A stretch of DNA of 64,000 nucleotides from NCBI GenBank assembly GCA_965223905.1, contig CBDCXV010000001.1, positions 1,120,001 to 1,184,000 on the forward strand. The letters are read 5' to 3'. A model generated the notes under the pieces. The model saw nothing but the letters and a program-made list of their open reading frames with translations. It was not told the origin of the DNA and made no database searches. Below, one piece after another: positions 1 to 64,000 of this stretch. A program made the translations under genes and the position numbers. Positions within the stretch are counted from its first letter, which is position 1, and each line of letters begins with the position of its first letter. The stretch is from Candidatus Latescibacterota bacterium (GTDB lineage Bacteria > Latescibacterota > UBA2968 > UBA8231).

Positions 1-65
1 TCCCTCTATACTAAGTCGCCGACGCAGCACCGCTGCCGTGGGAATTTCGTCTGCTCCGAGGAGAA

Positions 66-1127
66 ATGATGGCAAGGGAGATTGGATTCGGCGTTGTCGG
101 CCTGGGTATGGGCCGCCACCACTGCACCGCGATCAACAGGGCGGAGGGGGCCAGGCTCGTCGCCATTTGCGACGCTGACGAGGAGCGTCTCGATGCCGGC
201 ACCGAAGAGTACGGATGCCGGGGGTACACCGACTACGAAAGCTTCCTTGCCGACGAGGCGGTCGAAGTCGTCAATATCGCCACCCCTTCCGGGTCGCACG
301 CACAGCTGGCTATCCCGGCGGCAGGGGCGGGCAAACACCTGATCGTCGAAAAACCGGCGGACATCACCGTCGAGCGGATCGACGCGATGATCGCCGCCTG
401 CGAGGCGAACGGGGTCAAGGCCGCGGGGATCTTCCAGGCCCGTTTCAACACCCTGAACATCCGCATACGGGAAGCCGTAGCCGCAGGCCGGCTCGGCAGG
501 TTGATCGGCGTGCACGGACACCTGCCCTGGTACCGCACGGGGGAGTACTACGGAGGGGTCCACGGCTCGTGGAAGGGCACCTGGAGGATGGACGGAGGGG
601 GGTCCCTGATGAACCAGGGGGTCCACACCGTCGACCTGCTGCAGTGGTTTGCCGGAAAGGTCGAGAGCGTGTTCGGGCAGTTCGGCATCTTCGCCCACGA
701 CATCGAGGCCGAAGACCAGGTAGCCGCAGTGCTCCGTTTCGCCAACGGCGCCCTGGGAACCCTTTACACGACGACCTGCTGCTACCCCGGATACGATCAG
801 CGGATCACCCTCTACGGCGACCGGGGTTCGATCATCAAGGAGGAGGGGACGCTGGTGAGTTGGAAGATCGCCGACGACCCCGACGGCGCTGAACAGGCCG
901 AGCTTCTCGGGCGGTTCGGAGCCGATGCTGGCAAGGGCAGCGGGGCGGCGGATCCGATGGCGGCCAGCTTCGACGGCCACACGGAGATCGTGGCCGACAT
1001 GGTCGCGGCGATTCGCCAGGACCGCTCTCCTGCGATCTCCCTGGACAGCGCCCGCCACGCCGTGGAAGTCATCAACGCCGTTTACGAATCGGGCCGCGCC
1101 GGAGCGCCGGTCACGTTGGGAGACTAG
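66..1127 (+). CDS. Gfo/Idh/MocA family oxidoreductase
   Basis: GVVGLGMG Rossmann motif, EKP motif, GGGSLMNQGVH. Confidence 0.9.
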   Translation: MMAREIGFGVVGLGMGRHHCTAINRAEGARLVAICDADEERLDAGTEEYGCRGYTDYESFLADEAVEVVNIATPSGSHAQLAIPAAGAGKHLIVEKPADITVERIDAMIAACEANGVKAAGIFQARFNTLNIRIREAVAAGRLGRLIGVHGHLPWYRTGEYYGGVHGSWKGTWRMDGGGSLMNQGVHTVDLLQWFAGKVESVFGQFGIFAHDIEAEDQVAAVLRFANGALGTLYTTTCCYPGYDQRITLYGDRGSIIKEEGTLVSWKIADDPDGAEQAELLGRFGADAGKGSGAADPMAASFDGHTEIVADMVAAIRQDRSPAISLDSARHAVEVINAVYESGRAGAPVTLGD

Positions 1128-1129
1128 CA

Positions 1130-2053
1130 ATGGCTCATCATCAATTCACCCCCGACCACTACCACACGGCCATAGGCAGCCACGAACCGGTTCTCGAAAT
1201 CGCGCCGGGCGACAGCGTTTCGACGACGACGGTCGACGCGAGAGGTGGAGATGCGAGCGGCGCAACGGTAACCGAACGGGGAAATCCGCAGACAGGCCCT
1301 TTCTACATCACCGGAGCGGAATCAGGGGATACCCTGGTCATCACCCTGGACGAGCTGCGGCCCAACAGGCCTACGGGATTCACCGGCCTGCGCATCGCCC
1401 CCAACGTGCTCGATCACGGCTACATTCCGCAATTCGGCGACGGCCTCGACGGCGGCACCGCACAATGGGCGGTAGACACGGAAAAGGGCACTGCGAGACT
1501 GCTGTCGCCCGAAGGGCCGTTGACGGCAATCGAGCTGGAGCTCGACCCGATGATCGGCTGCTTCGGGGTGGCCCCGCCCCGCCGGCAGGCCATCTCCTGC
1601 GCCACCTCGGATACCCACGGCGGCAACATGGACTACCGGGGGTTTCGCCAGGGTGTGAAGGTCTACTTTCCCGTGGCTGTCGAGGGCGCCCTGTTTCACC
1701 TGGGGGACGGTCACGCCGTGCAGGGGGACGGCGAGATCGTCGGCACCGGCATAGAGATCTCCTTCGACGTCACCTTTACTGCAGATCTCATCAAGGACAA
1801 ACAGATCGGCTGGCCGCGTGCCGAAAACGACGACTACCTGATGGCGGTCGGCAATGCCCGGCCCCTCGACCAGGCACTGCAGCACGCGACGACCGAGCTC
1901 GTCGAATGGCTTCAGGCCGACTTCGGAATCGACGCCCGCACGGTTCACATGCTGCTAGGACAATGTGTGGAGTACGACGTGGGGAACGTCTACGATCCCG
2001 CCTACACGATGGTGTGCAAGATCGCCAGGAAGTACGTCGAGCAGCTGTCGTAG
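1130..2053 (+). CDS. Acetamidase/formamidase family protein
   Basis: NPQTGPFY, HGGNMD, GDGHAVQGDGE motifs. Confidence 0.9.
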   Translation: MAHHQFTPDHYHTAIGSHEPVLEIAPGDSVSTTTVDARGGDASGATVTERGNPQTGPFYITGAESGDTLVITLDELRPNRPTGFTGLRIAPNVLDHGYIPQFGDGLDGGTAQWAVDTEKGTARLLSPEGPLTAIELELDPMIGCFGVAPPRRQAISCATSDTHGGNMDYRGFRQGVKVYFPVAVEGALFHLGDGHAVQGDGEIVGTGIEISFDVTFTADLIKDKQIGWPRAENDDYLMAVGNARPLDQALQHATTELVEWLQADFGIDARTVHMLLGQCVEYDVGNVYDPAYTMVCKIARKYVEQLS

Positions 2054-2105
2054 ATCGAGAGGAAGCGGAATGTCATGCGGCGCGGCTGTCTGAACCCCCG
2101 CCGAA

Positions 2106-4190
2106 CTATGCGGATTTCTTGCGGCCGGGGACCTCAACCACACCGCCCCGGGCGATCTCCATCAGGGAATCCTGAAAGCTGAGAGCCGGCTCGCCAGGAA
2201 GCGGCTCGAGGCGCAGGTAGGAACCGTCGGACTGCAACAGCCGCGCCTTGACGCGATCGCTCAGGCAGAGCTGCAACTCCTTGTAGAGGCGGTCCTTCAG
2301 CCCCGGGTCCTCTACCGGAAAAACCACCTCGACCCGTCCCCTGAGATTGCGGTTCATCCAATCGGCGCTCCCCGCCCAGATCTCGGCGTCGCCGCCGTTG
2401 TGGAAATAGAACACGCGGCTGTGCTCGAGATAGCGCCCGATGATGCTGTACACCCGGATGTGCTCGCTGATGCCGAGAATGCCCGGGCGCAGGCAGCAGA
2501 TTCCCCTGACCACCAGGTCGATCTCGACGCCGGCGATCGAGGCCGCGTAGAGCTCGCGGATGATCTCGGGGTCTACGAGTCCGTTCATCTTGGCGATGAT
2601 CCGGGCCGGCCTGCCCTGGCCCGCAAACTCCGCTTCCCGTTGAATGCGTTCGACCATGCCGCTGAGAAGGGTCGTGGGCGCGACCAGCAGCTTCTGAAAC
2701 CTCTCCGTCGATCTCGCGGTCAGCAGGTTGAACACCTCGGCGACCTCGCTGTTGAGATTCTCGCGGGCCGTCAGCAGTCCGAGGTCGGTGTAGAAGCGGG
2801 CGGTCTGGTGGTTGTAGTTCCCCGTTCCCATGTGGGCGTAGCGCCGCAGCCGGTCCTCGTCCCGCCGGACGATCATCGACAGCTTGCAGTGCGTCTTCAT
2901 GCCGAGCAGCCCGTAGACGACGTGAACGCCGCACTCTTCGAGCTGTTTGGCCCATTCGATGTTGGAGTTTTCATCGAAGCGGGCCTTCAACTCGATCAGG
3001 GCGGTCACTTCCTTGCCCAGTTCCGCCGCATCGATGAGGGCCTGCACGACCTTGGAGTCTTCGCCGGTCCGGTAGAGCGTCTGCTTGATCGCCAATACCC
3101 GGGGGTCGGAGGCCGCCATGCCGATGAAATCGATGACGGTGTTGAAGGAATCGTAGGGATGGTGGAGGAGGACGTCGCGAGAGCGCAGCGTTTCGAAAAA
3201 CTGGTCGGGATCCCTGGGCAGGTTTAGCTCAACCGGTGTGTAGGGGGAAAATTTCAGGTCCGCCCGGTTGACGACGTCGTAGATGGTGACGACGCGGTTG
3301 AGATTCACCGGCCCGTCGGCGAAGTAGACCTGGTCTTTGTCGAGCCCGAACTGCCTTCTGAGAAAAGTCACCAGGCGCTCCGGAGCGCCGGCTTCGATCT
3401 CCAGGCGGACCGGATCCCCCTTGCGGCGGTTTTCCAGCGATTCGGCGATCTCCTCGAGCAGGTTGTCCGCCTCTTCTTCGTTGACGTAGAGCTCGCTGTT
3501 GCGGGTGACGCGAAAAGCCGCCCACCCGGTCATCTCGTACCCCTCGAAGAGCTCGTTGAGGTGGTGGGCGACGATGCCGGCAAGGGTCACGAGGTTCACG
3601 GAGCCTCGATCGGTGTCTGGGAGCCGGAGAATTCTCGGCAGAACCCGGGGGACGGTGACGACGCCGATGGCAGTGGTGCCGTTCGACTCCAGCAGCACCC
3701 CGTGGCAGAGAGCCTTGTTGAGGACCCGGGGAAAAGGATGCGCAGGATCGATCGCGATCGGGGTGAGGATCGGTTCCAGCTCTTCCTTCCAGTAGCGCTG
3801 GATGAAGGCGCGCTGCTCACCGGTCAGGTGGCTGACTTCCAGCAGGTGGATCTCCTCATCGGACAGCGCCGGAAGCAGCTCGTCGTTCCAGCAGGCGTAG
3901 TGCGAGCGGACGAGCTTGTGCGCCTTGGCGGAGATCGCCTGGATCTGCTCGTCGGGGTTGAGGCCGTCGGCTCCACTGGCGGCGGCCCCGCTGTCGCGCA
4001 GCTGCAGCAGGCCGGCGACCCGCACCTCGAAGAACTCGTCGAGGATATCGGCGACGATCCCGAGAAAGCGCACGCGCTCCAGCAGCGGGTTGCGCCGGTC
4101 GCGCGCTTCTTCGAAGACCCGGCGGTTGAAATCGAGCCAGGAGAGCTCGCGGTTGATGTAGTATTCGGGGCGTCGCAGGTCGGTGGCCAC
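2106..4190 (-). CDS. ppk1: Polyphosphate kinase 1
   Basis: YINRELSWLDFNRRV, LLHHPYDSF, ELKARFDE, KTHCK, GRYLEHSR. Confidence 0.97.
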   Translation of the reverse strand: MATDLRRPEYYINRELSWLDFNRRVFEEARDRRNPLLERVRFLGIVADILDEFFEVRVAGLLQLRDSGAAASGADGLNPDEQIQAISAKAHKLVRSHYACWNDELLPALSDEEIHLLEVSHLTGEQRAFIQRYWKEELEPILTPIAIDPAHPFPRVLNKALCHGVLLESNGTTAIGVVTVPRVLPRILRLPDTDRGSVNLVTLAGIVAHHLNELFEGYEMTGWAAFRVTRNSELYVNEEEADNLLEEIAESLENRRKGDPVRLEIEAGAPERLVTFLRRQFGLDKDQVYFADGPVNLNRVVTIYDVVNRADLKFSPYTPVELNLPRDPDQFFETLRSRDVLLHHPYDSFNTVIDFIGMAASDPRVLAIKQTLYRTGEDSKVVQALIDAAELGKEVTALIELKARFDENSNIEWAKQLEECGVHVVYGLLGMKTHCKLSMIVRRDEDRLRRYAHMGTGNYNHQTARFYTDLGLLTARENLNSEVAEVFNLLTARSTERFQKLLVAPTTLLSGMVERIQREAEFAGQGRPARIIAKMNGLVDPEIIRELYAASIAGVEIDLVVRGICCLRPGILGISEHIRVYSIIGRYLEHSRVFYFHNGGDAEIWAGSADWMNRNLRGRVEVVFPVEDPGLKDRLYKELQLCLSDRVKARLLQSDGSYLRLEPLPGEPALSFQDSLMEIARGGVVEVPGRKKSA

Positions 4191-4266
4191 GCGGATCTCC
4201 CGTTTACGAGCGGCGTTCGCGCTTAAACTTACGCTGAAACTCGAAGGTATACATGCCGCCGCCGGC

Positions 4267-5133
4267 TCAAGTCAAATCGCGATCCCGGTGGCGGTGCCTC
4301 TCCCTCCAGACCTCGAGGACGAAGTCGCGGTCGCGGCGCGCATTGCCGAGGACCTCGCGCAGATCGAGGGGAACGTCTCCGGGAGGGGCGATGCCGGCGG
4401 TGAACTCGAGGCAGGCGATGCCGTCGAAGGCGGCATCCTGGACGTGCGCGAGGAAGCGGCGGTAGTCGATCCAGGTGCCTTGCTCGAGAAGGGAGAAGTC
4501 GCCGTCCCTCCGATTCTGCAGGTGCAGGTGGCGGATGCGGCTGTGAAGACGGTCGAAGGCGAAGACCGCCGCCTCCGTGTCGTCCCCGGTGAAGGGCTGA
4601 AAACAGACGCCGGCGTTGTCGCAGGAGCCAAGCTCCTCCAACAACCGGCAGGTGGCGTCGAGGGTGTCGCACAAAGTGCCGCCGTGGGTCTCCAGGGTGA
4701 GGGAGATACCGCGTTCTTCCAGGCTGTCGGCGAGCCGCCTGATGCGCTCGAGCGACAACCGGCGCACCACGGCATCGGCGTCGGCGCTGGCGACGCGGCC
4801 GGAGAAGATCTTGAACGTCGTGCAGCCGAGCAGGTCGGCGTAGTCGGCCGCGATATCGAGCAGCCGCTGCTCCGCCTGCGCTTCGCTCCCGGAAAGATGC
4901 AGCCGCGGGTAGGCCCCGGCGGCAGAAGCGCGCATTCCGAGGTCCCGCATCCTTCCCGCCAGGTCCTCCACGGCGGAGCGGCTCAGACCGGAGATGTGGT
5001 ACTGCCAGATCTCCAGGTCGCGGAAGCCTGCCCGGCGAATCGGCTCGAGCAGGGCTTCGAACGGCCGTGTCAGCCTGCCGGGGGCCGTCCACCGGTTCGG
5101 CTCCAGCATGATCGTGTTGAAAAGGAGCTGCAC
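4267..5133 (-). CDS. Sugar phosphate isomerase/epimerase (TIM barrel)
   Basis: LETH and HLHLQN metal-site motifs, GIACLEF; GTG start chosen from RBS. Confidence 0.75.
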   Translation of the reverse strand: MQLLFNTIMLEPNRWTAPGRLTRPFEALLEPIRRAGFRDLEIWQYHISGLSRSAVEDLAGRMRDLGMRASAAGAYPRLHLSGSEAQAEQRLLDIAADYADLLGCTTFKIFSGRVASADADAVVRRLSLERIRRLADSLEERGISLTLETHGGTLCDTLDATCRLLEELGSCDNAGVCFQPFTGDDTEAAVFAFDRLHSRIRHLHLQNRRDGDFSLLEQGTWIDYRRFLAHVQDAAFDGIACLEFTAGIAPPGDVPLDLREVLGNARRDRDFVLEVWRERHRHRDRDLT

Positions 5134-5247
5134 CTCGGTCTTCCTAATGGTCGAAGGAAATTGTGCGAGTCCGGGCACCTTCGGAATCGACCCGCGCCCC
5201 GAGTTGGCGAGTCCGTTGAGACCCGGCGGGTCGTCCCTCCGTATGCC

Positions 5248-6273
5248 TCAGACGAACGTGGCACCGAGTTTAACGTTCGCTCCGGGGTCGGTAGCGATCT
5301 TCGGGTACACTTCGGCGAGGTCGTCGAAGGGAACGACAGGTTGCACGACCGCCTCGGTTTCGATCCCCCCGGAGGCCAGCAGCCGCCAGGCCTCGCCGAT
5401 CAGGCGCTCGTGGCTCCAGTTGGGATGGTCGGGATTCGGGTCGCTGTTGGAGCGGCTGAACAGGAGCCGGGGCCGGTTCATGTGCGCTTCGGCACCGAGG
5501 TCGAGACCAGCTGCATAGGGACCCGGGTAGGCGCCGGCGACCACCGTGCCGTTGTAGGCGACGCTGCGCAGCGCCCCCTGCAGGCCGGAGTGATGGCCGC
5601 TGTACTCGATGCAGACATCGGCGCCGCGTTGTCCGGTCAGCTTCCTGATTTCGAGGCCGGGGTCGCAGGCGGCCGGGTCGAGGGCGACGTCGGCGCCGCA
5701 GGTGCGGGATACCGAACGCCGCAGCTCGAGGGGGTCGACGGCGATGACCGGATGAGCGCCTGCGAGGAGGGCGAACTGCACGACCATCAGCCCGATCGCC
5801 CCCATTCCAAAGACGGCCACGGCGTCGCCCAGGCGGACATGGCCGTCGCGAACGGCGCCCAGTGCGAAATCGGCCGGGTCGAGGCAGACCGCGGCCTGCC
5901 AGGGCAGGCCGTCGGGAAGCCGCCGAACCGTCTCCGGCCAGCAGTGCTCCTCGCGGAACGGCGCGTGTGAGAAGACGCGGTCGCCGACGCTGAGGCGCGT
6001 CGGCCCGGGGCCGAGCTCGACCACCTCGCCGACGCACATGTTGCCGAGAGGACAGGGAAACGGCTCTCTGCCGCCGGCGGGCAGAAAGAGCCGGAGGTCG
6101 CGGTCGTACGAGCCGCGCCCGCGGCCGTAGTCCTTGAAAATCGACATCTCCGTGCCGTGCTTGGCGGCGCCGTACAGGCTTTTCACGCGAACCTGCCCCG
6201 GTCCCGGCGCCTGGCTCTCGTATTCCCTGAACGCCACCTGCTCCCTTGCGGGAGCGTACAACTCCCTCGGCAT
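5248..6273 (-). CDS. Zinc-binding alcohol dehydrogenase family (MDR)
   Basis: VAVFGMGAIG nucleotide-binding motif, GroES-like N-terminus. Confidence 0.85.
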   Translation of the reverse strand: MPRELYAPAREQVAFREYESQAPGPGQVRVKSLYGAAKHGTEMSIFKDYGRGRGSYDRDLRLFLPAGGREPFPCPLGNMCVGEVVELGPGPTRLSVGDRVFSHAPFREEHCWPETVRRLPDGLPWQAAVCLDPADFALGAVRDGHVRLGDAVAVFGMGAIGLMVVQFALLAGAHPVIAVDPLELRRSVSRTCGADVALDPAACDPGLEIRKLTGQRGADVCIEYSGHHSGLQGALRSVAYNGTVVAGAYPGPYAAGLDLGAEAHMNRPRLLFSRSNSDPNPDHPNWSHERLIGEAWRLLASGGIETEAVVQPVVPFDDLAEVYPKIATDPGANVKLGATFV

Positions 6274-6388
6274 TACCGCGTCTCCCCGTGGAACACCTGT
6301 TCCCGGTGTCAACTGCGAAGGGCGTGCAATATATTGGAGCCCATACCCTTCATCAATCGATCACTCCGACAGCGGAAAGCCCTCTCAC

Positions 6389-7354
6389 ATGACCGATCGC
6401 GTCAAAATCCTGGTCCCCGGCGACGACCCGCGGCAGATCGCCGGATCGCCGCAGCTGGCCCGGATCGAGCCCTACGGAGACGTCACCCTGTACGACAACC
6501 GCCCCGAAACGTCGGCCGAGAAAATCGCCCGGGCCGACGGCTTCGACATCATCATCAACACGCGCGGCGTCGTCGACTGGCGCGAAACCGAGCTGCGCGC
6601 CCTGCCTTCGCTGAAGATGATCGCGACCTGCTCCATAGGGACCGACATGATCGATCTCGAAACCGGCAGGGAATTGAACATCGTCGTCTCGAATCAGCCG
6701 GGCCGCACCGCACCCGTTGTTGCCGAGCACATGTTCGGGCTGATGTTTACGGTGGCCAAGCGGGCGGCTTTTCAAACGAGGGAGATCGCCGAAAATCGCT
6801 GGACGCGGCGGATGAACCTTACGGTTCGGGGGAAGGTTCTCGGCATAGTCGGCACCGGGAACATCGGGGCGGAGATGGCGGCCTTGGGCAACGCCGTCGG
6901 AATGGAGGTGATCGCCTGGACCTTCAACCCCTCCCCGGAACGGGCCGAGCGGCTCGGGGTCCGCTTCGTCGAGTTGCAGGAGCTGCTCGAAGGCGCCGAC
7001 TACGTCAGCATCCACACCGCCCTAAGCGACGCTACGCGCGGGCTGATCGGCCGGATGGAGCTGCAGGCGATGAAGCCTGACGCCGTGATCCTCAACGGGG
7101 CGCGTGGCGCCGTGCTCGATCTCGACGCCCTCGCCGAGATCCTCGCCTCGGGCCACCTCGGCGGCGCCGGGATCGATGTCTTCGAGGAAGAGCCATTTGT
7201 CGCCGACCACCCGATCAAGCAGTGCGAGCAGGTCGTCTTCACTCCCCACGCCGCCGACCAGACCCCCGAGGGGGCCGAGCTGCTCAACGAAGGGGCGGTC
7301 GACAACGTGCTCGCATTTCTCGCAGGGGAGCCGCGGAACAACGCCGCGGCGTGA
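6389..7354 (+). CDS. D-isomer-specific 2-hydroxyacid dehydrogenase (SerA-like)
   Basis: GIVGTGNIG, NGARG, DVFEEEP, TPH motifs. Confidence 0.9.
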   Translation: MTDRVKILVPGDDPRQIAGSPQLARIEPYGDVTLYDNRPETSAEKIARADGFDIIINTRGVVDWRETELRALPSLKMIATCSIGTDMIDLETGRELNIVVSNQPGRTAPVVAEHMFGLMFTVAKRAAFQTREIAENRWTRRMNLTVRGKVLGIVGTGNIGAEMAALGNAVGMEVIAWTFNPSPERAERLGVRFVELQELLEGADYVSIHTALSDATRGLIGRMELQAMKPDAVILNGARGAVLDLDALAEILASGHLGGAGIDVFEEEPFVADHPIKQCEQVVFTPHAADQTPEGAELLNEGAVDNVLAFLAGEPRNNAAA

Positions 7355-7356
7355 CC

Positions 7357-8193
7357 ATGTTCACTTCGCTGAGCCCGGGAGCCATCGGCGTGAGCGCCAC
7401 CCTCGAAGAGGGGCTGCGGCTGGCGGCCGCGCACCGGTTCGACGGCCTCCACTTCAACATCGCGGAAGCGGCTGCTCTCGGCGCCGGCAGGGTGCGCGAA
7501 CTGTGCGCCGAGACGGGAGTGCGGCTCTCGGCTTTCGGCTTCCCCGTCGACTTCCGCCGCGGCGAGCGGGATTTCGAAAGGGGCCTGGAACGCCTTCCGG
7601 AGCTGGCCGAGGTAGCCGAGCAGCTCGGGGTGGAGCGGACGGCGACCTGGCTCCTTCCCTGGTCCGACGAGCTGCCGTTCGGCGACAACTTCGCCCTTCA
7701 CCGCGACCGCCTGAAGCCGGCGGCGGCGATTCTCGCCGATCGCGGCATCCGCTTCGGTCTCGAGTACGTCGCACCGGACACCATGAGGGACGGCAGGAAG
7801 CACTCCTTCGTGCACACGATGGCCCAGACCCTCGAGCTGTGCGCCGCGGTCGGAGGCAACGCCGGCCTGCTCGCCGACTCGTGGCATTGGTACGCCGCCC
7901 GCGAAACCGCGGACGACCTGCGCTCCCTCACCGCCGGGACGGTCGTCGACGTGCACGTCGACGACGCTCCCGACCTCCCGGTTGAAGCCCAGGAAGACCA
8001 CGTCCGCGCCATGCCGGGGGAAACCGGCGTCATCGACATCGCCGCTTTTCTCGGAGCCCTGGTGGAGATCGGATACGACGGCCCCATGATGGCGGAGCCG
8101 TTCAGCGAGCGGGTCAGGCGCCTCCCCTCGGGGGAAGCCTGCGCGGAGACGATAGCGTCGCTGCGCAAGGTCCGGTCCCTGGCCGGACTGTAG
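7357..8193 (+). CDS. Sugar phosphate isomerase/epimerase
   Basis: LEY, DSWHW, VHVDD, RAMPGETGVID, YDGP motifs. Confidence 0.85.
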   Translation: MFTSLSPGAIGVSATLEEGLRLAAAHRFDGLHFNIAEAAALGAGRVRELCAETGVRLSAFGFPVDFRRGERDFERGLERLPELAEVAEQLGVERTATWLLPWSDELPFGDNFALHRDRLKPAAAILADRGIRFGLEYVAPDTMRDGRKHSFVHTMAQTLELCAAVGGNAGLLADSWHWYAARETADDLRSLTAGTVVDVHVDDAPDLPVEAQEDHVRAMPGETGVIDIAAFLGALVEIGYDGPMMAEPFSERVRRLPSGEACAETIASLRKVRSLAGL

Positions 8194-8194
8194 A

Positions 8195-9376
8195 ATGGCC
8201 GTACGGGTCGCCCACATAACACCGACGGACCGCATCGCCTGCCTGATGATGCGCACCCGGCTCTCCCACCTGCGCGACGCCGGGTACGAGGTCAGCGTCA
8301 TCTGCGGCCGCTCTCCCGAAGGCGCCTGGGGCGAAGAGCTGAGCGCCCAGGGGCTGGAGGTGATCCACGTTCCCTTCGCCCGGGAAATCGCCCCGTTTAC
8401 GGACGCGCGCTGCAGCCTGGGGCTGTACCGCGCCATCCGCCGGGGCGGCTTCGACATCGTGCACTCGCACAATCCGAAGGGGGGACTGCTCGGTCCGGTG
8501 GCCGGGAAACTGGCGCGCGGGCCGGTCGTCCTTCATACCGTGCACGGTTTCCTGTTCAACGAGAACGCGGCGGGAATGCGCCGGGGCATGGCCTTCGGCG
8601 CCGAGCGCTGGACCGCGGCCTGGTGCGACCACCTGCTGTTCCAGAGCGAAGAGGATTTCGCCTACGCCCGCGACCACAGGTTCAAACCGGAGGACAGGCT
8701 GCATCTCGAGGGGAACGGCATCGACGAGACCCGCTTCGACCCGCGGCTCTACCCCGAAGCGCGCCGCGAGAAGCGGCGCGAGCTGGGGTTGGAGGATGCC
8801 GACCTCGTCGTCGGGATGGTCGGGCGCCTGGTGGAGGAGAAGGGGTACCGGGAGTTCTTCGAGATGGCCGGCCGGCTGGCCAGGTCCAGGGAGGAGGTGC
8901 GCTTCCTCAACGTCGGGATCGCGGAACCGGAGCAGTCCGACGCCATCGATCCACATCTCCTTGCCCGGCAGCACGGCCTCGACGGCAAATGCGTGCTCCT
9001 GGACCGGCGCCGCGACATGCCGGAGCTCTACCTGGCGATGGACGTAGCCGTCCTGCCCTCGCACAGGGAGGGGATTCCGCGGGCGCTGATGGAAGCCGCG
9101 GCCATGGGGGTTCCTGGCGCGGCCACCGACATACGGGGCACGCGCGAGGTGATCGAAGACGGGATCACCGGGCTGCTGTTCCCGCTGCGGGACGTCGACC
9201 GCTTCCTCGACTGCGTCGACCGCCTGCTGCAGGACGGCGAGTTGAGACGGCGGATGGGCCGGGCGGCGCGGCAGCGGGTGCTCGGAAAATACACCGAGAC
9301 CGCCACTTCCCGGCGGCTGCAGCGCTGTTACCGTGAGATACTCGACAGGAAACATGGGCGCGCCCTGCGCGCATGA
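8195..9376 (+). CDS. Glycosyltransferase family 4
   Basis: HSHNPKGG, GRLVEEKG, PSHREGIPRALMEA. Confidence 0.9.
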   Translation: MAVRVAHITPTDRIACLMMRTRLSHLRDAGYEVSVICGRSPEGAWGEELSAQGLEVIHVPFAREIAPFTDARCSLGLYRAIRRGGFDIVHSHNPKGGLLGPVAGKLARGPVVLHTVHGFLFNENAAGMRRGMAFGAERWTAAWCDHLLFQSEEDFAYARDHRFKPEDRLHLEGNGIDETRFDPRLYPEARREKRRELGLEDADLVVGMVGRLVEEKGYREFFEMAGRLARSREEVRFLNVGIAEPEQSDAIDPHLLARQHGLDGKCVLLDRRRDMPELYLAMDVAVLPSHREGIPRALMEAAAMGVPGAATDIRGTREVIEDGITGLLFPLRDVDRFLDCVDRLLQDGELRRRMGRAARQRVLGKYTETATSRRLQRCYREILDRKHGRALRA

Positions 9377-9386
9377 GGAGAAAGAG

Positions 9387-10619
<1,233 letters not shown>

Positions 10620-10622
10620 TCG

Positions 10623-11717
10623 CTACTGCTGCACCCCTGCCTTCACCTCGCGCTCGAAAGCCTCGATCTCCTGCATGCCGTCGAGGACTCCGATCTCGAT
10701 GTGAAAGTCGCGCACCGCGCCCGGCTCGATGTGCTCCAGGGTCTGGTGCTTCCTGTTCCAGGCGCGCCCGAGGACGCTGCAGTTTCCCGGCTCGACGCCG
10801 GTGACGAAGGTGCCGCGGTGGAAGTGCTGCCACTGGTTGACGATCGGTATTTCCCGCTGCGGAAACTTCCAGTACAACCCCAGCTCCAGACCCTCGTTGA
10901 TCAGGCCGACATGGATGTCGCCGTCGCGGTCCGCAAGCGGCCTGTGGACGTACACGTCGTCGTGCATCTCCGCCTTCGGCTCCGTGACCAGACTGTATTC
11001 CTCCGGCCCGACCTCCTGGTCGTTCTCCCACTCGGTGCTCTGGCGCGAATGCAGCACCAGGCGGGTGCCGGCGTCTAGCAGCGGCCAGCCGGGATTGGTG
11101 TGGTAGACGACCATCAGCGGCGCCGGGTCCACTCCCATGTTCTCGACGCGGTCGTGTATGCGAATCGACTTTTCGCCGAGCACGGTCGACACCTCGCGGG
11201 ACATCTCGAGGCAGTGCCCGAACATGATGGTCTCCCGCATCCTGCCGCTGGCGCGAACGACGTATTCTTCATCCTCCCAGGAACCGCCGGCGACGACCTG
11301 CTTGGCTGGGATGTACGACAGGCGGCCGTGCAGGCCGAGCTCCTCGTCCTCGGCCTCCGGATCGGTCTCGGGGTGTCCTACGAAGGTCAACCCGCAGGTG
11401 GTCAGCAGTCCGAGATAGGAACCGCGCATCCAGTTGAATCCATCCGGCTCGTAGAACGCCGGCCCGACGTCCCCGGTCTTGGAGCGGAAACAGAGCGACA
11501 TCCCCTTGTACGATGCCGAGGCGATATCGAGGGCGCGCCCGGGAAGCAGTGTGAAGCTGAGACCGGAGGCGTTCGCAATCTCGATCAGGTCGGCGCCGCG
11601 CTCGTTCCCTTCGACGAGCTCCGCCCGCCTCACGCCGGCCACCTGGCTCATGTCGCCGACGAGGTCGAGAACCTGCTGCTTCGTGTAGTTCCGTCCGTAC
11701 AGTCTGGGCATCCGCAA
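10623..11717 (-). CDS. Aldose 1-epimerase-like protein (DUF4432)
   Basis: RALDI, GLLTTCGL, LHGR, YHTNPG, GVEPG motifs. Confidence 0.85.
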   Translation of the reverse strand: MRMPRLYGRNYTKQQVLDLVGDMSQVAGVRRAELVEGNERGADLIEIANASGLSFTLLPGRALDIASASYKGMSLCFRSKTGDVGPAFYEPDGFNWMRGSYLGLLTTCGLTFVGHPETDPEAEDEELGLHGRLSYIPAKQVVAGGSWEDEEYVVRASGRMRETIMFGHCLEMSREVSTVLGEKSIRIHDRVENMGVDPAPLMVVYHTNPGWPLLDAGTRLVLHSRQSTEWENDQEVGPEEYSLVTEPKAEMHDDVYVHRPLADRDGDIHVGLINEGLELGLYWKFPQREIPIVNQWQHFHRGTFVTGVEPGNCSVLGRAWNRKHQTLEHIEPGAVRDFHIEIGVLDGMQEIEAFEREVKAGVQQ

Positions 11718-12012
11718 CCGCTCCTGGATAATGTGTGCTGTGGGACCGGGGGCCGAAGATAGGGCGGCGGCAACAGGCTACACAAGCAGCCCGGAACGCG
11801 TTCGGGAGACGCCCAGGAACCCGCGCCGGCACCCTCGGCAGGCCCGAATCCGCCGGTTCCAAAGGGGCTTCCCAGGCTTGACGAGCCGCGCCGGCCCCCG
11901 GCTTATTGCACCGCCTCGCCGCGGCGTTGGGGGCGCCGCGGGACTCGCAGGTTTCCCGCGCTCCTTCCCACCTCGCCCGCCTTTCTGTTATGAACGCAAA
12001 TGGGAAAAGAAG

Positions 12013-12735
12013 GTGACCAACGCCATCCTGATGACGGCGACCTCCGCGGAGCAGAGGCTGCTCGCCGGTGAGATCGACGGGGTGCGCCATCGAGTGGGGG
12101 GGCGCCCTTGGCACAGCGGCCGCCTGCGGGGCAGGTACGTCCACCTGATCGAGGGGGGTCTGGGAGCGGTCAATACCGCCCAGGCATTGACCTGCGCCCT
12201 CCAGGCCGACCTGCCGGATCTCGTCCTCCAGGTGGGGGTCGGCGGGGGATATCCGCACACCTCCCTCCGCATCGGGGACGTCGCCCTCGCCAGCGAGGAG
12301 GTGTACGGCGACCTCGGGGTGCGCACCGGGGCGGGTTGGCAGTCCTGCGAGCTAATCGGCATTCCGGTCTGGCGCGACGGCAAAGGAGAGATCTTCAATC
12401 GCTTCGAGCTCGATGCCGAGTTGGTCTCGCATGCCCGCGCCGCCGTCGCCGCCGAGGCGCGGGAGCCCGCGGTGGGCGCTTTCGTCACGGTTCAGGAATG
12501 CAGCGGCAGCGCCGAGCTCGGCAGGGAGCGGGGCCTGCGCTTCGAGGCCCTGTGCGAGAACATGGAAGGGGCCGCGGCAGCCCATGTCTGCGCGATCTAC
12601 GGGGTGCCGTTCCTCGAGATACGCGGCATCAGCAACCGGGTCGAGGACCGCGACATTGGCAGCTGGGACATTCCCCTGGCGGCGACGGCCGCCCAGTCGG
12701 CGGCCCTGCTGGTTCTGGAGAAGCTGGAGCTGTGA
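12013..12735 (+). CDS. mqnB: Futalosine hydrolase
   Basis: PNP/UDP fold (GLGAVNTA, ENMEGAA, EIRGISNRV); overlaps mqnD. Confidence 0.88.
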   Translation: MTNAILMTATSAEQRLLAGEIDGVRHRVGGRPWHSGRLRGRYVHLIEGGLGAVNTAQALTCALQADLPDLVLQVGVGGGYPHTSLRIGDVALASEEVYGDLGVRTGAGWQSCELIGIPVWRDGKGEIFNRFELDAELVSHARAAVAAEAREPAVGAFVTVQECSGSAELGRERGLRFEALCENMEGAAAAHVCAIYGVPFLEIRGISNRVEDRDIGSWDIPLAATAAQSAALLVLEKLEL

Positions 12736-13565
12736 GCGTGCCGGCGTTTTCCCTGGGGTATTCCCCCTGCCCGAACGACACCTTCATCTTCTACGCCCTG
12801 GCGCGCGATCGCCTGCCCGGGGCGCCGCGGTTCCGCGAGATCCTCGAGGACATCGAGACCCTGAACAGGATGGCGGGGCGCTCCGAGCTCGACGTCGTCA
12901 AGGTCTCCTTCCACGCCCTCGCCCACCTCCTCGACGACTACTGCCTGCTGCGCTCCGGCGGAGCCCTGGGCCGCGGCTGCGGTCCCCTGGTGGTAGCGAA
13001 GGAGGAGATCCCCCCCGCAGAGCTCGGAAGCAGGCGCATCGCGATTCCCGGTGAGCTGACCACGGCGGCGCTGTTGGTGCGGCTGTTCGCGCCGGACCTG
13101 TCCGAGCCCGCTATCCTGCCGTTTCACGAGATCATGCCGGCGGTGAGAGCCGGCCGCGTCGATGCCGGCGTCATCATCCACGAAAGCCGTTTCACCTATC
13201 CGGACTACGGGTTGCGGCAGGTCGTCGACCTCGGCCAGTGGTGGGAGCAGGAGAGCGGCCACCCCATCCCGCTCGGCGGCATCGCGGCGCGGCGGGCATT
13301 GGGACAGGAGTCGATCGTCGAGATCGACCGCAGCCTGCGCCGAAGCGTCGAATACGCCTGGGCCCATCCGGAGGAGACGCGGGACTACGTCGCCGAGCAC
13401 GCGCAGGAGATGGATCGCGCGGTGATGGAATCGCACATAAGCCTGTACGTCAACGACTTCACCCTCGACTACGGAAGCGAGGGGACCGCGGCGATCGAGG
13501 AGCTGATGCGCCGGGCCGCGGAAGCCGGCATCGTTGCGGCAAAGGGCAGACGGTTGTTTGCCTGA
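12732..13565 (+). CDS. mqnD: 1,4-dihydroxy-6-naphthoate synthase
   Basis: SPCPNDTFIF, GGALGRGCGP, IIHESRFTY, HISLYVN. Confidence 0.95.
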   Translation: MSVPAFSLGYSPCPNDTFIFYALARDRLPGAPRFREILEDIETLNRMAGRSELDVVKVSFHALAHLLDDYCLLRSGGALGRGCGPLVVAKEEIPPAELGSRRIAIPGELTTAALLVRLFAPDLSEPAILPFHEIMPAVRAGRVDAGVIIHESRFTYPDYGLRQVVDLGQWWEQESGHPIPLGGIAARRALGQESIVEIDRSLRRSVEYAWAHPEETRDYVAEHAQEMDRAVMESHISLYVNDFTLDYGSEGTAAIEELMRRAAEAGIVAAKGRRLFA

Positions 13566-13657
13566 GTTGCGAGAGACAGGTGGAGGTGCCTGGAACGATT
13601 GTCAAGGGCCCGACGGGCGCCCGGAAGGGAGGTTGCGATGGGATGGCCGGTACGCCG

Positions 13658-14621
13658 CTATTCCAACTCCAGGGAGGCTTTGATTCGGCCCCAGGAAACC
13701 GCCTCGATCGCGCTGTCTTCCGGTTCCGGGGCGGCGGACAGCAGTATCCCATCGAGAAACCCATCCGCCTGCTGGAGGATTATGTCAACATGTTCCAGGC
13801 CTTCAGGTAAGAAGACACTGCTTCCATGGGGTGGGGGGGGGTGGGTCATGGTCCGAAACCAAAATCCCGAAACCGATGATCTGTCCCGCTGCCAGATCGC
13901 TTACCGCGTTCTCGACGGGGCTATGCCATCCCTCCACGGGGCTATACCATCCCTCCCAGCGGTCGAACGGGGTAACGTAGAGTTCGATGACGCTGATGAC
14001 GGGCGTTTCTCCGGCGACGCTACCGCCCCCCTCTCCGTAGGGAGGCTGGGCCATCCAGGCGCCCGCTTCCGTAGCGTATGTGAGCATACCAACATCCAAG
14101 GTTAAGGTTGAGCCACTGGCGGTGCGGGCGGCGGCGTAATATCCCTGGGTCTGCCCAACAAGCTCGAGCCACTCCTCATGAGAGTGTCCCCCTTGGCCTG
14201 CGCCCCTCCCTCCGCTGTGATCCCCGTCGATTGCCAGCTCGATGCTGTCCCCGTCCCCGCTTCGTAAGGCCACATCGTAGTCATGGGTGTTCTCGTACAC
14301 GTCATCGCTGGCCACGAAAGCTACGTAGAAGCGGGCTGGCTCTCCGTGCCAGGCCAGCCAGATCCAGAAATCCAGAGTGGAAGGATCCGGTGGAGCGTGC
14401 TCGCCTGTTTTCCTGAAATCCAGCGCCGTCATGGCGGGCTCGCCGAGCAACTCAATCCACTCGTCTATCGATCCATCGATCCGGATCCCGGCCAGCATCT
14501 CGTCGGTCAACTCGAAAACCGGGTACAGGCGATCGCCGACGTGGGCTCCGGCCAACAGCGGCAGCCAAAAGAGCATGCCGAGGGCGGCGCCCCATTGCTT
14601 TGAGATCCGCAAACGGGTCAA
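13658..14621 (-). pseudogene. Secreted DOMON/CBM9-like protein with C-terminal SWGRIKA motif, frameshifted at a C9 tract
   Basis: Signal peptide, IDGSIDEW, GDSIELAIDGD; reading C8 instead of C9 at 13833-13841 joins ORF 13803-14699 to ORF 13658-13849. Confidence 0.7.
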
Positions 14622-14675
14622 TTTGTTCTCTCTCTGCGGTAAGGATATGGACTTCCCGCTAAAGGAGATGCCAAA

Positions 14676-15701
14676 ATGAGATTGATTCAGTACCGACACG
14701 CCGGCGGCGACGATCGCGTCGGCGCCATCGACGGCGATTGTGTCATCGATCTGACCGGCGACGACGGACCGGCGACCCTCTACGGCATCTACTACGATTG
14801 CGGCGGCGACGCCGACGGTTTCGAAACCGCAGTCTCCAGACTCCTCGAAAAATCCTCAAGCTCGTCTCTGATGTTGTCCGAGCTCCTCGCCGGTCGCAAA
14901 GGGGAGGGGGTACCCTACCCGATCAAACCGGCCAGCGGACCTGCGGAAGATCCCCACGCCCTGCGTATCTGGCTGGCAGGGGTCACCCACGAAGACAGCG
15001 CCAGGCTCCGCGAGATCGAAGCCAAGCAGGCCACCGGGGATCAGGTCAACGTGTACGAACAGAAGTACCGCGAATGCGCCGCCGGCGGGCGGCCCGAGCT
15101 GTTTGCCAAGGGGGACCCAGACAGCGTCGTCGGCCACGGCCAGACCCTCACCCGGCCGCCGGACACAGAGCGCCTCGTTCCCGAGACCGAGCTGGTGAGC
15201 GTGTACGGCCTCAACCAGCGCGGCGAGCTCGAGCGCCTGGGATACACCGGCGGCAACGACGCCACCGACAACGGCATCGAGGCGGCCAACCCCCTGAACC
15301 TGCCGCAGGCCAAGAACTGGGCCGGCGGCTGCGCCAGCTTCGGCCCTCTCCTGGTAACCGCCTCGGAGTTCGACGACGGGGACGTCGCGGTCAACTGCGA
15401 GATCATCCGCGACGGCCGCCGCGCCGGCTTCAAGGAGGGCGGTACCGGCCAGGAAAACCTCAACATGCCGGAGGGGCTGTATCACATGGAGCGGTCGCTG
15501 TTCAGCCGCATTCCGCTGAAGCCCCGGCAGCTGCAGGTGCTCTACTGGGGTACGCCGATCGTGTTTGCCGAAGCCGACCTCGCCGCCGGCCTCGTCGCCG
15601 GCGACATCGTGCGCATGAGCTTTTCGGGGATCGGCACCCTGGAGAACTCGATCGCCGACCTGCCGGAGACGGGTCAGCTGGAAGCGCTGAGACCGGGCTG
15701 A
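14676..15701 (+). CDS. Fumarylacetoacetate hydrolase family (keto-deoxy sugar-acid dehydratase-like)
   Basis: RPELFAK, VPETEL, YTGGND, EAANPLNLPQAK, IGTLEN. Confidence 0.8.
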   Translation: MRLIQYRHAGGDDRVGAIDGDCVIDLTGDDGPATLYGIYYDCGGDADGFETAVSRLLEKSSSSSLMLSELLAGRKGEGVPYPIKPASGPAEDPHALRIWLAGVTHEDSARLREIEAKQATGDQVNVYEQKYRECAAGGRPELFAKGDPDSVVGHGQTLTRPPDTERLVPETELVSVYGLNQRGELERLGYTGGNDATDNGIEAANPLNLPQAKNWAGGCASFGPLLVTASEFDDGDVAVNCEIIRDGRRAGFKEGGTGQENLNMPEGLYHMERSLFSRIPLKPRQLQVLYWGTPIVFAEADLAAGLVAGDIVRMSFSGIGTLENSIADLPETGQLEALRPG

Positions 15702-15703
15702 AA

Positions 15704-16723
15704 TCAGGTCGCCGCCGCCGGCAGCGCGCCCATCTCCTTAAGATGAATCACCGAGGCGGCGAACTGCCGCAGCTCATAGGCTGAGCAGGCAGCGGCTGAT
15801 TCGTCCCGCTCGTGAGGGGCGCGCCACTCTTCGCTCGCCGGCCGCGCCGCGCCGTGCAGCTGGCGGATGGCATCCAGGGCCCCGTCGAAAGAGCGCTCGG
15901 CAAACGGTTCGCCCAACCGGTAGGTTTCCCAGTAGTCGGGCTCGAGGATGCGGACGTGGCGCGCCGCGGTCGCCCCCAGCTCGATGCACCCCTGAAGCTC
16001 TCCCGGGGCTTCGTCGAACAGCTGCAGCAGCGGAGGCCAGTCGACGACCCCGGTTCCCAGGGCACAGCGGACGAAGCGATAACCGGACGCCGTCGGGTGA
16101 ATGCGGTAGTCCTTCAGGTGGACGTGCTTGAGATGGGGCAGCACGGTGCGGGCGAACTGCTCCGGCGTCTCGCCGACCGCCAGCGCGTTGGCGCAGTCCA
16201 TGGTAACCCCCAGCATCGGGCTGCCGACCTGCTCGCACAGCCAGACCAGCTCCTGAGAGCAGAGGTCCTGGTGGTTCTCGATCCCGACCGAGACCCTGGA
16301 TGCCTCGGCAACGGCCATGACCCGCCGCAGCGGTTCTACGAGAGCGGACAGGTGGTCGCGCCAGCCGCCGGCCCCATAGCGGCGCCGATCCCCTTCCAGT
16401 ACCGAGCTGATCGTCGTGCGCACCACCCCGGCTTCGAGCTCGGCTGCGGTTTCGACAGCCGCCAGCAACGGGCTCGGGTCCTCGGCGAGATGGTCGCTGC
16501 CGATGTCGAGGAACAGACCGAGCCCGCATTCAGCCAGCAGGTCGCCAAACCGGGCGCGTTGCTCCGGGGTTCGCAGCGCCAGCCATTCGGCGGCCGTTTC
16601 AATGCTCGCCAACCCGCTGGCGGCCGCCAGTGCGGCAAGCCCCTCCGGTTTGTGCGGATCGATCGCGCAACCGGCCTCGCGGTGAGCGCCGGTGAAGCTG
16701 CAGGCGCTCAGGCCGATTTTCAC
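15704..16723 (-). CDS. Sugar phosphate isomerase/epimerase family TIM barrel
   Basis: IENHQD, MDCAN, HVHLKD, LGTGVVD. Confidence 0.8.
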   Translation of the reverse strand: MKIGLSACSFTGAHREAGCAIDPHKPEGLAALAAASGLASIETAAEWLALRTPEQRARFGDLLAECGLGLFLDIGSDHLAEDPSPLLAAVETAAELEAGVVRTTISSVLEGDRRRYGAGGWRDHLSALVEPLRRVMAVAEASRVSVGIENHQDLCSQELVWLCEQVGSPMLGVTMDCANALAVGETPEQFARTVLPHLKHVHLKDYRIHPTASGYRFVRCALGTGVVDWPPLLQLFDEAPGELQGCIELGATAARHVRILEPDYWETYRLGEPFAERSFDGALDAIRQLHGAARPASEEWRAPHERDESAAACSAYELRQFAASVIHLKEMGALPAAAT

Positions 16724-18006
16724 GCCTCGGAACCGTTCCCCTGGCCGGCGACCTCGCCGGCGGGGACGTCGCGTTCCTCACCGCTCGCCAGATCGCGCAC
16801 CTTAACCAGGCCGCGCTCCCACTCGTCCGGAGCGATGAGGACGAGCCTGGAAGCGCCGCAGTTGTCGGCGTGGCGGAAGGCCCACTTCATTCTGCGGTCC
16901 TCGAGGATGAGGTCGACCGAACGCCCGGCCTGGCGCAGGGCGCGAGCCACCGACATCGCCGCTGGCCGCAGCTCGGCATTGAAGGAGAAGACGACGTCGT
17001 CGAAGCGGCGCGGCAGCTGCGGCAGCAGGCCCTTCTCGGACAGCAGCTCAACGATTACGGCGTCCCCGAATCCGAAGCCGCAGGCGGGAATGTCCTTGCC
17101 GTGGAACGCCGACAGCAGGCGGTCGTAACGCCCCCCCCCGCAGATCGCCCTGAGCTCGGAGGCGCGGTCGAAAACCTCGAAGACCACCCCGGTGTAGTAG
17201 GCGAGGCCGCGCACGAGGCCGGCGTCGAAGCGCACCCACTCGGCGATCCCGTACTCGGCTGCGAGCTCGAGCAGCCGGCGCAGGTCGCTTATGCCGCCGC
17301 TGGTTTCCCCGATCAGGGAGGCGGCGTCGTCGAGGGAAGCCAGCGAGGTCAGCTCGAGGAGGGTGTCGACAACGGAAGCATCCAGTCCGAGGCGTTCGAG
17401 CTCTTCCCGCACCGCCCCGGCAGGCAGCTTGTCGAGCTTGTCGACGAGGACGCAGACCTCGAAAAAGCGCTCCTCGGGAACGTTGGCGGCGTTCAGCGCC
17501 GCCTCGATGATCTTGCGGCTCGAGAGCTTGACCTCGACATCTGCCGCGGTCAGGCCGAGGCGCGAGAGCAACGTCGTCACGAGACAGAGGAGCTCGGCCT
17601 CGGCGGCGACGTCGGAGATGCCGAAGATGTCGACGTTCCATTGATAGTGTTCGCGCCTGCGCCCGCGCTGGATGCGCTCATAGCGCCAGCACTGAGGAAT
17701 GCTGAACCACTTCAGCGGCAGGGCCAGGGACCCCGCCCTGCCCAGCACCAGGCGCGCCAGCGAGGGGGTCATCTCCGGTCTCAGGGCGAGGCGCCGTCCT
17801 CCCTTGTCCTCGAAGCTGTACAGCTCGTCGACGATCTGCTCCCCCGCCTTGCGGACGTACAGCTCTTCCGATTCGACGACGGGGGCGTCGTACTCTTCGA
17901 AGGCGAACGTCTGCGCGACCTCGCGGAAATGCGTGAACAGCCAGTTGCGCAGGCGGTAATCGTCAGGATAAAAATCCCGCGTACCCCGCGGCGGTGAGAG
18001 ATTCAT
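16720..18006 (-). CDS. hisS: Histidine--tRNA ligase
   Basis: PRGTRDF, LRPEMT, RYER, LVRGLAYYTG, GGGRYD. Confidence 0.97.
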   Translation of the reverse strand: MNLSPPRGTRDFYPDDYRLRNWLFTHFREVAQTFAFEEYDAPVVESEELYVRKAGEQIVDELYSFEDKGGRRLALRPEMTPSLARLVLGRAGSLALPLKWFSIPQCWRYERIQRGRRREHYQWNVDIFGISDVAAEAELLCLVTTLLSRLGLTAADVEVKLSSRKIIEAALNAANVPEERFFEVCVLVDKLDKLPAGAVREELERLGLDASVVDTLLELTSLASLDDAASLIGETSGGISDLRRLLELAAEYGIAEWVRFDAGLVRGLAYYTGVVFEVFDRASELRAICGGGRYDRLLSAFHGKDIPACGFGFGDAVIVELLSEKGLLPQLPRRFDDVVFSFNAELRPAAMSVARALRQAGRSVDLILEDRRMKWAFRHADNCGASRLVLIAPDEWERGLVKVRDLASGEERDVPAGEVAGQGNGSEA

Positions 18007-18046
18007 GGTCCTTAAGGTATGCGAGGTTGGCGACGGTGTCTCTCCG

Positions 18047-18874
18047 TCACCCGGGGTAGAGCTCGCCTGCCAGGATTGCCAGCAGACCGAGGGGCATCAG
18101 CGCCGTCAGGGCCCTGCTCGTGCCTCCGGCGCCGCCGAGAAGGCGAGCCAGGACGATCAGGAGCAGCAGGTCCATCACCCCGACCACCGCGGCGTAGGCC
18201 CAGCCGTACAGTCCGAGGTAGTGCGGCAGGACGGTGCCGGCGATCAGCAGCCCGTACACGGAGGCCGCGGCGTACCGGGCCCTCGTCGCGCCGACCGCAA
18301 GGGCCAGGGTGCGCACCCCGCGGGCGCGGTCCCCCTCGACGTCCTCGACATCCTTGACGATCTCGCGGCCCAGGTGGAAGAGCAGGGCGAAGCCGGCCGG
18401 GATCCATGCCCGCCCCAGGGCCCCGCCGGCCAGGGCCCCGAAGGGAAAGGCCAGGGCCGCGAGAGCCGCCACCAGAAGATTGCCCCAGAACACGGTGCTC
18501 TTGAGGCGGACGCTGTACAGCCAGAGTCCCGCGAGCGTGCCGGCGGCGATCAGTCCCGGGACCGGTCCGGCCCCAATCGCAAGACCCAGCCCCGCCGCCG
18601 CGCTCGCCGCGGCGACCAGGGCGGCCCGCCGCGGCGTCAGCCTGCCGGACGGCAGCGGCCGTCGAGGCCGGTTGATCCGGTCGATTTCGAGGTCCCTGAG
18701 GTCGTTCCAGGCGTTCCCGGCCCCGGTGATCAGGGCCGCGGCCAGCACTGCGAGCCAGACGGGGAGTGGAAATGGAACGGCGCCGCCGGCCACCGCCCCG
18801 ATGAGGACGGATGCCGCGGTGATGCAACAGTTCAGGGGCCTGAGGAGCTGCAGTTCCGCCATCTTCGGCATCAC
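18047..18874 (-). CDS. UbiA prenyltransferase, DGGGP-synthase-like
   Basis: NDxxDxxIDRINRPxRPLPSG and REIVKDVEDVEGD motifs; multiple TM helices. Confidence 0.85.
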   Translation of the reverse strand: MMPKMAELQLLRPLNCCITAASVLIGAVAGGAVPFPLPVWLAVLAAALITGAGNAWNDLRDLEIDRINRPRRPLPSGRLTPRRAALVAAASAAAGLGLAIGAGPVPGLIAAGTLAGLWLYSVRLKSTVFWGNLLVAALAALAFPFGALAGGALGRAWIPAGFALLFHLGREIVKDVEDVEGDRARGVRTLALAVGATRARYAAASVYGLLIAGTVLPHYLGLYGWAYAAVVGVMDLLLLIVLARLLGGAGGTSRALTALMPLGLLAILAGELYPG

Positions 18875-19051
18875 CTGCGGTCGTTGTCGGAACGGTGCGA
18901 AAGGGGCGGCAGAAACGTGGCGAATCGACGCGGGAAATGGGTCGGAAAGGCGTTTTTTTCCCGCTGCCGAGGGCGGGGTTTACAGGGTGCCCGAAAAAGG
19001 GGCGAATTTCTTGTAACTGTCAAAAAAATAAATGGTTCGTGCAGATTTTTC

Positions 19052-19080
19052 TTGACAGTCAAAAAACAGGGGAGTACTTT
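19052..19080 (+). promoter_or_regulatory. Sigma70-type promoter for the HU gene
   Basis: TTGACA (19052-19057), 17 bp spacer, TACTTT (19075-19080) in an AT-rich intergenic region. Confidence 0.7.
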
Positions 19081-19168
19081 GACGGAAAGTCGTTATTATC
19101 CAATAACTAATGTCAATTTTACGGTCTGATCCGGCATGGAAATCCAACCTCCATTAGGAGGTCGGCTT

Positions 19169-19519
19169 TTGCCGACGATAACGAAGAAGGATCTCGCCCT
19201 TCTCGTCAGCCAGAGCACCGGCTGCAAGAAGAATATGGCGGCCAAAATGGTCGACAGTCTCTTCGTCGCCATGAGGGACAGCCTGATCCAGGGGAACCGC
19301 ATCGAAATAAGGGGATTCGGCGTTTTCCAGGTCAAGGATACCCGGCCCAAGCCGGCGGCCCGCAACCCCCGGACCGGGGAAATCATCTACGTGCCCGCCC
19401 GCCGCAAGACCCACTTCAAGCCGGGCCGGCTCCTCAAGGAGGCCCTCCACCAGACGCGGGAAGGCAATCTCGATCTCCCGCTCGATTTCGACGACGACGA
19501 AGACGACGACGATATCTGA
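19169..19519 (+). CDS. HU/IHF family DNA-binding protein with acidic tail
   Basis: IEIRGFGVF, ARNPRTGE; AGGAGG RBS before TTG 19169. Confidence 0.92.
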   Translation: MPTITKKDLALLVSQSTGCKKNMAAKMVDSLFVAMRDSLIQGNRIEIRGFGVFQVKDTRPKPAARNPRTGEIIYVPARRKTHFKPGRLLKEALHQTREGNLDLPLDFDDDEDDDDI

Positions 19520-19542
19520 AGCAGCGATCACGAAGGAAGTGG

Positions 19543-19578
19543 AACCCCGTTACGGAATGGCCGTACGGGGGTTTTTTA
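19543..19578 (+). terminator. Rho-independent terminator
   Basis: AACCCCGTTACGG/CCGTACGGGGGTT hairpin followed by a T-run. Confidence 0.75.
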
Positions 19579-20244
19579 TTGCTTTTCGCCGGCTTCGTCC
19601 CCGGGGGAGCCGTCCATCAGGGCGGCGATCCGCTGCCGCCAGTCGGGAGGGATTCCGAGGTTCGCGTCGAGCCTGAAGTCCGCCGCCAGCGACCGGAGGA
19701 TCTCCGACCTGCGCCTGCTGTCCGGGAGGGTCTCCCTGAGCCGGGCCCGCAGACGGCCCAACTCGTCGAGGTAGTCGACGAACTCGCCGTCGTCGAAGAT
19801 CCGCTCGAGGTCCTCGCGCAGCCGGCGGGCAAGCGACGGACTGGCGTTGCTCGTGCTGATGCTCACTCTCAGGTGCCCCGCGGAGACGAGGGCGGCCATG
19901 GCGATGTTGGACTGCGACGGCCGGTCCCAGGTGTTGATGAGGCAGCGCTGCCGGCAGGCGAGCTCGTAGACCTCGCGGGCCAGCTCCGGTTCGCCGGGGA
20001 CCGTGTTGATGACGAGGAACACTCCGTCCAGGTCCGCGGTCTCGAAGCGGCGTTCGCGGTGCTCGAATCGCCCCGCGGCCTTCCATTCCCGAAGGTCTTC
20101 GTTGAGACGCGGGCTGACGACGGCGAGCCGGGCCCCGGCGGCGAGCAGCCTCTCCGCCTTGTCGGCCGCCTCGGCGCCGCCGCCGATCACCAGGCAGGGG
20201 CGCCCCATGACGTCGATGCCGGCCTGGAAGCAGGGATTCAGCAT
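19576..20244 (-). CDS. Precorrin-2 dehydrogenase/sirohydrochlorin ferrochelatase (CysG N-terminal, Met8-like)
   Basis: LVIGGG, ISTSNASPSLARRLR. Confidence 0.88.
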   Translation of the reverse strand: MLNPCFQAGIDVMGRPCLVIGGGAEAADKAERLLAAGARLAVVSPRLNEDLREWKAAGRFEHRERRFETADLDGVFLVINTVPGEPELAREVYELACRQRCLINTWDRPSQSNIAMAALVSAGHLRVSISTSNASPSLARRLREDLERIFDDGEFVDYLDELGRLRARLRETLPDSRRRSEILRSLAADFRLDANLGIPPDWRQRIAALMDGSPGDEAGEKQ

Positions 20245-20337
20245 TGCGGTCGCTCGCCTGCGCTCCGGGCAGCTACAGCCTTCCCGCGGCGGTGAGCTTG
20301 CGAACGAGGGCGCCGGAGGGATTCGCGCGCTCGGGCG

Positions 20338-20772
20338 TCATCCCTGCCCCCATTGGAGGTCGGAGTAGTTGCGGCCCTCCTGCTCCCCCTGGTCGACGGG
20401 GAGGCCGCTTTCGAGCCAGCCCCTCTCGATCACCTCGCCGCTGTCGGTGTACGCTCCCCCGAAGCCGCCGCAGACGTTGGACACGTCGGTGAAACCCGCG
20501 GCGGTCAGGATTTCGGCGGCCCGGGCAGAACGCGCTCCCGACTGGCAGCCGAGAAGCAGCTTGTCGCCGGGTTCGAAATTCGCCTCGACCACCCCGAGGA
20601 AGTCGGGGTTGGGCACCATGCCGAACGGCTCCCGGTGCATGATGGGGATGTTGAGGGCTCCCGAGGGGTGGCCGTTGCGGAACTCCGGCTCGGAGCGCAC
20701 GTCGATGTACCGGTATCCCTGCTCCTGCATCAACTCCATGGCATCCGCGGAGTTGACCTCCTTGTAACTCAT
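20338..20772 (-). CDS. Rhodanese-like domain protein
   Basis: IDVRSEPEFRNGHP, CQSGARS active loop. Confidence 0.88.
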   Translation of the reverse strand: MSYKEVNSADAMELMQEQGYRYIDVRSEPEFRNGHPSGALNIPIMHREPFGMVPNPDFLGVVEANFEPGDKLLLGCQSGARSARAAEILTAAGFTDVSNVCGGFGGAYTDSGEVIERGWLESGLPVDQGEQEGRNYSDLQWGQG

Positions 20773-20970
20773 CGCCTGAACCTCCTGCCGGGGAATTCCG
20801 CCGGACGGTGAGAGCAGCACTTCCTGCGGCGCCGCAAGCCCTCGCCGGCCGGGGTCCCTGGGGACCGATACCCGGGGTGGAGGAGCGCGGAACAGGCCCT
20901 GCCAGGGCTGAAGGACGCGACTTGACAGGGTGCACCACAGGCCATTCAATGACTTTCTATCTCTTCAGTA

Positions 20971-22176
20971 ATGTATTATTTCCAGCAACATAGACAATTT
21001 CCGAGGGGTCTTGCGCCGCTTGTGGCGTGGGCGTTGTCCGGCGCCCTCGCCGCCGCCTTCTATGCAGGCGGCTGCAGCCATTTCGGCGGCGATTCCCAAG
21101 CGGAGGGCAGCGCCCGGAGCGACTCGACCTCCGCCGATTCAACTGGGCCCGACTCGACCGCAGCGGGCACGAGTCGGGCCGATACCGCCCGGATCGACGC
21201 GGTGCCGGTGGAGACCGCCCTCTCCACCACCGGGGACATCTCCTCCTTCCTGCTGTTCAGCTCGACCGTGGAGACCGAGGCCTCGGTTGAGATACACCCG
21301 GAGATCAGCGGCCTGGTGGAGGTCGTCGCCGTCGAGGAAGGGGACCAGGTCGTTGCCGGCGACACCCTGGTGAGGCTCGACACCGACCAGGCCCGCCTGG
21401 ACGACCGCGAAAGCGCCATGGAGCTGCGCCACCTCGAGATGGGGTACAAACGCACCGAGGAGATGTTCCGCCGCGGCCTCATCGCCCCCCAGGACCACGA
21501 GGACCGGCTCTTTCACCTCGAGGAAGCCCGGCTGAAAGTGGAGAAGGCGCGCCTCGCCCTGGAGAACACGATGATCCGCGCCCCCTTCGCCGGGGTGATC
21601 ACGACGCGGGAGGTGCAGGTGGGGGCCCGCGTCGCCCCCGGGGTCAAGCTGTTCGATCTCGTCAAGATCGACGACATGATCGCCCGGGTGTTCGTGCCGG
21701 GCCGTTACCTGACCCGGGTGAGGGTCGGCCAGAAAGCCGAAGTGGTCTCCGACTTCCTCGAGGGCATGGAGTTCGAGGGCTACGTCAAGCGGATCAGCCC
21801 GGTCGTCGACCCGAAGAGCGGCACCCTCAAGGTCACTGTCGGGCTGCGGGACCGCTGGGAGCACCTGCGGCCGGGGATCTTCGTCAACGTCCGCGTCATC
21901 ACCGACACCCACACCGACGCCGTTCTGCTGCCGAAGCAGGCCGTCGTCTACGACGGCGGCGAGCGCTACGTCTTCGTCGTCGAGGACAGCACGGCGTCGC
22001 GTGTCCGGCTCGACGCCGGGTACGAGGACAGCCGCTTCATCGAGGCCCTGTCCGGCATCGCCAGCGACACCCCCGTAATAGTCATCGGCCAGGCCGGCCT
22101 GAAGGACAAGGCCCGCGTCAAGGTCGTCAACGCATCCGGGGAGGAACCCGCACCAGCAGGGAGCGGCCGGGGATAG
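20971..22176 (+). CDS. RND efflux membrane fusion protein
   Basis: VEEGDQV, IRAPFAGVI, LRPGIFV. Confidence 0.92.
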   Translation: MYYFQQHRQFPRGLAPLVAWALSGALAAAFYAGGCSHFGGDSQAEGSARSDSTSADSTGPDSTAAGTSRADTARIDAVPVETALSTTGDISSFLLFSSTVETEASVEIHPEISGLVEVVAVEEGDQVVAGDTLVRLDTDQARLDDRESAMELRHLEMGYKRTEEMFRRGLIAPQDHEDRLFHLEEARLKVEKARLALENTMIRAPFAGVITTREVQVGARVAPGVKLFDLVKIDDMIARVFVPGRYLTRVRVGQKAEVVSDFLEGMEFEGYVKRISPVVDPKSGTLKVTVGLRDRWEHLRPGIFVNVRVITDTHTDAVLLPKQAVVYDGGERYVFVVEDSTASRVRLDAGYEDSRFIEALSGIASDTPVIVIGQAGLKDKARVKVVNASGEEPAPAGSGRG

Positions 22177-22180
22177 GGTC

Positions 22181-25100
22181 ATGGCCGGCGCCGGGCCCTC
22201 TCGCAGCTTCAGCACCCGCTTCGCCATAACGACGCAGCGACCTGTCGCGATCCTGATGATCGTCACCGCGGTCTGCGTCTTCGGCTGGGTTTCCTATCAG
22301 CGCCTCTCCCTCGACCTGATGCCGGACATTGCCTACCCGGCGATCACGGTGCGCACCGAGTTCCCCGGCACCGCCCCGGAGGAGGTGGAATCGCTGGTGT
22401 CGCGGCCCCTGGAGCAGGAGCTCGGCATCGTCCGCCAGCTCGTACGCATCAGCTCGATCAGCAAGGCGGGACAGTCCGACGTCGTCCTCGAGTTCGAGTG
22501 GAACACCGACATGGACGCCGCCTCCCAGAGCATCCGCGAAAAATCGGACCGCCTGCGCCTGCCGGAGGATGCCGAAAAGCCGTTGCTGCTGCGCTACGAC
22601 CCCTCTCTCGACCCGATCATCCGCCTGGGACTGCACGGGCCGCAGACGATGTTCGACCTGCGCCGCCTCGCCGACCGCGAGATCAAGCGCGAGCTGGAGG
22701 CGATCCCCGGGGTCGCCGCGGTCAAAGTGAAGGGCGGCCTCGAAGAGCAGATCCACGTCGATCTCAACGAGCAGCGGATCAGCCTGATGGGGCTGGACGT
22801 CTCGGCGATCAACCGGGCTCTCGATCAGGCCAACGTCAATCTGCCGGGGGGGCAGATGCGCGAGGGGCTGACCTGGTACCTCGTGCGCACGATCAACGAG
22901 TTCCGGACGGTCGACGAGATCCGCCGCCTGATCGTGGCGGAAAAGGAGGGGGCCGAGATCCGGCTCGGGGATGTCGCCACAGTGCACCGGTCGTCCAAGG
23001 ACCGCGAGGTCGTCACCCGGGTCGACGGCCGCGAAAGTGTCGAGATCGAGATCTACAAGGAGGCGGACGCCAACATCGTCAGCGTCGCGCAACGGGTGGC
23101 CAACCGCATCCACGGGCTCCCGGAGCAGCGGCAGTACGTCGCCCGTCTGCAACAGGAAGAGGAGGAGAAAGCCCTCGCCGCATCCGGGGACACAAGCGCT
23201 GCCGGAGACGAGAAAGCCGCGGCGGAGGAAGAAGAAGAGGAGGAGGAAGAAGAGGAGGAGGAAGAAGAGGAGGAGGAGGAGGGTCTCGGGGAGCAGAAAC
23301 GCGCCGAGGCGGTGAAGACGCTCGAGCACCTGCGCATGACGGACTTCATCAGCCACCTGCTGCCCGGGGGGATGGAGATCGAGGTGCTGTCGGACCAGTC
23401 GGTGTTCATCGTCGACGCCATCGACGAGGTGCGGAAGAGCGCCCTCATCGGCGGCGCCCTGGCGATCTTCGTGCTGCTGGCGTTTCTGAGGAAGGTCATG
23501 CACACCCTGATCGTCGGCGTCACCATCCCGGTCTCGATCGCGGCGACCTTCGCGCCGATGTACCTGTTCGACGTGTCGATGAACATCATGTCGCTCGGGG
23601 GGCTGGCGCTCGGCATCGGCATGCTCGTCGACAACTCGATCGTCGTTCTCGAGAGCATCTTCCGCTGCCGCGAAGAGGGGGACGACCTGGTGCGGGCGAC
23701 CGTCCGCGGCACCGGCGAGGTCGGCGCCGCGGTCTTCGCCTCCACCCTGACGACGATCGCCGTCTTCTTCCCCATCGTCTTCGTCGAGGGAGTCGCCGGG
23801 CAGGTGTTCGGCGACATGGCGCTCACCGTGGTCTTTTCTCTGCTGGCCTCACTGCTGGCCGCCCTCTACTTCATACCGATGCTGGCGTCGCGGCGCCTGC
23901 AGCAGGGAAATGGAGACAGTCCCCGGCTGGCGTCCGGCGATTTCCTGCGGCTGCCGGCCCTTGCCCGGGCCCGCGAGGCGATGGCGCCGGGCCCGTTGCG
24001 CGAGAGGGCAGTGCAGGCGGCCCTGATCCTGCCGCAGCTGCTGCTCGACCTTGCCCTGCGGATCCCGCTGGCCGCTGCGGCCCTGGTGGCCGCCGTCCTG
24101 AAGGGAGCCGCCGTTCTGCTGTTCGAAGCGCTCTGGATCCTGCTGAAGCCGGCAGAGGTCTTCTGGATCAGGCCGGAACGCACCCTGCAGGCGTCGTTCG
24201 CCGACTGGGCCCGGGGGAGCCGAATCGGCCCCTGGCAGCCGTTCGAGCGCCTCTGGCCCGACCTGCTCGGGTACGGATCCCCGGCCGCCTTGGCAGGGGA
24301 CGCGGCCCGTCTCGGAGCCTGGATGTGGACGGCGGACCGCAGCGCCGGCAGCCCCCTTCTCCGGCGCCTGGCCCGCGCGCTTCCGGGGGTCGTTGCCTTC
24401 CTGTTTCTGCTGCTGCGCTTCCTGTTCCACACCCTGGTCCGCACAGCCGGGATCGCCCTGCTCGTGGCGCTGCTCCTCGCCGGGCTGACCCTGTTCGCCG
24501 CGGCGACGGCCGCCGGCGTTCTGCTCGCCCCCGTCTTCGCGCCGATCCTGTTCCTGTGCCGGAGGGCCATCGGCCTGGCGCTGCGGGTGTACCCGGTGCT
24601 GCTGGAGTCGGCGCTGCGCCAGAGGTACCTCGTGATGGCCGCGGCCGCGGCCTGCTTCTGGCTCTGCTGGACCGGGCTCGTCCCGCGGCTGGGGACCGAG
24701 CTGATCCCGCAGGTCCACCAGGGGGAGTTCAACCTCGAGGTGGCGCTGCCGGTCGGCACTCCCTTGGGGCGGACCGCGGAGGTGGTGCGGGAGATCGAGG
24801 ATGCCGCCCTGAAGCAGCCGGGTGTCGAACGGGTCGCGACCGCGGTCGGCACCGACAGGTCGGCGTCGTCGAGGTCGGACGAAGGGGAGCACACCGCCAG
24901 GCTGACGGTGAAGATGGTGCCGGGAGCGACCCCGCAAGAGGAGGAGGAGCTGATCGCCCGGCTGCGCCGCGAGCTGGCGGATCTCCCCGAGGTGGAGATC
25001 GAGGTCGCCTTCCCGACAATGTTCAGCTTCAAGACCCCGGTCGAGGTGGAGATCCACGGCGACGACCTGCAGAAGCTGCGGAAGGTGAGCAGGGAGACGG

Positions 25101-26092
25101 AAACCCTGCTCACCGGGCTCGACGGGCTCGCCGACGTCAAGTCGACCCTGCAGTCCGGCCACCCGGAGCTGCAGGTCAGGTACGACCGCGAGCGCCTCGC
25201 CGGGTACGGGCTCAACCTGCGCGAGGTCGCCGAGCTGGTGCGCAACAAGGTGAGAGGCCGGGTGGCGACCGACTTCCGGGAGCGGGAGCGCAACATCGAC
25301 GTCCTGGTTCGCCTGCGCGAGGCGGACCGTCTCAGCGTCGGGGAGCTGGGGCGGCTGGTCGTCAATCCTGGCGGCGAGGTGCCGATATCGCTGGCCTCGG
25401 TGGCCTCGATCGAGATCGCCGAGGGGCCGAGCGAAATCCGCCGCATCGACCAGCAGCGGGCGGCCCTGGTCACGGCCAACATCAAGGGGATCGACCTGGG
25501 CTCGGCCTCCCGGAGCATCGCGCAGGCGCTGCGCAACCACCCCTTTTCCGACGGGTTCGGCTTCCTGATCAGCGGTCAGAACGAGGAGATGGAGACCTCC
25601 CTCGACAGCCTGCTGTTCGCCCTTGCCCTCGCCCTCTTCCTGGTCTACGTCGTCATGGCCAGCCAGTTCGAGTCGCTGCTGCACCCCCTGGTGATCATGT
25701 TCACGGTACCGCTGGCCCTGATCGGGGTGGTCGCGGTCCTGGTCTGGCAGCAGATCCCCCTGAGCGTCGTCGTCTTCATCGGCGTGATCATGCTGGCCGG
25801 CATCGTCGTCAACAACGCCATCGTCCTGGTCGACTACATCAACACCCTGCGCCGCGGCGGCATGGAGAAGGACGAGGCGATCGTGTGCGCCGGATCGGTG
25901 CGCCTGCGCCCGATCCTGATGACGACCCTGACGACGGTGCTCGGCCTGGCGCCGATGGCGCTGGGATTCGGCGACGGCGCCGAGATCCGCACCCCGATGG
26001 CGATCACCGTGATCGCGGGACTGACGAGCTCGACGTTTCTCACCCTCGTGGTCATACCGACGGTCTACGCCGCCGTCGACCGGGGAAGATGA
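22181..26092 (+). CDS. RND efflux permease (AcrB/HAE1 family) with insertions
   Basis: GMLVDNSIVVLE, GIVVNNAIVLVD, RLRPILMT. Confidence 0.93.
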   Translation: MAGAGPSRSFSTRFAITTQRPVAILMIVTAVCVFGWVSYQRLSLDLMPDIAYPAITVRTEFPGTAPEEVESLVSRPLEQELGIVRQLVRISSISKAGQSDVVLEFEWNTDMDAASQSIREKSDRLRLPEDAEKPLLLRYDPSLDPIIRLGLHGPQTMFDLRRLADREIKRELEAIPGVAAVKVKGGLEEQIHVDLNEQRISLMGLDVSAINRALDQANVNLPGGQMREGLTWYLVRTINEFRTVDEIRRLIVAEKEGAEIRLGDVATVHRSSKDREVVTRVDGRESVEIEIYKEADANIVSVAQRVANRIHGLPEQRQYVARLQQEEEEKALAASGDTSAAGDEKAAAEEEEEEEEEEEEEEEEEEEGLGEQKRAEAVKTLEHLRMTDFISHLLPGGMEIEVLSDQSVFIVDAIDEVRKSALIGGALAIFVLLAFLRKVMHTLIVGVTIPVSIAATFAPMYLFDVSMNIMSLGGLALGIGMLVDNSIVVLESIFRCREEGDDLVRATVRGTGEVGAAVFASTLTTIAVFFPIVFVEGVAGQVFGDMALTVVFSLLASLLAALYFIPMLASRRLQQGNGDSPRLASGDFLRLPALARAREAMAPGPLRERAVQAALILPQLLLDLALRIPLAAAALVAAVLKGAAVLLFEALWILLKPAEVFWIRPERTLQASFADWARGSRIGPWQPFERLWPDLLGYGSPAALAGDAARLGAWMWTADRSAGSPLLRRLARALPGVVAFLFLLLRFLFHTLVRTAGIALLVALLLAGLTLFAAATAAGVLLAPVFAPILFLCRRAIGLALRVYPVLLESALRQRYLVMAAAAACFWLCWTGLVPRLGTELIPQVHQGEFNLEVALPVGTPLGRTAEVVREIEDAALKQPGVERVATAVGTDRSASSRSDEGEHTARLTVKMVPGATPQEEEELIARLRRELADLPEVEIEVAFPTMFSFKTPVEVEIHGDDLQKLRKVSRETETLLTGLDGLADVKSTLQSGHPELQVRYDRERLAGYGLNLREVAELVRNKVRGRVATDFRERERNIDVLVRLREADRLSVGELGRLVVNPGGEVPISLASVASIEIAEGPSEIRRIDQQRAALVTANIKGIDLGSASRSIAQALRNHPFSDGFGFLISGQNEEMETSLDSLLFALALALFLVYVVMASQFESLLHPLVIMFTVPLALIGVVAVLVWQQIPLSVVVFIGVIMLAGIVVNNAIVLVDYINTLRRGGMEKDEAIVCAGSVRLRPILMTTLTTVLGLAPMALGFGDGAEIRTPMAITVIAGLTSSTFLTLVVIPTVYAAVDRGR

Positions 26093-29000
26093 AAGAGACG
26101 CACCGGTACCTCATCCCGCGGCTGAGCGTCACCCGGCCGGTGACGGTGGTGATGATCCTCCTGGCGCTGCTGGTGGTCGGCTCGATCGCCTACGTGCGCA
26201 CCCCCCTGAGCCTGGCTCCCCAGGGGTTGGAGGAGCGCTGGCTGGGAATGTGGATCAACTATCCGAACGCCGGGCCGATCGAGGTGGAGCAGAAGATCGC
26301 GCGCAAGGTCGAGGAGGCGCTGGCGACGGTGCCGCGGATACGGAGGATCCGCACCTCGAGCGAGCGCAACGGGTGCTGGACGAGCGTCAGCTTCCGCCAG
26401 GAGGCCGACATGCGGGAGGCCTACAACCAGATGCGCGACCGCGCCGACCGCCTGCTGCTCGAGCTGCCGGACGAGGTCGACCATATCTGGATGCGCAACT
26501 GGGATCCCGACGATTGGCCGATCCTGTGGATGGGGTTGTACCTCGACGGGGAGTACGCCGATCCGCAGCACCTGCTCGAGACCTACGTCCGCCCGGAACT
26601 GCAGCGCATCGACGGCGTCGGGCAGCTCGAAATCTGGGGGGGCCCGGGCAAGGAGGTGTTCATCTACACCGACCAGGAGAAGGTGAGGAGCCACCGCGTC
26701 GATCTCTACCGGGTCGGCACCGAGCTGGCCTCCCACAATTTCACCATGCCGGCAGGCTACGTGCACGAAGGGGGCAGGAAGCTGCTGGTCCGCTCCCTGG
26801 CACGCTTCGAGAGCGTCGAGCAGATCCGCCAGCACGTCGTCGATCCCGAGCACGGCCTGCGGCTGCAGGACATCGCCGCGGTCGGCCTGGTGCCCCGCCC
26901 CAGGACCTGGTTCAACCGCATCAACGGGGTCGAGTCCCTCGGCTGCGAGATCCTGCAGACCGCCGAGGCCAACACCGTCGAGGTCGCCCGGGCGGTGCGC
27001 GCCAGGCTCGAGGAGCTAAAGACCCGTCCCCGGCTGAGCGGCTTCGACTACGAGATCTTCTGGGACATGGGCCGGCAGATAACCGAGTCGGTCGAGAACC
27101 TGCGCAACACCGGGCTCTGGGGCGGGCTGTTCGCCGCCGGGGTGCTGTTCCTTTTCCTGCGCGCGGTGCGCATGACCCTGATCATCACCCTGGCGATTCC
27201 GCTGGCCCTGATGATTTCGATAACCGCCATCTTCTTCCTCGGCTGGACCCTTAACCTGATAACGATGATGGGGCTGATGCTCAGCCTCGGACTGGTGGTC
27301 GACAACGCCATCGTCATCGTCGAGAACATCCAGCGCAAACGCGAGGAGGGGGTCGAGGCGCAGGAGGCTTCCATCACCGGGGCCGGAGAGGTGGGGCTGG
27401 CGGTGACCATGGCGACGCTGACGACGGTGGTGGTCTTTCTGCCCCTGATCCTGATGAGCGACAGCCTCGAGTTCTCGTTCTTCATGTTGCGGCTGGGAAT
27501 GCCGGTGATCGTCGGGCTGCTGGCCTCCCTGTTCATCGCCCTCGCCATCATTCCCCTTGCGGCGCTGCGCCTCTCCACCGGGGGGAAACGCCGCGATTCG
27601 CGGCTGATTACCCGCACCCGCGACGCCTACGTGCGCTGTCTCGAATGGGTGCTCAATCACCGCATCGAGAGCACCATCCTCGTGCTGGCGGCGATGGCGA
27701 CGATCCAGGTTCCGATGGCGGGGATGGAGCGGACGGACCGCTCGAGCGAGCACCGGACCGACCTGTGGCTGGGGTTCGACATGCCGGAGGGGCAGACCCT
27801 GAAGCAGGCCGACAGGTTCATCGGCGGCGTCGAGGACACCCTGATGAACCACAAGGAGGAATACAACTTCCGGGTCCTGGAGACATGGTCGCGCAACTCG
27901 CGGGGCCGCATCCACATGATCCTCAACGAGAAGGAGAACAACGCCTGGTACGAGGTCGCCTGGGACAACCTGCTGAAGGCCTTCGGATGGCGGCTGTCGC
28001 CGCACCTCGGATACGAGGAGATGGTGGAAGACATCAAGAAACGGGTCGTCCTGCCGGCCGGCGTGCAGATGCGGATCAACTGGCGCCGCGGCGGCAGCGG
28101 CGACGCGGCCGTCGCCATCAACCTCTACGGCGAGGACACCGAGGTTCTGCTCGGCCTATCCCGGGAGGTGGAGCGCCGGCTGCGGCGCATCCCCGGGCTG
28201 CTGTCGGTGCAGACCGACATCGACCGCGGCAGCACCGAGCTCGAGGTGCGGCTCGACCGCGGGCAGGTGCAGCGCTACGGAATCGAGCCGCGCCAGATCC
28301 CGGGGGTGATCTCCTACTCCCTGAGGGGCCACGACCTGACCAGGTTCCGCACCGAGGACGGCCGCGAGGTCGACGTCCACTTCCAGCTCGAGGAGGTCGA
28401 CCGCCAGGGCATGCACCAGCTGCGCAACACCACCTTCTTCTCCGACGAGGGGGCGGAGATCCCGCTGGAGTCGCTCGCCTCCCTGTCCGTCAACAAGGTG
28501 CTCGGCAGCATCCGGCGCGAGAACAGGCAGACGGTGCTGACCGTGACCGCGACGGCGACCAGCAAGGAATCGGGGGAGCTGTTCGGGCAGATCGACGAGG
28601 CGATGCAGGGGTTCGAGATGCCGCGCGGATACCGCTGGGACAAGGGGGCCCGCTACGAGCGCATCGAGGAGACCGACGCCTCGCGGCAGTTCGCCCTCCT
28701 GCTGTCGGTCACCTTCGTCTTCCTGCTGATGGGGGTGCTGTTCGAGTCGTTCATCCTGCCCCTGTCGGTGATCGTCGCCATACCGTTCTCCTTCCTCGGA
28801 GTCTACTGGACCCTCTACCTCACGGACACGGCGTTCGACATGCTGTGCGGCATCGGCGTCGTCATCCTCGTGGGGGTGGTGGTCAACAATGCCATCGTCC
28901 TGATCGATCTCGCCAACCGCCTGCGAGCCGAGGGCAGGGACCGCTTCGAGGCTCTCGTCGAGGCGGGCCGGCACCGCTACCGCCCGATCCTGATGACGAC

Positions 29001-29256
29001 CTTCACGACGGTTTTCGGCCTGGTCCCGATGGCGGTCGGCAACGCCGAGATGATCGGCATGCCGTACGCGCCCCTGGGCAGGACGATGATGGGGGGGCTG
29101 CTGGCGTCGATGGTGCTGACCCTGCTGATCGTGCCGCTCTGTTACACCTTCTTCGACGACCTGCGTCAGTTGCTCCGGGCCGTCGCCTTCTCCGCGCGCT
29201 CCCCCGATACCGGGGAGGGGGGTGACCGCGTGCCGGACAGGGCCGGACCGAATTGA
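26089..29256 (+). CDS. Second RND efflux permease
   Basis: ATG overlaps upstream stop; GLVVDNAIVIVE, RYRPILMT. Confidence 0.92.
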   Translation: MKETHRYLIPRLSVTRPVTVVMILLALLVVGSIAYVRTPLSLAPQGLEERWLGMWINYPNAGPIEVEQKIARKVEEALATVPRIRRIRTSSERNGCWTSVSFRQEADMREAYNQMRDRADRLLLELPDEVDHIWMRNWDPDDWPILWMGLYLDGEYADPQHLLETYVRPELQRIDGVGQLEIWGGPGKEVFIYTDQEKVRSHRVDLYRVGTELASHNFTMPAGYVHEGGRKLLVRSLARFESVEQIRQHVVDPEHGLRLQDIAAVGLVPRPRTWFNRINGVESLGCEILQTAEANTVEVARAVRARLEELKTRPRLSGFDYEIFWDMGRQITESVENLRNTGLWGGLFAAGVLFLFLRAVRMTLIITLAIPLALMISITAIFFLGWTLNLITMMGLMLSLGLVVDNAIVIVENIQRKREEGVEAQEASITGAGEVGLAVTMATLTTVVVFLPLILMSDSLEFSFFMLRLGMPVIVGLLASLFIALAIIPLAALRLSTGGKRRDSRLITRTRDAYVRCLEWVLNHRIESTILVLAAMATIQVPMAGMERTDRSSEHRTDLWLGFDMPEGQTLKQADRFIGGVEDTLMNHKEEYNFRVLETWSRNSRGRIHMILNEKENNAWYEVAWDNLLKAFGWRLSPHLGYEEMVEDIKKRVVLPAGVQMRINWRRGGSGDAAVAINLYGEDTEVLLGLSREVERRLRRIPGLLSVQTDIDRGSTELEVRLDRGQVQRYGIEPRQIPGVISYSLRGHDLTRFRTEDGREVDVHFQLEEVDRQGMHQLRNTTFFSDEGAEIPLESLASLSVNKVLGSIRRENRQTVLTVTATATSKESGELFGQIDEAMQGFEMPRGYRWDKGARYERIEETDASRQFALLLSVTFVFLLMGVLFESFILPLSVIVAIPFSFLGVYWTLYLTDTAFDMLCGIGVVILVGVVVNNAIVLIDLANRLRAEGRDRFEALVEAGRHRYRPILMTTFTTVFGLVPMAVGNAEMIGMPYAPLGRTMMGGLLASMVLTLLIVPLCYTFFDDLRQLLRAVAFSARSPDTGEGGDRVPDRAGPN

Positions 29257-29341
29257 CGATGGTACGGCCCCCGGCTAGATTCGACGAATCGGCAGCAGGA
29301 ATCAGGAACAGACAGGGATCGCAACAAGGCAAGGAGACGGA

Positions 29342-29944
29342 ATGGCCGAGCAGGAATCGGAGCTGATCAGGAACCTCGAGGAGAGGAGCATAGAGCACTC
29401 CCTGCTCAAGGCGCGCCGCATCTTCCTGTGGTCGAGCGTCGACGACGACTCCGCCAAGGGGGTGGTGACGCGCCTGCTGTCCCTCGACTCGGAGGATCCG
29501 CAAAAGGAGATCGTCCTCTACATCAACAGCCCCGGCGGGTCAGTGCACGACGGCATGGCGATCTACGACGCCATGCAGGCGATCACCGCACCGGTCTCGA
29601 CGGTCTGCACCGGGCTGGCCGCCAGCATGGGCGCGGTGCTGCTCGCCAGCGGCCGGAAGGGCCGGCGCTTCACCTGGCCCCACGGGCGCATCATGATCCA
29701 CCAGCCGAGCGTCATGGGCACCATTACCGCGCGCGCCACCGATCTCGACATCCACGCCAAGGAGATCATCCGCATGCGGGAGGAGCTCAACCGCCTGCTG
29801 GCGGACCACACCGGGCAGGAGGTCGCCAAGATCGCCGCCGACACCGACCGCGATTACTTCATGTCGGCCGAAGAGGCGGTCGAGTACGGCCTCGTCGACG
29901 AGATCGTCTCCTCGACCTCGCTGCCGGCCCCCAACGGCAAGTAA
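29342..29944 (+). CDS. clpP: ATP-dependent Clp protease proteolytic subunit
   Basis: YINSPGG, AASMG, IMIHQP, DTDRD. Confidence 0.96.
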
Positions 29945-29967
29945 CAGCTTCGGGAATCGGGTTTTCG

Positions 29968-29999
29968 CCGCCGGTCCTTTCAGGGGCCGGCGGTTTTTT
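29968..29999 (+). terminator. Rho-independent terminator between clpP and mutM
   Basis: CCGCCGGTCCT-TTC-AGGGGCCGGCGG hairpin followed by T6. Confidence 0.75.
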
Positions 30000-30808
30000 C
30001 ATTTCTGGCAGGAAGGGCAGTAGAAGCTGCTGCGCCCGGAAAGGGTGAGGCTGCGGACCGGCCGCTCGCAGACCAGGCAATTGTCTCCGGCGCGGCCGTA
30101 CACGGCGAGCCGCTGCTGGAACCTGCCGCCCGCCCCCGACCCGAGGTAGTCGCTGATCGTCGTTCCCCCCTGGGCCACCGCCTCGCTCAGCACCTCGACG
30201 ATCTTCTCCGCCAGCAGGGCGCAGCGCCGGCGGCTCAGGCGATGGCAGCGGGTCGCCGGCCGGATCCCCGCCCTGAAGAGGGCCTCGCTCGCGTAGATAT
30301 TGCCGACTCCGGCCACGACCCGGCTGTCGAGAAGCAGCGACTTGACCGGGCGCGTGCGGCCCCGGCAATGCCCGTACAGGAAGTCCCCGTCGAGTTCCCC
30401 TTCCAGCGGCTCGAGGCCTAGCTCGTCGAGGTAGCGGCAACGCTCCAGTTGACGCGGCCCGAGGGCGAGCAGCATCCCGAAACGGCGGGGATCGGCGAAT
30501 ACCAGCGGCGGCCCGCAGTCGAGATCGAAGGCGACGTGGTCGTGCGGCTGCCTGTCGCTGCGGAAGAGGAGGTTGCCGGTCATCCCGAGATGGATGACGA
30601 GGGTCGCCTCGCGGTCGAGGGGGAGCAGCAGGTACTTGGCGCGCCGCTCCGCGGCGGCGAAGCGGCGGCCCACCAGGCGCCCGAGGCGGCGGCGGGGCAA
30701 CGGCTCGCGCAGCCGCTTGCCGGAGCACCAGACGCTCTCGATGCGGCGGCCGACGAGGTGGACCTCCATGGCCCGGCGCACGGTCTCTACTTCGGGGAGC
30801 TCAGGCAC
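29999..30808 (-). CDS. mutM: Formamidopyrimidine-DNA glycosylase
   Basis: MPELPEVE, HLGMTG, GVGNIYASE, C-terminal Zn finger. Confidence 0.97.
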   Translation of the reverse strand: MPELPEVETVRRAMEVHLVGRRIESVWCSGKRLREPLPRRRLGRLVGRRFAAAERRAKYLLLPLDREATLVIHLGMTGNLLFRSDRQPHDHVAFDLDCGPPLVFADPRRFGMLLALGPRQLERCRYLDELGLEPLEGELDGDFLYGHCRGRTRPVKSLLLDSRVVAGVGNIYASEALFRAGIRPATRCHRLSRRRCALLAEKIVEVLSEAVAQGGTTISDYLGSGAGGRFQQRLAVYGRAGDNCLVCERPVRSLTLSGRSSFYCPSCQK

Positions 30809-30839
30809 TATGGTCCGCGGCTATGGCGCGTGGGGCGGA

Positions 30840-31619
30840 TCAATCCGGGTTGAGCATGTGGATGACGTTGAAGAAGGCGCCCTGTGGATCGACGAGAAGG
30901 GCGAAGCGCCCGACCTCCGGTATGTCCGTCGGCTCGAGATGCACCTTCCCGCCCGTTTCCCTTGCCTTTGCCGCGATGGCGTCGACGTCGGCGACGGCCA
31001 GGTAGACGGCCCAGTGCGGGGGAACGTTCTCCATCTCATCGGTGATGGTGAAGATGCCGGCCGCCGCCCGGCCGCGGTTGCGCAGCATGGTGTAGGGGAC
31101 AACGCCGTTGTGCGTCACTTGGACGGTCCAGCCGAACAGGTCGCAGTAGAATTTGGCGGCCGCTTCGGGGTCCCTGGTCAGCAGCTCGTTCCAGCAGAGG
31201 GAGACCGGCTCGTTGGCGATCCCGGCCCCGGTCTGCCGTCCGGCCTGCCAGGGCTGGAAGATCCCGCCGGTCGGATCCTGGACGATCGCCATGCGGCCTG
31301 CTTCGCCGGCGTCGAAAGGCTCGACGAGCACGGTTCCCCCGAGGCCGGACGCCTTCTCAGCGCACTCGTCGGCGCTGGCGACGGCGACGTAGCTGTGCCA
31401 GAACGGAATCTCCGGCAGGTCTTCCCGGTGGAATATGCCGGCCACCTGGTGCTCGCCGCTGGAGGCGACGTGGTAGGAGTTGCCCTCCCCCGGCATCGGC
31501 ATCTCCTCGAAGCTCCAGCCGAACAGGCCGGCGTAGAACTTCGTGGCGCCGGCGGTGTCCGTCGTCGACAGCTCGATCCAGTTGAAGGTTCCCGGGGGGT
31601 ACTCGGTCATCAGGCTCAT
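30840..31619 (-). CDS. VOC/glyoxalase family protein (two domains)
   Basis: Duplicated W.EL...FY..LFGW and DP.G motifs. Confidence 0.9.
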   Translation of the reverse strand: MSLMTEYPPGTFNWIELSTTDTAGATKFYAGLFGWSFEEMPMPGEGNSYHVASSGEHQVAGIFHREDLPEIPFWHSYVAVASADECAEKASGLGGTVLVEPFDAGEAGRMAIVQDPTGGIFQPWQAGRQTGAGIANEPVSLCWNELLTRDPEAAAKFYCDLFGWTVQVTHNGVVPYTMLRNRGRAAAGIFTITDEMENVPPHWAVYLAVADVDAIAAKARETGGKVHLEPTDIPEVGRFALLVDPQGAFFNVIHMLNPD

Positions 31620-32055
31620 CGGTCTCCTCTGTGCTCCATATATGGCAAATGCCTTTGGTGGTTGCCGCTTCCCGCGGCGAAAGATTCGAATGGTACGACC
31701 GGCCCTCGCGCCGGGGCAACTTCCCGGTCCTCAGGTTCGCGGCTCAGCTGCGGCCACCTCGACCCTGGGTTTCGGGAGAAACGACTCCCGGCACTTCAGT
31801 TCCGGCTCTGCTTCCGCCACCCGTGGGATTTGGACAACTGTCGGCGCGCCGCCTGGGAGTTCACGGGCAACCCGGCAGGAACCCGGCCTGGTGCCATACG
31901 GAACCTCCGGGCCGCGTGCCTTCGGAGCCCATCCGGAATCGGACATCCAGGCATCGCATGGATCGGCGCGCGGGCTGGCCGTTCTCTTGTCGCTACGCGC
32001 GGCCCCTCGTTTCTTAGTCTCCCCCAACCAGACAACGCCACAGGAGAATCAGGAA

Positions 32056-33357
32056 ATGGACCTTACCAGGCAGCCGCCCCGGCGGCCCTCCAACCTCGGC
32101 GTGGCCGGCATCGTCGGGGCGGCGCGCATGACGGACAAGGCGCGCGCCTCCAAGGAGGAGCTGCTCGGGGAGTACAAGTATGGCAGGGACTCCGGCCTCG
32201 ACCGGGACGTCCTCGAGTTCATCGGCATGGAGGCGGAGGACTTCGTCGAGCGGGCCGTCGAGCTCGACGACGCCGCCCTTGGCGAGCTGGTTCTGCAGAA
32301 CGCCGGCCGCCGCGCCGAGGAGATCGGCGCGTTCAACCGCTACCGCCTGGAGCAGACGCCGCAGGACGAGCTGCACGAGCGCCTGCTCGTCGAAAGGATC
32401 GCCAGGTACGCTCCGGGGAACACCAGCATCACAACGGTCTTGCAGTCGATGGAGCTCGACGACTGGGGGGCCTTCCGCGACAGGGACCTGACCGCACGGC
32501 CGCCGCGCACCCCCTATCTGCGCAGCGTCGCCGGCATCGCCGGGGCCGCGCGCATGGCGGACAAGGCCCGGGCGGCCAGGTCGGGAAACCCCGGCGAGTA
32601 CCGCTACGGCCACGTCTCCCCCCTGGACCGCCGCATTCTCGAGACCCTCGGCATCGCCGAGGAGGACTTCGTGGAAGGGGCGTACGAGAACCCGAACGAC
32701 GACGAGCTCAGCGAATGGATCGCGGCGCGCAGCGAGGTCTCGAAGGGGGCGATCTCCATGCTGAACGGCGAGCTGTGCGACATGGGGATTCGCACTCCCG
32801 TGCTGGGGAAGCGGTTCGTAAAACGTCGCGGAGAGATCTGCCCGGACCGCCTCGACGTCGAGACCTTCTTCGACCTGATCGACATCGACGACCAGCAGAG
32901 CTTCGGCATCGTCGACCTCACCCGGCGGCCGCCGCGCAGCCCCTACGACCGCAGCATCGGCGGGGTCATGGGCCTGGCGCGCATGCTCGACAAGGCGCGG
33001 GCCTTCGCCAGCGGCCACCTCGGGGAGTACTACTTCGGCGACGACTCCGGGTTCGACCGCTGGGTGATGGAGCTTCTCGGCCTCACCCAGGAGGAGGTGG
33101 TCGGCGCCGCAAGAGAACACGCCACCGACGAGGCGTTCGCCGCCTGGCTCGGAAGCCGCCTCGACAGGAGCGAGGCGGAGATCGCCGTGCACAACGAGCG
33201 CCTGTCGGAGTACTCGCCGGGCAACGAGCGCCAGGAGAGGTTCTTCGCGAAAGCGATCGCGAACCTCGACCGCAGCCGCACCGACATCCGCACCTTCGCC
33301 GCCCTGTCGCTTCTCGACGACGCCATCGTCTTCGCCCGCCTGCACGCCGGCACCTGA
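32056..33357 (+). CDS. Protein with three tandem DUF5069-like domains
   Basis: DLT..PPR ... ARM.DKARA ... GEY.YG ... D repeated three times. Confidence 0.8.
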   Translation: MDLTRQPPRRPSNLGVAGIVGAARMTDKARASKEELLGEYKYGRDSGLDRDVLEFIGMEAEDFVERAVELDDAALGELVLQNAGRRAEEIGAFNRYRLEQTPQDELHERLLVERIARYAPGNTSITTVLQSMELDDWGAFRDRDLTARPPRTPYLRSVAGIAGAARMADKARAARSGNPGEYRYGHVSPLDRRILETLGIAEEDFVEGAYENPNDDELSEWIAARSEVSKGAISMLNGELCDMGIRTPVLGKRFVKRRGEICPDRLDVETFFDLIDIDDQQSFGIVDLTRRPPRSPYDRSIGGVMGLARMLDKARAFASGHLGEYYFGDDSGFDRWVMELLGLTQEEVVGAAREHATDEAFAAWLGSRLDRSEAEIAVHNERLSEYSPGNERQERFFAKAIANLDRSRTDIRTFAALSLLDDAIVFARLHAGT

Positions 33358-33362
33358 TCCCT

Positions 33363-34058
33363 GTGGCCCGCCCCGTCATCGGCATCACCGCCTCCTTCGA
33401 CCGCGAGTCCGCGGCGCAGCAGGTCGACCAGCGCTACGTCGATGCCGTGGTCAGGGCCGGAGGGGCCCCGGTGCTGCTGCCGGCCGCCCCGGAGGAGGCG
33501 TTGCTGCCCGCGGTCGCCGCTCTCGACGGACTCGTCATCACCGGGGGCAACGGGGTCGTGGACGGGCTCACCGGAAAGCTGCCGGAGGACCTTCCCGAGG
33601 AATCCCCCGAGCGCACCCGGCGGGACCACCGGGCGCTGGAGGTTTTCCTGGCGACGGAGCGGCCTGTGCTCGGCATCTGTTTCGGCATGCAGCTGATCAA
33701 CGCCCATCTCGGCGGCACCATCTGCGGCGACGCGGAAAGGGAGCTGCAGGCGCGGCCGCACTCGCCGAAACGGACCCAGGGGCAGCCGGTCGAGCACCCG
33801 ATCGATGTGCAGCCGGGAACCCACCTGCAGGAGCTGTGCGGGGGCGAGGAGAGTCCGCTGGTGAACAGCTTCCACATTCAGGCGCTCGCCGAGGTGGGTG
33901 CGGGACTGCGGGTGAGCTCGCGAAGCCCGGACGGGCTGATCGAGTCGATCGAGACAGCGGACGGCCGCGTCATAGGAGTCCAGTTCCACCCGGAGCGGAT
34001 GGAGGGCCGCCTGGCGGACAACCTGCTGGCGAACCTGGTCAGTAGCGCCGGGGCCTGA
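33363..34058 (+). CDS. Peptidase C26 / gamma-glutamyl-GABA hydrolase family
   Basis: RPVIGIT, GICFGMQ, VNSFH, GVQFHPE. Confidence 0.9.
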   Translation: MARPVIGITASFDRESAAQQVDQRYVDAVVRAGGAPVLLPAAPEEALLPAVAALDGLVITGGNGVVDGLTGKLPEDLPEESPERTRRDHRALEVFLATERPVLGICFGMQLINAHLGGTICGDAERELQARPHSPKRTQGQPVEHPIDVQPGTHLQELCGGEESPLVNSFHIQALAEVGAGLRVSSRSPDGLIESIETADGRVIGVQFHPERMEGRLADNLLANLVSSAGA

Positions 34059-34064
34059 CTCTCT

Positions 34065-34261
34065 CAGCCCGTTGAAAAGTCCATCCGGGCTGCGGCCTGC
34101 CCAGGCGGTCGCTAACCTTTCGGGTCGGAACGCTCGCAAGAGCGTTCCGTAAACGGCGTTGCGCTCCCTCCCCGAATCCCCTGCGATTCGACTGGTCGCG
34201 CGCCTTGTCTTCGACCTCCCTGACTCAGCCTCGCCTGCAGAGCAACTTTATCAACGGGCTG
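34065..34261. mobile_element. MITE-like non-autonomous element
   Basis: Terminal IRs CAGCCCGTTGAAAAGT / ACTTTATCAACGGGCTG; internal hairpin; no transposase. Confidence 0.65.
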
Positions 34262-34954
34262 TCATCTGCCGAACCAGACCCGCTCGCTGTCGACCTGCAC
34301 GAGGCGGCGCTCCTCCAGCAGCCAGGCGCTGAGCCGGCCACCGTACACGCAGCCGGTGTCGAGACCGAGCAGGCAGGGCTGATCGCCTGTCGCTTCCGAT
34401 TCCCCTTTGCGATACACGCGCACCAGGCCGCCCGGGGCGTCGTGGCCGAAGACGATGGTGCCGGCCGGAGGCTCGATCCGTTCGTGCCAGCGGGTCCCGC
34501 CGACCCCCGGGCCGGGGGGCCACAGGCGGATGGAGAGGAACTGCTCCCTCGTGGTGCGGGCGAGCCCCCCTTCCGGGTCGATGCCGGCGTGGACGAGGAG
34601 GAACCGGTCCCCCTCGATCCGGAGCGGGACCTCCTGCAGCCAGGGGAGCAGCTCGTCTGCGACCGGAAGGAGTTGCTCCACCGTCGTCCGGTGATCCGGC
34701 TTGCGATACTCGACGTCCTGTCCCTGCGCCAGCGTGCCGAGATGCCGCAGCAGCCGGTCGTCGTGGTTGCCGAGGACCATCTCCGCCCCGGTCTCGCCGA
34801 TGGTCCGCCACACCCCGGCCGGGTCGGGGCCGCGGCCGAAGGCGTCGCCGGTCAGCAGCAGGCGGTCGCTGGCCGCGTCGAAATCGATCTCGCGCAGCAG
34901 GCGGCGCAGCTCGCGGTTGCATCCGTGGACGTCGCCGACGAAAACGGTTCTCAT
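34262..34954 (-). CDS. Metallophosphoesterase (ApaH/PPP-like)
   Basis: GDVHG, GDAFGRGP, GNHD, VHAG, FGHD, LDTGCVYG. Confidence 0.92.
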   Translation of the reverse strand: MRTVFVGDVHGCNRELRRLLREIDFDAASDRLLLTGDAFGRGPDPAGVWRTIGETGAEMVLGNHDDRLLRHLGTLAQGQDVEYRKPDHRTTVEQLLPVADELLPWLQEVPLRIEGDRFLLVHAGIDPEGGLARTTREQFLSIRLWPPGPGVGGTRWHERIEPPAGTIVFGHDAPGGLVRVYRKGESEATGDQPCLLGLDTGCVYGGRLSAWLLEERRLVQVDSERVWFGR

Positions 34955-35314
34955 GGGGAATCGGGATCAGATTGGGGAGCTCGGGAGGCGGGTCCCGGGG
35001 TCGAGAGAATCATCAGCACGTAACCCGGAACAAGGGCCAGCTCGTTCAGGCGCCTTGCGAGCCGGGTGCCCCGGCGGTCCAGTTTTTCCAATCCACCTCC
35101 GGACAGGACCAAGGTTGGGCGGAGGCACTGCCCAGGATGTGGGAATCGGGATGACGGGTCCTTGCGGGGCCGCAGGAGGTCTGCCCGCGTTCAGCAGTCG
35201 CAAGGACAGGCGATCCACGCTGCGGACTCTTCAGGCCGATCCCCTGTTGCTGCACCGGTTTGGCTGCCGTATCGTACGCGCCGCCGCTGTTCCCCCGAAC
35301 CGGCCCTCCAACGA

Positions 35315-36646
35315 ATGACACAAGCCCCGTCCTCCACGCCGCCCGCCGCCAGCCACGTGATGGCCAAGCCGTCCGGCTCGGTCTGCAATATCGACTGCAC
35401 GTACTGCTTCTATCTCGAGAAGGAGAAGCTGTATCCGCAGGCGCGCAAGAACTGGCGCATGGGCGACGAGGTGCTCGAGCTCTACGTCAAGCAGTACATC
35501 GAGGCCCAGGACGTGCCCGCAGTGAACTTCGCCTGGCAGGGTGGGGAGCCGACCCTGCTGGGGGTCGACTTCTACCGCCGCGCCGTGGAGCTGCAGAAGC
35601 GCTACGCAAACGGCAAGACGATCACCAACGCCTTCCAGACCAACGGCATCCTGCTCGACGACGAGTGGGGGGAGTTCCTCGCGCAGGAGGATTTCCTGAT
35701 CGGGCTCTCCATCGACGGCCCGCGCGAGATGCACGACCGCTACCGGGTCGACAAGGGGCAGAAGCCGACCTTCGACCGGGTTATGGCGGGCCTCGAGGTG
35801 CTCAAGAAGCACAAGGTCGAGTACAACACCCTGACGGTGCTGCAGAACCACAACGCCGATCACCCCCTGACCGTGTACCGCTTCCTCAAGGAGATCGGCA
35901 GCGGCTTCATGCAGTTCATCCCGATAGTCGAGCGCGCCGCCGAGGCCCCGGCCGAAGACGAGCTGACCCTGATCGACCCGGCCTTCGAGGGCAAGGCGCA
36001 GGTGACGAAATGGTCGGTCGGCTCGGCGCAGTACGGCAGGTTCCTGTGCGCCGTGTTCGACGAATGGGTGCGCCGGGACGTCGGGCGGTTTTTCGTGCAG
36101 ATCTTCGACGTGTCTCTCGGATCCTGGCTCGGCCAGGACGCCAGCCTCTGCATCTTCGCCGAGACCTGCGGCAACGCCCTGATCATCGAGCACAACGGCG
36201 ATCTCTACTCGTGCGACCACTTCGTCTACCCGGAGTACAACCTCGGCAACGTGCGCGACTACTCGATTCGGGACATGGTCGCCGGGACGCAGCAGCGCAA
36301 GTTCGGGACCGACAAGCGGGACACCCTGCCGCAGTACTGCCGCGAGTGCGAGTTCCGCTTCGCCTGCAACGGCGGCTGCCCCAAGCACCGCTTCACGCGG
36401 ACCCCTGACGGCGAGCCGGGTCTCAACTACCTGTGCAAGGGGTACAAGATCTACTTCGCCCACGTGGCGCCGTACATGGAGTTCATGGCGCGGGAGCTGC
36501 AGCGCGGGCGTCCCGCGGCCAACGTCATGGAGTGGGCGCGCGAGCGCGACCGGCGCAAGGCCGAGGACTCCGTGCGCCCTCCCGGCCGCAACGACCCCTG
36601 CTCTTGCGGCAGCGGCCGCAAGTACAAGCGCTGCTGCGGCGCCTGA
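35315..36646 (+). CDS. Anaerobic sulfatase maturase (radical SAM/SPASM) with SEC-C motif
   Basis: CNIDCTYC, WQGGEP, YSCDHFV, GRNDPCSCGSGRKYKRCC. Confidence 0.95.
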   Translation: MTQAPSSTPPAASHVMAKPSGSVCNIDCTYCFYLEKEKLYPQARKNWRMGDEVLELYVKQYIEAQDVPAVNFAWQGGEPTLLGVDFYRRAVELQKRYANGKTITNAFQTNGILLDDEWGEFLAQEDFLIGLSIDGPREMHDRYRVDKGQKPTFDRVMAGLEVLKKHKVEYNTLTVLQNHNADHPLTVYRFLKEIGSGFMQFIPIVERAAEAPAEDELTLIDPAFEGKAQVTKWSVGSAQYGRFLCAVFDEWVRRDVGRFFVQIFDVSLGSWLGQDASLCIFAETCGNALIIEHNGDLYSCDHFVYPEYNLGNVRDYSIRDMVAGTQQRKFGTDKRDTLPQYCRECEFRFACNGGCPKHRFTRTPDGEPGLNYLCKGYKIYFAHVAPYMEFMARELQRGRPAANVMEWARERDRRKAEDSVRPPGRNDPCSCGSGRKYKRCCGA

Positions 36647-36703
36647 AAACCGCTGTCCACCGCGCCAAGGATTAATCCCGAAAACCAACCGAACCGAGGT
36701 GCC

Positions 36704-37612
36704 ATGATCGAAATCCAGCTCCTGCCGGAGGAATGCAAGGCCGCCGTCACCATCGACGGCACGCTGTTCACCGAGTACCGCTACGGCCACTACCTCTGCC
36801 GGCCCTACCTCTACCCGGTCCTGACTCCTGGAGGGCAGCGGCTGACGCGCGGCTTCCCGGCGGAGCCGGTCGAGGGGGAAAACGACGACCATTACCACCA
36901 CCGCAGCATCTACGTCGCTCACGGCCTGGTAAACGGCCACAACCTCTGGGACGAGGGGGTCGGCCACGGGGCCATGCTGCAACGGGGCGAGCCGGTGACC
37001 GGCGTCGTCGAAGACGTGGCGACCATCGACGGCATCGTCGACTGGTTCGGACCCAACGGGGAGAAGCTCCTCGAGGAGCGGCGGAGCCTCTGGCTCTGCG
37101 GCAAAGGGGATCTGCGCGTCCTCGATCTGCGCAGCGAGTACCGCGCCGTGCACGGCGACGTCACCTTCGGCGACACCAAGGAGGGGGGCCTGTTCTCGAT
37201 CCGCGTGCCGACCTCGATGGACGCCAAGGAGAAGGGCCGCATCGAGAATTCGGAAGGGGACGTCTTCGACAGCGGGGAGGGGGAGGAGACCACCTGGGGG
37301 AAGCGGGCCGCCTGGGTCGACTACTCGGGACCGCTGGCCGACGGGGAGGAGTGGGGGCACACCGTCGTCGACCACCGGAACAACCCGCGCCACCCGACCT
37401 ACTGGCACGTGCGCGGCTACGGGCTGTTCACCGCCAATCCCTTCGGCGCCCACGACTTCAAACGGGACGAGAGCGTCGACGAGAGTCTGACGATCCCCGC
37501 GGGCGGCAGGGAGATCTTCTCCTATCGCCTGATCATCCACCCGGGCAGGGGGATGGCGGCCCATCCCCAGGTCGCCGGGCTGATCGACCGGTTCCAGGAA
37601 ACCGAAGGGTAG
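36704..37612 (+). CDS. PmoA/DUF6807 family protein
   Basis: PYLYPV, DHYHHRS, FGDTKEG, WHVRGYGLFTANPFG. Confidence 0.8.
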   Translation: MIEIQLLPEECKAAVTIDGTLFTEYRYGHYLCRPYLYPVLTPGGQRLTRGFPAEPVEGENDDHYHHRSIYVAHGLVNGHNLWDEGVGHGAMLQRGEPVTGVVEDVATIDGIVDWFGPNGEKLLEERRSLWLCGKGDLRVLDLRSEYRAVHGDVTFGDTKEGGLFSIRVPTSMDAKEKGRIENSEGDVFDSGEGEETTWGKRAAWVDYSGPLADGEEWGHTVVDHRNNPRHPTYWHVRGYGLFTANPFGAHDFKRDESVDESLTIPAGGREIFSYRLIIHPGRGMAAHPQVAGLIDRFQETEG

Positions 37613-37620
37613 CGAGCGCG

Positions 37621-37729
37621 GCGGCAGGGGCGACAGCCCCGGAACCGACGGCCCGGGCTGCGGCAGGGCGGGCGGCCCCGGAATCGAGAGCCCGGGCGGC
37701 AGGGTGGGCGGTCCCGGAATCGACGATCC
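37621..37729. repeat. Three degenerate 36-39 bp tandem repeats
   Basis: GCGGCAGGG...CCCGGAA(C/T)CGA units starting at 37621, 37660 and 37696. Confidence 0.65.
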
Positions 37730-37882
37730 TGATGGGAGCGGGTCGCGCGGGCGGGGAATCCGCGGGTCTGCCAGCCGCGGAGCCGGACCTGGCGTAGCGC
37801 CCCAAGCCTCCGGGAATCTCCGGCGCTGCCGAACACAGAAACGCCTCCAGGCAGAAGCACCTCAAAGCAGAAGCCCTCCAGA

Positions 37883-38473
37883 ATGCAAACAGACGCGCTG
37901 GCCGCGCAGATCGACTTCATCATCGAAGCCGACAAGCTCAAGCAGGTCCTGCGCCAGACCCTGCTTCCCGCCGACCGCCGGCAGGAAAACGACGCCGAGC
38001 ACTCCTGGCACCTGGCCATGATGGCCTGCCTGCTCGCCGAACACGCCGCCGCGGAGATCGACCTGCTGCGCGCCGTCAGGATGCTGCTCTTTCACGACGT
38101 GGTCGAAATCGACGCCGGCGACACCTTCGCCTACGACACCCGGGGCAACGAGGACCGGGTCGAGAGGGAGCGCGCCGCTGCCGCGCGCCTGTTCGGGATG
38201 CTGCCGCCGGGGCAGGCCGCGGAGTACCGCTCGCTGTGGGAGGAGTTCGAGGAGAGGAAGACGCCGGAGGCGAAGTTCGCCGCGGCCATGGACCGCTTTC
38301 AGCCGATCCTGCTGAACTACTGCGCCGGCGGGGAGACTTGGAGGCGCCACGGAGTGAGGCGGGACGAGGTGGTGGCGCGCAACCGACACATCGCCGAGGG
38401 CGCCCCCGCGCTATGGAAGGCGGCCGAGCGGCTTATCGCAAAGGCGGTGGCCGAGGGCAAGATCGAGGACTGA
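37883..38473 (+). CDS. HD domain phosphohydrolase
   Basis: ENDAEHSWHLA, HDVVEIDAGD, DRFQP. Confidence 0.92.
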   Translation: MQTDALAAQIDFIIEADKLKQVLRQTLLPADRRQENDAEHSWHLAMMACLLAEHAAAEIDLLRAVRMLLFHDVVEIDAGDTFAYDTRGNEDRVERERAAAARLFGMLPPGQAAEYRSLWEEFEERKTPEAKFAAAMDRFQPILLNYCAGGETWRRHGVRRDEVVARNRHIAEGAPALWKAAERLIAKAVAEGKIED

Positions 38474-38650
38474 TACCGGACCAGTGCCTGTGCGCGTAAG
38501 TAACGAGGGCGAGGATCAACCGTCCTTTCGCCGAAGCGCCCGACTCGCAAGGCGCCTGAGCGAGTCCTACCGGGGTGCAGCGGCGGCCGTATTCACGCGG
38601 AATTGCGCGCAGGCGCTGGCATCGACCCGGTCCGGCCCCGGAATTGCAGG

Positions 38651-39982
38651 CTATCCCGATTTGCCGGCTTCCGCCGCGTATCGATCCAGCTGCCAGCGCT
38701 CCGCCCGGACCGCGTCGAGCCGCACCCTGACCCGCACCTCCTCGGAATCGTAGCTGCGTTCCAGGATCTCCCCTTGGTCGAACAGCTGCGACAGAAGCCG
38801 CCCCTCCCGCTGCGGGATCCGCAGGTCGAGGGTGACCTCCCGCTCCTCGCAGTAGAAGCGGATCTTCTCCTTCAGGAGGTCGAGTCCGGCGCCGCTGAGC
38901 GCCGATACCCCGACCTTGCCGGCCTGCGACAGCAGCGAGCGGGCGTAGAGGCCCCCCTCCTCCTCCATCCGGTCGAGCTTGTTGTGCACCTCGATCACCG
39001 GTTTGTCCGCGGCGCCCAGCGTCGACAGGACTTCGGCGACCGTGGCGGCGTGCGCCCCCCAGTGGGGGTGGCTGGCGTCGAGGACGTGCAGCAAAAGGTC
39101 GGCCTGCGCCGCCTCCTCGAGCGTGGCCCGGAAGGAGGCGACGAGGTGATGCGGCAGGCGCCTGATGAAGCCGACCGTGTCGGTCAGCAGGATCTTCCGG
39201 TTGCCCTCGAGCTCGACGGAGCGCGTCGTCGAGTCCAGGGTGGCGAAGAGCTGGTCCTCCACGAGCACGTCGGCCCCCGAGAGCGCCCTCATCAACGTCG
39301 ACTTGCCGGCGTTGGTGTAGCCGACCAGGGCCACCCGGAACTCCTCGCGACGGCCCCTGCGGCTGGTCTCCAGCTGGTTGCCGATGCGGTCCAGCTCGCG
39401 GGTCAGCGCCCCAATGCGGCGGCGGATCATGCGGCGGTCGGTCTCCAGCTGCGTTTCCCCCGGACCGCGCACCCCGGCAGCTCCCATGCCGCGGATGGCG
39501 CCGCCGCCGGCCTGCCGGGACAGGTGGCTCCACTGGCGCGTCAGGCGCGGCATCAGGTAGTTGAGCTGGGCGACCTCGACCTGGACCTGGGAGGTCCGCG
39601 TGCGCGCGTGGCGTGAGAAGATGTCGAGGATGATGGCGCTGCGGTCGAGGATCCGCAGGTCGGTGAGGTTCTCGAGGTTGCGCATCTGCGCCGGGGTGAG
39701 ATCGCAGTCGAAGACGATCATTCCGGCACCGGCGGCAGCGGCCCTTGATTTGAGCTCTTCCGCCTTGCCCTTGCCTATGTAGTAGCGGGGCTCGACGCGC
39801 GGGCGCGCCTGGGTGATGCGGCCGGCCACCTTGATCGTTGCGGTCGTGACCAGGCGGGAAAGCTCGTCGAGCGAGTCCTCGGTTTCCCCGCGCGGGGTGT
39901 CGGGCAGCGAGAGACCGACGAGGAGGGCGGACTCGGGCGAATGCCGAGCGGACTCTTCATGCTGTCGAGATGTCGCTTCCAG
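38651..39982 (-). CDS. hflX: GTPase HflX
   Basis: GPGETQLE, GYTNAGKS, LFATLD, DTVGF; start uncertain (CTG at 39982 behind AAGGAG). Confidence 0.93.
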   Translation of the reverse strand: MEATSRQHEESARHSPESALLVGLSLPDTPRGETEDSLDELSRLVTTATIKVAGRITQARPRVEPRYYIGKGKAEELKSRAAAAGAGMIVFDCDLTPAQMRNLENLTDLRILDRSAIILDIFSRHARTRTSQVQVEVAQLNYLMPRLTRQWSHLSRQAGGGAIRGMGAAGVRGPGETQLETDRRMIRRRIGALTRELDRIGNQLETSRRGRREEFRVALVGYTNAGKSTLMRALSGADVLVEDQLFATLDSTTRSVELEGNRKILLTDTVGFIRRLPHHLVASFRATLEEAAQADLLLHVLDASHPHWGAHAATVAEVLSTLGAADKPVIEVHNKLDRMEEEGGLYARSLLSQAGKVGVSALSGAGLDLLKEKIRFYCEEREVTLDLRIPQREGRLLSQLFDQGEILERSYDSEEVRVRVRLDAVRAERWQLDRYAAEAGKSG

Positions 39983-40952
39983 GGGCGTCTCCTTCGAGGT
40001 TTCGCGGAATTGTAGAAGGTTGAATGCAACCAAGTCAACCGGAAATCTCAGGGGTGGGGAAATTCCAGAGGTAGCCGATTCCATCGGCCTGGACGGGTAT
40101 CGGGATGGCTTGGGCTCTGAAATTGGGGCGTGGAATTGACCACGTGATGGGGCCGGGTAGTGGGGCGGCACTATCCAGGAATGTCAACCCGTGCCTCGCC
40201 AAGGGAGCTTGGTAAGGCGAGCCCGGGATCCGGTGACGGCATTGTGCCAGGATCGAGCCTGGGCTTTCCCCCCATCTCTTGACCCTCCAAAATAAGACCC
40301 TTTATTTGCCCAATCTGACTCCTTGAATGGATCGAGGGGGCTAAGCCATGTTGACCAACGTCCCGCCCCCTGAAGCTCGCTATTTCGATATTGGAGGATA
40401 TACCCATGGCAGAATTCCTCACCACAACCGGCATTTCATTCCGCCTTGAAGGAATCATCAAGAGCGCCACTGAGCGTCTTGTGATCATCAGCCCGTTTCT
40501 CAAAGTAAACGAGCGTATCAAGGAACTCCTTGAGGACAAGGGCCGCTTGAAAATCGATATTCGTGTAATTTATGGAAAAAACGAGCTACAGCCGGGAAGA
40601 AAACAACTGGCTCGAATCGATGACTTCGATAAGGACAAGCTTTTGCAAAAATCTTCACGCGAATGTTATTTGAATGAGAATGAAGCGCTCCTTACCTCGA
40701 TGAACCTTTATGAATTTTCCCAGCAGAACAACAACGAAATGGGTATAATCGTATCTCGTGAAATAGAACCCGAACTCTACAACCAGATTTGGGAAGAATC
40801 GAAGCGGATCGTGAGGTTAAGTGAAGAGATTCGGGTGACAGTCGCAAGGGTTGAAGCAACCGAAGACGACAAAGGGCATTCGGATGCGCTAAAGTCTCGC
40901 AGAAAAACCCGCCCGATTCTGCAGAAGCCGGAGAATGGGTTCTGTATTCGGT

Positions 40953-42527
40953 GGGCGTCTTAAGTAATTGTTATAGCGCAATTCAGGTGCGTATGTGTAT
41001 ATTTTACAGTAAGTTGCTTTCTTTTTCCGCATCCCCTGCGGCGCGCTCCCCTGATTTCAGAAAGAAGGGGAGCGATGAGTGCGATTCTCTCTCTGGAAGT
41101 TTTTCAGGAGCGGCAGAGTCAGGACCGCTTTCGAAGCCGGGCGCATGAAGCCTTGGACCAATGGCTGGATCGGGTGGAGACGCAAATGAGCGAGCGCGGA
41201 TCTTGTGCGCCGACGTTGATGGAGATCACCGCGGCGATGTCTCAAGAGCGCTCCGGGCTCACCGCGGCCTTGGTGGAAGCCTTCGTCGAACGCCGCCACG
41301 GCCATTTCCTGGCCCAGGAAGAGGCGGCCTGCCCCAAGTGCAAAGGCCTGCTGCGAGCGCGCCCGTCTCGCTCGCGCACGGTGGAGACGCTGCTCGGGCC
41401 GGTGACCTTGGAGCGTCCCTATTTCTACTGCGTTGGCTGTCACCACGGGTTCTATCCGCTGGACGAGGCCCTGGGCCTGTCGGCGCAGCGCAAGCAGTGG
41501 GACGTGCAGCAGGCCGGGGTCAAGCTGGGGCTGGAGATGCCCCACCGGCGCGCCGCCGAACTGTTGGACGAGCTCACCGACGCGTCGATGAGCGATTGTG
41601 TGATTCACGAGGTGCTGCAACAGACCGGGTCGTTGGACGTGCTGCAGGTGTGTCCGGACGCGGCCGATATCCAGGATCGCATTGCGCAAGCCGCCGCCGG
41701 TCGCAAGTGGCGGCCGATCGTGGTGTTGGCCATCGACGCGGCCGACGTGCCCAGTCGTCCCCAGACCGCCAAAGGCACCCGTCCCGGACGCAAGAAGAGC
41801 CGGGCTCGGCGAAGGCGTTGGCAGGGGGAATACCACGAAGCCAAGGGCTTTCGCTTCTACCTGATAGACGATGAGCGCATCGAGCAGCTGATCTCCTGGC
41901 ACCAGATGGGCAACGAACAGGCCTTCGGCGCGGCCTTGCGCCAGGTCAAGGAGGCGGGGCTGATCCCGGAGGATCAGGTGCGCTTGTGTGCCATCGGAGA
42001 TGGCGCTCCGTGGATCTGGAAGTGGGTGGAAGAGCTGTTCCCGAGCGCCCGTCAGATCCTCGACTACTACCATTGCAGCAGCTACCTGCACGCGGTGGCC
42101 GAGGCCCAATACGGCGCCGATGCGGCGCGTGCTGCCCATTGGCTGGAAGCGACCCTGGCGCGCCTGTTCTGCGGCGAGGGCAGCGGCGTGGTCTGGGGTC
42201 TGCAGCGCATGCAGCCGCTCTCGGAAGAGGCCGGAGAGGCCATCGGCACGGCCTTGACCTACCTGCAAAAGCGACTGCACCAGGTCGATTTCGGCAGCCA
42301 TCGCAAGGGCGGATACCCGATCGGGTCGGGGGCGATCGAATCGGCGCATCGCTTCATCGGCCACGTTCGTCTGAAACGGTCGGGCGCTTGGTGGTATAAG
42401 GAAAACAGCAACGCCATTCTGGCCCTGCGCTGCGCCTTGTACAATGGAACGCTTGACCGGGTCTTTCAGCAGTACCGAGAAAACCTAAAAACAACCACCG
42501 AAACCGTAACAATCAGCTAAGACACCC
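40953..42527 (+). mobile_element. IS element, probably ISKra4 family (1575 bp)
   Basis: IRs GGGCGTCTTAAGTAATTGTTA / TAACAATCAGCTAAGACACCC; 8-bp TSD TATTCGGT at 40945-40952 and 42528-42535. Confidence 0.9.
41075..42520 (+). CDS. ISKra4-type DDE transposase
   Basis: CPKC/YCVGC, GDGAPWIW, LDYYH, IGSGAIES, RLKRSGAWW. Confidence 0.9.
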   Translation: MSAILSLEVFQERQSQDRFRSRAHEALDQWLDRVETQMSERGSCAPTLMEITAAMSQERSGLTAALVEAFVERRHGHFLAQEEAACPKCKGLLRARPSRSRTVETLLGPVTLERPYFYCVGCHHGFYPLDEALGLSAQRKQWDVQQAGVKLGLEMPHRRAAELLDELTDASMSDCVIHEVLQQTGSLDVLQVCPDAADIQDRIAQAAAGRKWRPIVVLAIDAADVPSRPQTAKGTRPGRKKSRARRRRWQGEYHEAKGFRFYLIDDERIEQLISWHQMGNEQAFGAALRQVKEAGLIPEDQVRLCAIGDGAPWIWKWVEELFPSARQILDYYHCSSYLHAVAEAQYGADAARAAHWLEATLARLFCGEGSGVVWGLQRMQPLSEEAGEAIGTALTYLQKRLHQVDFGSHRKGGYPIGSGAIESAHRFIGHVRLKRSGAWWYKENSNAILALRCALYNGTLDRVFQQYRENLKTTTETVTIS

Positions 42528-43018
42528 TATTCGGTGCAAAGTCTCCATACCGGCTAATCCTGCTCAGCCGTACTGTAAACGCTGCTACACGAGTTGGAAA
42601 CGGTACGAGAACGAAGAGTACGAGGAAAACCATTGCCATCTGTGCGGAATCGAATATGAGGGGACTTTGCTCAAGCCTGTGTGTCGTGGCTGCTACAAAA
42701 AACATAAGGACGCTTTTGAGTTCGCAGTCAGCTAGCCCCCATTTCAGAAACAATCAAACCGCAAGGTATCGATGCCCTGAAAACACCTACTGGGAGTTGT
42801 ATGTCTTTACTGCGGGAAGATTTCCAGGAATGGAAAAGTGTATTTCTTCCATAATGAATGCGTTCACTGGCAGATGAGTCGAGAGAATTTCGATACCATC
42901 TCACTTTCATCAAGTCCGATTCGCCACGAAGGTTCCTTCGACTGTCCGAGGCTGATGTCGCTGACCTGCCAGCCCATCGCAGTTGCTCTTTTTGTTGGGT
43001 CCCCCAGCGTTTCCGGCC

Positions 43019-43843
43019 ATGATGCCTGAGCGCGGCGACAGCCTCGCCGTCCAGCCCACCGGCGGCGCCCTCGGCGCCGAGATCGCCGGATGCGACCTGT
43101 CGGAGCCGCTGACCCCCGCCCAGGTCGTCCGGGTGCGCCGCGCCCTGCTCGACCACGGTGTGGTCTTCTTTCGCCGGCAGCGGCTCGGCGACGAGGACTT
43201 GGTGCGCTTCACCGCCTGCTTCGGCAAACCGGTGCCCCACGTCCGCAAGCAGCGCCCGCGGCGGGTCAAGGAGATCTTCCTCATATCCAACATCAGGGAG
43301 AACGGCGAGCCGATCGGGGAGCTGGGTGACGAGCTGATCCCCTTCCACTCGGACCTCTCCTACCTCCAGCGTCCCGGCACTCTCTCCGTGCTCTACGCGC
43401 TGGAGATACCTTCGACCGGCGGCCAGACCCAGTGGTGCAACTGCACCGCGGCCTACGAGGAGCTCGACGGCGCCATGAAGGTCCGCCTGAAAGGGATGCG
43501 CGCCGTGCACCGCCACTACGTCGAAGCGCAGAACCCTCCCGGGCACGTCGCCCACCCGATCGTGCGCACCCACCCGGAGACGGGCCGGCGCTCGCTCTAT
43601 GTCGGCCCGCACCTGACGCGCTACGTCGTCGGCCTCGGCCCACAGGAGAGCGACTCCCTGCTCGCCGAGCTCTACGCCCATCTCGAGCAGCCCCGGTTCG
43701 TCTGGACCCACGAGTGGCAGGTCGGCGACGTCGTCCTCTTCGACAACCGTCCGACTTTGCACCGGCGCCTCCCCTTTCCCCCGGACCAGCGCCGCCTGAT
43801 GAAGCGCACCCAGGTCTTCAACGACGAGATACCGGTGGAGTAG
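43019..43843 (+). CDS. TauD/TfdA family 2OG-Fe(II) dioxygenase
   Basis: FHSDLSY, HPIVRTHPETGR, FDNRPTLH. Confidence 0.93.
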   Translation: MMPERGDSLAVQPTGGALGAEIAGCDLSEPLTPAQVVRVRRALLDHGVVFFRRQRLGDEDLVRFTACFGKPVPHVRKQRPRRVKEIFLISNIRENGEPIGELGDELIPFHSDLSYLQRPGTLSVLYALEIPSTGGQTQWCNCTAAYEELDGAMKVRLKGMRAVHRHYVEAQNPPGHVAHPIVRTHPETGRRSLYVGPHLTRYVVGLGPQESDSLLAELYAHLEQPRFVWTHEWQVGDVVLFDNRPTLHRRLPFPPDQRRLMKRTQVFNDEIPVE

Positions 43844-43870
43844 CCCCGGGCGGCTCGAGCGAGCGATGAG

Positions 43871-46624
43871 ATGAAAGAGACGGAACTGACCGAACTCGAA
43901 CGGGAGCTGCAGGAGGCCCGGGCCCGCGGCAGCGCCCTGGAGGCGCGCCGGGAGTTCCGCACCACCCGGATCGAGCAAATCGAGGAGCGCCACCTGCGAG
44001 GGGAGGGAGGCCTGGCAATCGCCCGCGCCATCGCCGACGTCACCGACGCCATCGTCCTCGACGCGTACCGGGAGGCGACGGGCGCGGCCGCCGATCCGGC
44101 GCCGGCCCATGCCCTGGTGGCCCTGGGAGGGTACGGCCGCCGGGAGATGTCCCCCTTCTCCGACGTCGACCTGCTGTTCCTGTTCGACAAGGAGAAGGAC
44201 AAGAGCGCCGGACTGATCTCCGGGGTCCTCCATCCGCTGTGGGACGTCGGCTTCGACATCGGCCACGGCAGCCGCACGATCGCCGAGTCGGTGCGCATGA
44301 CCCGCGACGACATCGAGTCCTGCACCGCCATGCTGGACGGGCGCCTCCTCGCCGGGGACCGCGAGCTGTTCGACAGGTTCCAGAAGCGGCTGTTCGCGGG
44401 TCTGCCGAAGAAGACGGTGAACCGGCTCGCGGCGCTGCGGCGCTTCCGCAAGGACCGCTCCGGGCGGGTGCAGGTGCTCGAGCCGAACGTCAAGGAGAGC
44501 GCCGGCGGCCTGCGCGAGATCCACCTGCTCGAGTGGGCCCTGAAGGGGCGCGGCGGACCGGATCTCGCCAAGGTGTGGCCGCGCTTCCTCGACGCCGAGG
44601 ACGTCGAGACCCTGGCCGCGGGGCGCGATTTCCTGTGGCGGGTTCGCCACCAGCTGCACTTCGCGATGGGGCGCAAGCACGACGTCCTCGAACACGAGCA
44701 CAAGACCGCGATCGCCGCGGCCCTGGGATATGACGACCGCGCCGTCGGCGGGGAGGAGCCGGCCGGAGAGCCCGCCCAGGCAGGCGGCAACGGCGACCCC
44801 CGGCACCGGGTCGGAGCCGCGGACCGGCTCGGGGAGGACCGCGGGCTCGAGCTGGCCTCCGAGCATTTCATGCGCGACTACTACCTGCACGCCCGCGGCG
44901 TCTTCCACCTGGTCGAACTCGGTTTCGAGCGCGTCGTCGACAAGCCGCGGCGGCGCAGCCGCCGAATGCTGCTCGAGGATGGGGTGGTGGCCGTCGACGG
45001 CGAGATATCGCTGCCGGACGGCGAGGCCTACTTCCGCGAAGAGCCGCTTCGCCTGCTGCGGATATTCGCCCTCGCCCAGAGCCGGAACATGCGTCTCGGA
45101 GAGCAGGTGCAGCGCTGCATCCTGCAGGCCCTCGACCTGATCGACGACGGCTTCCGCCGCAGCCCCGACGCGAAGGCGATTTTCTCCGCGGTCATCCGCC
45201 GCAAGCAGCGGGTCGCCGCGACCATGAGGTCGATGCACGAGCTGGGGGTGCTGGGAGCCTACCTGCCGGAGTTCGGCTCGCTGACCTGTCTCGTCCAGTA
45301 CGACATCTTCCACCTCTACACCGTCGACGAGCACACCCTGGTCGCCCTGGAGAACCTCGAGACCCTGTCGAAGCGGGAGGAAGGCTCGAGCCTGAAACAG
45401 GTCCTCGGCGCCCTCGAGCGGCGCGACCTGCTGGTGCTCGGCATCCTCCTGCACGACGTCGGCAAGTCGCGGCGGCAGGAGCACATCTCCTGCGGGGTGG
45501 AGATGACGACGGAGCTCCTCGAGCGCCTGCAGCTGCCCGAGGCGGACCGCCGCTTCGTCCTCTTCCTGGTCGAGAATCACCAGGAGATGGTCCTCATCTC
45601 GCAGCGGCGCGACCTCGAAGACCACCGCATGATCGCCGAGTTCGCCGGCAGGTTCGCCAACCCCGACTGGCTGCACGCCCTCTACCTGCTCTCCTACGCC
45701 GACCTGTCCGCGGTCGCCAGCGACGCCTGGAACGACTGGCACGGCGCCCTGCTGTGGGAGCTCTACCGCAAGACCCTGGAGCAGCTCGAGTCGGGGCTGA
45801 AGACCCTGGAGGACCGGCAGTACGCCCGCCAGGCCCTCGACCGCCATCTCAAGGAGATCGCCGGCTCCTGGCCCGCCTCGAAGGTCAAGGCTTTCCAGGC
45901 GCACGTCGAAGCGCTCCCGGGCCGCTACCTGTCCGCCTACGGCCGCGAGGAGATCGAGCGCCACCTCGAGGCCATCGACGCCTTTCTCGCGGCCGAGCCG
46001 AAACAGGGGATCGCCGCCGGCTTCGTCGACCACCCCAGCCACACCGAGGTCCTGGTCTGCGCCCGCGACCAGCCCCACCTGCTGGCGAAGATCTGCGGCG
46101 TCCTGTCCGTCCACGACATCGACATCCTCCGCGCCGGGGTGAACACCCGCGACGACGGCATCGCCCTCGACGTCTTCCAGGTGACCGACGTCGACGGCAC
46201 GGCGCAGCTGCCGGAATGGAAGCGGGAGCGGGTGCGCGCGCAGCTGCAGGAGGTGATCGCCGGCATCAGCGACGTCGAGGACCTGTTCCGGCAGTACAGC
46301 GAGAACTGGCTCCGCCGCCGCCGCAACCTCCCGGTGCGCACCCCGGTGGTCGAGTTCGAGAACCAGGTCTCGGAGGAGTTCACCGTCGTCGACACCGACG
46401 TCCAGAACGGCGTCGGCGTGCTCTACGCCATCACCAGCCTGCTGGCGGAGTTCGATCTCAGCGTCCACACCGCCATCGTCACCACGGTCGCCGACCGCGC
46501 CAGGGACGCCTTCTACGTCGCCGACGGCAGCGGCCGGAAGATCGTCAACTACCAGGTCATGCAGGGGATTCGCGAGCGCCTCCTCGAAACTCTCGGGGCC
46601 GGGTCCGGGCCCCAAACGGCCTGA
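43871..46624 (+). CDS. glnD: [Protein-PII] uridylyltransferase
   Basis: ALGGYGRREM.PFSDVDL, EPNVKES.GGLR, HLYTVDEH, LLHDVGK, two ACT domains. Confidence 0.95.
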   Translation: MKETELTELERELQEARARGSALEARREFRTTRIEQIEERHLRGEGGLAIARAIADVTDAIVLDAYREATGAAADPAPAHALVALGGYGRREMSPFSDVDLLFLFDKEKDKSAGLISGVLHPLWDVGFDIGHGSRTIAESVRMTRDDIESCTAMLDGRLLAGDRELFDRFQKRLFAGLPKKTVNRLAALRRFRKDRSGRVQVLEPNVKESAGGLREIHLLEWALKGRGGPDLAKVWPRFLDAEDVETLAAGRDFLWRVRHQLHFAMGRKHDVLEHEHKTAIAAALGYDDRAVGGEEPAGEPAQAGGNGDPRHRVGAADRLGEDRGLELASEHFMRDYYLHARGVFHLVELGFERVVDKPRRRSRRMLLEDGVVAVDGEISLPDGEAYFREEPLRLLRIFALAQSRNMRLGEQVQRCILQALDLIDDGFRRSPDAKAIFSAVIRRKQRVAATMRSMHELGVLGAYLPEFGSLTCLVQYDIFHLYTVDEHTLVALENLETLSKREEGSSLKQVLGALERRDLLVLGILLHDVGKSRRQEHISCGVEMTTELLERLQLPEADRRFVLFLVENHQEMVLISQRRDLEDHRMIAEFAGRFANPDWLHALYLLSYADLSAVASDAWNDWHGALLWELYRKTLEQLESGLKTLEDRQYARQALDRHLKEIAGSWPASKVKAFQAHVEALPGRYLSAYGREEIERHLEAIDAFLAAEPKQGIAAGFVDHPSHTEVLVCARDQPHLLAKICGVLSVHDIDILRAGVNTRDDGIALDVFQVTDVDGTAQLPEWKRERVRAQLQEVIAGISDVEDLFRQYSENWLRRRRNLPVRTPVVEFENQVSEEFTVVDTDVQNGVGVLYAITSLLAEFDLSVHTAIVTTVADRARDAFYVADGSGRKIVNYQVMQGIRERLLETLGAGSGPQTA

Positions 46625-46634
46625 GGCCGCGGCG

Positions 46635-46940
46635 ATGACTCAGGAGAAATCAGCAAGGCGGGGGGGTTGGGACCCGGTGTTCCTGCACTCCCGCCGCGAG
46701 GCGCTGGTGATCTTCGCGGTCTGGCTCGCGGCGCTGGCCTGGGCGGTTCCCTTCTGCTACCTGACCGGGTACGGAGCCGGCGTGGCGCCGGCCACGGTGC
46801 TCGGCATTCCCTCCTGGGCCTTCTGGGGGATCGCCATGCCCTGGGTCCTCGCCAACGTCTTCACCGTCTGGTTCTGCTTCCGGTTCATGGAGGACGACCC
46901 GCTCGAAGCGTCCGCGGCCGACCCGGAGCAGGGGAGTTGA
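46635..46940 (+). CDS. Small membrane protein, DUF997/YhdT-like
   Basis: RREA motif, two TM helices, GIPSW; overlaps the SSS gene. Confidence 0.75.
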   Translation: MTQEKSARRGGWDPVFLHSRREALVIFAVWLAALAWAVPFCYLTGYGAGVAPATVLGIPSWAFWGIAMPWVLANVFTVWFCFRFMEDDPLEASAADPEQGS

Positions 46941-48835
46941 CCGGCGCCGGCGGTTCCAACGCCGCCCTGTGGACGTTCCTCGTCTACATCGGCGGCGTCC
47001 TCTTCCTGGCCGCCCTGGCCAACCGCCTGCTCACGAACCGCAGCTTTCTCGGCGAGTACTTCCTCGGCAGCCGCAGCCTCGGAGTCTGGGCCTTCGCCCT
47101 GACCTTCGCGGCGACCAGCGCCTCGGGGGGCAGCTTCACCGGGTTCCCCTCGAAGATCTACACCCACGGCTGGATCCTGGCGCTGTGGATCGGCAGCTAC
47201 ATGGTGGTGCCGATCTGCATGATGGGCCTGATCGGCAAGCGCCTGAACCAGGTGGCCCGGATCTCGGGGGCCATCACCGTCCCCGACGTCTTCCGCGACC
47301 GCTTCGCCAGCCCCGGCTTCGGCCTGCTGGCCACCGCCCTCATCGTCTTCTTCATGGCCTTCAACCTGATCGCCCAGTTCAAGGCGGGGAGCCTGATACT
47401 CCAGACCCTGCTCGCCGACGTTCCGGCCTTTCAGGACTTCGCCCGCGGCGCGGCGCCCGCGGCCAGTGCCTGGGGCGGCTCCGTCGATCCGGGGTACCTG
47501 GTCTGCCTGGCCGCCTTCGGCCTCGTCGTCATCCTCTACACCACGTACGGCGGCTTTCACGCCGTCGTCTGGACCGACGTGCTGCAGGGAGCGGCGATGG
47601 TGCTGGGGGTCCTCATCATGCTGCCGCTGACCCTCGGCGAGGTCGGGGGGCTGCGGCAGGCGACAAAGGAGCTGGCGAAGATGACGCCGCCGCGCATCGG
47701 CACCGGCACCCTGGAGCTGCCCGAGTCGCGGCAGGCCGCCCGCATCCCCTCCGGCCACTGGATCTACCGCGGGGAAGCTGCCGGCCGAGCGGAGCTGTTC
47801 CGCGTCACCCGGGCGGTCGACGCCGCCCCGGGAGAGCAGGTCGAAGTGAACCTGCTCGAGGTGACCGCCTCCGAAGAGATCGCCCGCATCCGCTCCGATC
47901 TCGGCCTCGCGGAAAGCGACCTCCGACTAAGCAACCTCGAGCTCGAGCCTTACGCCCATGGCGCCGGGCAGCAGGGAGTCTACGTCTCCGGGCCGGGGCC
48001 TAGCCGCAGCTCTGCCGACGGTTTTCTGCCGCTGAGCCTCGCCTTCTCCTTCTTCTTCATGTGGGCGATCGCCGGCACCGGGCAGCCGGCCCACTACGTC
48101 CGGCTGATGGCCTTCCGCAGCTCGCGGACGCTGATGCGCTCCATAGTCACCGTCGCCTTCTACTACTCGATGATCTATTTCCCGCTGGTCATCATCTTCT
48201 GCTGCGCCCGCATCCTGCTGCCGGGGATGGAGACCGAGTCCGACCGCATCATGCCCGCGGTCGCCATCTACCTGACCGAGAACGCCGGCGTCGCCTGGCT
48301 CGGCGGCCTGCTGGTCGCGGCCCCGTTCGCCGCGGTGATGTCGACGGTCGACAGCTTCCTGCTGATGATCTCCTCCGCCCTGGTGCGGGACGTGTACCAG
48401 CGCAACGTCAACCCCGGGGTCGGGCAGGGCCGCATCCGGGCCCTCAGCTACCTCGTCACCCTGCTGGTCGGAGTCGCGGCGATGGCCGGCGCCGTCGATC
48501 CCCCGCAGTTCCTGCAGGACATCATCGTCTACACCGGCAGCGGCCTCGCCGCCTGCTTTCTCGGCCCGACCGTGTTCGCCCTCTACTGGCCGCGGGCCAA
48601 CGTCTGGGGGTGCGCCGCGGGCATGGCGGCCGGGTTCGCCGCGCACCTGGCGATGTACGCCGGGGGCATCTTCGTCAACGGCAGCTTCTTCCAGCCGGTC
48701 CGTATATTCAACCTCGATCCGATCCTCGCCGGCCTCGCCGTTTCCTTCGCCGGCACCTGGCTCGTCGCGCGCGCGACGCCGACGCCGCCGGACGAAATCA
48801 CCGAAACCTACTTCCGCACGGGAGGACGACAGTGA
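46937..48835 (+). CDS. Sodium:solute symporter (PanF/PutP-like)
   Basis: EYFLGSRSLG, YTTYGGFHAVVWTD, AAVMSTVDS. Confidence 0.92.
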   Translation: MTGAGGSNAALWTFLVYIGGVLFLAALANRLLTNRSFLGEYFLGSRSLGVWAFALTFAATSASGGSFTGFPSKIYTHGWILALWIGSYMVVPICMMGLIGKRLNQVARISGAITVPDVFRDRFASPGFGLLATALIVFFMAFNLIAQFKAGSLILQTLLADVPAFQDFARGAAPAASAWGGSVDPGYLVCLAAFGLVVILYTTYGGFHAVVWTDVLQGAAMVLGVLIMLPLTLGEVGGLRQATKELAKMTPPRIGTGTLELPESRQAARIPSGHWIYRGEAAGRAELFRVTRAVDAAPGEQVEVNLLEVTASEEIARIRSDLGLAESDLRLSNLELEPYAHGAGQQGVYVSGPGPSRSSADGFLPLSLAFSFFFMWAIAGTGQPAHYVRLMAFRSSRTLMRSIVTVAFYYSMIYFPLVIIFCCARILLPGMETESDRIMPAVAIYLTENAGVAWLGGLLVAAPFAAVMSTVDSFLLMISSALVRDVYQRNVNPGVGQGRIRALSYLVTLLVGVAAMAGAVDPPQFLQDIIVYTGSGLAACFLGPTVFALYWPRANVWGCAAGMAAGFAAHLAMYAGGIFVNGSFFQPVRIFNLDPILAGLAVSFAGTWLVARATPTPPDEITETYFRTGGRQ

Positions 48836-50478
48836 ACGGCAACCGCGCAATCGCAAAAATCCTCAGGGCCGAGGGGGTCGACTGGGCCGCCGCTTTCCCC
48901 GAGCAGCCGCTGATCGATGAGCTCGTCGAGGAGGGGATCCGGCCGATCATCTGCCGCCACGAGCGCACCGGCGTCAACATGGCGGACGGGTACAGCCGCA
49001 CCCTGAACCAGTCCCGCTTCGGCGTCTTCACCATGCAGACGGGACCGGGCGCGGAGAACGCGCTGGGGGGCGTCGCCCAGGCCTTCGCCGACTCGATCCC
49101 GATCCTGCTGCTGCCGGGGGGGCAGTCGCGGCAGCGGACCCAGGTGCACCCCCACTTCGAGTCGGTGGAGAACTACCGGCTGATCACCAAGTGGGCGGCC
49201 GAAATCAACCTCGTCACCCGGGTACCCGAGCTGATGCGCCGCGCCTTCACGCTGCTCAAGAACGGCCGCCCCGGGCCGGTGCTGCTGGAGATCCTGCGCG
49301 ACGTCGGCCTCGAGGAGTTCCCGGGCGAGCTGGAGTACACCCCGGTCGCGAGGCTGAGGTCGGCCGCGGCCGCCGAGGACGTGCGCGACCTGGTCGCCGC
49401 CCTTGCGAAGGCGGAACGGCCGATGATCGTCGCCGGGCACGGCGTGCTCTGGGCCGAGGCCAGCGGGGAGCTGGCGCGCTTCGCCGAGCTGGCCGCGGTG
49501 CCGGTGATGACGACGCTGGCCGGAAAGAGCGGCTTTCCCGAGGACCATCCCCTTTCGCTGGGCTGCTACGGCAGCTCCGGAACCGACATGGCCGGCCGCT
49601 TTCTCACGAACGCCGACTTCATCCTCGGGGTCGGCACCAGCTTCACTCCCGCCAATCTCAACGCGGCGATTCCCGACGGGCCGGTGCTGGCGCAGATCAC
49701 CAACTGCCTCGAGGACGTCAACAAGTACCACGCCGTCAGCTACGGCGCCGTGGGGGACGCCCGGCTGGTTCTGAGGCAGGCGGTCGAGGAGGCGAAACGG
49801 CAGTTCGGAGAGCAGGGGCGGGATTCCTCCGGAGTCGCCGGGGAGATCGCCCGCATTCAGGCGGGCTTCATGGCGGAGTGGAAACCGCGCCTGACCTCGA
49901 ACGAGGTGCCGGTCAGCCCCTACCGCGTCTTCACCGAGATCGCGTCGGCGGTCGACGTCGCCAATACCATCATCACCCACGACTCCGGGTTTCCCCGAGA
50001 TCAGCTCGCCCCCTTCTGGCAGTCGACGACGCCGCGCAGCTACATGGGCTGGGGCAAGTCGACGCAGCTCGGCTACGGCCTCGGCCTCGCCCTCGGGGCC
50101 AAGCTCGCCGCCCCGGACAAGCAGGTCGTCAACGTCATGGGGGACGCCGCCTTCGGCATGGCGGGCTTCGACATCGAGACCGCGGCGCGCGCCGAGATAC
50201 CGATCCTCACCGTGGTGCTGAACAACGGCGTGATGACCCACTACCACGAGCACATGCCGCTGGCGACGGAACGCTGGGGCAGCAACAGGCTGGGGGGCGA
50301 CTACGCCGGGGTCGGCGCGGCGCTCGGGGCGTACGCGGAACGGGTCGACGACCCGGATGAGGTCGGCGCCGCCCTGCGCCGCGGGATCGCCGCCAACCGC
50401 GAGGGCAGGCCGGCGGTGATCGAGGTGATGACGAAGGAGGAAGAGGAGATCCCGATGTCGCTCCCGAGATCGGGCTGA
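48832..50478 (+). CDS. Thiamine pyrophosphate-dependent enzyme (acetolactate synthase-like)
   Basis: RHERTGVNMADGYSR, GPGAEN, GDAAFGM...NN TPP motif. Confidence 0.92.
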   Translation: MNGNRAIAKILRAEGVDWAAAFPEQPLIDELVEEGIRPIICRHERTGVNMADGYSRTLNQSRFGVFTMQTGPGAENALGGVAQAFADSIPILLLPGGQSRQRTQVHPHFESVENYRLITKWAAEINLVTRVPELMRRAFTLLKNGRPGPVLLEILRDVGLEEFPGELEYTPVARLRSAAAAEDVRDLVAALAKAERPMIVAGHGVLWAEASGELARFAELAAVPVMTTLAGKSGFPEDHPLSLGCYGSSGTDMAGRFLTNADFILGVGTSFTPANLNAAIPDGPVLAQITNCLEDVNKYHAVSYGAVGDARLVLRQAVEEAKRQFGEQGRDSSGVAGEIARIQAGFMAEWKPRLTSNEVPVSPYRVFTEIASAVDVANTIITHDSGFPRDQLAPFWQSTTPRSYMGWGKSTQLGYGLGLALGAKLAAPDKQVVNVMGDAAFGMAGFDIETAARAEIPILTVVLNNGVMTHYHEHMPLATERWGSNRLGGDYAGVGAALGAYAERVDDPDEVGAALRRGIAANREGRPAVIEVMTKEEEEIPMSLPRSG

Positions 50479-50519
50479 GCACGGTGGCGGGGGGCGCCGC
50501 GGAAGAGGAAAGCGACGGC

Positions 50520-51401
50520 ATGAGCGACCGCTACCGGATGACCGCGGAGGAGAAGTACTACTTCGACCTGCGGGGACACCTCGTGGTGCGGGATGTGCTG
50601 ACCGCCGCGGAAACAGCCGAGTGCAACGCCGCCATCGACCGCTTCGCCGGGCAGATGACGGAGCGCTCCCTCGAGGGGGGCGGCCTAGCCCGCGGTTCGC
50701 AGGCGCTCCGGGGAAGCAGCGGGCGGCGCGAGCTCACAGGAATGCTCGGGTGGCCGGCGTCCTGGCGCGAGCCGTTCCGCAGGCTGCTCGTCCATCCCGT
50801 GGTGGTGTCGCGGCTGAACGAGATCAGCGGCCGCGGCTTCCGCCTCGACCACGGACCCACCCTGATCGCGACGGCCGCCGGCACCGAGGGGCACGCCCTT
50901 CACGGCGCCGGGGAACCGTTCGCCCCTGCGACCTGGTATCACCACCAGAACGGCCGCATCCACTGCCGCGGCGTCACCGTCGCCTGGCAGCTCACCGACG
51001 TCAAGGCCGGCGACGGTGGTTTCGCCATCGTCCCGGGAAGCCACAAGTCGCGCGAGCCCACCCCCGCGGAGGTGCGCTCCGCAGAGGACGACATGGGGCT
51101 GATCGCGCAGCCGCAGATGCGGGCCGGGGACGTGCTCTTCTTCGCCGAGACCGCAACCCACGGCACCCTGCCCTGGCGCGGCGCCGGAGAGCGGCGGTCC
51201 GTCCTCTACAAGTACGCCTCGCGGGGAGCGGCGCGCAGCGTCGGGCGATTCTTCACGCCCCGCGACCGCTACGGCGAGTGGACGGAGGAGCTGACCCCCG
51301 AGCAGCAGGCGGTGCTGTACGGCCCCGGCGTCCACACCGGCGGGAAGCTGCCGATCCTCGAATCGGACGGGCGCACGGTTTCCGTCTCCGGGCGCAGGTG
51401 A
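50520..51401 (+). CDS. Phytanoyl-CoA dioxygenase (PhyH) family
   Basis: FDLRGHLV, LHG, VPGSHK, AGDVLFF, HGT. Confidence 0.88.
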   Translation: MSDRYRMTAEEKYYFDLRGHLVVRDVLTAAETAECNAAIDRFAGQMTERSLEGGGLARGSQALRGSSGRRELTGMLGWPASWREPFRRLLVHPVVVSRLNEISGRGFRLDHGPTLIATAAGTEGHALHGAGEPFAPATWYHHQNGRIHCRGVTVAWQLTDVKAGDGGFAIVPGSHKSREPTPAEVRSAEDDMGLIAQPQMRAGDVLFFAETATHGTLPWRGAGERRSVLYKYASRGAARSVGRFFTPRDRYGEWTEELTPEQQAVLYGPGVHTGGKLPILESDGRTVSVSGRR

Positions 51402-52011
51402 GATCGTGTCCTGGCTCGCCCATATCCCGCCGCGGCAGGGAGCCGCTTTTCAGGCCGGTCCATTTGCGGGTAACAATCGCGATTCAATCCGGGTGAGCTC
51501 ATCTGGGTGGGATTCTCTTCTCGGTTCGTTCTGGCCAGCCCGACTGCGATAATCCATTTCCGCACAGGAGCCAGGCATGGATGACAGGGAGCGGTATTAC
51601 TGGGACCTGACGGGGTACCTGATCGTCAAGGGAGTCCTCGGTCCGGAGGAGCTGCAAAGGGCCAACGAGGGGGTCGATTACTGTCTTCAACACCACGCCT
51701 TCGATCCGGTGATGGATTCCGCCCGCCAGTCGCGGGCCCTGGGCGGTTCGCAGCGGCGGGCCATCCAGGCCGACATGGTCCTGCTGACCCTGGAGAAGCC
51801 GCACTGCGATCCGTTCCGTGAGATGCTCGCCCACCCGCAGGTCGTCGCCCGGCTCAACGCCATGTGCGGGCCCGGGTTCCGGTTCGATCACGGCCCCCAC
51901 TTCATCGGCGGCGTCAAAGGGACGGAGGGCCTGGTAATGCACGGTGCCGGCGAACCCCACCGGCCCTACGTCGGTTACCACCACCAAGGCGGCGAGTCCC
52001 ACTGCCAGGGG

Positions 52012-53681
52012 CCTGAATCCGTGATCACTTCTATAGCAAATGGTCAAGTTTGATATTTAGCATGATCAGGCACTTCTCAACAGAGGATTTGGGTGTCAAC
52101 GACTCGCCATTACGGCTGATGCCGCTGTCGGTGGCTCTCGACGTCGGCTGGAGTCGCAAGAACGGGCATACAGGTGCCTTGCGTACGGCGGAGAGTCGAG
52201 TGCGGGTGAGATCGTCGCCTTCAGGTGCACACACGCAGGTAGGTCCGTCTCCAGACATCGAACCAGGGATTGAAACACCCGAAGCTGAGGCCGAAACGGC
52301 GCGCATGCCGGACCCAGCGGGCCGCTTGGTACATGAGATCGAGAAGGACGCTGCGGAGACGACGACGGCCGGCCTTTTTACGAAAAGCCACGTGCTTTTC
52401 GGGGGGCAGATTGCCGGACTCGCGCAGACCGATTTGGCCGCACAGGCGCAGAGCGTTGTAGGCCATCATGGCCAGCAGCAGCAGGAGCGCGTTGGTGGCG
52501 AACTTGCCCGACGGCAGGCGTTCCAGATCCAGGTCCGTTTTCAACTCGGAGTGGAATTGCTCGCAGGTGCTGTGCTCGCGGTAGAGCCGGATCACGTGCG
52601 CCGGCGGCGCCATCAGGTTGGTCCACCAGGTCTGCACCTCGATTTCGGGGATCAGCAGCGCCTGACCGTCGACGCTGATCGTGCGCCGCACGACCTCGTA
52701 AACGACGCGTTCGAAGGTGTCCTTGCGCTCGCACACCAGCGAGCCGGTGAAGATCTCCTTGCCGGGCCGCGGACAGGTGCGCTCGCCCAGGGCTTCGGCG
52801 TCCTCCAGCCAGGTCTGTTTCGATTCGCTGCGCAGGTTGCGTTTGACGATGAAGTCGGTCTTGGGAGTGCGGCGCAACTGCTGTACGGTGGCGATGTCGT
52901 CATGGGCGCTGTCCATGCGCACCAGCAGCTTTTCCTTGGTGATGCGGCGCGCCAGCCGCAGCGTCTCTCGAATAAAGTCCGGGGCTCCTTCCTGGGAGTG
53001 CTGACTGCCTTCGCGCAGCTGGCAGTTGAGCAGATACCCTTCCTCGCCCAGGTAGGCGAAGATCGGGGCAAAGCCGTCGACCTTCTTGTAGGTCCACGAC
53101 ACCCCTTGTTTTTTGGTGTGGGAGTTGTCGAACACCGACACGTCGATATCCAGCGCGATCCAGGGACCGTAGCGCCCGTCGGCGACTTCGTAACAGGGGG
53201 TGAGCGGCGGCGCGTGACGGGCCACCATGTCGGCCGACTCCTCTCGAATGGCGGTCTCCCCCTGTGCGCCCAAGCCATCGAGCCGCTGCCGCAGCGTGGC
53301 CGCCGACGGCACCGCATCCAGGCCCAGGGCCTGGGCGAAGAAGGGATCGGTGCGAAACGCTTCCACCGCCTCGAAATCCGGCTTGCCCAGCGCCAGCAAG
53401 CCGATCATCGACGTCATCACGTCGCCGTGAGAAACCTCGGGGCAGGGTCGCTCCGGCAAGAGGATTTCATCCACCCGCGCGGCCAAGCGCGTGCGTCCCA
53501 TCAAGGCCCCGATCAAGGCCAAGCCCGAATGCGAGGTCAGCGCTTCTTCGCCCTGCGTAACTTCATACGAAACCAGTCGCAATTCTTCACCTCCAAGGTG
53601 AGTGGATATCCTCCTCTAAGATAGCCCACATTCCCCTCGGAAAACCACCGAAAATCAAGCTCTGGACTTCACGGATTCAGG
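52012..53681 (-). mobile_element. IS1380-family element (1670 bp)
   Basis: IRs CCTGAATCCGTGA / TCACGGATTCAGG; 5-bp TSD AGGGG at 52007-52011 and 53682-53686. Confidence 0.92.
52221..53582 (-). CDS. IS1380-family transposase
   Basis: LTSHSGL, LDIDVS, VRMDSA, EQFHSELKTD, PSGKFATN. Confidence 0.92.
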   Translation of the reverse strand: MRLVSYEVTQGEEALTSHSGLALIGALMGRTRLAARVDEILLPERPCPEVSHGDVMTSMIGLLALGKPDFEAVEAFRTDPFFAQALGLDAVPSAATLRQRLDGLGAQGETAIREESADMVARHAPPLTPCYEVADGRYGPWIALDIDVSVFDNSHTKKQGVSWTYKKVDGFAPIFAYLGEEGYLLNCQLREGSQHSQEGAPDFIRETLRLARRITKEKLLVRMDSAHDDIATVQQLRRTPKTDFIVKRNLRSESKQTWLEDAEALGERTCPRPGKEIFTGSLVCERKDTFERVVYEVVRRTISVDGQALLIPEIEVQTWWTNLMAPPAHVIRLYREHSTCEQFHSELKTDLDLERLPSGKFATNALLLLLAMMAYNALRLCGQIGLRESGNLPPEKHVAFRKKAGRRRLRSVLLDLMYQAARWVRHARRFGLSFGCFNPWFDVWRRTYLRVCT

Positions 53682-54145
53682 AGGGGGTGACCGTCTCCTG
53701 GTTCCTGGCGGACGCGGGCCCCGGAGACGGGGGTTTCGCCTGCGTTCCCGGAAGCCACAAGTCGCGCGAGCCGATACCGCCGGGAGTGCGGTCGTGCGAC
53801 GCCGACATGGGCGTCGTCGAGCAGCCGGTGGTCGAAGCGGGGGACGTGCTGTTCTTCATGGACGGCGCCCAGACCCACGGCACCCTGCGGTGGAACGCCG
53901 ACCACGAGCGGCGCTCCATCCTGTTCAAGTACGCCGGCCGCACCGCCTCCCGGGGAGGGGCCTCGCGGGAGGTGTCCCGGCCAGAGCGCTACTGGCCCGC
54001 CGAGATCGTCGACGGCATGAGCGATGAGCAGCGGGCGGTGATGTTCGGGCCCTGCTCCGCCCCGGGGACGGACAAGGTGTTTCTGCGGGTGGATGAGGAC
54101 GGCACGGTCCGCGTCGACCGGAAGGACGGGTAGCCGATCAGGACC

Positions 54146-54325
54146 TTTGCTGAATTTGAACTACGGACAATGCTGGATAATGCCTCAGAATTGGTACCCG
54201 CCCACAATCAGGGGCGCTGGATTATCCATACTCACCATACAGGACAACCATGGCGTGTGGTGGTCGAGCCAGATCCAGAAGACCAAATCCTGATGATCGT
54301 AACGGCATTTCCTAAAGAGGTGTAA
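54146..54325 (+). pseudogene. 5'-truncated DUF4258-like toxin
   Basis: Hand translation FAEFELRTMLDNA...GRWII...PWRVVVEPD...IVTAFP; no N-terminus; abuts a DUF2283-like gene. Confidence 0.6.
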
Positions 54326-54327
54326 CC

Positions 54328-54597
54328 ATGAAAACTGTTTCTTTACAAATCACATATCGTAAGGGCAAACCATTCGCTGCCTATATTTACCTATCCCGCC
54401 AGAACGGCCAAAAAAGTGTCCGCACTGAAGTCATATCCGAGGATCTCCTGATTGACTACGCTCAGGACGAGACACCTCTTGGGATTGAAATAGTCTCTCC
54501 TGAAATGGTGAGCATTGACGAAATACAGGCAGTCTTTGATCGCTTGGGGCTTGGTAGACCATCACTTATAGAACTGGAACCACTTAAAGCAGCGTAG
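54328..54597 (+). CDS. DUF2283-like protein (putative antitoxin)
   Basis: AAYIYL, LLIDY...PLGIEI. Confidence 0.75.
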   Translation: MKTVSLQITYRKGKPFAAYIYLSRQNGQKSVRTEVISEDLLIDYAQDETPLGIEIVSPEMVSIDEIQAVFDRLGLGRPSLIELEPLKAA

Positions 54598-54599
54598 CC

Positions 54600-55085
54600 A
54601 CCTTGCCCATCATGACTGACGAGAAGACCTCGTCGTCATACCACGTCTTCCCCCCGCTCGTCGAAAATTTCCGCCCAAGTTGGTTTGAGCAAACGTCGAC
54701 GAACCCATTGATCTGGGGACTGTTGACCCGCGTGGTTCGGTGTTCGATTCCTTCCAGCTGTAGAAACAACTCGTAGGGAAAACCGTCCTGCCCGCCCTAG
54801 TATTCCTGTCCGTTGTCGGAGAGGGCTACTTGGATGGAAGCCAAATGCTTCTCAAAGACCCTGCAAGACTTGGTTGTTGAGCAGCTGCCCCGCCGTCAGC
54901 GACAGCCTGTTGGGAAGAGCCGGGCCCAGGCGTAGCGGCTGTGGCAGTCAATGGCGGGTCCCGACGCGGGAGGTGTCCACGCCGAGCAGCTCGCCGGTGT
55001 ACAGAGTCTCGATGTGGCGATTCGCAAAGTCGGGACTGAACCGCTCTTGGGGGTCGGATTTACTGCTCGCTCAATTCGAGACGTC
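54600..55085 (-). pseudogene. Degenerate IS481-family transposase remnant
   Basis: Fragments RHIETLYTGELLGVDT, LSDNGQEY, YELFLQLEGIEHRTTRVNSPQING with stops and frameshifts. Confidence 0.75.
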
Positions 55086-55138
55086 GCTCCTGGATGAGGA
55101 CGGCACGGTCGGAGTCGACCCGAAGGACGGTTAGCCTG

Positions 55139-56021
55139 TCAGGACCGGGCGGGGCCCAACAGCGTGTCGAGTGGGCTCTCGATCCGCACCAGGTCCTTCC
55201 GCCGCACGTGGGTGTAGATCTCCGTCGTTTTGGAGCTCCTGTGTCCGAGGAGCTCCTGTATGTAGCGCAGATCGGTCCCCCCTTCGAGCAGGTGCGTCGC
55301 AAAGCTGTGTCTCAGGGTGTCCACGGTCACCCGCTTGCGGATTCCCCGCGGCGGCAACCGCACGGGAGAACACTTTCTGCACCGACCGTTCGGTGAGATG
55401 CCGTCCTTCCCGGGCTCCGGGAAACAGCCACGTCGACTGCCGGTACGCCTTCCAGTAGGACCGAAGATCCTCGAGAATCGACCTGGGCAGCAGGGTGTAG
55501 CGATCCTTGCGCCCCTTGCCCTGCTGCACGCGGATCAACATGCGATCGCTGTCGATGTCGCTCACCTTGAGACGCACGACCTCCCCCACACGCAGCCCCC
55601 CGGCATACACCAGGGCCAGGATGACCCGGTGCTTGGGATTCCGAAGGGAATCGAGCAGTCGCAGCATTTCCCGCTGGCTGAGGATTTCGGGAAGCTGGCG
55701 ACCGCCACGCGGCCTGCGCAGACCCTCCAGGGAGGCGGGCTGCTTAAGGACTTCCCCGTAGAGGAAACTGAGAGCACTGTATGCGATGTTGAAGGCGGAG
55801 CGGCTCACCCCGCGGTCGAGGAGCCATTCGAGGTGGGACCGCACCTCGTCATGCCGTTCCCCCCGGTAGTCCCGTTTCCACTGAAGGAATCGCCGGCAGT
55901 AGCCCATGTACGACTTCTGCGTTTTCCTCGCGTACCCCCTCAGCTTCAGCTCGGATTCGACCCGGTTCAGGGTGTCGACCTCTTCGTCGGTCAGGTCTGG
56001 ATGTCTCCGATAGCGCCGCAT
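55139..56021 (-). CDS. Tyrosine recombinase (integron-like integrase with N-terminal SAM-like domain), apparent +1 frameshift near 55345
   Basis: [40 protein letters not shown]; no IntI-specific insertion. Confidence 0.9.
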
Positions 56022-56156
56022 GGGCCCGGTTACTCCAAGGCAAAGGTTTGGCCCTGCCGTAGAGAAAGCCGTGCCAGTCCGACACGGAAACCCGAAATCG
56101 TCCTATCTGTCGCAACCGCAATGAGTTACGCCGGATATCCCGAATCGGGAAAATAG

Positions 56157-56185
56157 TTGCAACTGTTCACCCCGGCACGTACCAT
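56157..56185 (+). promoter_or_regulatory. Pc-like cassette promoter
   Basis: TTGCAA, 17 bp spacer, TACCAT, about 60 bp upstream of the first cassette boundary. Confidence 0.55.
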
Positions 56186-56216
56186 CGTATCAGATAAGTT
56201 ACACCCAGCGGCCATT

Positions 56217-56254
56217 ATCCGAACCATTTGTTCGGATGCAATCAGATATATGAC
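56217..56254 (+). other. attI-like primary recombination site
   Basis: IR ATCCGAAC/GTTCGGAT followed by G|ATATATGAC, complementary to the end of cassette 1. Confidence 0.6.
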
Positions 56255-56344
56255 ATGGGTTGTCACAGTACCAGTGAAATTCGACAGAGGCAAAGCTGGC
56301 ACGGTTGAAATCATGAGCCTGCAGGCGCTGGAGAAAAAACTGAC

Positions 56345-56836
56345 GTGGATCGCGTAGCCGTATTCGCAGATGTACAGAATGTTTACTACACAGTTAAGCA
56401 GCAACATAATTGCCATTTCGACTATGGTTCTTTCCTCAGGGAGGCGACAGCCGGCCGGAAACTGGTGAAGGCAGCAGCCTATGCTATTGACAAAGGCGAC
56501 AGAAAGCAGGCCCAATTTCAGCAAATTCTGAAACGGCTCGGTTTTGAGGTAAAGCTCGCGCCTTATATTCAGAGAGCTGACGGCTCAGCCAAAGGGGACT
56601 GGGACGTGGGCATTACGGTCGATATGTTGGAGTACGCAGATCGCGTGGATGTCGCTGTCCTGGTTTCAGGTGACGGAGACTACGCGCCTGCAATTGACAA
56701 GCTAATCAAGGAATCCAAGGTATCCGTCGAGGTGTACGGTGTCCCAGGACTAACTGCTAGTCGTCTAATCGAATCGTCGACGCGATTTGTGCCAATTCAA
56801 GGAGATCTGTTGCTGCCTATTCCCACCACGTGGTGA
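56345..56836 (+). CDS. Cassette 1: NYN/LabA (PIN-like) domain protein
   Basis: VFADVQN, KGDWDVGITVD, LVSGDGD. Confidence 0.9.
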   Translation: MDRVAVFADVQNVYYTVKQQHNCHFDYGSFLREATAGRKLVKAAAYAIDKGDRKQAQFQQILKRLGFEVKLAPYIQRADGSAKGDWDVGITVDMLEYADRVDVAVLVSGDGDYAPAIDKLIKESKVSVEVYGVPGLTASRLIESSTRFVPIQGDLLLPIPTTW

Positions 56837-56931
56837 CGTGGAAGCGACACTGTTTGCAAAGCCATGCACGCTAACGCACTCTCGCGTCGCTACCTCTCCG
56901 CGTTGATCAGCCTTGGAGCAATCATACCCAC

Positions 56932-57027
56932 GTCATATATCACAGCAATTCACGCTGCCGCCATTCGGCGCTTGGCCTTCGGCAAGTCGCTTTCGCGACT
57001 TCGTGAATTGTGAGAACGTTATGTGAC
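56932..57027 (+). repeat. attC-like site 1
   Basis: GTCATATATC ... CAATTCACG/CGTGAATTG stem ... GTTATGTGAC. Confidence 0.85.
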
Positions 57028-57065
57028 ATGCGAAAACCTGCTATTCTGTTCAGTATAGAAGCCGA

Positions 57066-57954
57066 ATGATCCTCAGAATCTTCATTGCCCTGTTCACTGC
57101 TCAAGTATGGTCACTACCCCAGAGCCAGGCTTGTACGCTAGAGGACAGCGCTATTATCCACAGAATTCAAAGTACCGACGTACTTGTGGAAGCCACTGTG
57201 CTGTCAACGGTGAAGGATACACTAGGTGCATACATCGTACCTAGGGAAGCAACGCTTTCCGTCCAACGGGCTCTAGTGGGTGGCCCGCTATCGGAAGTCA
57301 TACACATGGAGCTCGACTCAACGCTCACCGAATTTTCCTCCTGTCTCGATTTGTATCAGGGCTACGAGGAAGGTGACCATTTTCTTGTCTTCCTCAGTAG
57401 AAAGAAGGATCTGGACGTTTTCTGGGCAGCACCCCACGTTCGTCCCTGGGTCGTTGACTACGATCCTGTGGATCCGTCTATACTTGCTAGATACATAGAA
57501 CAGACCGTTGCGCAGGAGGTAGAGCCTATCGCCTTCAGCTTTGAGGGGCCAGACACGGTTGTCGCCGGGGCCCAATTCAGATCTCGACTCACTATCACGG
57601 AACCGTTTCGACGAAACGCTGAGGGTTAGGATACCTGCAGAGAGGACCCTAGAAACCAGTTTTGAGTTCACTTTCTTGATACAAAATCCTGACGGAGATC
57701 GCTTTCCAGCTGATCACCCAATACTAGTTACAATTAAGCCCGGCGAAACCAAGACTGTTGAGTTGGACGACGCCTTTGAGAAAGTGCCGGAAGGTCATTT
57801 CAAGTATGAGGGAACATTGTGGTTGCCCGGCAACAAGGATCACTCAATCGCATACCACAACCGACTGTTTTCCAGGTGGATGTCTGCTCTACCCACCTCT
57901 GTCGAGCCTTCTTCTTGGGGCAATGTCAAGCATAGTTACTCGTCTTCGCCATGA
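57066..57954 (+). CDS. Cassette 2: secreted protein ending SWGNVK, frameshift near 57600
   Basis: Signal peptide (..SQA-C); removing one G at 57599-57600 fuses the two ORFs. Confidence 0.7.
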
Positions 57955-57965
57955 CCTGTAAACAC

Positions 57966-58058
57966 GTCACATAACACCTCGGTTTGCGCTTCGGCGCTGA
58001 ACGCGCCTCGACCTTCGGCAACCCCTTTGGGGTTCGCAAACCGGAGAACGTTAAATGA
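57966..58058 (+). repeat. attC-like site 2
   Basis: GTCACATAAC ... CGGTTTGCG/CGCAAACCG stem ... GTTAAATGA. Confidence 0.88.
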
Positions 58059-58128
58059 ACATGGGAAAAACGGTTTTATTGCAGTCTATTACACTATATA
58101 CACCGGACATCTAACGAGTGTTTTAACT

Positions 58129-59121
58129 ATGGATATAGAACTTCGGAAAATAGTCTCTGCTATTAGAGATTATGCCGTAGAAAAATTCAGTGATGCAGAG
58201 TGGGTCGATTTTGGGTACGTAACCGAGGCTTCAGATTTGATTGAAAACCATCCTCGACTTTTGAGATCACTTGCTTTTAATGACGATGATTACAGCTACT
58301 GTGCTACACAGGTCGTAAATGAGGCACTGGAAGAGCGCCCCGAGAAAATTCAGGAAGTTGTAGAACACTTTGGCGTCGATCTTTGGCTTGAGGAAAAAGA
58401 TGAACGTCGCCATCAGAGAGTATTTACGGAAACCCGACCGCTTGTTCCTTCCCCACGCTTCTGGCGGGAGGGGTATTTCCGACTCTTCATCAGCCATTTA
58501 GCGGATCACAAAGCCAATGTCCAAAGGCTTAAGCGGGAACTGGAGAAGTGGGGAGTATCTGCATTCGTTGCCCACACAGATATTGAGCCCACTCGAGAGT
58601 GGCAATTGGAGATCGAAGCAGCACTCTTTTCGATGGATGCAATGCTTCCAGTATTGATGCCAGGATTTAAAGAGTCAAACTGGACAGACCAGGAAGTCGG
58701 TGTAGCAATTGGCCTTAGGAAACTTATTATTCCGGCTCGACGAGGTATAGATCCCTACGGATTTATAGGAAAATATCAAGGTTTTCAGGCAGATGGAAGG
58801 ACTGTCGGACAAGTAGCTGAAGATGTCGTTAAAATTCTGCTTAAGAGCGAAAAGACGCGAGCCCAGATAGTTAGAGGTTTATCAGCGCGGATTAAAGTTG
58901 AAGTCAACGATCAGGTTGTTACCTCACGCTTAAAATTGATTGATGAGTTGAAAATTTGGAGCAAAGAGCAGGTAAAAGAGATTCTTGAAAGCGTTCTCAT
59001 CCGAGGTGGTGAGATGGCAGAAGACGTACAGGTAGCCTTCAATGATCTACAGGCTTCGCATGGCGTTGTTATAGTGCCACCGAAAGTAACAGCCTTTGAT
59101 GACGATGACCTTCCTTTCTGA
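58129..59121 (+). CDS. Cassette 3: TIR-domain protein with AbiJ-like N-terminus
   Basis: LFISH, AFVAH.DIEP..EW, WTDQEVG (catalytic Glu); HPRLLRSL.F.D.DY. Confidence 0.85.
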   Translation: MDIELRKIVSAIRDYAVEKFSDAEWVDFGYVTEASDLIENHPRLLRSLAFNDDDYSYCATQVVNEALEERPEKIQEVVEHFGVDLWLEEKDERRHQRVFTETRPLVPSPRFWREGYFRLFISHLADHKANVQRLKRELEKWGVSAFVAHTDIEPTREWQLEIEAALFSMDAMLPVLMPGFKESNWTDQEVGVAIGLRKLIIPARRGIDPYGFIGKYQGFQADGRTVGQVAEDVVKILLKSEKTRAQIVRGLSARIKVEVNDQVVTSRLKLIDELKIWSKEQVKEILESVLIRGGEMAEDVQVAFNDLQASHGVVIVPPKVTAFDDDDLPF

Positions 59122-59141
59122 CAGCAAGAATATATCCCACG

Positions 59142-59239
59142 TCATTTAACATCCCGTTGACGCAGCGCCGCCATACGGCGGCTTGGCCTTCGGCACCCTG
59201 GCTACGCCAGGGTCGTCAACGGAAGAACCGTTATACGAA
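59142..59239 (+). repeat. attC-like site 3
   Basis: TCATTTAAC ... CCGTTGACG/CGTCAACGG stem ... GTTATACGAA. Confidence 0.88.
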
Positions 59240-59291
59240 CTGAGAAAACCGACCATCGTGAATCCGACGCGAATCAGACAAGGGTTTACGA

Positions 59292-60011
59292 ATGATCCTT
59301 GAAGCATTGAATGATCTTTTCACATCAGAATTGCTGGCTGCCCACCCTGAAGAATGGGGCGTGACCGATCATTGTGATGCGCCTTCCGGCGTAGGGTACG
59401 CGACCACGATTACGCCGAGGGCAATTTCGACGGCACTCGACCGCGGTGCCGACGTAATTGTCACGCATCATGACGCCTGGGATTTTATGTATGGACAAAG
59501 AGAGAAGGTATACGATCTCTTACGCGACAACAGCCTGACCCATGTGTGGGCCCGACTGCCGTTGGACCAGTCGGACTTTGGCACATCGGCCACGCTTCTC
59601 TCGAAAATTGGCTGCGTGGAGGTCTGTAAGCCATCGAAAGGTGAAGTACGCCTTGGTGAACTGGATGAATCAACTGACTTCGAGGCGATCCGTTTGAAGC
59701 TCGATTCCCTATTGCAGGACCAACCACGTAGCCTCCATGATTCGGGTCGAGCCATCCGCAGAATAGGCTGCGTGACTGGGGCTGGCGTCTACACGAGTTA
59801 CCTCAAGGATGCGATGCCCCATGGTATTGACCTTTATCTGACAGGAGAGACTAGCCTTTACTTATTGGAGTGTGCCGTCCACCTTGGACTCAGCGCCCTG
59901 GTTTACTCCCACAACTATACCGAGTTGCCAGGAGTCCATATGTTCGCAGAGCGTTTTTGCCAAGCTCTTCAACTCGAGATGAAGGGACACCTCGGTGACT
60001 CTCACTTCTGA
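59292..60011 (+). CDS. Cassette 4: Nif3/YbgI-like dinuclear metal protein
   Basis: IVTHH, LPLD, GCVTGAG, YLTGE, HNYTE. Confidence 0.85.
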   Translation: MILEALNDLFTSELLAAHPEEWGVTDHCDAPSGVGYATTITPRAISTALDRGADVIVTHHDAWDFMYGQREKVYDLLRDNSLTHVWARLPLDQSDFGTSATLLSKIGCVEVCKPSKGEVRLGELDESTDFEAIRLKLDSLLQDQPRSLHDSGRAIRRIGCVTGAGVYTSYLKDAMPHGIDLYLTGETSLYLLECAVHLGLSALVYSHNYTELPGVHMFAERFCQALQLEMKGHLGDSHF

Positions 60012-60029
60012 TTCGGGCGAGCGACTCAA

Positions 60030-60124
60030 TTCGTAACACCGCGGTGTTGCGCTGCGCCGCTGTCGCTCCTTGGCCTCCGGCAAGCCGGCAACGCCAGGTT
60101 CGCAAACCGTGAGACGTTATATGG
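60030..60124 (+). repeat. attC-like site 4
   Basis: TTCGTAAC ... CGGTGTTGCG/CGCAAACCG stem ... GTTATATGG. Confidence 0.8.
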
Positions 60125-60134
60125 AATATCTGAA

Positions 60135-60895
60135 ATGAGAAAAGAAGAATCAATCGACGGAGACTATCTGGCCCCAGCGAAATACGACAAATACTACGAC
60201 GCGTATGCTACGCTTCCAGAACGGTTTCTGGCTGACCTCGCCTCTCGCGGAAGGGTCCTTGAACTGGCATGTGGAACTGGCCGGATAGCAATTCCCATGG
60301 CGGAGAACGGCCTTGAGGTGACCGGGATCGATTATTCCGAGCCGATGGTAAGCCTTGCCAGATCAAAGGCCGAAGACAGACAGGTGAGGGTCGACTGGAT
60401 CCGCGACGATATACGCTGCTTTGACACCGGTAAACGATATGGGTCGATCTTGCTACTGCACAACGCATTATGGCACCTGCACAACCTTTCCGATTTCGAA
60501 GAGTGCATTCGCTGTGTGAAGCGTCATCTCCTTCCGGGTGGTTTCTTCATTTGGACGTCTTTGTCCCTGGGGTGGAGATCCTCAATCGCGACCCAGGCAT
60601 TCGGTACCCATTCTCTAGCTACACGGACGTTGACACGGGACAAGAAGTGCAGGTTACTCAGTCCTACAGGTATGAAGCAGACACCCCGATCGCGCGCATG
60701 GTGCACTACAGAAAGGACTCTGATGAGATCGTTGGGGGTCTGAATCTCCGGATGTATTTCCCGAAGGAACTGGATGCCTTGCTGAAGTACAACGGGATAA
60801 GGATCAAGGAGAAATTCGGGAGCTGGGACCGTGACCCCTTTGGGCCGGACTCCAGGCATCAGCTTTGTTTCTGCACCACCACGGAGGACGGCTGA
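60135..60895 (+). CDS. Cassette 5: class I SAM methyltransferase, frameshift near 60550
   Basis: VLELACGTGR, GIDYS; a missing T in ATTT|GGAC; C-terminus LRMYFPKEL. Confidence 0.82.
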
Positions 60896-60912
60896 GCAGC
60901 CGGAATCGCATA

Positions 60913-61002
60913 TCGGATATCACTCCAATTCACCCGGCGTCGACCGCTCTCCTGAGGCTGTGCCCACCCCGCATGCGCGAGACCGGAATTGTGAGAAAGT
61001 CT
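60913..61002 (+). repeat. Degenerate attC-like site 5
   Basis: GATATCACTCCAATTCAC ... GAATTGTGAGAAAGT resembles site 1; core eroded. Confidence 0.5.
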
Positions 61003-61165
61003 GGGGACCTTAGGATGAATTAGTCGCGAGATACGGGAGATAATTCAGGCATGGCCAACTTGAAGGACGGGCCCTTCGACAAGCGCGTCGATTACGACCC
61101 GGATAGCAATGTTCCTGTTCTGTCCCCGGCATACGCAGTGGACTTCGAAGAATTTCGAGAGGTAG

Positions 61166-61705
61166 GTGATGAAATCTGAATACGTGATGGCGTTGATTTT
61201 TCGAATTCTGGGCCTTCTGTTGGGACTTCAAGCAGTAGCCTTCATCCCGGGCATAATGTTGGCGACTTCAGAGCCGTTTTCCGGGGGTTCGCCAACATGG
61301 CCGCTCGTGATGCCTCAAGTGCTCGGATTGGTGCTGTGTCTGCCAGTAGCTTTCGTGTTGTTTCGCTACGGACGATGGCTTGCCAACCTCGTTGTGGGTG
61401 AAGACGAGCATCTGGAACTGGCGGGAGTGGCCGTAGAGACCGCCGATACCCTACCGGTTTTTCGTTTGCTCTTGCGCGTTGTTGGCGCATTCGTTGTTGC
61501 CTGGTCGGTGCCCGAGTTGGCCGGTCATGGTTTCGGCCACGTGATGCTGTACCAGATGAGCGGCCCGCAAATCTGGACTCAGATCGCCCCGGGCGTTGTG
61601 AAGCTGGCTATAGGCGTATATCTGCTCAAAGGTGGGACACACCTTGTACGCTTCGCGTACGGCTCCCAGGCCATATCCGATGACCCAGGAAATGACGAAA
61701 CCTGA
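61166..61705 (+). CDS. Hypothetical four-TM membrane protein
   Basis: GAGGT RBS; four hydrophobic segments forming two similar halves. Confidence 0.7.
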   Translation: MMKSEYVMALIFRILGLLLGLQAVAFIPGIMLATSEPFSGGSPTWPLVMPQVLGLVLCLPVAFVLFRYGRWLANLVVGEDEHLELAGVAVETADTLPVFRLLLRVVGAFVVAWSVPELAGHGFGHVMLYQMSGPQIWTQIAPGVVKLAIGVYLLKGGTHLVRFAYGSQAISDDPGNDET

Positions 61706-61882
61706 TTACATGCCAGTCTGGAAAGGCATAAGAAAGTCGCTTCCGTGAGGAGGTCATTTGTCGTGTAACAGCGCCATTCCGGATGGAGCTTTCACCTTCG
61801 CCAGAATGCTTCCCAAGTTCGGGAAACCGGCCGACTTGCTGTGAGAAGTGCAAGATCAGATCACCAGGATCGAGGACTCCCG

Positions 61883-62190
61883 ATGTATGAACAGGACAGG
61901 TACGTATTTGACACCCAAGGTTACGTGGTGTGGTGCTTCCCGACATCCTCACTCATTCCGAGGTTGAGCGCCTCGTCGACGCCTTCCCAAGGGATGACAA
62001 GGGTCAGGTCATGCTCGAAGCTCCTGACGACAACTCACATCATGAAAACAGGATCCAGGGAAGGGTGCTCGATCATCGAGCTCTGATTGAGGCCAGCGTC
62101 ACCGGCTACCTGGGACGCAGCTGCATGAAGCATCCTGCCGCCTGGGACATCGGTTCCGTCGGTAGCCTGGGGCCCATCAGGATCGCCTGA
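61883..62190 (+). pseudogene. PhyH-family N-terminal fragment
   Basis: MYEQDRYVFDTQGYVV|LPDILT.SEVE resembles the N-termini at 50520 and 51577; frameshifted and truncated. Confidence 0.55.
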
Positions 62191-62271
62191 TAGGGCACTG
62201 ATTCTCACCGAATCCGACCGGTATGTCCTCAAGGCAGTAGGCGATTTGATTGGAAAAAGGGGGCCCTCGAT

Positions 62272-63015
62272 ATGCCAGGTTTCATGTCATGGAAGGAAAT
62301 GAACTGGCTTCTGCCTGACTTTAATGAGACCGGGTTGATCTACCACGGAAGTCAGCCTGAAAATCTGGCTTCTATCTTCCAGAATGGCCTGATTCCCCAA
62401 TGCAATAGTCCCAGAGATGGGCACGAAACAATCTACAATGCACACTACCGGTACCGGCCCAAGTCCATTCCAGACTGGGTGGATCCGAGACGATGTATTT
62501 TTGGTTACATGAACCGGGCCAGACAAGGAGGCTGGGGCGGCATTGTGGATGGAATAGTCAATGGTGTAACCATTGGCATTAAAGCAGCAGATCATATCAC
62601 TGAGCGGACCTGGACAGCCTGCGTCCGGTTTTCAGATATGGTGGACTGCCCGGAGGAGGCAGGGTACTTCGATACGGAGGAGAGAAAAGCCTTTTTCAAG
62701 GACAGAATGGAACCGGTTTCGTGTAAAGCATACTGGGAGACCAGCCTCTCATTTCACGATAACTTGAAGATTCGCCTGGATCATTTGCTCCCGATGCAGG
62801 GATATCATGAGCTATTGATTTGTTCGGAGATTGATCCTGGGTTACTAAATCTTCGAGGGTTCAGAGTGCGGGGGGCAAATGGAACACGCGAGGTTGTCAG
62901 CAATGACCTGCCCGAGGTGTTTCTGAATGCCGAAGAAAAGCTTCGGAACAACATGCCAATTGTGGGGGAACTGAAGGCCGTCAGCGAATTCTGCGGCCGT
63001 GCCGCCAGCGCCTGA
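62272..63015 (+). CDS. Hypothetical protein, possible ADP-ribosyltransferase fold
   Basis: YHGS...NLASIFQNGLIP and distal ELLI. Confidence 0.6.
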   Translation: MPGFMSWKEMNWLLPDFNETGLIYHGSQPENLASIFQNGLIPQCNSPRDGHETIYNAHYRYRPKSIPDWVDPRRCIFGYMNRARQGGWGGIVDGIVNGVTIGIKAADHITERTWTACVRFSDMVDCPEEAGYFDTEERKAFFKDRMEPVSCKAYWETSLSFHDNLKIRLDHLLPMQGYHELLICSEIDPGLLNLRGFRVRGANGTREVVSNDLPEVFLNAEEKLRNNMPIVGELKAVSEFCGRAASA

Positions 63016-63206
63016 CAACAACGGTTTCCCTTTGAACTGCGGCGGTATTTGCACGGCCGGGCTCAAAGGTGCGTAACAACCCGGGGAGACCAGAGTCTGG
63101 TGACCGCACCCCTGAAAGAAATGCGGGCAGCTGTGGCGGCCATGAAAAACGCAGGTGGGTATTGGCCTGGAGCTGAACCCAACAACGCCAACGAGGAGTC
63201 CCGAGA

Positions 63207-63548
63207 ATGAAAGAGATTGCGCCCACACTTCCGGTATCGGATGTGGAGAAAGCTGTCGAGTTCTATCGGGACAAGTTGGCGTTCAGTGTCGGTTTCCAGA
63301 ATCATCCCGTCTTTGCTTTGGTTCGGCGCGGCGCTGTCAGTATCGGTTTGCAGCTTGCTTCGCAGCGACGGGCAGCCGGGACAGGAAGCTGCTACATCTG
63401 GGTGGATGATGTCAGGGAAATTTATAATGAGTTGTCCGCAAGAGGAGTTGAATTCGCAGATGACATCGCGTTTCGCGATGAATATGAAATGACCGACTTC
63501 GTCCTCCATGATCCGGATGGGAACCACATCGGGATTGGCGGTGACTGA
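63207..63548 (+). CDS. VOC/bleomycin-resistance family protein
   Basis: P.LPVSDVEKAVEFY...LAF, DPDGN. Confidence 0.88.
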   Translation: MKEIAPTLPVSDVEKAVEFYRDKLAFSVGFQNHPVFALVRRGAVSIGLQLASQRRAAGTGSCYIWVDDVREIYNELSARGVEFADDIAFRDEYEMTDFVLHDPDGNHIGIGGD

Positions 63549-63648
63549 GGGGGTCATGAATGCGAATCTGGCAGGTTCCATCGCCCTGACTCCACCTCTA
63601 AGGCCAATGGGGGTAAAAAGCGGACGTTCTTAGTGGAAGCTCGATTCC

Positions 63649-64000
63649 ATGGAACTGACCAGAGATGACATTGAAGCTGGCTTCCGTAATCTCGGCCTGA
63701 AGGAAGGCGAAACAGTTGAAGTTCATAGCTCATTGAGCAGCTTGGGCAATGTGCAAGGGGGAGCTGAAACTGTCGTGGATGCCTTGATGAGTGTCGTGGG
63801 CGAAAGTGGAGCGTTGGTGATGTCCAACTATCCGCTCACTCCCCCGATCCCTTTGACTTCCGAAGAGAAATCCAAGGGAATAGGTTGGAAACTCAGGATT
63901 CTATCCGAGGGCTCAGACGAAAGGACCGTGACCGGGGCCATTTCCGACGAGTTTCGCTTCAGAGCTGATGTTGTATGCGGTTCTGGGACCCGTCGTGTCT
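63649..64000 (+). CDS. AAC(3)/YokD family N-acetyltransferase, runs off the window
   Basis: Hand translation LGLKEGETVEVHSSLSSLGNVQGGAETVVDAL. Confidence 0.85.
   Translation, partial: MELTRDDIEAGFRNLGLKEGETVEVHSSLSSLGNVQGGAETVVDALMSVVGESGALVMSNYPLTPPIPLTSEEKSKGIGWKLRILSEGSDERTVTGAISDEFRFRADVVCGSGTRRV

Follow-up and report, generated by a model that had tools for sequence, protein, structure and literature searches.

The window (the whole stretch of 64,000 nucleotides analysed in this work) carries a tyrosine recombinase gene on its minus strand, followed on the plus strand by a non-coding region, a row of five cassettes and a distal low-GC island. An arrow in the motifs below marks the predicted point of strand exchange.

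55139-56021, minus strand: tyrosine recombinase gene ("short integrase"), frame broken
56022-56245, plus strand: non-coding region beside the integrase gene, conserved together with it in relatives
56220-56248, plus strand: attI core, inverted repeat CGAAC-N5-GTTCG followed after about 10 nt by CAG↓(T/A)TA
56246-57018, plus strand: cassette 1, NYN-domain protein ORF (56345-56836), attC-like site 1 (56933-57024)
57019-58050, plus strand: cassette 2, two ORFs that overlap (57066-57629 and 57541-57954) and match no known family, attC-like site 2 (57969-58056)
58051-59230, plus strand: cassette 3, AbiJ_NTD5 and TIR protein (58027/58130-59121), attC-like site 3 (59144-59236)
59231-60116, plus strand: cassette 4, NIF3/DUF34 protein (59292-60011), attC-like site 4 (60031-60122)
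60117-61013, plus strand: cassette 5, class I methyltransferase, decayed attC-like site (about 60912-61013)
61014-64000, plus strand: distal low-GC island within the window, shared with genome G002 at 97%

The divergent arrangement described in the sequence-only reading was confirmed, with the integrase on the minus strand and attI and the cassettes on the plus strand. The cassette genes had been called functionally unrelated and low in GC, and both descriptions hold: the products are an NYN protein, proteins of unknown function, an AbiJ_NTD5-TIR protein, a NIF3 protein and a methyltransferase (the last in two frames, 60135-60743 and 60470-60895), and the GC content is 0.43-0.58 in the array versus 0.62-0.73 upstream. 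The distal island encodes a membrane protein, a PhyH-like fragment, a protein of unknown function, a glyoxalase/bleomycin-resistance-like protein and the start of an Antibiotic_NAT (AAC(3)-like) protein, and the site model detected no attC-like site in it (61014-64000). The element had been taken to end at 61002, but the low-GC island extends past the window by about 10.5 kb, with no further detectable sites.

The coding sequence of the recombinase is composed of an ORF at 55131-56021 and a frame at 55139-55363, both on the minus strand, so that residues 1-226 are encoded by 56021-55344 and the last 68 by 55345-55142. In comparison with the intact orthologue of G002, the frame is broken by one surplus G in a G-run near 55347. 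The break may be an assembly error, because one-base homopolymer differences at 56334 and 56853 were contradicted by 4 of 4 sequencing runs; with the integrase frameshifted, the array of the window may now be inert. The protein contains the Phage_int_SAM_4 and Phage_integrase domains, and intact orthologues are 293 amino acids long or slightly longer. Such intact copies occur in G002, G020, G016 and G080 and are under purifying selection, with dN/dS of 0.066-0.122 in 6 of 6 pairs. Damaged copies were found in G004 (internal stop) and in G001, G012 and a second copy of G020 (all truncated).

Integron integrases are defined operationally by an insertion specific to IntI, about 35-40 residues long and located near patch III (the I2 helix region), which is held necessary for the recognition of folded attC sites; this I2 segment binds the L-box extrahelical base of attC. 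About 41-42 residues of this region are absent from the recombinase studied here, which, as had been noticed from the letters, reads through YTLLP..YWKAY..WLFPG without any extra segment. The integron integrase profile TIGR02249 matched the window protein over profile positions 2-181 and 254-315 and left positions 182-253 unmatched. The two pieces scored 128.4 and 87.2 bits and the intact orthologue P0002 scored 233.8 bits in two stretches, against a cut-off of 265; canonical IntIs of relatives reached 368.6 and 469.5 bits. The motifs GKGxKxR and LRHSFA are 61 residues apart in the short integrase versus 102 in IntI, and in the alignment of P0002 to VchIntIA (2a3v) 19 residues lie opposite 61 of the structure. 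The closest solved structure to the recombinase is this same integron integrase 2a3v (E 2.5e-17, 34% identity); the AF2 model of the recombinase had a pLDDT of 85.

In a tree of 109 rows the canonical IntIs formed one clade (18 rows, support 100) and the short integrases of relatives a separate one (22 rows, support 94), this being a quick tree that gives no firm branching order among IntI, the short clade and other Xer-like groups. P0002 scored 213.5 bits with XerA_Arch, slightly below the cut-off of 220, and 177.3 and 177.6 bits with the XerC and XerD profiles (TIGR02224/5; cut-offs 335 and 330, respectively). The NCBIfam family NF040815, "site-specific tyrosine recombinase/integron integrase", is among the closest known groups, together with the insertion-less "integron-like" members, and the Ignavibacteriota relative barely passed it with 220.5 bits. 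A recent internal deletion in an IntI was considered as the origin of the protein and rejected, since the short spacing was found in 73 of 73 database homologues with both motifs and the short clade falls outside IntI. The earlier claim that the protein is not a canonical IntI is thus upheld by the profile score below cut-off, the missing insertion and the position outside the IntI clade. Judged by its sequence, the recombinase falls into a conserved clade that lacks the insertion and shares its Xer-like superfamily with IntI.

Each of the five genes had been said to be bounded by a palindromic site of about 90 bp. This was true for sites 1-4, which all carry the TAAC...GTTA boxes and fold into a stem, and failed for the fifth, decayed site, which has no GTTA box, a fold z-score of +0.22 and no match to the site model. 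The model built from sites 1-4 rescored them at 89-108 bits on the plus strand and at most 14 bits on the minus strand, and a search of 53900-64000 with filters off yielded nothing beyond these four. An Rfam search of 54000-64000 at E<=0.1 gave no match.

The sites have the box order R''/L''/L'/R', the conserved GTT core and the folded structure. Their alignment was fitted to the structure, which inflates the pairing counts, and in it 88.4% of 1824 cells in the stems were paired; with the partner slid, pairing fell to 23-41%, and 0 of 500 shuffles reached the observed value. Double changes were present in 8 of 9 L-box pairs. In most sites the L box forms an unbroken stem of 6-12 bp without an extrahelical base. 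The extra unpaired positions are found on the R' side of the central spacer, where they enlarge the central bulge and make it asymmetric (3-4 nt versus 6-7 nt); in 40 of 49 measurable sites (69 were aligned and 20 could not be scored by the script) the R' side of the bulge exceeded the other by 2-4 nt. In classical attC the extrahelical bases sit on the R''-L'' arm, according to Bouvier 2009. The long R box (CAC.TCA..TAAC / GTTA..TGA.ATG) is conserved, and a GTTCG motif is common to the attC-like sites and attI.

The presence of an attI-like site between the integrase and the cassettes was borne out by comparison with relatives. Homology of the integrase-proximal region to 6 related loci ends at 56248-56259, and the attI motif was found at the homology break in L030, L031, L032, L033, L035 and L044; in 7 loci the motif at the break ends with CAG↓TTA. 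The inverted repeat shows compensatory changes across related loci. Conservation extends as far as CAG, beyond which the sequence differs in every genome, and from this pattern the crossover would fall between 56245 and 56246. A Pc-like promoter had also been proposed in this interval, but a sigma-70 scan found none in 56022-56345, a result qualified by the possibility that the sigma-70 consensus is not that of this phylum. The sole sigma-70 match was at 56382-56410, inside the first ORF (1 found versus 0.5 expected).

Cassette content varied among relatives, and the breaks fell precisely at attI and the attC R' box, as expected if the sites are the points of exchange. NYN cassette 1, which is first in the window array, is present as a 98.7% identical whole-cassette copy in a second array of the source genome and as a 99.3% identical copy further along the array of G002, a genome that lacks cassettes 2 and 3. 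The first cassettes of related genomes diverge exactly at attI G↓TTA. Contigs from other samples had different cassettes joined at the attI point: a contig of run X6 has 360 additional bases exactly at 56245, and a contig of run X2 has the attI sequence joined directly to 59230. Contig joints 56990>60033, 57021>59174, 57022>60099 and 59195>60033 were not counted as excisions, their sides being 21-27 letters long and in repeated sequence. Low contig cover over parts of the window was not taken as evidence of absence. Two RNA runs with the label sponge metagenome shared just 6-9% of the sampled words and did not enter the contig comparison.

The predicted association of homologous integrases with the sites was found among the relatives. 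Loci with an integrase (or fragment) at least 76% identical and 10 kb or more of upstream flank had model hits (E<0.01) in the expected position and orientation in 7 of 7 cases; the numbers on the expected strand were 5 (L030), 6 (L031), 4 (L032), 17 (L033), 14 (L034), 13 (L035) and 8 (L044). In L034, 11 of the 14 hits lie on the integrase-start side, starting about 5 kb from the gene. The window has 4 hits, and related arrays reach 17 sites in 20 kb. There were 0 model hits at 7 canonical-IntI loci (120,839 bases in total) and 0 at 80 loci of distant family members. Canonical IntI is present in 11 of 101 relatives, and none over cut-off was found in G000, G001, G002, G004, G012, G016, G020 or G080.

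Of 81 relatives in which no full-length short integrase reached E<=1e-40, 32 also had sites of this type, for example 28 in G023 and 25 in G090, and the second array of the source genome has an attI remnant and no integrase; arrays therefore persist without the gene. The source genome has a separate Xer-like gene (C10). Its nearest named HisS relatives, at 64-67% identity, carry the label Latescibacterota or, for some, Gemmatimonadota or Deltaproteobacteria. In a second layout, seen with 51-57%-identical integrases (G076, G091, G095, G083, G012 and G010), the same attI architecture lies downstream of the stop codon and is followed by a same-strand array. The Ignavibacteriota locus is likewise ordered integrase, attI, same-strand array, and in both Ignavibacteriota and Cytophagales short integrases adjoin attC-like arrays. 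A crude TAAC...GTTA detector, which gave only 29 hits where the model finds many more and fires on both strands, served as a lead for L055 and L124 only, and the sites of both were then read directly.

Taken together, the locus is probably an integron-type platform in the chromosome, served by a cognate recombinase other than IntI. The recombinase would bind the attI adjacent to the gene that encodes it and the attC-like hairpins of about 90 nt in their folded single-stranded form, exchanging strands after the G of (C/T)AG↓TTA in attI and of CG↓TTA in the attC R' box. In this way promoterless cassettes would enter at attI, leave by excision and be copied from array to array. The candidate orientation cues are the asymmetric central bulge, the longer conserved R box and the GTTCG motif; since most sites are without the L-box extrahelical base, orientation is probably read from these features. 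That this recombinase catalyses the cassette events, and that its substrate is the single-stranded site with the strand chosen through site features, is what we infer from the conserved anatomy, the co-location and the breakpoints.

It was considered whether these are ordinary arrays moved, now or formerly, by a canonical IntI in trans, the short recombinase sitting next to them and serving some other purpose, for instance Xer-like resolution or island mobility. A trans-acting enzyme may act on these arrays, and such an explanation would fit the canonical IntI genes of some relatives, the arrays that exist without any short integrase and the site core TAAC...GTTA with its G↓TT crossover, which is that of classical attC. 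It would also agree with statements in Smyshlyaev 2021 (PMC8138268) and Neron 2022 in which the insertion is held essential for integron function. However, 0 of 8 genomes with a divergent short integrase and array have a canonical IntI over cut-off, none of the 7 canonical IntI loci carries such sites, and the two attC sites beside the canonical IntI of L142 have the classical L-box bulge that is missing from the sites studied here. Moreover, attI is tied physically and evolutionarily to the short integrase gene in two layouts. Action of IntI in trans is for these reasons unlikely.

Still less likely is a cognate but Xer-type recombinase working on double-stranded sites, with the hairpins incidental or serving, for example, transcription termination. 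The protein is indeed without the segment that IntI uses on folded single-stranded substrates, the R box and GTTCG motif are conserved in sequence, and IntI itself retains double-strand activity, according to Escudero 2016. Against this, compensatory changes maintain pairing in the L box and the two inner stems despite variation in their sequence, a sign of selection on the folded form. The sites also keep one polarity within each array, and the R-box halves are about 80 nt apart, so no double-stranded core site is formed. It would be very surprising if the system were a dead relic, a pseudogene with a fossil array, inactive in every lineage. The frameshift in the window, the damaged copies in other genomes and the decay of site 5 and the distal island are what such a relic would leave, but the intact copies under purifying selection, the nearly identical cassette at different positions and the differing first cassettes in contigs of other samples all speak against it.

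The non-IntI platform proposed here resembles canonical integrons of the sedentary chromosomal type in most respects. Both have an integrase divergent from attI and from co-oriented, promoterless, unrelated and compositionally foreign cassettes, sites of the form R''(..TAAC)-L''-variable part-L'-R'(GTTA..) with a G↓TT crossover and a structure conserved while the sequence varies, and a cassette order that differs between close genomes; VchIntIA is moreover the closest structure. They differ in that canonical integrons have the IntI insertion and the L-box extrahelical base, whereas here the insertion is absent and the L box mostly uninterrupted. Described integrons with integrase and array on the same strand have a canonical IntI, unlike the Ignavibacteriota locus and the 51-57%-identical relatives. 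The Xer/dif and XerA recombinases are of the same size and domain make-up as the short integrase, but Xer acts at one 28-bp dif site, not at arrays of hairpin sites bounding cassettes.

Insertion-less "integron-like" simple tyrosine recombinases are treated in Smyshlyaev 2021 (PMC8138268), where the sections concerned ascribe no cassette arrays to them, in contrast to the attI and arrays found here. In Cury 2016, recombinases near attC sites that lack the insertion were judged not to be IntI; relatives of the present clade may be among them. Of the 50 non-IntI recombinases set aside there, the four of intermediate position in the tree always had fewer than three attC sites, while up to 17 were found in 20 kb in this work. 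The literature searches turned up no description of an insertion-less integrase with attI and a cassette array. As the recombinase is without the IntI segment, standard integron finders are predicted to overlook the locus or misclassify it; CALIN is the probable verdict of an IntI-based finder on it and on the second array, provided that its attC model sees the sites, although a conserved recombinase and its own attI are present here.

Whether these loci form a widespread sister lineage of integrons in the FCB group, comprising this uncultured high-GC class, Ignavibacteriota and Cytophagales, is evenly balanced. In such a lineage the recombinases would never have had I2, and attC-type hairpin cassettes would be captured and shuffled through sites without classical extrahelical bases. 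If this is true, the insertion is no prerequisite for single-strand cassette recombination, these platforms either retain the ancestral condition of integrons or arose as an independent solution, and a cognate enzyme would exist for part of the CALIN arrays that are so far unexplained.

An insertion-less clade with its own attI and arrays would mean that cassette platforms are more diverse than finders see, and would offer an explanation for some arrays seemingly without an integrase. Natural proteins that differ in just the I2 segment would allow the origin of single-strand recombination in integrons to be tested, and the clade would supply a new recombinase-site pair of matched architecture for mechanistic and synthetic-biology work.

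Upstream of the tyrosine recombinase gene the GC content falls from 0.62-0.73 to 0.43-0.58, and the region is organized as follows.

55139-56021, minus strand: tyrosine recombinase gene (Pfam Phage_int_SAM_4 and Phage_integrase), here called the short integrase
Co-oriented array ORFs, in order: NYN (cassette 1); two overlapping unknowns; AbiJ_NTD5-TIR; NIF3; methyltransferase split over two frames
56933-57024, 57969-58056, 59144-59236 and 60031-60122: attC-like sites 1-4, between array ORFs, 88-93 nt each (..TAAC, stem, branched middle, stem, GTTA..)

The sequence-only reading had placed a palindromic site of about 90 bp at the border of each of five genes. Four such sites stand, whereas the fifth, at about 60912-61013, has lost the GTTA box and folds no better than its shuffles. 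The distal low-GC island encodes a glyoxalase/bleomycin-resistance-like protein (63207-63548) and the start of an Antibiotic_NAT (aminoglycoside 3-N-acetyltransferase family) gene (63649-64000), with no attC-like site detected between them by the site model.

In the window's genome (G000; 7.9 Mb, 11 contigs) the integrase is frame-broken: residues 1-226 lie in a 296-aa ORF and the last 68 residues, with RHSFATHLL and one further motif, in a second frame. The sole length difference from the intact orthologue P0002, encoded by G002 of the same genus, is one extra G in the G-run near 55347, and 22 of 883 alignment columns differ in all. Since all four sequencing runs of other samples whose contigs were compared have one base fewer than the window at two other nearby homopolymers (56334 and 56853, the T-run at 56853 being shorter in G002 too), the assembly may contain homopolymer-length errors, and the integrase frame break is possibly one of them. 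The frame breaks in cassette 2 and the methyltransferase are open to the same doubt.

The best NCBIfam family for the window integrase is TIGR02249 (integron integrase), matched only at profile positions 2-181 and 254-315, so that the segment absent according to the sequence-only reading, within positions 182-253, is indeed unmatched. P0002 scores 233.8 bits in two stretches, below the cut-off of 265, in comparison to 368.6 and 469.5 bits for two canonical IntIs of related genomes. The distance from GKGxKxR to LRHSFA spans 61 residues in close relatives, as it does in each of the 73 database homologues in which both motifs were found; IntI1 and eight further canonical IntIs have 102, and another has 119. 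For P0002, an AlphaFold2 model (99-row alignment, pLDDT 85.0) gave 2a3v, the integron integrase VchIntIA, as its top Foldseek match (E 2.5e-17, 34% identity), with archaeal Xer and XerA ranking lower. On the VchIntIA structure, residues 22-187 and 207-285 of P0002 align with 10-178 and 240-318, leaving 19 residues at the place of 61.

Maximum likelihood, run in a quick mode on 109 rows (ORFs of 250 aa or more, trimmed to the last 345 residues), grouped the canonical IntIs in one clade (18 rows with support 100, made up of nine sequences of related genomes, eight of other phyla and IntI1) and the short integrases of relatives in another (22 rows, support 94), the branching order among IntI, short and Xer-like groups not being settled by it. 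The rows of this tree exclude the broken integrase of the window and the gene fragments of G001, G004, G013, G043 (L022), G066 (L043), G083 (L041) and the second G020 locus. All six pairs of intact orthologues gave dN/dS of 0.066-0.122. From the profile gap, motif spacing, structure alignment, tree and dN/dS it follows that the short integrase belongs to a lineage beside IntI, where it is conserved and under selection, and that it is not a broken IntI.

A covariance model built from sites 1-4 gives them 89-108 bits in plus-strand orientation, and the minus strand yields no more than 14 bits. Scanning the whole G000 genome returned 22 matches at E≤0.01: four in the window, 13 in one other array and five elsewhere. 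In an alignment of 69 matches from G000 and seven related loci, TAAC and GTTA are invariant, a longer semi-conserved R box (cAC.tC...TAAC and GTTA...GaaAtg) is present and GTTCG is conserved ahead of the L' stem, the remaining sequence being variable. Pairing on the model structure reaches 88.4% of 1824 cells, a count favoured by the fitting of the alignment to the model, in comparison to 23-41% with partners slid by 1-3 columns and to 0 of 500 shuffles at that level; of the nine L-box pairs, eight have changed at both partners.

Of the 69 sites, 49 yielded a measurable stem of 6 bp or more without interruption. Unlike classical attC, 40 of these 49 have an R'-side spacer 2-4 nt longer than the R''-side one (most commonly 7 versus 4) and an L box with no bulged base. 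Extrahelical bases have been described as conserved unpaired bases on the R''-L'' arm of folded attC sites, for which the integrase has two binding pockets (Bouvier et al. 2009). Two sites adjoining the canonical IntI of G021 (L142) do carry one bulged base at a depth of three pairs in the L box. The protein segment and the DNA feature are thus missing together.

The association of integrase and sites was surveyed in 101 genomes of the same class, G000 included, which are kin and whose counts are hence not independent. Matches to P0002 at E≤1e-40 are encoded by 20 genomes and canonical IntI above cut-off by 11; site-model matches at E≤1e-5 occur in 48 (16 of the 20 and 32 of the other 81). Among loci with the divergent layout (integrase or fragment at least 76% identical, upstream flank of at least 10 kb), seven of seven have matches at E<0.01 on the integrase-start side, on the opposite strand: G002 5, G020 6, G016 4, G004 17, G080 11, G012 13 and G001 8. 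By the TIGR02249 cut-off, canonical IntI is absent from all seven genomes and from G000. By contrast, the model found no match at E≤0.1 in seven canonical-IntI loci of relatives (120,839 bases). More distant family members, 33-57% identical and drawn from many phyla (80 loci, 1,056,304 bases), also gave none, which shows the specificity of the model and not a lack of other site types there.

The second integrase copy of G020 is truncated and ambiguous, and the G013 contig ends about 300 bases past the integrase gene start. Site matches in G080 (L034) start about 5 kb from the integrase gene, none being detected by the model in the roughly 5 kb after attI; three more lie 3' of the integrase, sharing the strand of the 11 on its 5' side, and this integrase may sit inside or between arrays. 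A same-direction layout, with matches downstream of 51-57%-identical integrases and on their strand, was found in G076, G091, G083, G012-C1, G010, G066 and G046, and weakly in G095.

At the DNA level, the homology of six related loci to the window extends over the integrase and the sequence preceding it and ends at 56248-56259. The attI-like site proposed earlier is recognizable there as a motif common to all loci: CGAAC-N5-GTTCG, about ten bases, then CAG/TTA. The inverted repeat shows compensatory changes (ATCCGAAC/GTTCGGAT, ATGCGAAC/GTTCGCAT, ACCCGAAC/GTTCGGGT). Beyond the G every genome has different sequence, the window and G001 having ATA instead of TTA; ATATATGACATGG, which follows the G in these two, also opens the NYN copies that stand behind an attC site, one in G002 and one in the second G000 array. 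For the loci of the same-direction layout, conservation reaches ..GTTCG..TAG/TTA, about 160 nt past the integrase stop, again with CGAAC...GTTCG palindromes, and the cassettes past that point are shuffled between two genomes of one genus.

Cassette order differs among relatives, as the sequence-only reading had proposed to examine. The whole NYN cassette (56245-57031), first in the window array, is 98.7% identical to a copy inside the array on contig C10 and 99.3% identical to the G002 copy, which lies behind three detected sites. Cassettes 2 and 3 (56940-59222) are absent from G002, and from the R' box of site 3 on, 59222-64000 plus 4.7 kb more is common to G002 at 90-97%. One contig of run X6 has 360 additional bases exactly between 56245 and the NYN cassette, and in run X2 a loose contig end passes straight from attI-type sequence to 59230, which is the G in the R' box of site 3. 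The NYN copies at other positions, the missing cassettes, the X6 insertion and the X2 joint are sequence evidence that cassettes have moved.

Two apparent rearrangements were also seen. A stub of about 25 nt (..CATATATAC GGAAGAC GTTACC..) and no full site follows the NYN cassette of G002 (L030:7100-7180), as if the L boxes and site middle had been deleted. In G095 the 3' end of the integrase recurs, together with the attI region, in inverted orientation about 8.8 kb into the array (L154:13777-13945; 91% identity across 169 nt), which suggests a past inversion or attI duplication.

The C10 array (C10:1334833-1351814 for the 13 matches) consists of the same site type and opens with a 73-bp attI remnant, 79% identical (L147:11458-11530), with no integrase within 11 kb. 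It is larger than that of the window (C10:1333458-1351814; L147, L148), a further scan giving 16 matches.

For two of the 80 distant loci the sequence itself was inspected. L055 (Ignavibacteriota MAG, 10001-17323) encodes a 49%-identical integrase (TIGR02249 250.7 bits, two stretches), a GAG/TTAGCC point about 120 nt past the gene and then six TAAC...GTTA sites of about 128 nt on the same strand, with spacers of 2 and 5 nt each. L124 (Cytophagales MAG, 10001-15036) has three same-strand TAAC...GTTA hairpin sites of about 88 nt, 3.4 kb downstream of its short integrase. Both integrases lack the IntI insertion and score below the TIGR02249 cut-off; neither genome has a canonical IntI above it.

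Insertion sequences lie on the far side of the integrase gene.

41075-42520: ISKra4-family transposase, 250 bits versus a cut-off of 205
52221-53582, minus strand: DDE_Tnp_1_4 transposase, between PhyH-like N-terminal (51577-52053) and C-terminal (53687-54133) ORFs

The PhyH-like gene (51577-54133) is thus split by an insertion sequence, the ISKra4-family element being the second within 15 kb of the platform. A 1001-bp segment (54138-55138) with a small low-GC gene pair, a 51-aa ORF and DUF2283, lies between 56-nt direct repeats (54090-54145 and 55091-55146, 89% identical) that duplicate the 3' end of the PhyH-like gene; it is absent from G002 and skipped by a run X6 contig.

Cury et al. (2016) found 50 of 18,808 non-IntI recombinases near attC sites and judged those without the IntI-specific region not to be IntI, four intermediate ones having fewer than three sites. 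The extra domain has been used for telling IntI from other integrases (Neron et al. 2022), and IntIs have been stated to have a domain specific to the single-strand pathway (Escudero et al. 2016); Smyshlyaev et al. (2021; PMC8138268) describe the insertion as 'not fully conserved' in an integron-like subgroup, yet essential for integron function. Phyla with integrons and proposed CALIN origins are given by Ghaly et al. (2021). A full-text literature search of main articles found no description of arrays served by insertion-less integrases.

The short recombinase would bind its own attI and the folded strand of the sites, with strand exchange after the G of (C/T)AG/TTA and CG/TTA cores, as in IntI. 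IntI holds extrahelical bases by its I2 segment, which the short recombinase lacks; here polarity would come from the enlarged asymmetric bulge, the long R box and the GTTCG motif. The short-integrase clade is probably the cognate cassette recombinase, a reading whose main weaknesses are the frame break of the window copy and the arrays persisting with no integrase gene. What the sequences do show is the anatomy of the locus, the selection acting on the protein, the gene and the sites lying together, covariation in the stems, and differences in nature at the points that were predicted. The locus is real and goes further than the sequence-only reading: it belongs to a family of integron-like platforms that is conserved and in which a non-IntI recombinase is combined with matched bulge-less attC-like sites.

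Follow-up and report, generated by a model that had tools for sequence, protein, structure and literature searches.

The gene units that follow position 56245 of the 64-kb stretch of DNA analysed here (the window) each carry two ends that complement one another privately, raising the question of how such ends arose and which enzyme made them. Judged from its sequence, the region is very probably an integron-type cassette array, in which the private ends are the footprint of circular cassettes that recombine at a G|TT crossover. This circular-cassette interpretation is correct but textbook, and not new; the idea reportedly goes back to Hall, Brookes and Stokes in 1991. The part that is not textbook is the adjacent integrase, which lacks the segment thought to define integron integrases.

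Layout of the array and its attC sites

From the attI crossover G at 56245 onward the region comprises five cassettes, the last attC being degenerate (Table 1). The units measure 0.77-1.18 kb, and their genes all lie on the + strand with one site after each, the co-orientation expected of an integron. The eight end strings listed in the preliminary description are all exact matches at the positions it assigned to them, and they correspond to the R'' (inverse core) and R' (core) boxes of four attC hairpin sites of approximately 100 nt. Seven of the eight are unique in the window; the other, TTCGTAAC, occurs twice, at 53187 and 60030. A sigma-70 consensus scan of the attI region (55900-56400) returned 0 promoter sites, with a consensus that may not be that of the host.

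Table 1. Features of the array, with profile matches and scores under the attC covariance model R1
Feature	Positions	Strand	Content	Details
Tyrosine recombinase (integrase) gene	55131..56021	-	Divergent from the array	Pfam Phage_int_SAM_4 + Phage_integrase (profile positions 3-123 of 172 only)
attI-like site	56150..56245	+	Ends at crossover G 56245	Inverted repeat CCGAAC..GTTCGG inside
Cassette 1	56246..57018	+	NYN-domain gene 56345-56836 + attC1; ends at G 57018	Pfam NYN 5.5e-38; PADLOC NYN 5.6e-15; R'' 56935-56941 (ATATATC, non-canonical ATC replacing AAC); R1 104.1 bits
Cassette 2	57019..58050	+	Two-frame split gene (57066-57629, 57541-57954) + attC2; ends at G 58050	No Pfam family matched; R'' 57969-57975, with a perfect 10-nt complement between cassette start and R''; R1 92.3 bits
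Cassette 3	58051..59230	+	AbiJ_NTD5 + TIR-domain gene (58027/58130-59121) + attC3; ends at G 59230	Pfam AbiJ_NTD5 1.2e-23, TIR_2 2.2e-13; PADLOC ThsB-like 9.4e-5; R'' 59144-59150; R1 93 bits
Cassette 4	59231..60116	+	NIF3/DUF34 gene 59292-60011 + attC4; ends at G 60116	Pfam DUF34_NIF3 5.3e-22; R'' 60031-60037, with 2-nt deletion; R1 79.3 bits
Cassette 5	60117..60999	+	Two-frame split SAM-dependent methyltransferase gene (60135-60743, 60470-60895) + degenerate last attC 60909-61011	Pfam Methyltransf_25 2.3e-18; R' = GTC; R1 only 22.7 bits, E 6e-4; fold z 0.38, not above shuffles
Four attC sites	56929-57030, 57963-58062, 59138-59242, 60027-60128		Mutually alignable	Strings at their two ends

The four window sites share a common structure, with compensatory changes in 9 of its 29 pairs, and when folded as single strands three of them are far more stable than their shuffles (z -3.84, -3.67 and -4.87), the fourth giving z -0.16. 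The sites display the attC boxes (RYYYAAC and GTTRRRY), L boxes and a hairpin, attC1 with ATC/GAT in place of AAC/GTT, a replacement that recurs in several cassettes. The covariance model R1, built from these four sites and used to scan the genome, detected 22 sites; with filters off, it recovered a 16-site array on contig C10 and 3 sites on contig C11. Across seven genomes the R1-detected sites number 80.

Several features of these sites point to the bottom strand as the recombining one. Immediately inside the R helix, 71 of the 80 sites have a pair that reads G.T on the bottom strand and A.C on the other, position 11 is a bottom-strand T.G in 37 of 52 close pairs, and the bottom-strand fold is more stable than the top in 68 of the 80. 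When bottom strands of 21 sites were converted in silico to their circular form, 16 became more stable than in the array form, 2 were equal and 3 less stable. Bouvier et al. (2009, PMC2727003) describe folded attC bottom strands with extra-helical bases on their R''-L'' arm. Among the 41 of 80 sites with a closed R box in the minimum free energy fold, a single-base bulge lies on the R''-L'' arm in 23 and a bulge of at least 3 nt on the opposite arm in 33, the array-form fold being a rough guide.

Private complementarity of cassette ends

An attC site has the layout R''-L''...L'-R' of an imperfect palindrome. In the proposed mechanism its bottom strand would form a hairpin, and the integrase would swap strands where the G of R' meets the base that follows it (G|TTRRRY). 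The free cassette would be a circle, its R' made of its own G and its own next six bases, and paired with R''. Integration, whether into attI or into another attC, would open the circle at this G, after which the cassette's own six bases would form the 5' start of the linear cassette, and the R' behind it in the array would be a chimera of its own G and the six bases with which the following cassette begins. R'' would then privately complement the start of its own cassette and fit the R' of the same site less well, because the R' in the array is chimeric. Both the complementarity of R'' to its own cassette start and the circular cassette belong to the standard definition of a gene cassette as PMC2674596 gives it, and the crossover between G and TT is described for attC in PMC3518468.

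Matches were counted over 13-mers, with the crossover G and the C of the inverse core as anchors. Taken as its reverse complement, R'' agrees with its own cassette start at 12, 12, 9 and 5 of 13 positions in cassettes 1-4, and with the same-site R' at 10, 7, 9 and 4; when the count is restricted to the variable positions 4-10, the values are 7, 7, 6 and 1 for the own start versus 6, 4, 4 and 1. The preliminary description had each left core pairing better with its own cassette start than with the right core of the same site, and this holds for three of the four, the remaining one being a tie: cassette 4 at positions 4-10, or cassette 3 over 13 positions. Of the 24 possible assignments the observed one ranks first, and 817 of 20,000 shuffles reach it (p about 0.04, below which a shuffle test of four cassettes cannot go). 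The core of cassette 4 had also been described as 2 nt short, and this reflects a 2-nt deletion in the window copy; the orthologous attC of the sister genome G002 complements the window's cassette start at 10 of 10 positions.

Covariation in larger sets of sites, on which the preliminary description had staked its reading, is present in this genome and in its relatives alike. In the 23 cassettes of this genome the own start matches at 234 of 299 positions versus 169 of 299 for the same-site R' (0.78 vs 0.57); the fit is better, tied or worse in 21, 1 and 1 cassettes, and none of 20,000 shuffles (mean 0.57) reaches it. The 18 cassettes outside the window behave likewise (189/234 vs 135/234; 0/20,000 shuffles), as do 53 adjacent site pairs from six related genomes (510/689 vs 396/689, or 0.74 vs 0.57; 0/20,000; 41 better, 5 tied, 7 worse). 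The lone worse case among the 23 is the first cassette of the C11 array, which has a 1-nt indel, and weak fits occur in cassettes 4 (5/13) and 5 (7/13). In the relatives the signal resides in the 39 pairs no more than 1300 bp apart (0.81; 37 better, 1 tied, 1 worse), and the 14 pairs more than 1300 bp apart carry none (0.54 vs 0.59; reached by 16,997 of 20,000 shuffles), which may be due to undetected intervening sites.

The notion that this private fit is an illusion, all cores resembling GTTRRRY/RYYYAAC, has a negligible chance of being right: positions 1-4 indeed hardly vary (50-51 of 52 pairs are identical there) and the four window cassettes alone carry little weight, but at positions 4-10 the 23 cassettes fit their own starts at 0.76 versus 0.51 for shuffled starts (0/20,000 shuffles), the 53 pairs of the six genomes do likewise, and the fit is destroyed by shuffling the cassette starts. 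Selection or gene conversion within the array could instead have preserved the complementarity, R'' needing a nearby partner for excision; excision does need a folded site, with an R box formed from R'' and the chimeric R'. This account predicts that R'' should fit the R' of its own site best, yet 21 of 23 cassettes here and 41 of 53 pairs in the relatives behave the other way round. Moreover, the cassette start lies 0.4-1.2 kb from R'', making their pairing impossible in the array. Contradicted by the direction of the effect, in-array maintenance is highly improbable, and we infer that the ends were paired in a circular intermediate and that the folded bottom strand was used.

Crossover point and cassettes in other contexts

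The preliminary description placed the crossover near the first G, and copies of both attI and a cassette break at that G, to within one base. Five attI-like sites of this genome, that of the window and four further copies, align through ...CAATCAG and diverge at the following base. The attI of the sister genome G002 is identical to the window's up to the crossover G and different thereafter, and at the loci of four relatives the alignments to the window attI end at 56248-56253. Seven public runs were found and examined as assembled contigs; among the contigs of other runs, some start at 56244/56245, two different continuations follow 57021/57022, and in run X2 an attI-like sequence directly precedes cassette 4 at 59230. 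None of these assembled contigs showed a circle or an excision junction.

Whole cassettes also move between contexts, with the same boundaries, as had been anticipated for related arrays. On C10 the NYN cassette 1 is found again behind a different attC (98.7% identity) and once more behind another attI (C10:1335334-1336118 and C10:1670895-1670031), and it is the fourth cassette of the G002 array (L032:2153-2846; 99.3% identity). The four contexts thus comprise window position 1, C10 behind an attC, C10 behind an attI, and G002 position 4, and the identity of the copies always starts at the G of GATATATGAC. The arrays of this genome (G000) and G002 differ at their attI-proximal ends and have the distal cassettes 4 and 5 in common and syntenic, as expected for insertion at attI. 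That the cassettes were inserted individually is shown for cassettes 1 and 4 only; cassettes 4 and 5 travel together in these two genomes, and for cassettes 2 and 3 there is just the footprint. These data reveal discrete mobile units bordered at the crossover, alongside an attI that adjoins the integrase gene and has in common with attC a crossover at G|TT.

Such units might alternatively be small transposons or MITEs with terminal inverted repeats, inserted by a transposase. Inverted repeats of 7-10 nt do occur at both unit ends, and IS elements are found in the arrays, including an IS1182-family transposase in L003. However, the units have a single shared orientation and no target-site duplications, whereas a genuine IS makes a 4-nt duplication (ATAT), and one of the two 'repeats' lies within a conserved hairpin site of about 100 nt. 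The units also lie next to a tyrosine recombinase gene with a conserved attI, and their borders fall on one invariant G, which together render a transposon origin most improbable.

In these respects the array resembles classical integrons, both class 1 and sedentary chromosomal ones such as that of Vibrio cholerae. Common to both are a divergent integrase gene with an adjacent attI, co-oriented cassettes ending in attC, RYYYAAC...GTTRRRY boxes with an L box, an unpaired spacer and a variable top, the G|TT crossover, homogeneous attC sites per lineage, defence-like cassette genes, and an R'' complementary to its own cassette start. The differences are the GAT/ATC boxes of several cassettes and the integrase itself, which has no I2, scores under the TIGR02249 cut-off and is broken in frame in this genome.

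An adjacent integrase without the I2 helix

In the window integrase gene a G-run near 55346-55363 is one G too long, which disrupts the reading frame and places the C-terminal catalytic part (RHSFATHLL...GH...YTHV) in another frame at 55139-55363. The frame is intact in relatives, and the alignment to the 97%-identical G002 orthologue contains a single 1-nt gap. Against the integron integrase profile TIGR02249 the window gene scores 128.4 bits (profile 2-181) plus 88.1 bits (254-315). TIGR02249 is also the best NCBIfam match of the short integrase, at 233-240 bits versus a cut-off of 265, with profile positions ~180-253 unmatched. The unmatched part is the IntI-specific insertion of ~35-40 residues (the I2 helix, intI_Cterm region): the short integrase has 15 residues where VchIntIA has 57, in the alignment 6 canonical IntIs from relatives have the insertion whereas no member of the short clade does, and the AF2 model has no helix at the I2 position. 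By profile, alignment and model, the protein thus lacks the additional domain that marks the IntI family.

The intact orthologues, of ~293 aa, have the residues and fold of a tyrosine recombinase (Pfam PF00589), with invariant columns that include R144, K169, H234/R237 and H260 as well as Y269, a candidate for the catalytic tyrosine, and a fold that matches XerA and IntI (Z 19-23). With XerA, XerC and XerD they have in common this length, the fold and the missing I2 insertion; structurally they come closest to XerA, in the entries 4a8e (Z 22.6, 253 residues aligned) and 5hxy (Z 20.3). Unlike the Xer recombinases, the short integrase is closest in sequence to IntI (with 248 residues aligned it is 39% identical to VchIntIA 2a3v, vs 30% to XerA), and it is found beside an attC array, not a dif site. 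In the tree the short clade branches with IntI, outside the sampled IntI clade, and is split from 9 XerD-like proteins with 100/100 support.

The recombinase gene and attI head the array in seven genomes, with attI conserved beside the start codon of the short integrase. The 20 kb inspected in each of the six relatives contain, directly beside it and in the same relative orientation, an array of 4-19 attC sites. Clusters of attC sites without an integron integrase are known as CALINs (Cury et al. 2016, PMC4889954), and the C10 and C11 arrays likewise consist of attC sites and an attI remnant with no integrase. The window array would probably be called a CALIN by standard criteria, but differs in its conserved recombinase and attI. 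The recombinases without intI_Cterm that Cury et al. report co-localised with fewer than 3 attC sites (PMC4889954). In the literature searched we found no account of I2-less integrases that accompany large, canonical-looking arrays; the closest published case is that of the Bacteroidales rAID-1 clusters (Ross et al., bioRxiv 10.1101/471110). In those the recombinase lies 5' of the genes and co-oriented with them, whereas here it is divergent, the boxes are canonical AAC/GTT, the G crossover is mapped and the recombinase groups with IntI and not XerD.

Current models hold that acquisition of the I2 helix enabled recombination of folded single strands, and that I2-less recombinases near attC are not integron integrases (PMC7790495, PMC4889954). 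The strongest rival account is that a canonical, I2-bearing IntI mobilised the cassettes in trans, encoded on a plasmid, in another cell or within the 6% of this genome (93.6% complete) that is unassembled, the short recombinase being a bystander or having another job. I2 is described as necessary for cassette capture, its deletion abolishing IntI1 activity (PMC7790495); the out-of-frame gene is the only integrase-like gene of this genome; and 11 of 61 genomes of the same taxonomic family score over the TIGR02249 cut-off. However, no IntI over that cut-off was detected in G000, G002, G004, G012, G013, G016, G020 or G056, and the arrays of six relatives adjoin the short integrase. This type of attC is also absent within 15 kb either side of the canonical IntI in 3 relatives and within 1.5 kb in 6 more. 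Moreover, the short integrase is under purifying selection (dN/dS 0.07-0.24 in 10 pairs). We thus consider mobilization in trans unlikely, if the most credible of the alternatives, and regard the adjacent short integrase as the probable catalyst.

These arrays may therefore, with about even chances, represent a lineage of integrons run by an integrase of ~293 residues that never had, or has lost, I2, and that recombines folded bottom-strand attC at G|TT. The purifying selection, the arrays in six relatives without canonical IntI, the absence of this attC type beside canonical IntIs, the placement in the tree and the wobbles confined to the bottom strand are all compatible with such a lineage. 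If it exists, I2 would not be required for integron-type single-strand cassette capture.

Private ends are the classical argument for circular cassettes, of which the 76 cassettes in seven genomes provide one clean, replicated example. Their arrays are headed, at attI, by a conserved I2-less integrase and bear every canonical footprint of exchange, including the G|TT crossover and the bottom-strand wobbles. Should the short integrase be the catalyst, a whole class of gene-capture platforms would have been missed by standard integron searches, and the supposed key innovation of IntI would be dispensable or replaceable. The origin of integrons would then become testable with a natural 'pre-I2' or 'post-I2' enzyme.

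Anatomy of the cassette array

The eight strings that the preliminary description took for inverted complements at the cassette ends are all present where it placed them. They form the outer boxes of four mutually alignable sites of ~100 nt, attC1 to attC4, which end cassettes 1-4: each "right" string is the inverse core (R'') of a site, and each "left" string is the core (R') of the preceding site. A branched hairpin is common to the four, with compensatory changes in 9 of 29 pairs, and folding as single-stranded DNA against shuffles gave z values of -3.84, -3.67 and -4.87 for three sites and -0.16 for the fourth. A covariance model built from them (R1) scores these sites at 79-104 bits and a degenerate fifth attC (60909-61011) at 22.7 bits; its scan of the window yielded no further convincing match. 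The GC content of the units is 0.46-0.55, versus 0.60-0.65 in the flank. The anatomy of the locus is that of an integron, comprising intI, attI, and attC-bounded cassettes.

Coordinates of integron features in the window and on other contigs (C1, C10, C11) of the source genome
Feature	Location	Strand	Remarks
Tyrosine-recombinase gene	window 55131-56021	-	Pfam SAM-like N-terminal domain and Phage_integrase; upstream of array
attI-like site	window 56150-56245		~95 nt, ends at G 56245; between recombinase gene and cassette 1
attI-like site	C10:1333430-1333526
attI-like site	C10:1670800-1670895
attI-like site	C11:2029133-2029419
attI-like site	C1:1609342-1609395
Five co-oriented units			each one gene and one site: NYN; unknown gene (two frames); AbiJ_NTD5+TIR; NIF3; methyltransferase (two frames)
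attC1	window 56929-57030
attC2	window 57963-58062
attC3	window 59138-59242
attC4	window 60027-60128
GAT/ATC R boxes	window 56245-56251, 56935-56941; C10:1346839; C10:1347952; C10:1618828-1618937

Between 61000 and 64000 the GC content is still low (0.51-0.56) and genes keep the cassette orientation; the R1 scan found no attC there, nor an R1-type attC downstream of the window (locus L008). This stretch may hold more cassettes whose sites have decayed, or the array may truly end at ~61011. Two cassettes of the window look defence-related. One gene (58027-59121) encodes a fusion of AbiJ N-terminal domain 5 with a TIR domain, with a weak ThsB-like PADLOC match, and the other (56345-56836) encodes an NYN/LabA-like nuclease domain protein that matches the PADLOC NYN model. 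Chromosomal integrons have been reported to store anti-phage genes, and these defence-like cassettes fit that pattern.

Complementarity of cassette ends

The central claim of the preliminary description was that each R'' fits the start of its own cassette better than the R' of the same site. We scored this on 13-mers anchored at the R' G and the R'' C, comparing the reverse complement of R'' with its own cassette start (the R' of the upstream site) and with the same-site R'. Cassettes 1-4 bear the claim out, with 12, 12, 9, and 5 matches of 13 to their own start versus 10, 7, 9, and 4 to the same site, cassette 3 being tied. The observed assignment is the best of the 24 possible arrangements, and 817 of 20,000 shuffles attain it. 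The R'' of cassette 4, correctly described as 2 nt short, carries a deletion in this copy; its orthologue in the sister genome G002 retains all 10 nt complementary to the start of the cassette in the window.

A whole-genome R1 search found 22 sites in the source genome. With filters off, R1 detected a 16-site array on C10, headed by the second attI-like site, and three sites on C11, headed by the third. The resulting set of 23 cassettes (5 from the window, 15 from C10, 3 from C11) leaves out the degenerate last C10 site, whose R'' is unrecognizable, the solitary sites C10:373823, 1618828, and 1667829, and a weak C11 match. Across this set, 234 of 299 positions match the own start (0.78), versus 169 of 299 for the same site (0.57) and 0.57 for shuffled starts; none of 20,000 shuffles attains the observed value, and the own start is better in 21 cassettes, tied in one, and worse in one. 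The 18 cassettes outside the window alone give 189 versus 135 of 234 (0 of 20,000 shuffles).

For relatives, we took the 20 kb adjoining the integrase orthologue in each of six genomes, with anchors from the model alignment. Two wrong-strand matches, one match upstream of attI, one overlap duplicate, and the first site of each array were dropped, leaving 53 adjacent site pairs. Here too the own start fits better (510 of 689, 0.74) than the same site (396 of 689, 0.57), again with 0 of 20,000 shuffles reaching this value and with 41 pairs better, 5 tied, and 7 worse. The 39 pairs spaced by at most 1300 bp reach 0.81 (37 better, 1 tied, 1 worse); the 14 more widely spaced pairs carry no signal (0.54 vs. 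0.59), probably because an intervening site went undetected. Covariation, on whose presence in a larger set of sites the claim had been made to depend, is present both in the 23 cassettes and in the 53 pairs from relatives, and own-start complementarity is confirmed as a statistically solid observation.

Crossover position and proposed circular intermediates

Cassette 1, the NYN cassette, begins with ATATATGAC and recurs elsewhere. A copy of 56245-57031 lies at C10:1335334-1336118 (98.7% identity), preceded by an attC that R1 initially missed and whose R'' matches its own cassette start; another, with a copy of attI, occupies C10:1670895-1670031. Identity between the first C10 copy and the window starts exactly at the G of GATATATGAC. 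The integrase of G002 is 97% identical to that of the source genome, and its attI is identical to the window's as far as the same G and different beyond. Its NYN cassette (99.3%) starts again at this G and stands fourth rather than first, so that the same cassette does occupy another array position in a relative, as had been anticipated; the NYN borders on C10 and in G002 do not differ from the window's, as they might have done had the earlier reading been wrong. G002 and the window are syntenic (96.6%) across cassettes 4 and 5 and the end of the array, and cassettes 2 and 3 were not found in the 20 kb of G002 examined. The attI-proximal cassettes thus differ and the distal ones are shared, the pattern expected from insertion at attI.

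The five attI-like sites of the source genome end in ...CAATCAG (...CAATTAG in one) and are followed after the G by ATATAT, TTAGGC, ATATAT, TTTAGA, and TAATGT. This divergence, together with the differing bases before the G in attC contexts, places the crossover within one base of the G. These five sites accompany a single integrase gene. The C11 copy retains ~70 nt of the integrase 5' end, and the copy at C1:1609395 continues as G|TAATGT, with no R1-type attC found around it (locus L005, 19 kb). A sigma-70 promoter scan found no site at attI, although the sigma-70 consensus may not represent the host's promoter type.

In two published accounts, a cassette runs from the first T of one R' through the G of the next, its own attC being that of the circular form (PMC2674596), and strand exchange falls between G and TT (PMC3518468). 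Once a circle is opened at G|TT, six R''-pairing bases would come to lie at the 5' extremity of the linear cassette, far from R''. When the six bases that begin each cassette are joined in silico to its attC, the bottom-strand fold is stabilized in 16 of 21 cases, equal in 2, and worse in 3. Strand-specific features were examined in 80 attC sites from the window and loci L001, L002, L004, and L032-L037. Immediately inside the R helix, 71 of the 80 have a G.T wobble confined to the bottom strand (an A.C mismatch on the top); a T.G at position 11, likewise restricted, occurs in 37 of 52 close pairs; and in 68 of 80 sites the bottom strand has the more stable fold of the two. The in-silico circular folds, the bottom-strand-only marks, and bottom-strand stability all agree with the standard circle mechanism.

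Circular junctions were also sought in public sequencing data, as had been proposed. Seven runs from four studies were available as Logan contigs, of which four (X2, X4, X6, and X1) were compared with the window. Their contigs supply independent contexts, among them pieces starting at 56244/56245. In X1 a different attC-like sequence precedes 56245 and two alternative continuations lie beyond 57021/57022, and X2 has attI-like sequence directly 5' of 59230, the start of cassette 4. The assembled contigs of these four of seven runs hold no usable circle junction. Some contigs jump backwards ("go-back" joints such as 59195 to 58032 and 60062 to 59178) or skip ahead (e.g. 59195 to 60096). Both kinds of joint were rejected as circles or excisions: they fall within conserved cores that belong to different attC sites, and their sides are short. 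We read them as assembly joins of similar sites. Depth steps at cassette borders were set aside, contig depth being a per-contig value. Taken as a whole, the sequence comparisons support the proposal that cassettes would have moved as circles with crossover at the G, which is already known; both this inference and own-start complementarity are textbook. The circular-cassette argument reportedly originated with Hall, Brookes and Stokes 1991 and Stokes et al. 1997.

Several cassettes feature R boxes with GAT/ATC instead of the near-universal GTT/AAC; the altered base at a cassette start is matched by a compensatory change in that cassette's R''. Although it carries this variant, the NYN cassette has been inserted in at least four contexts. 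Its GAT/ATC is compatible with the tolerance of a change at the second triplet base in one partner, as described in PMC2811028. In the third NYN copy, a ~2.1-kb insertion sequence lies within the R'' box of the attC (L003:8927-11031, on C10 at about 1667926-1670030), with a palindromic ATAT target and a 4-nt duplication; its 579-aa transposase (L003:9174-10913, minus strand) matches the IS1182 family at 197 bits (5.3e-58), short of its curated cut-off of 270. Two G002 cassettes end in "mini" sites (L032:2840-2875 and L032:5075-5100) in which a mere 7-9 nt separate R'' from R', the L-box and the top of the hairpin having been deleted entirely. They resemble a plain double-stranded core site with two inverted arms and a short spacer, and could reflect decay of the attC hairpin or suggest how a Xer-like enzyme might work on duplex DNA.

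An integrase without I2

The reading frame of the window integrase is broken: a G-run is one G longer than in G002, leaving the C-terminal catalytic motifs in another frame. The additional G may be a genuine mutation or an error of assembly; no indel at this position appears among the run-contig matches listed. Frameshifts split three genes within 6 kb (integrase 55346-55363, cassette 2 57541-57629, cassette 5 60470-60743), which suggests assembly homopolymer errors as much as real decay.

Intact orthologues comprise ~293 aa. Their best profile is that of integron integrases, TIGR02249, which they match below the cut-off (233-240 vs. 265 bits) and in two stretches, leaving profile positions ~180-253 unmatched. 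Aligned with VchIntIA (2a3v), they have 15 residues in place of a 57-residue stretch of the structure. In a MAFFT alignment, an insertion (LP.AL.RKYP...EW.WQ and the following loop) is found in six canonical IntIs of relatives and is absent from the short clade and from its 50%-identity relatives. An AlphaFold model (pLDDT 82.6) has no helix at the position of I2, the IntI-specific domain; its best structural match is XerA (Z 22.6), and VchIntIA (Z 19.2) has the highest identity (39%). An attC lacking extra-helical bases, which would match a missing I2, was considered but is not borne out by minimum-free-energy folds of array-form sites, which are a rough guide: a single-base bulge lies on the R''-L'' arm in 23 of 41 sites. 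A 3-5-nt bulge on the R'-L' arm was seen in 33 of the 41 folds that close the R box.

Short-integrase orthologues directly adjoin arrays in the same relative orientation in six relatives, with 5 sites in G002, 6 in G020, 12 in G012, 19 in G004, 4 in G016, and 13 in G056. TIGR02249 exceeds its cut-off in 11 of 61 relatives and in none of these six, and no further IntI-like gene was found in the source genome. R1-type attC sites were absent near canonical IntIs (0 of 6 loci within 1.5 kb; 0 of 3 genomes within 15 kb either side). The short-integrase orthologues are under purifying selection (dN/dS 0.07-0.24 in 10 pairs). An IQ-TREE phylogeny with 9 XerD-like proteins as the root places 6 rows of canonical IntIs, 8 rows of the short clade, and related I2-less groups together in a single clade with 100/100 support; within it the branches form a polytomy, and the short clade falls outside the sampled IntIs. 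A protein-atlas search with the integrase returned only generic tyrosine-recombinase clusters, and tblastn against plasmids only unnamed tyrosine recombinases (44-50% identity). Judged by these comparisons, the adjacent integrase is not a canonical IntI.

This finding runs against two published statements, one of which holds I2 necessary for cassette capture and the basis of single-strand recombination (PMC7790495). Supplementary Figure S1 of PMC4889954 includes 21 recombinases without intI_Cterm adjoining attC sites, and members of the short clade may already be among them. Our literature search found no paper on an I2-less integrase clade with large arrays, and nothing on integrase origin was found in PMC8618304. 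The nearest published system is rAID-1 of Bacteroidales, which pairs a XerD-family recombinase with integron-like repeats (10.1101/471110). On sequence grounds, the surrounding system is an integron variant whose integrase falls short on the test that defines its family. The cassette-end finding itself is already known, and it is this integrase and its integron variant that merit follow-up.
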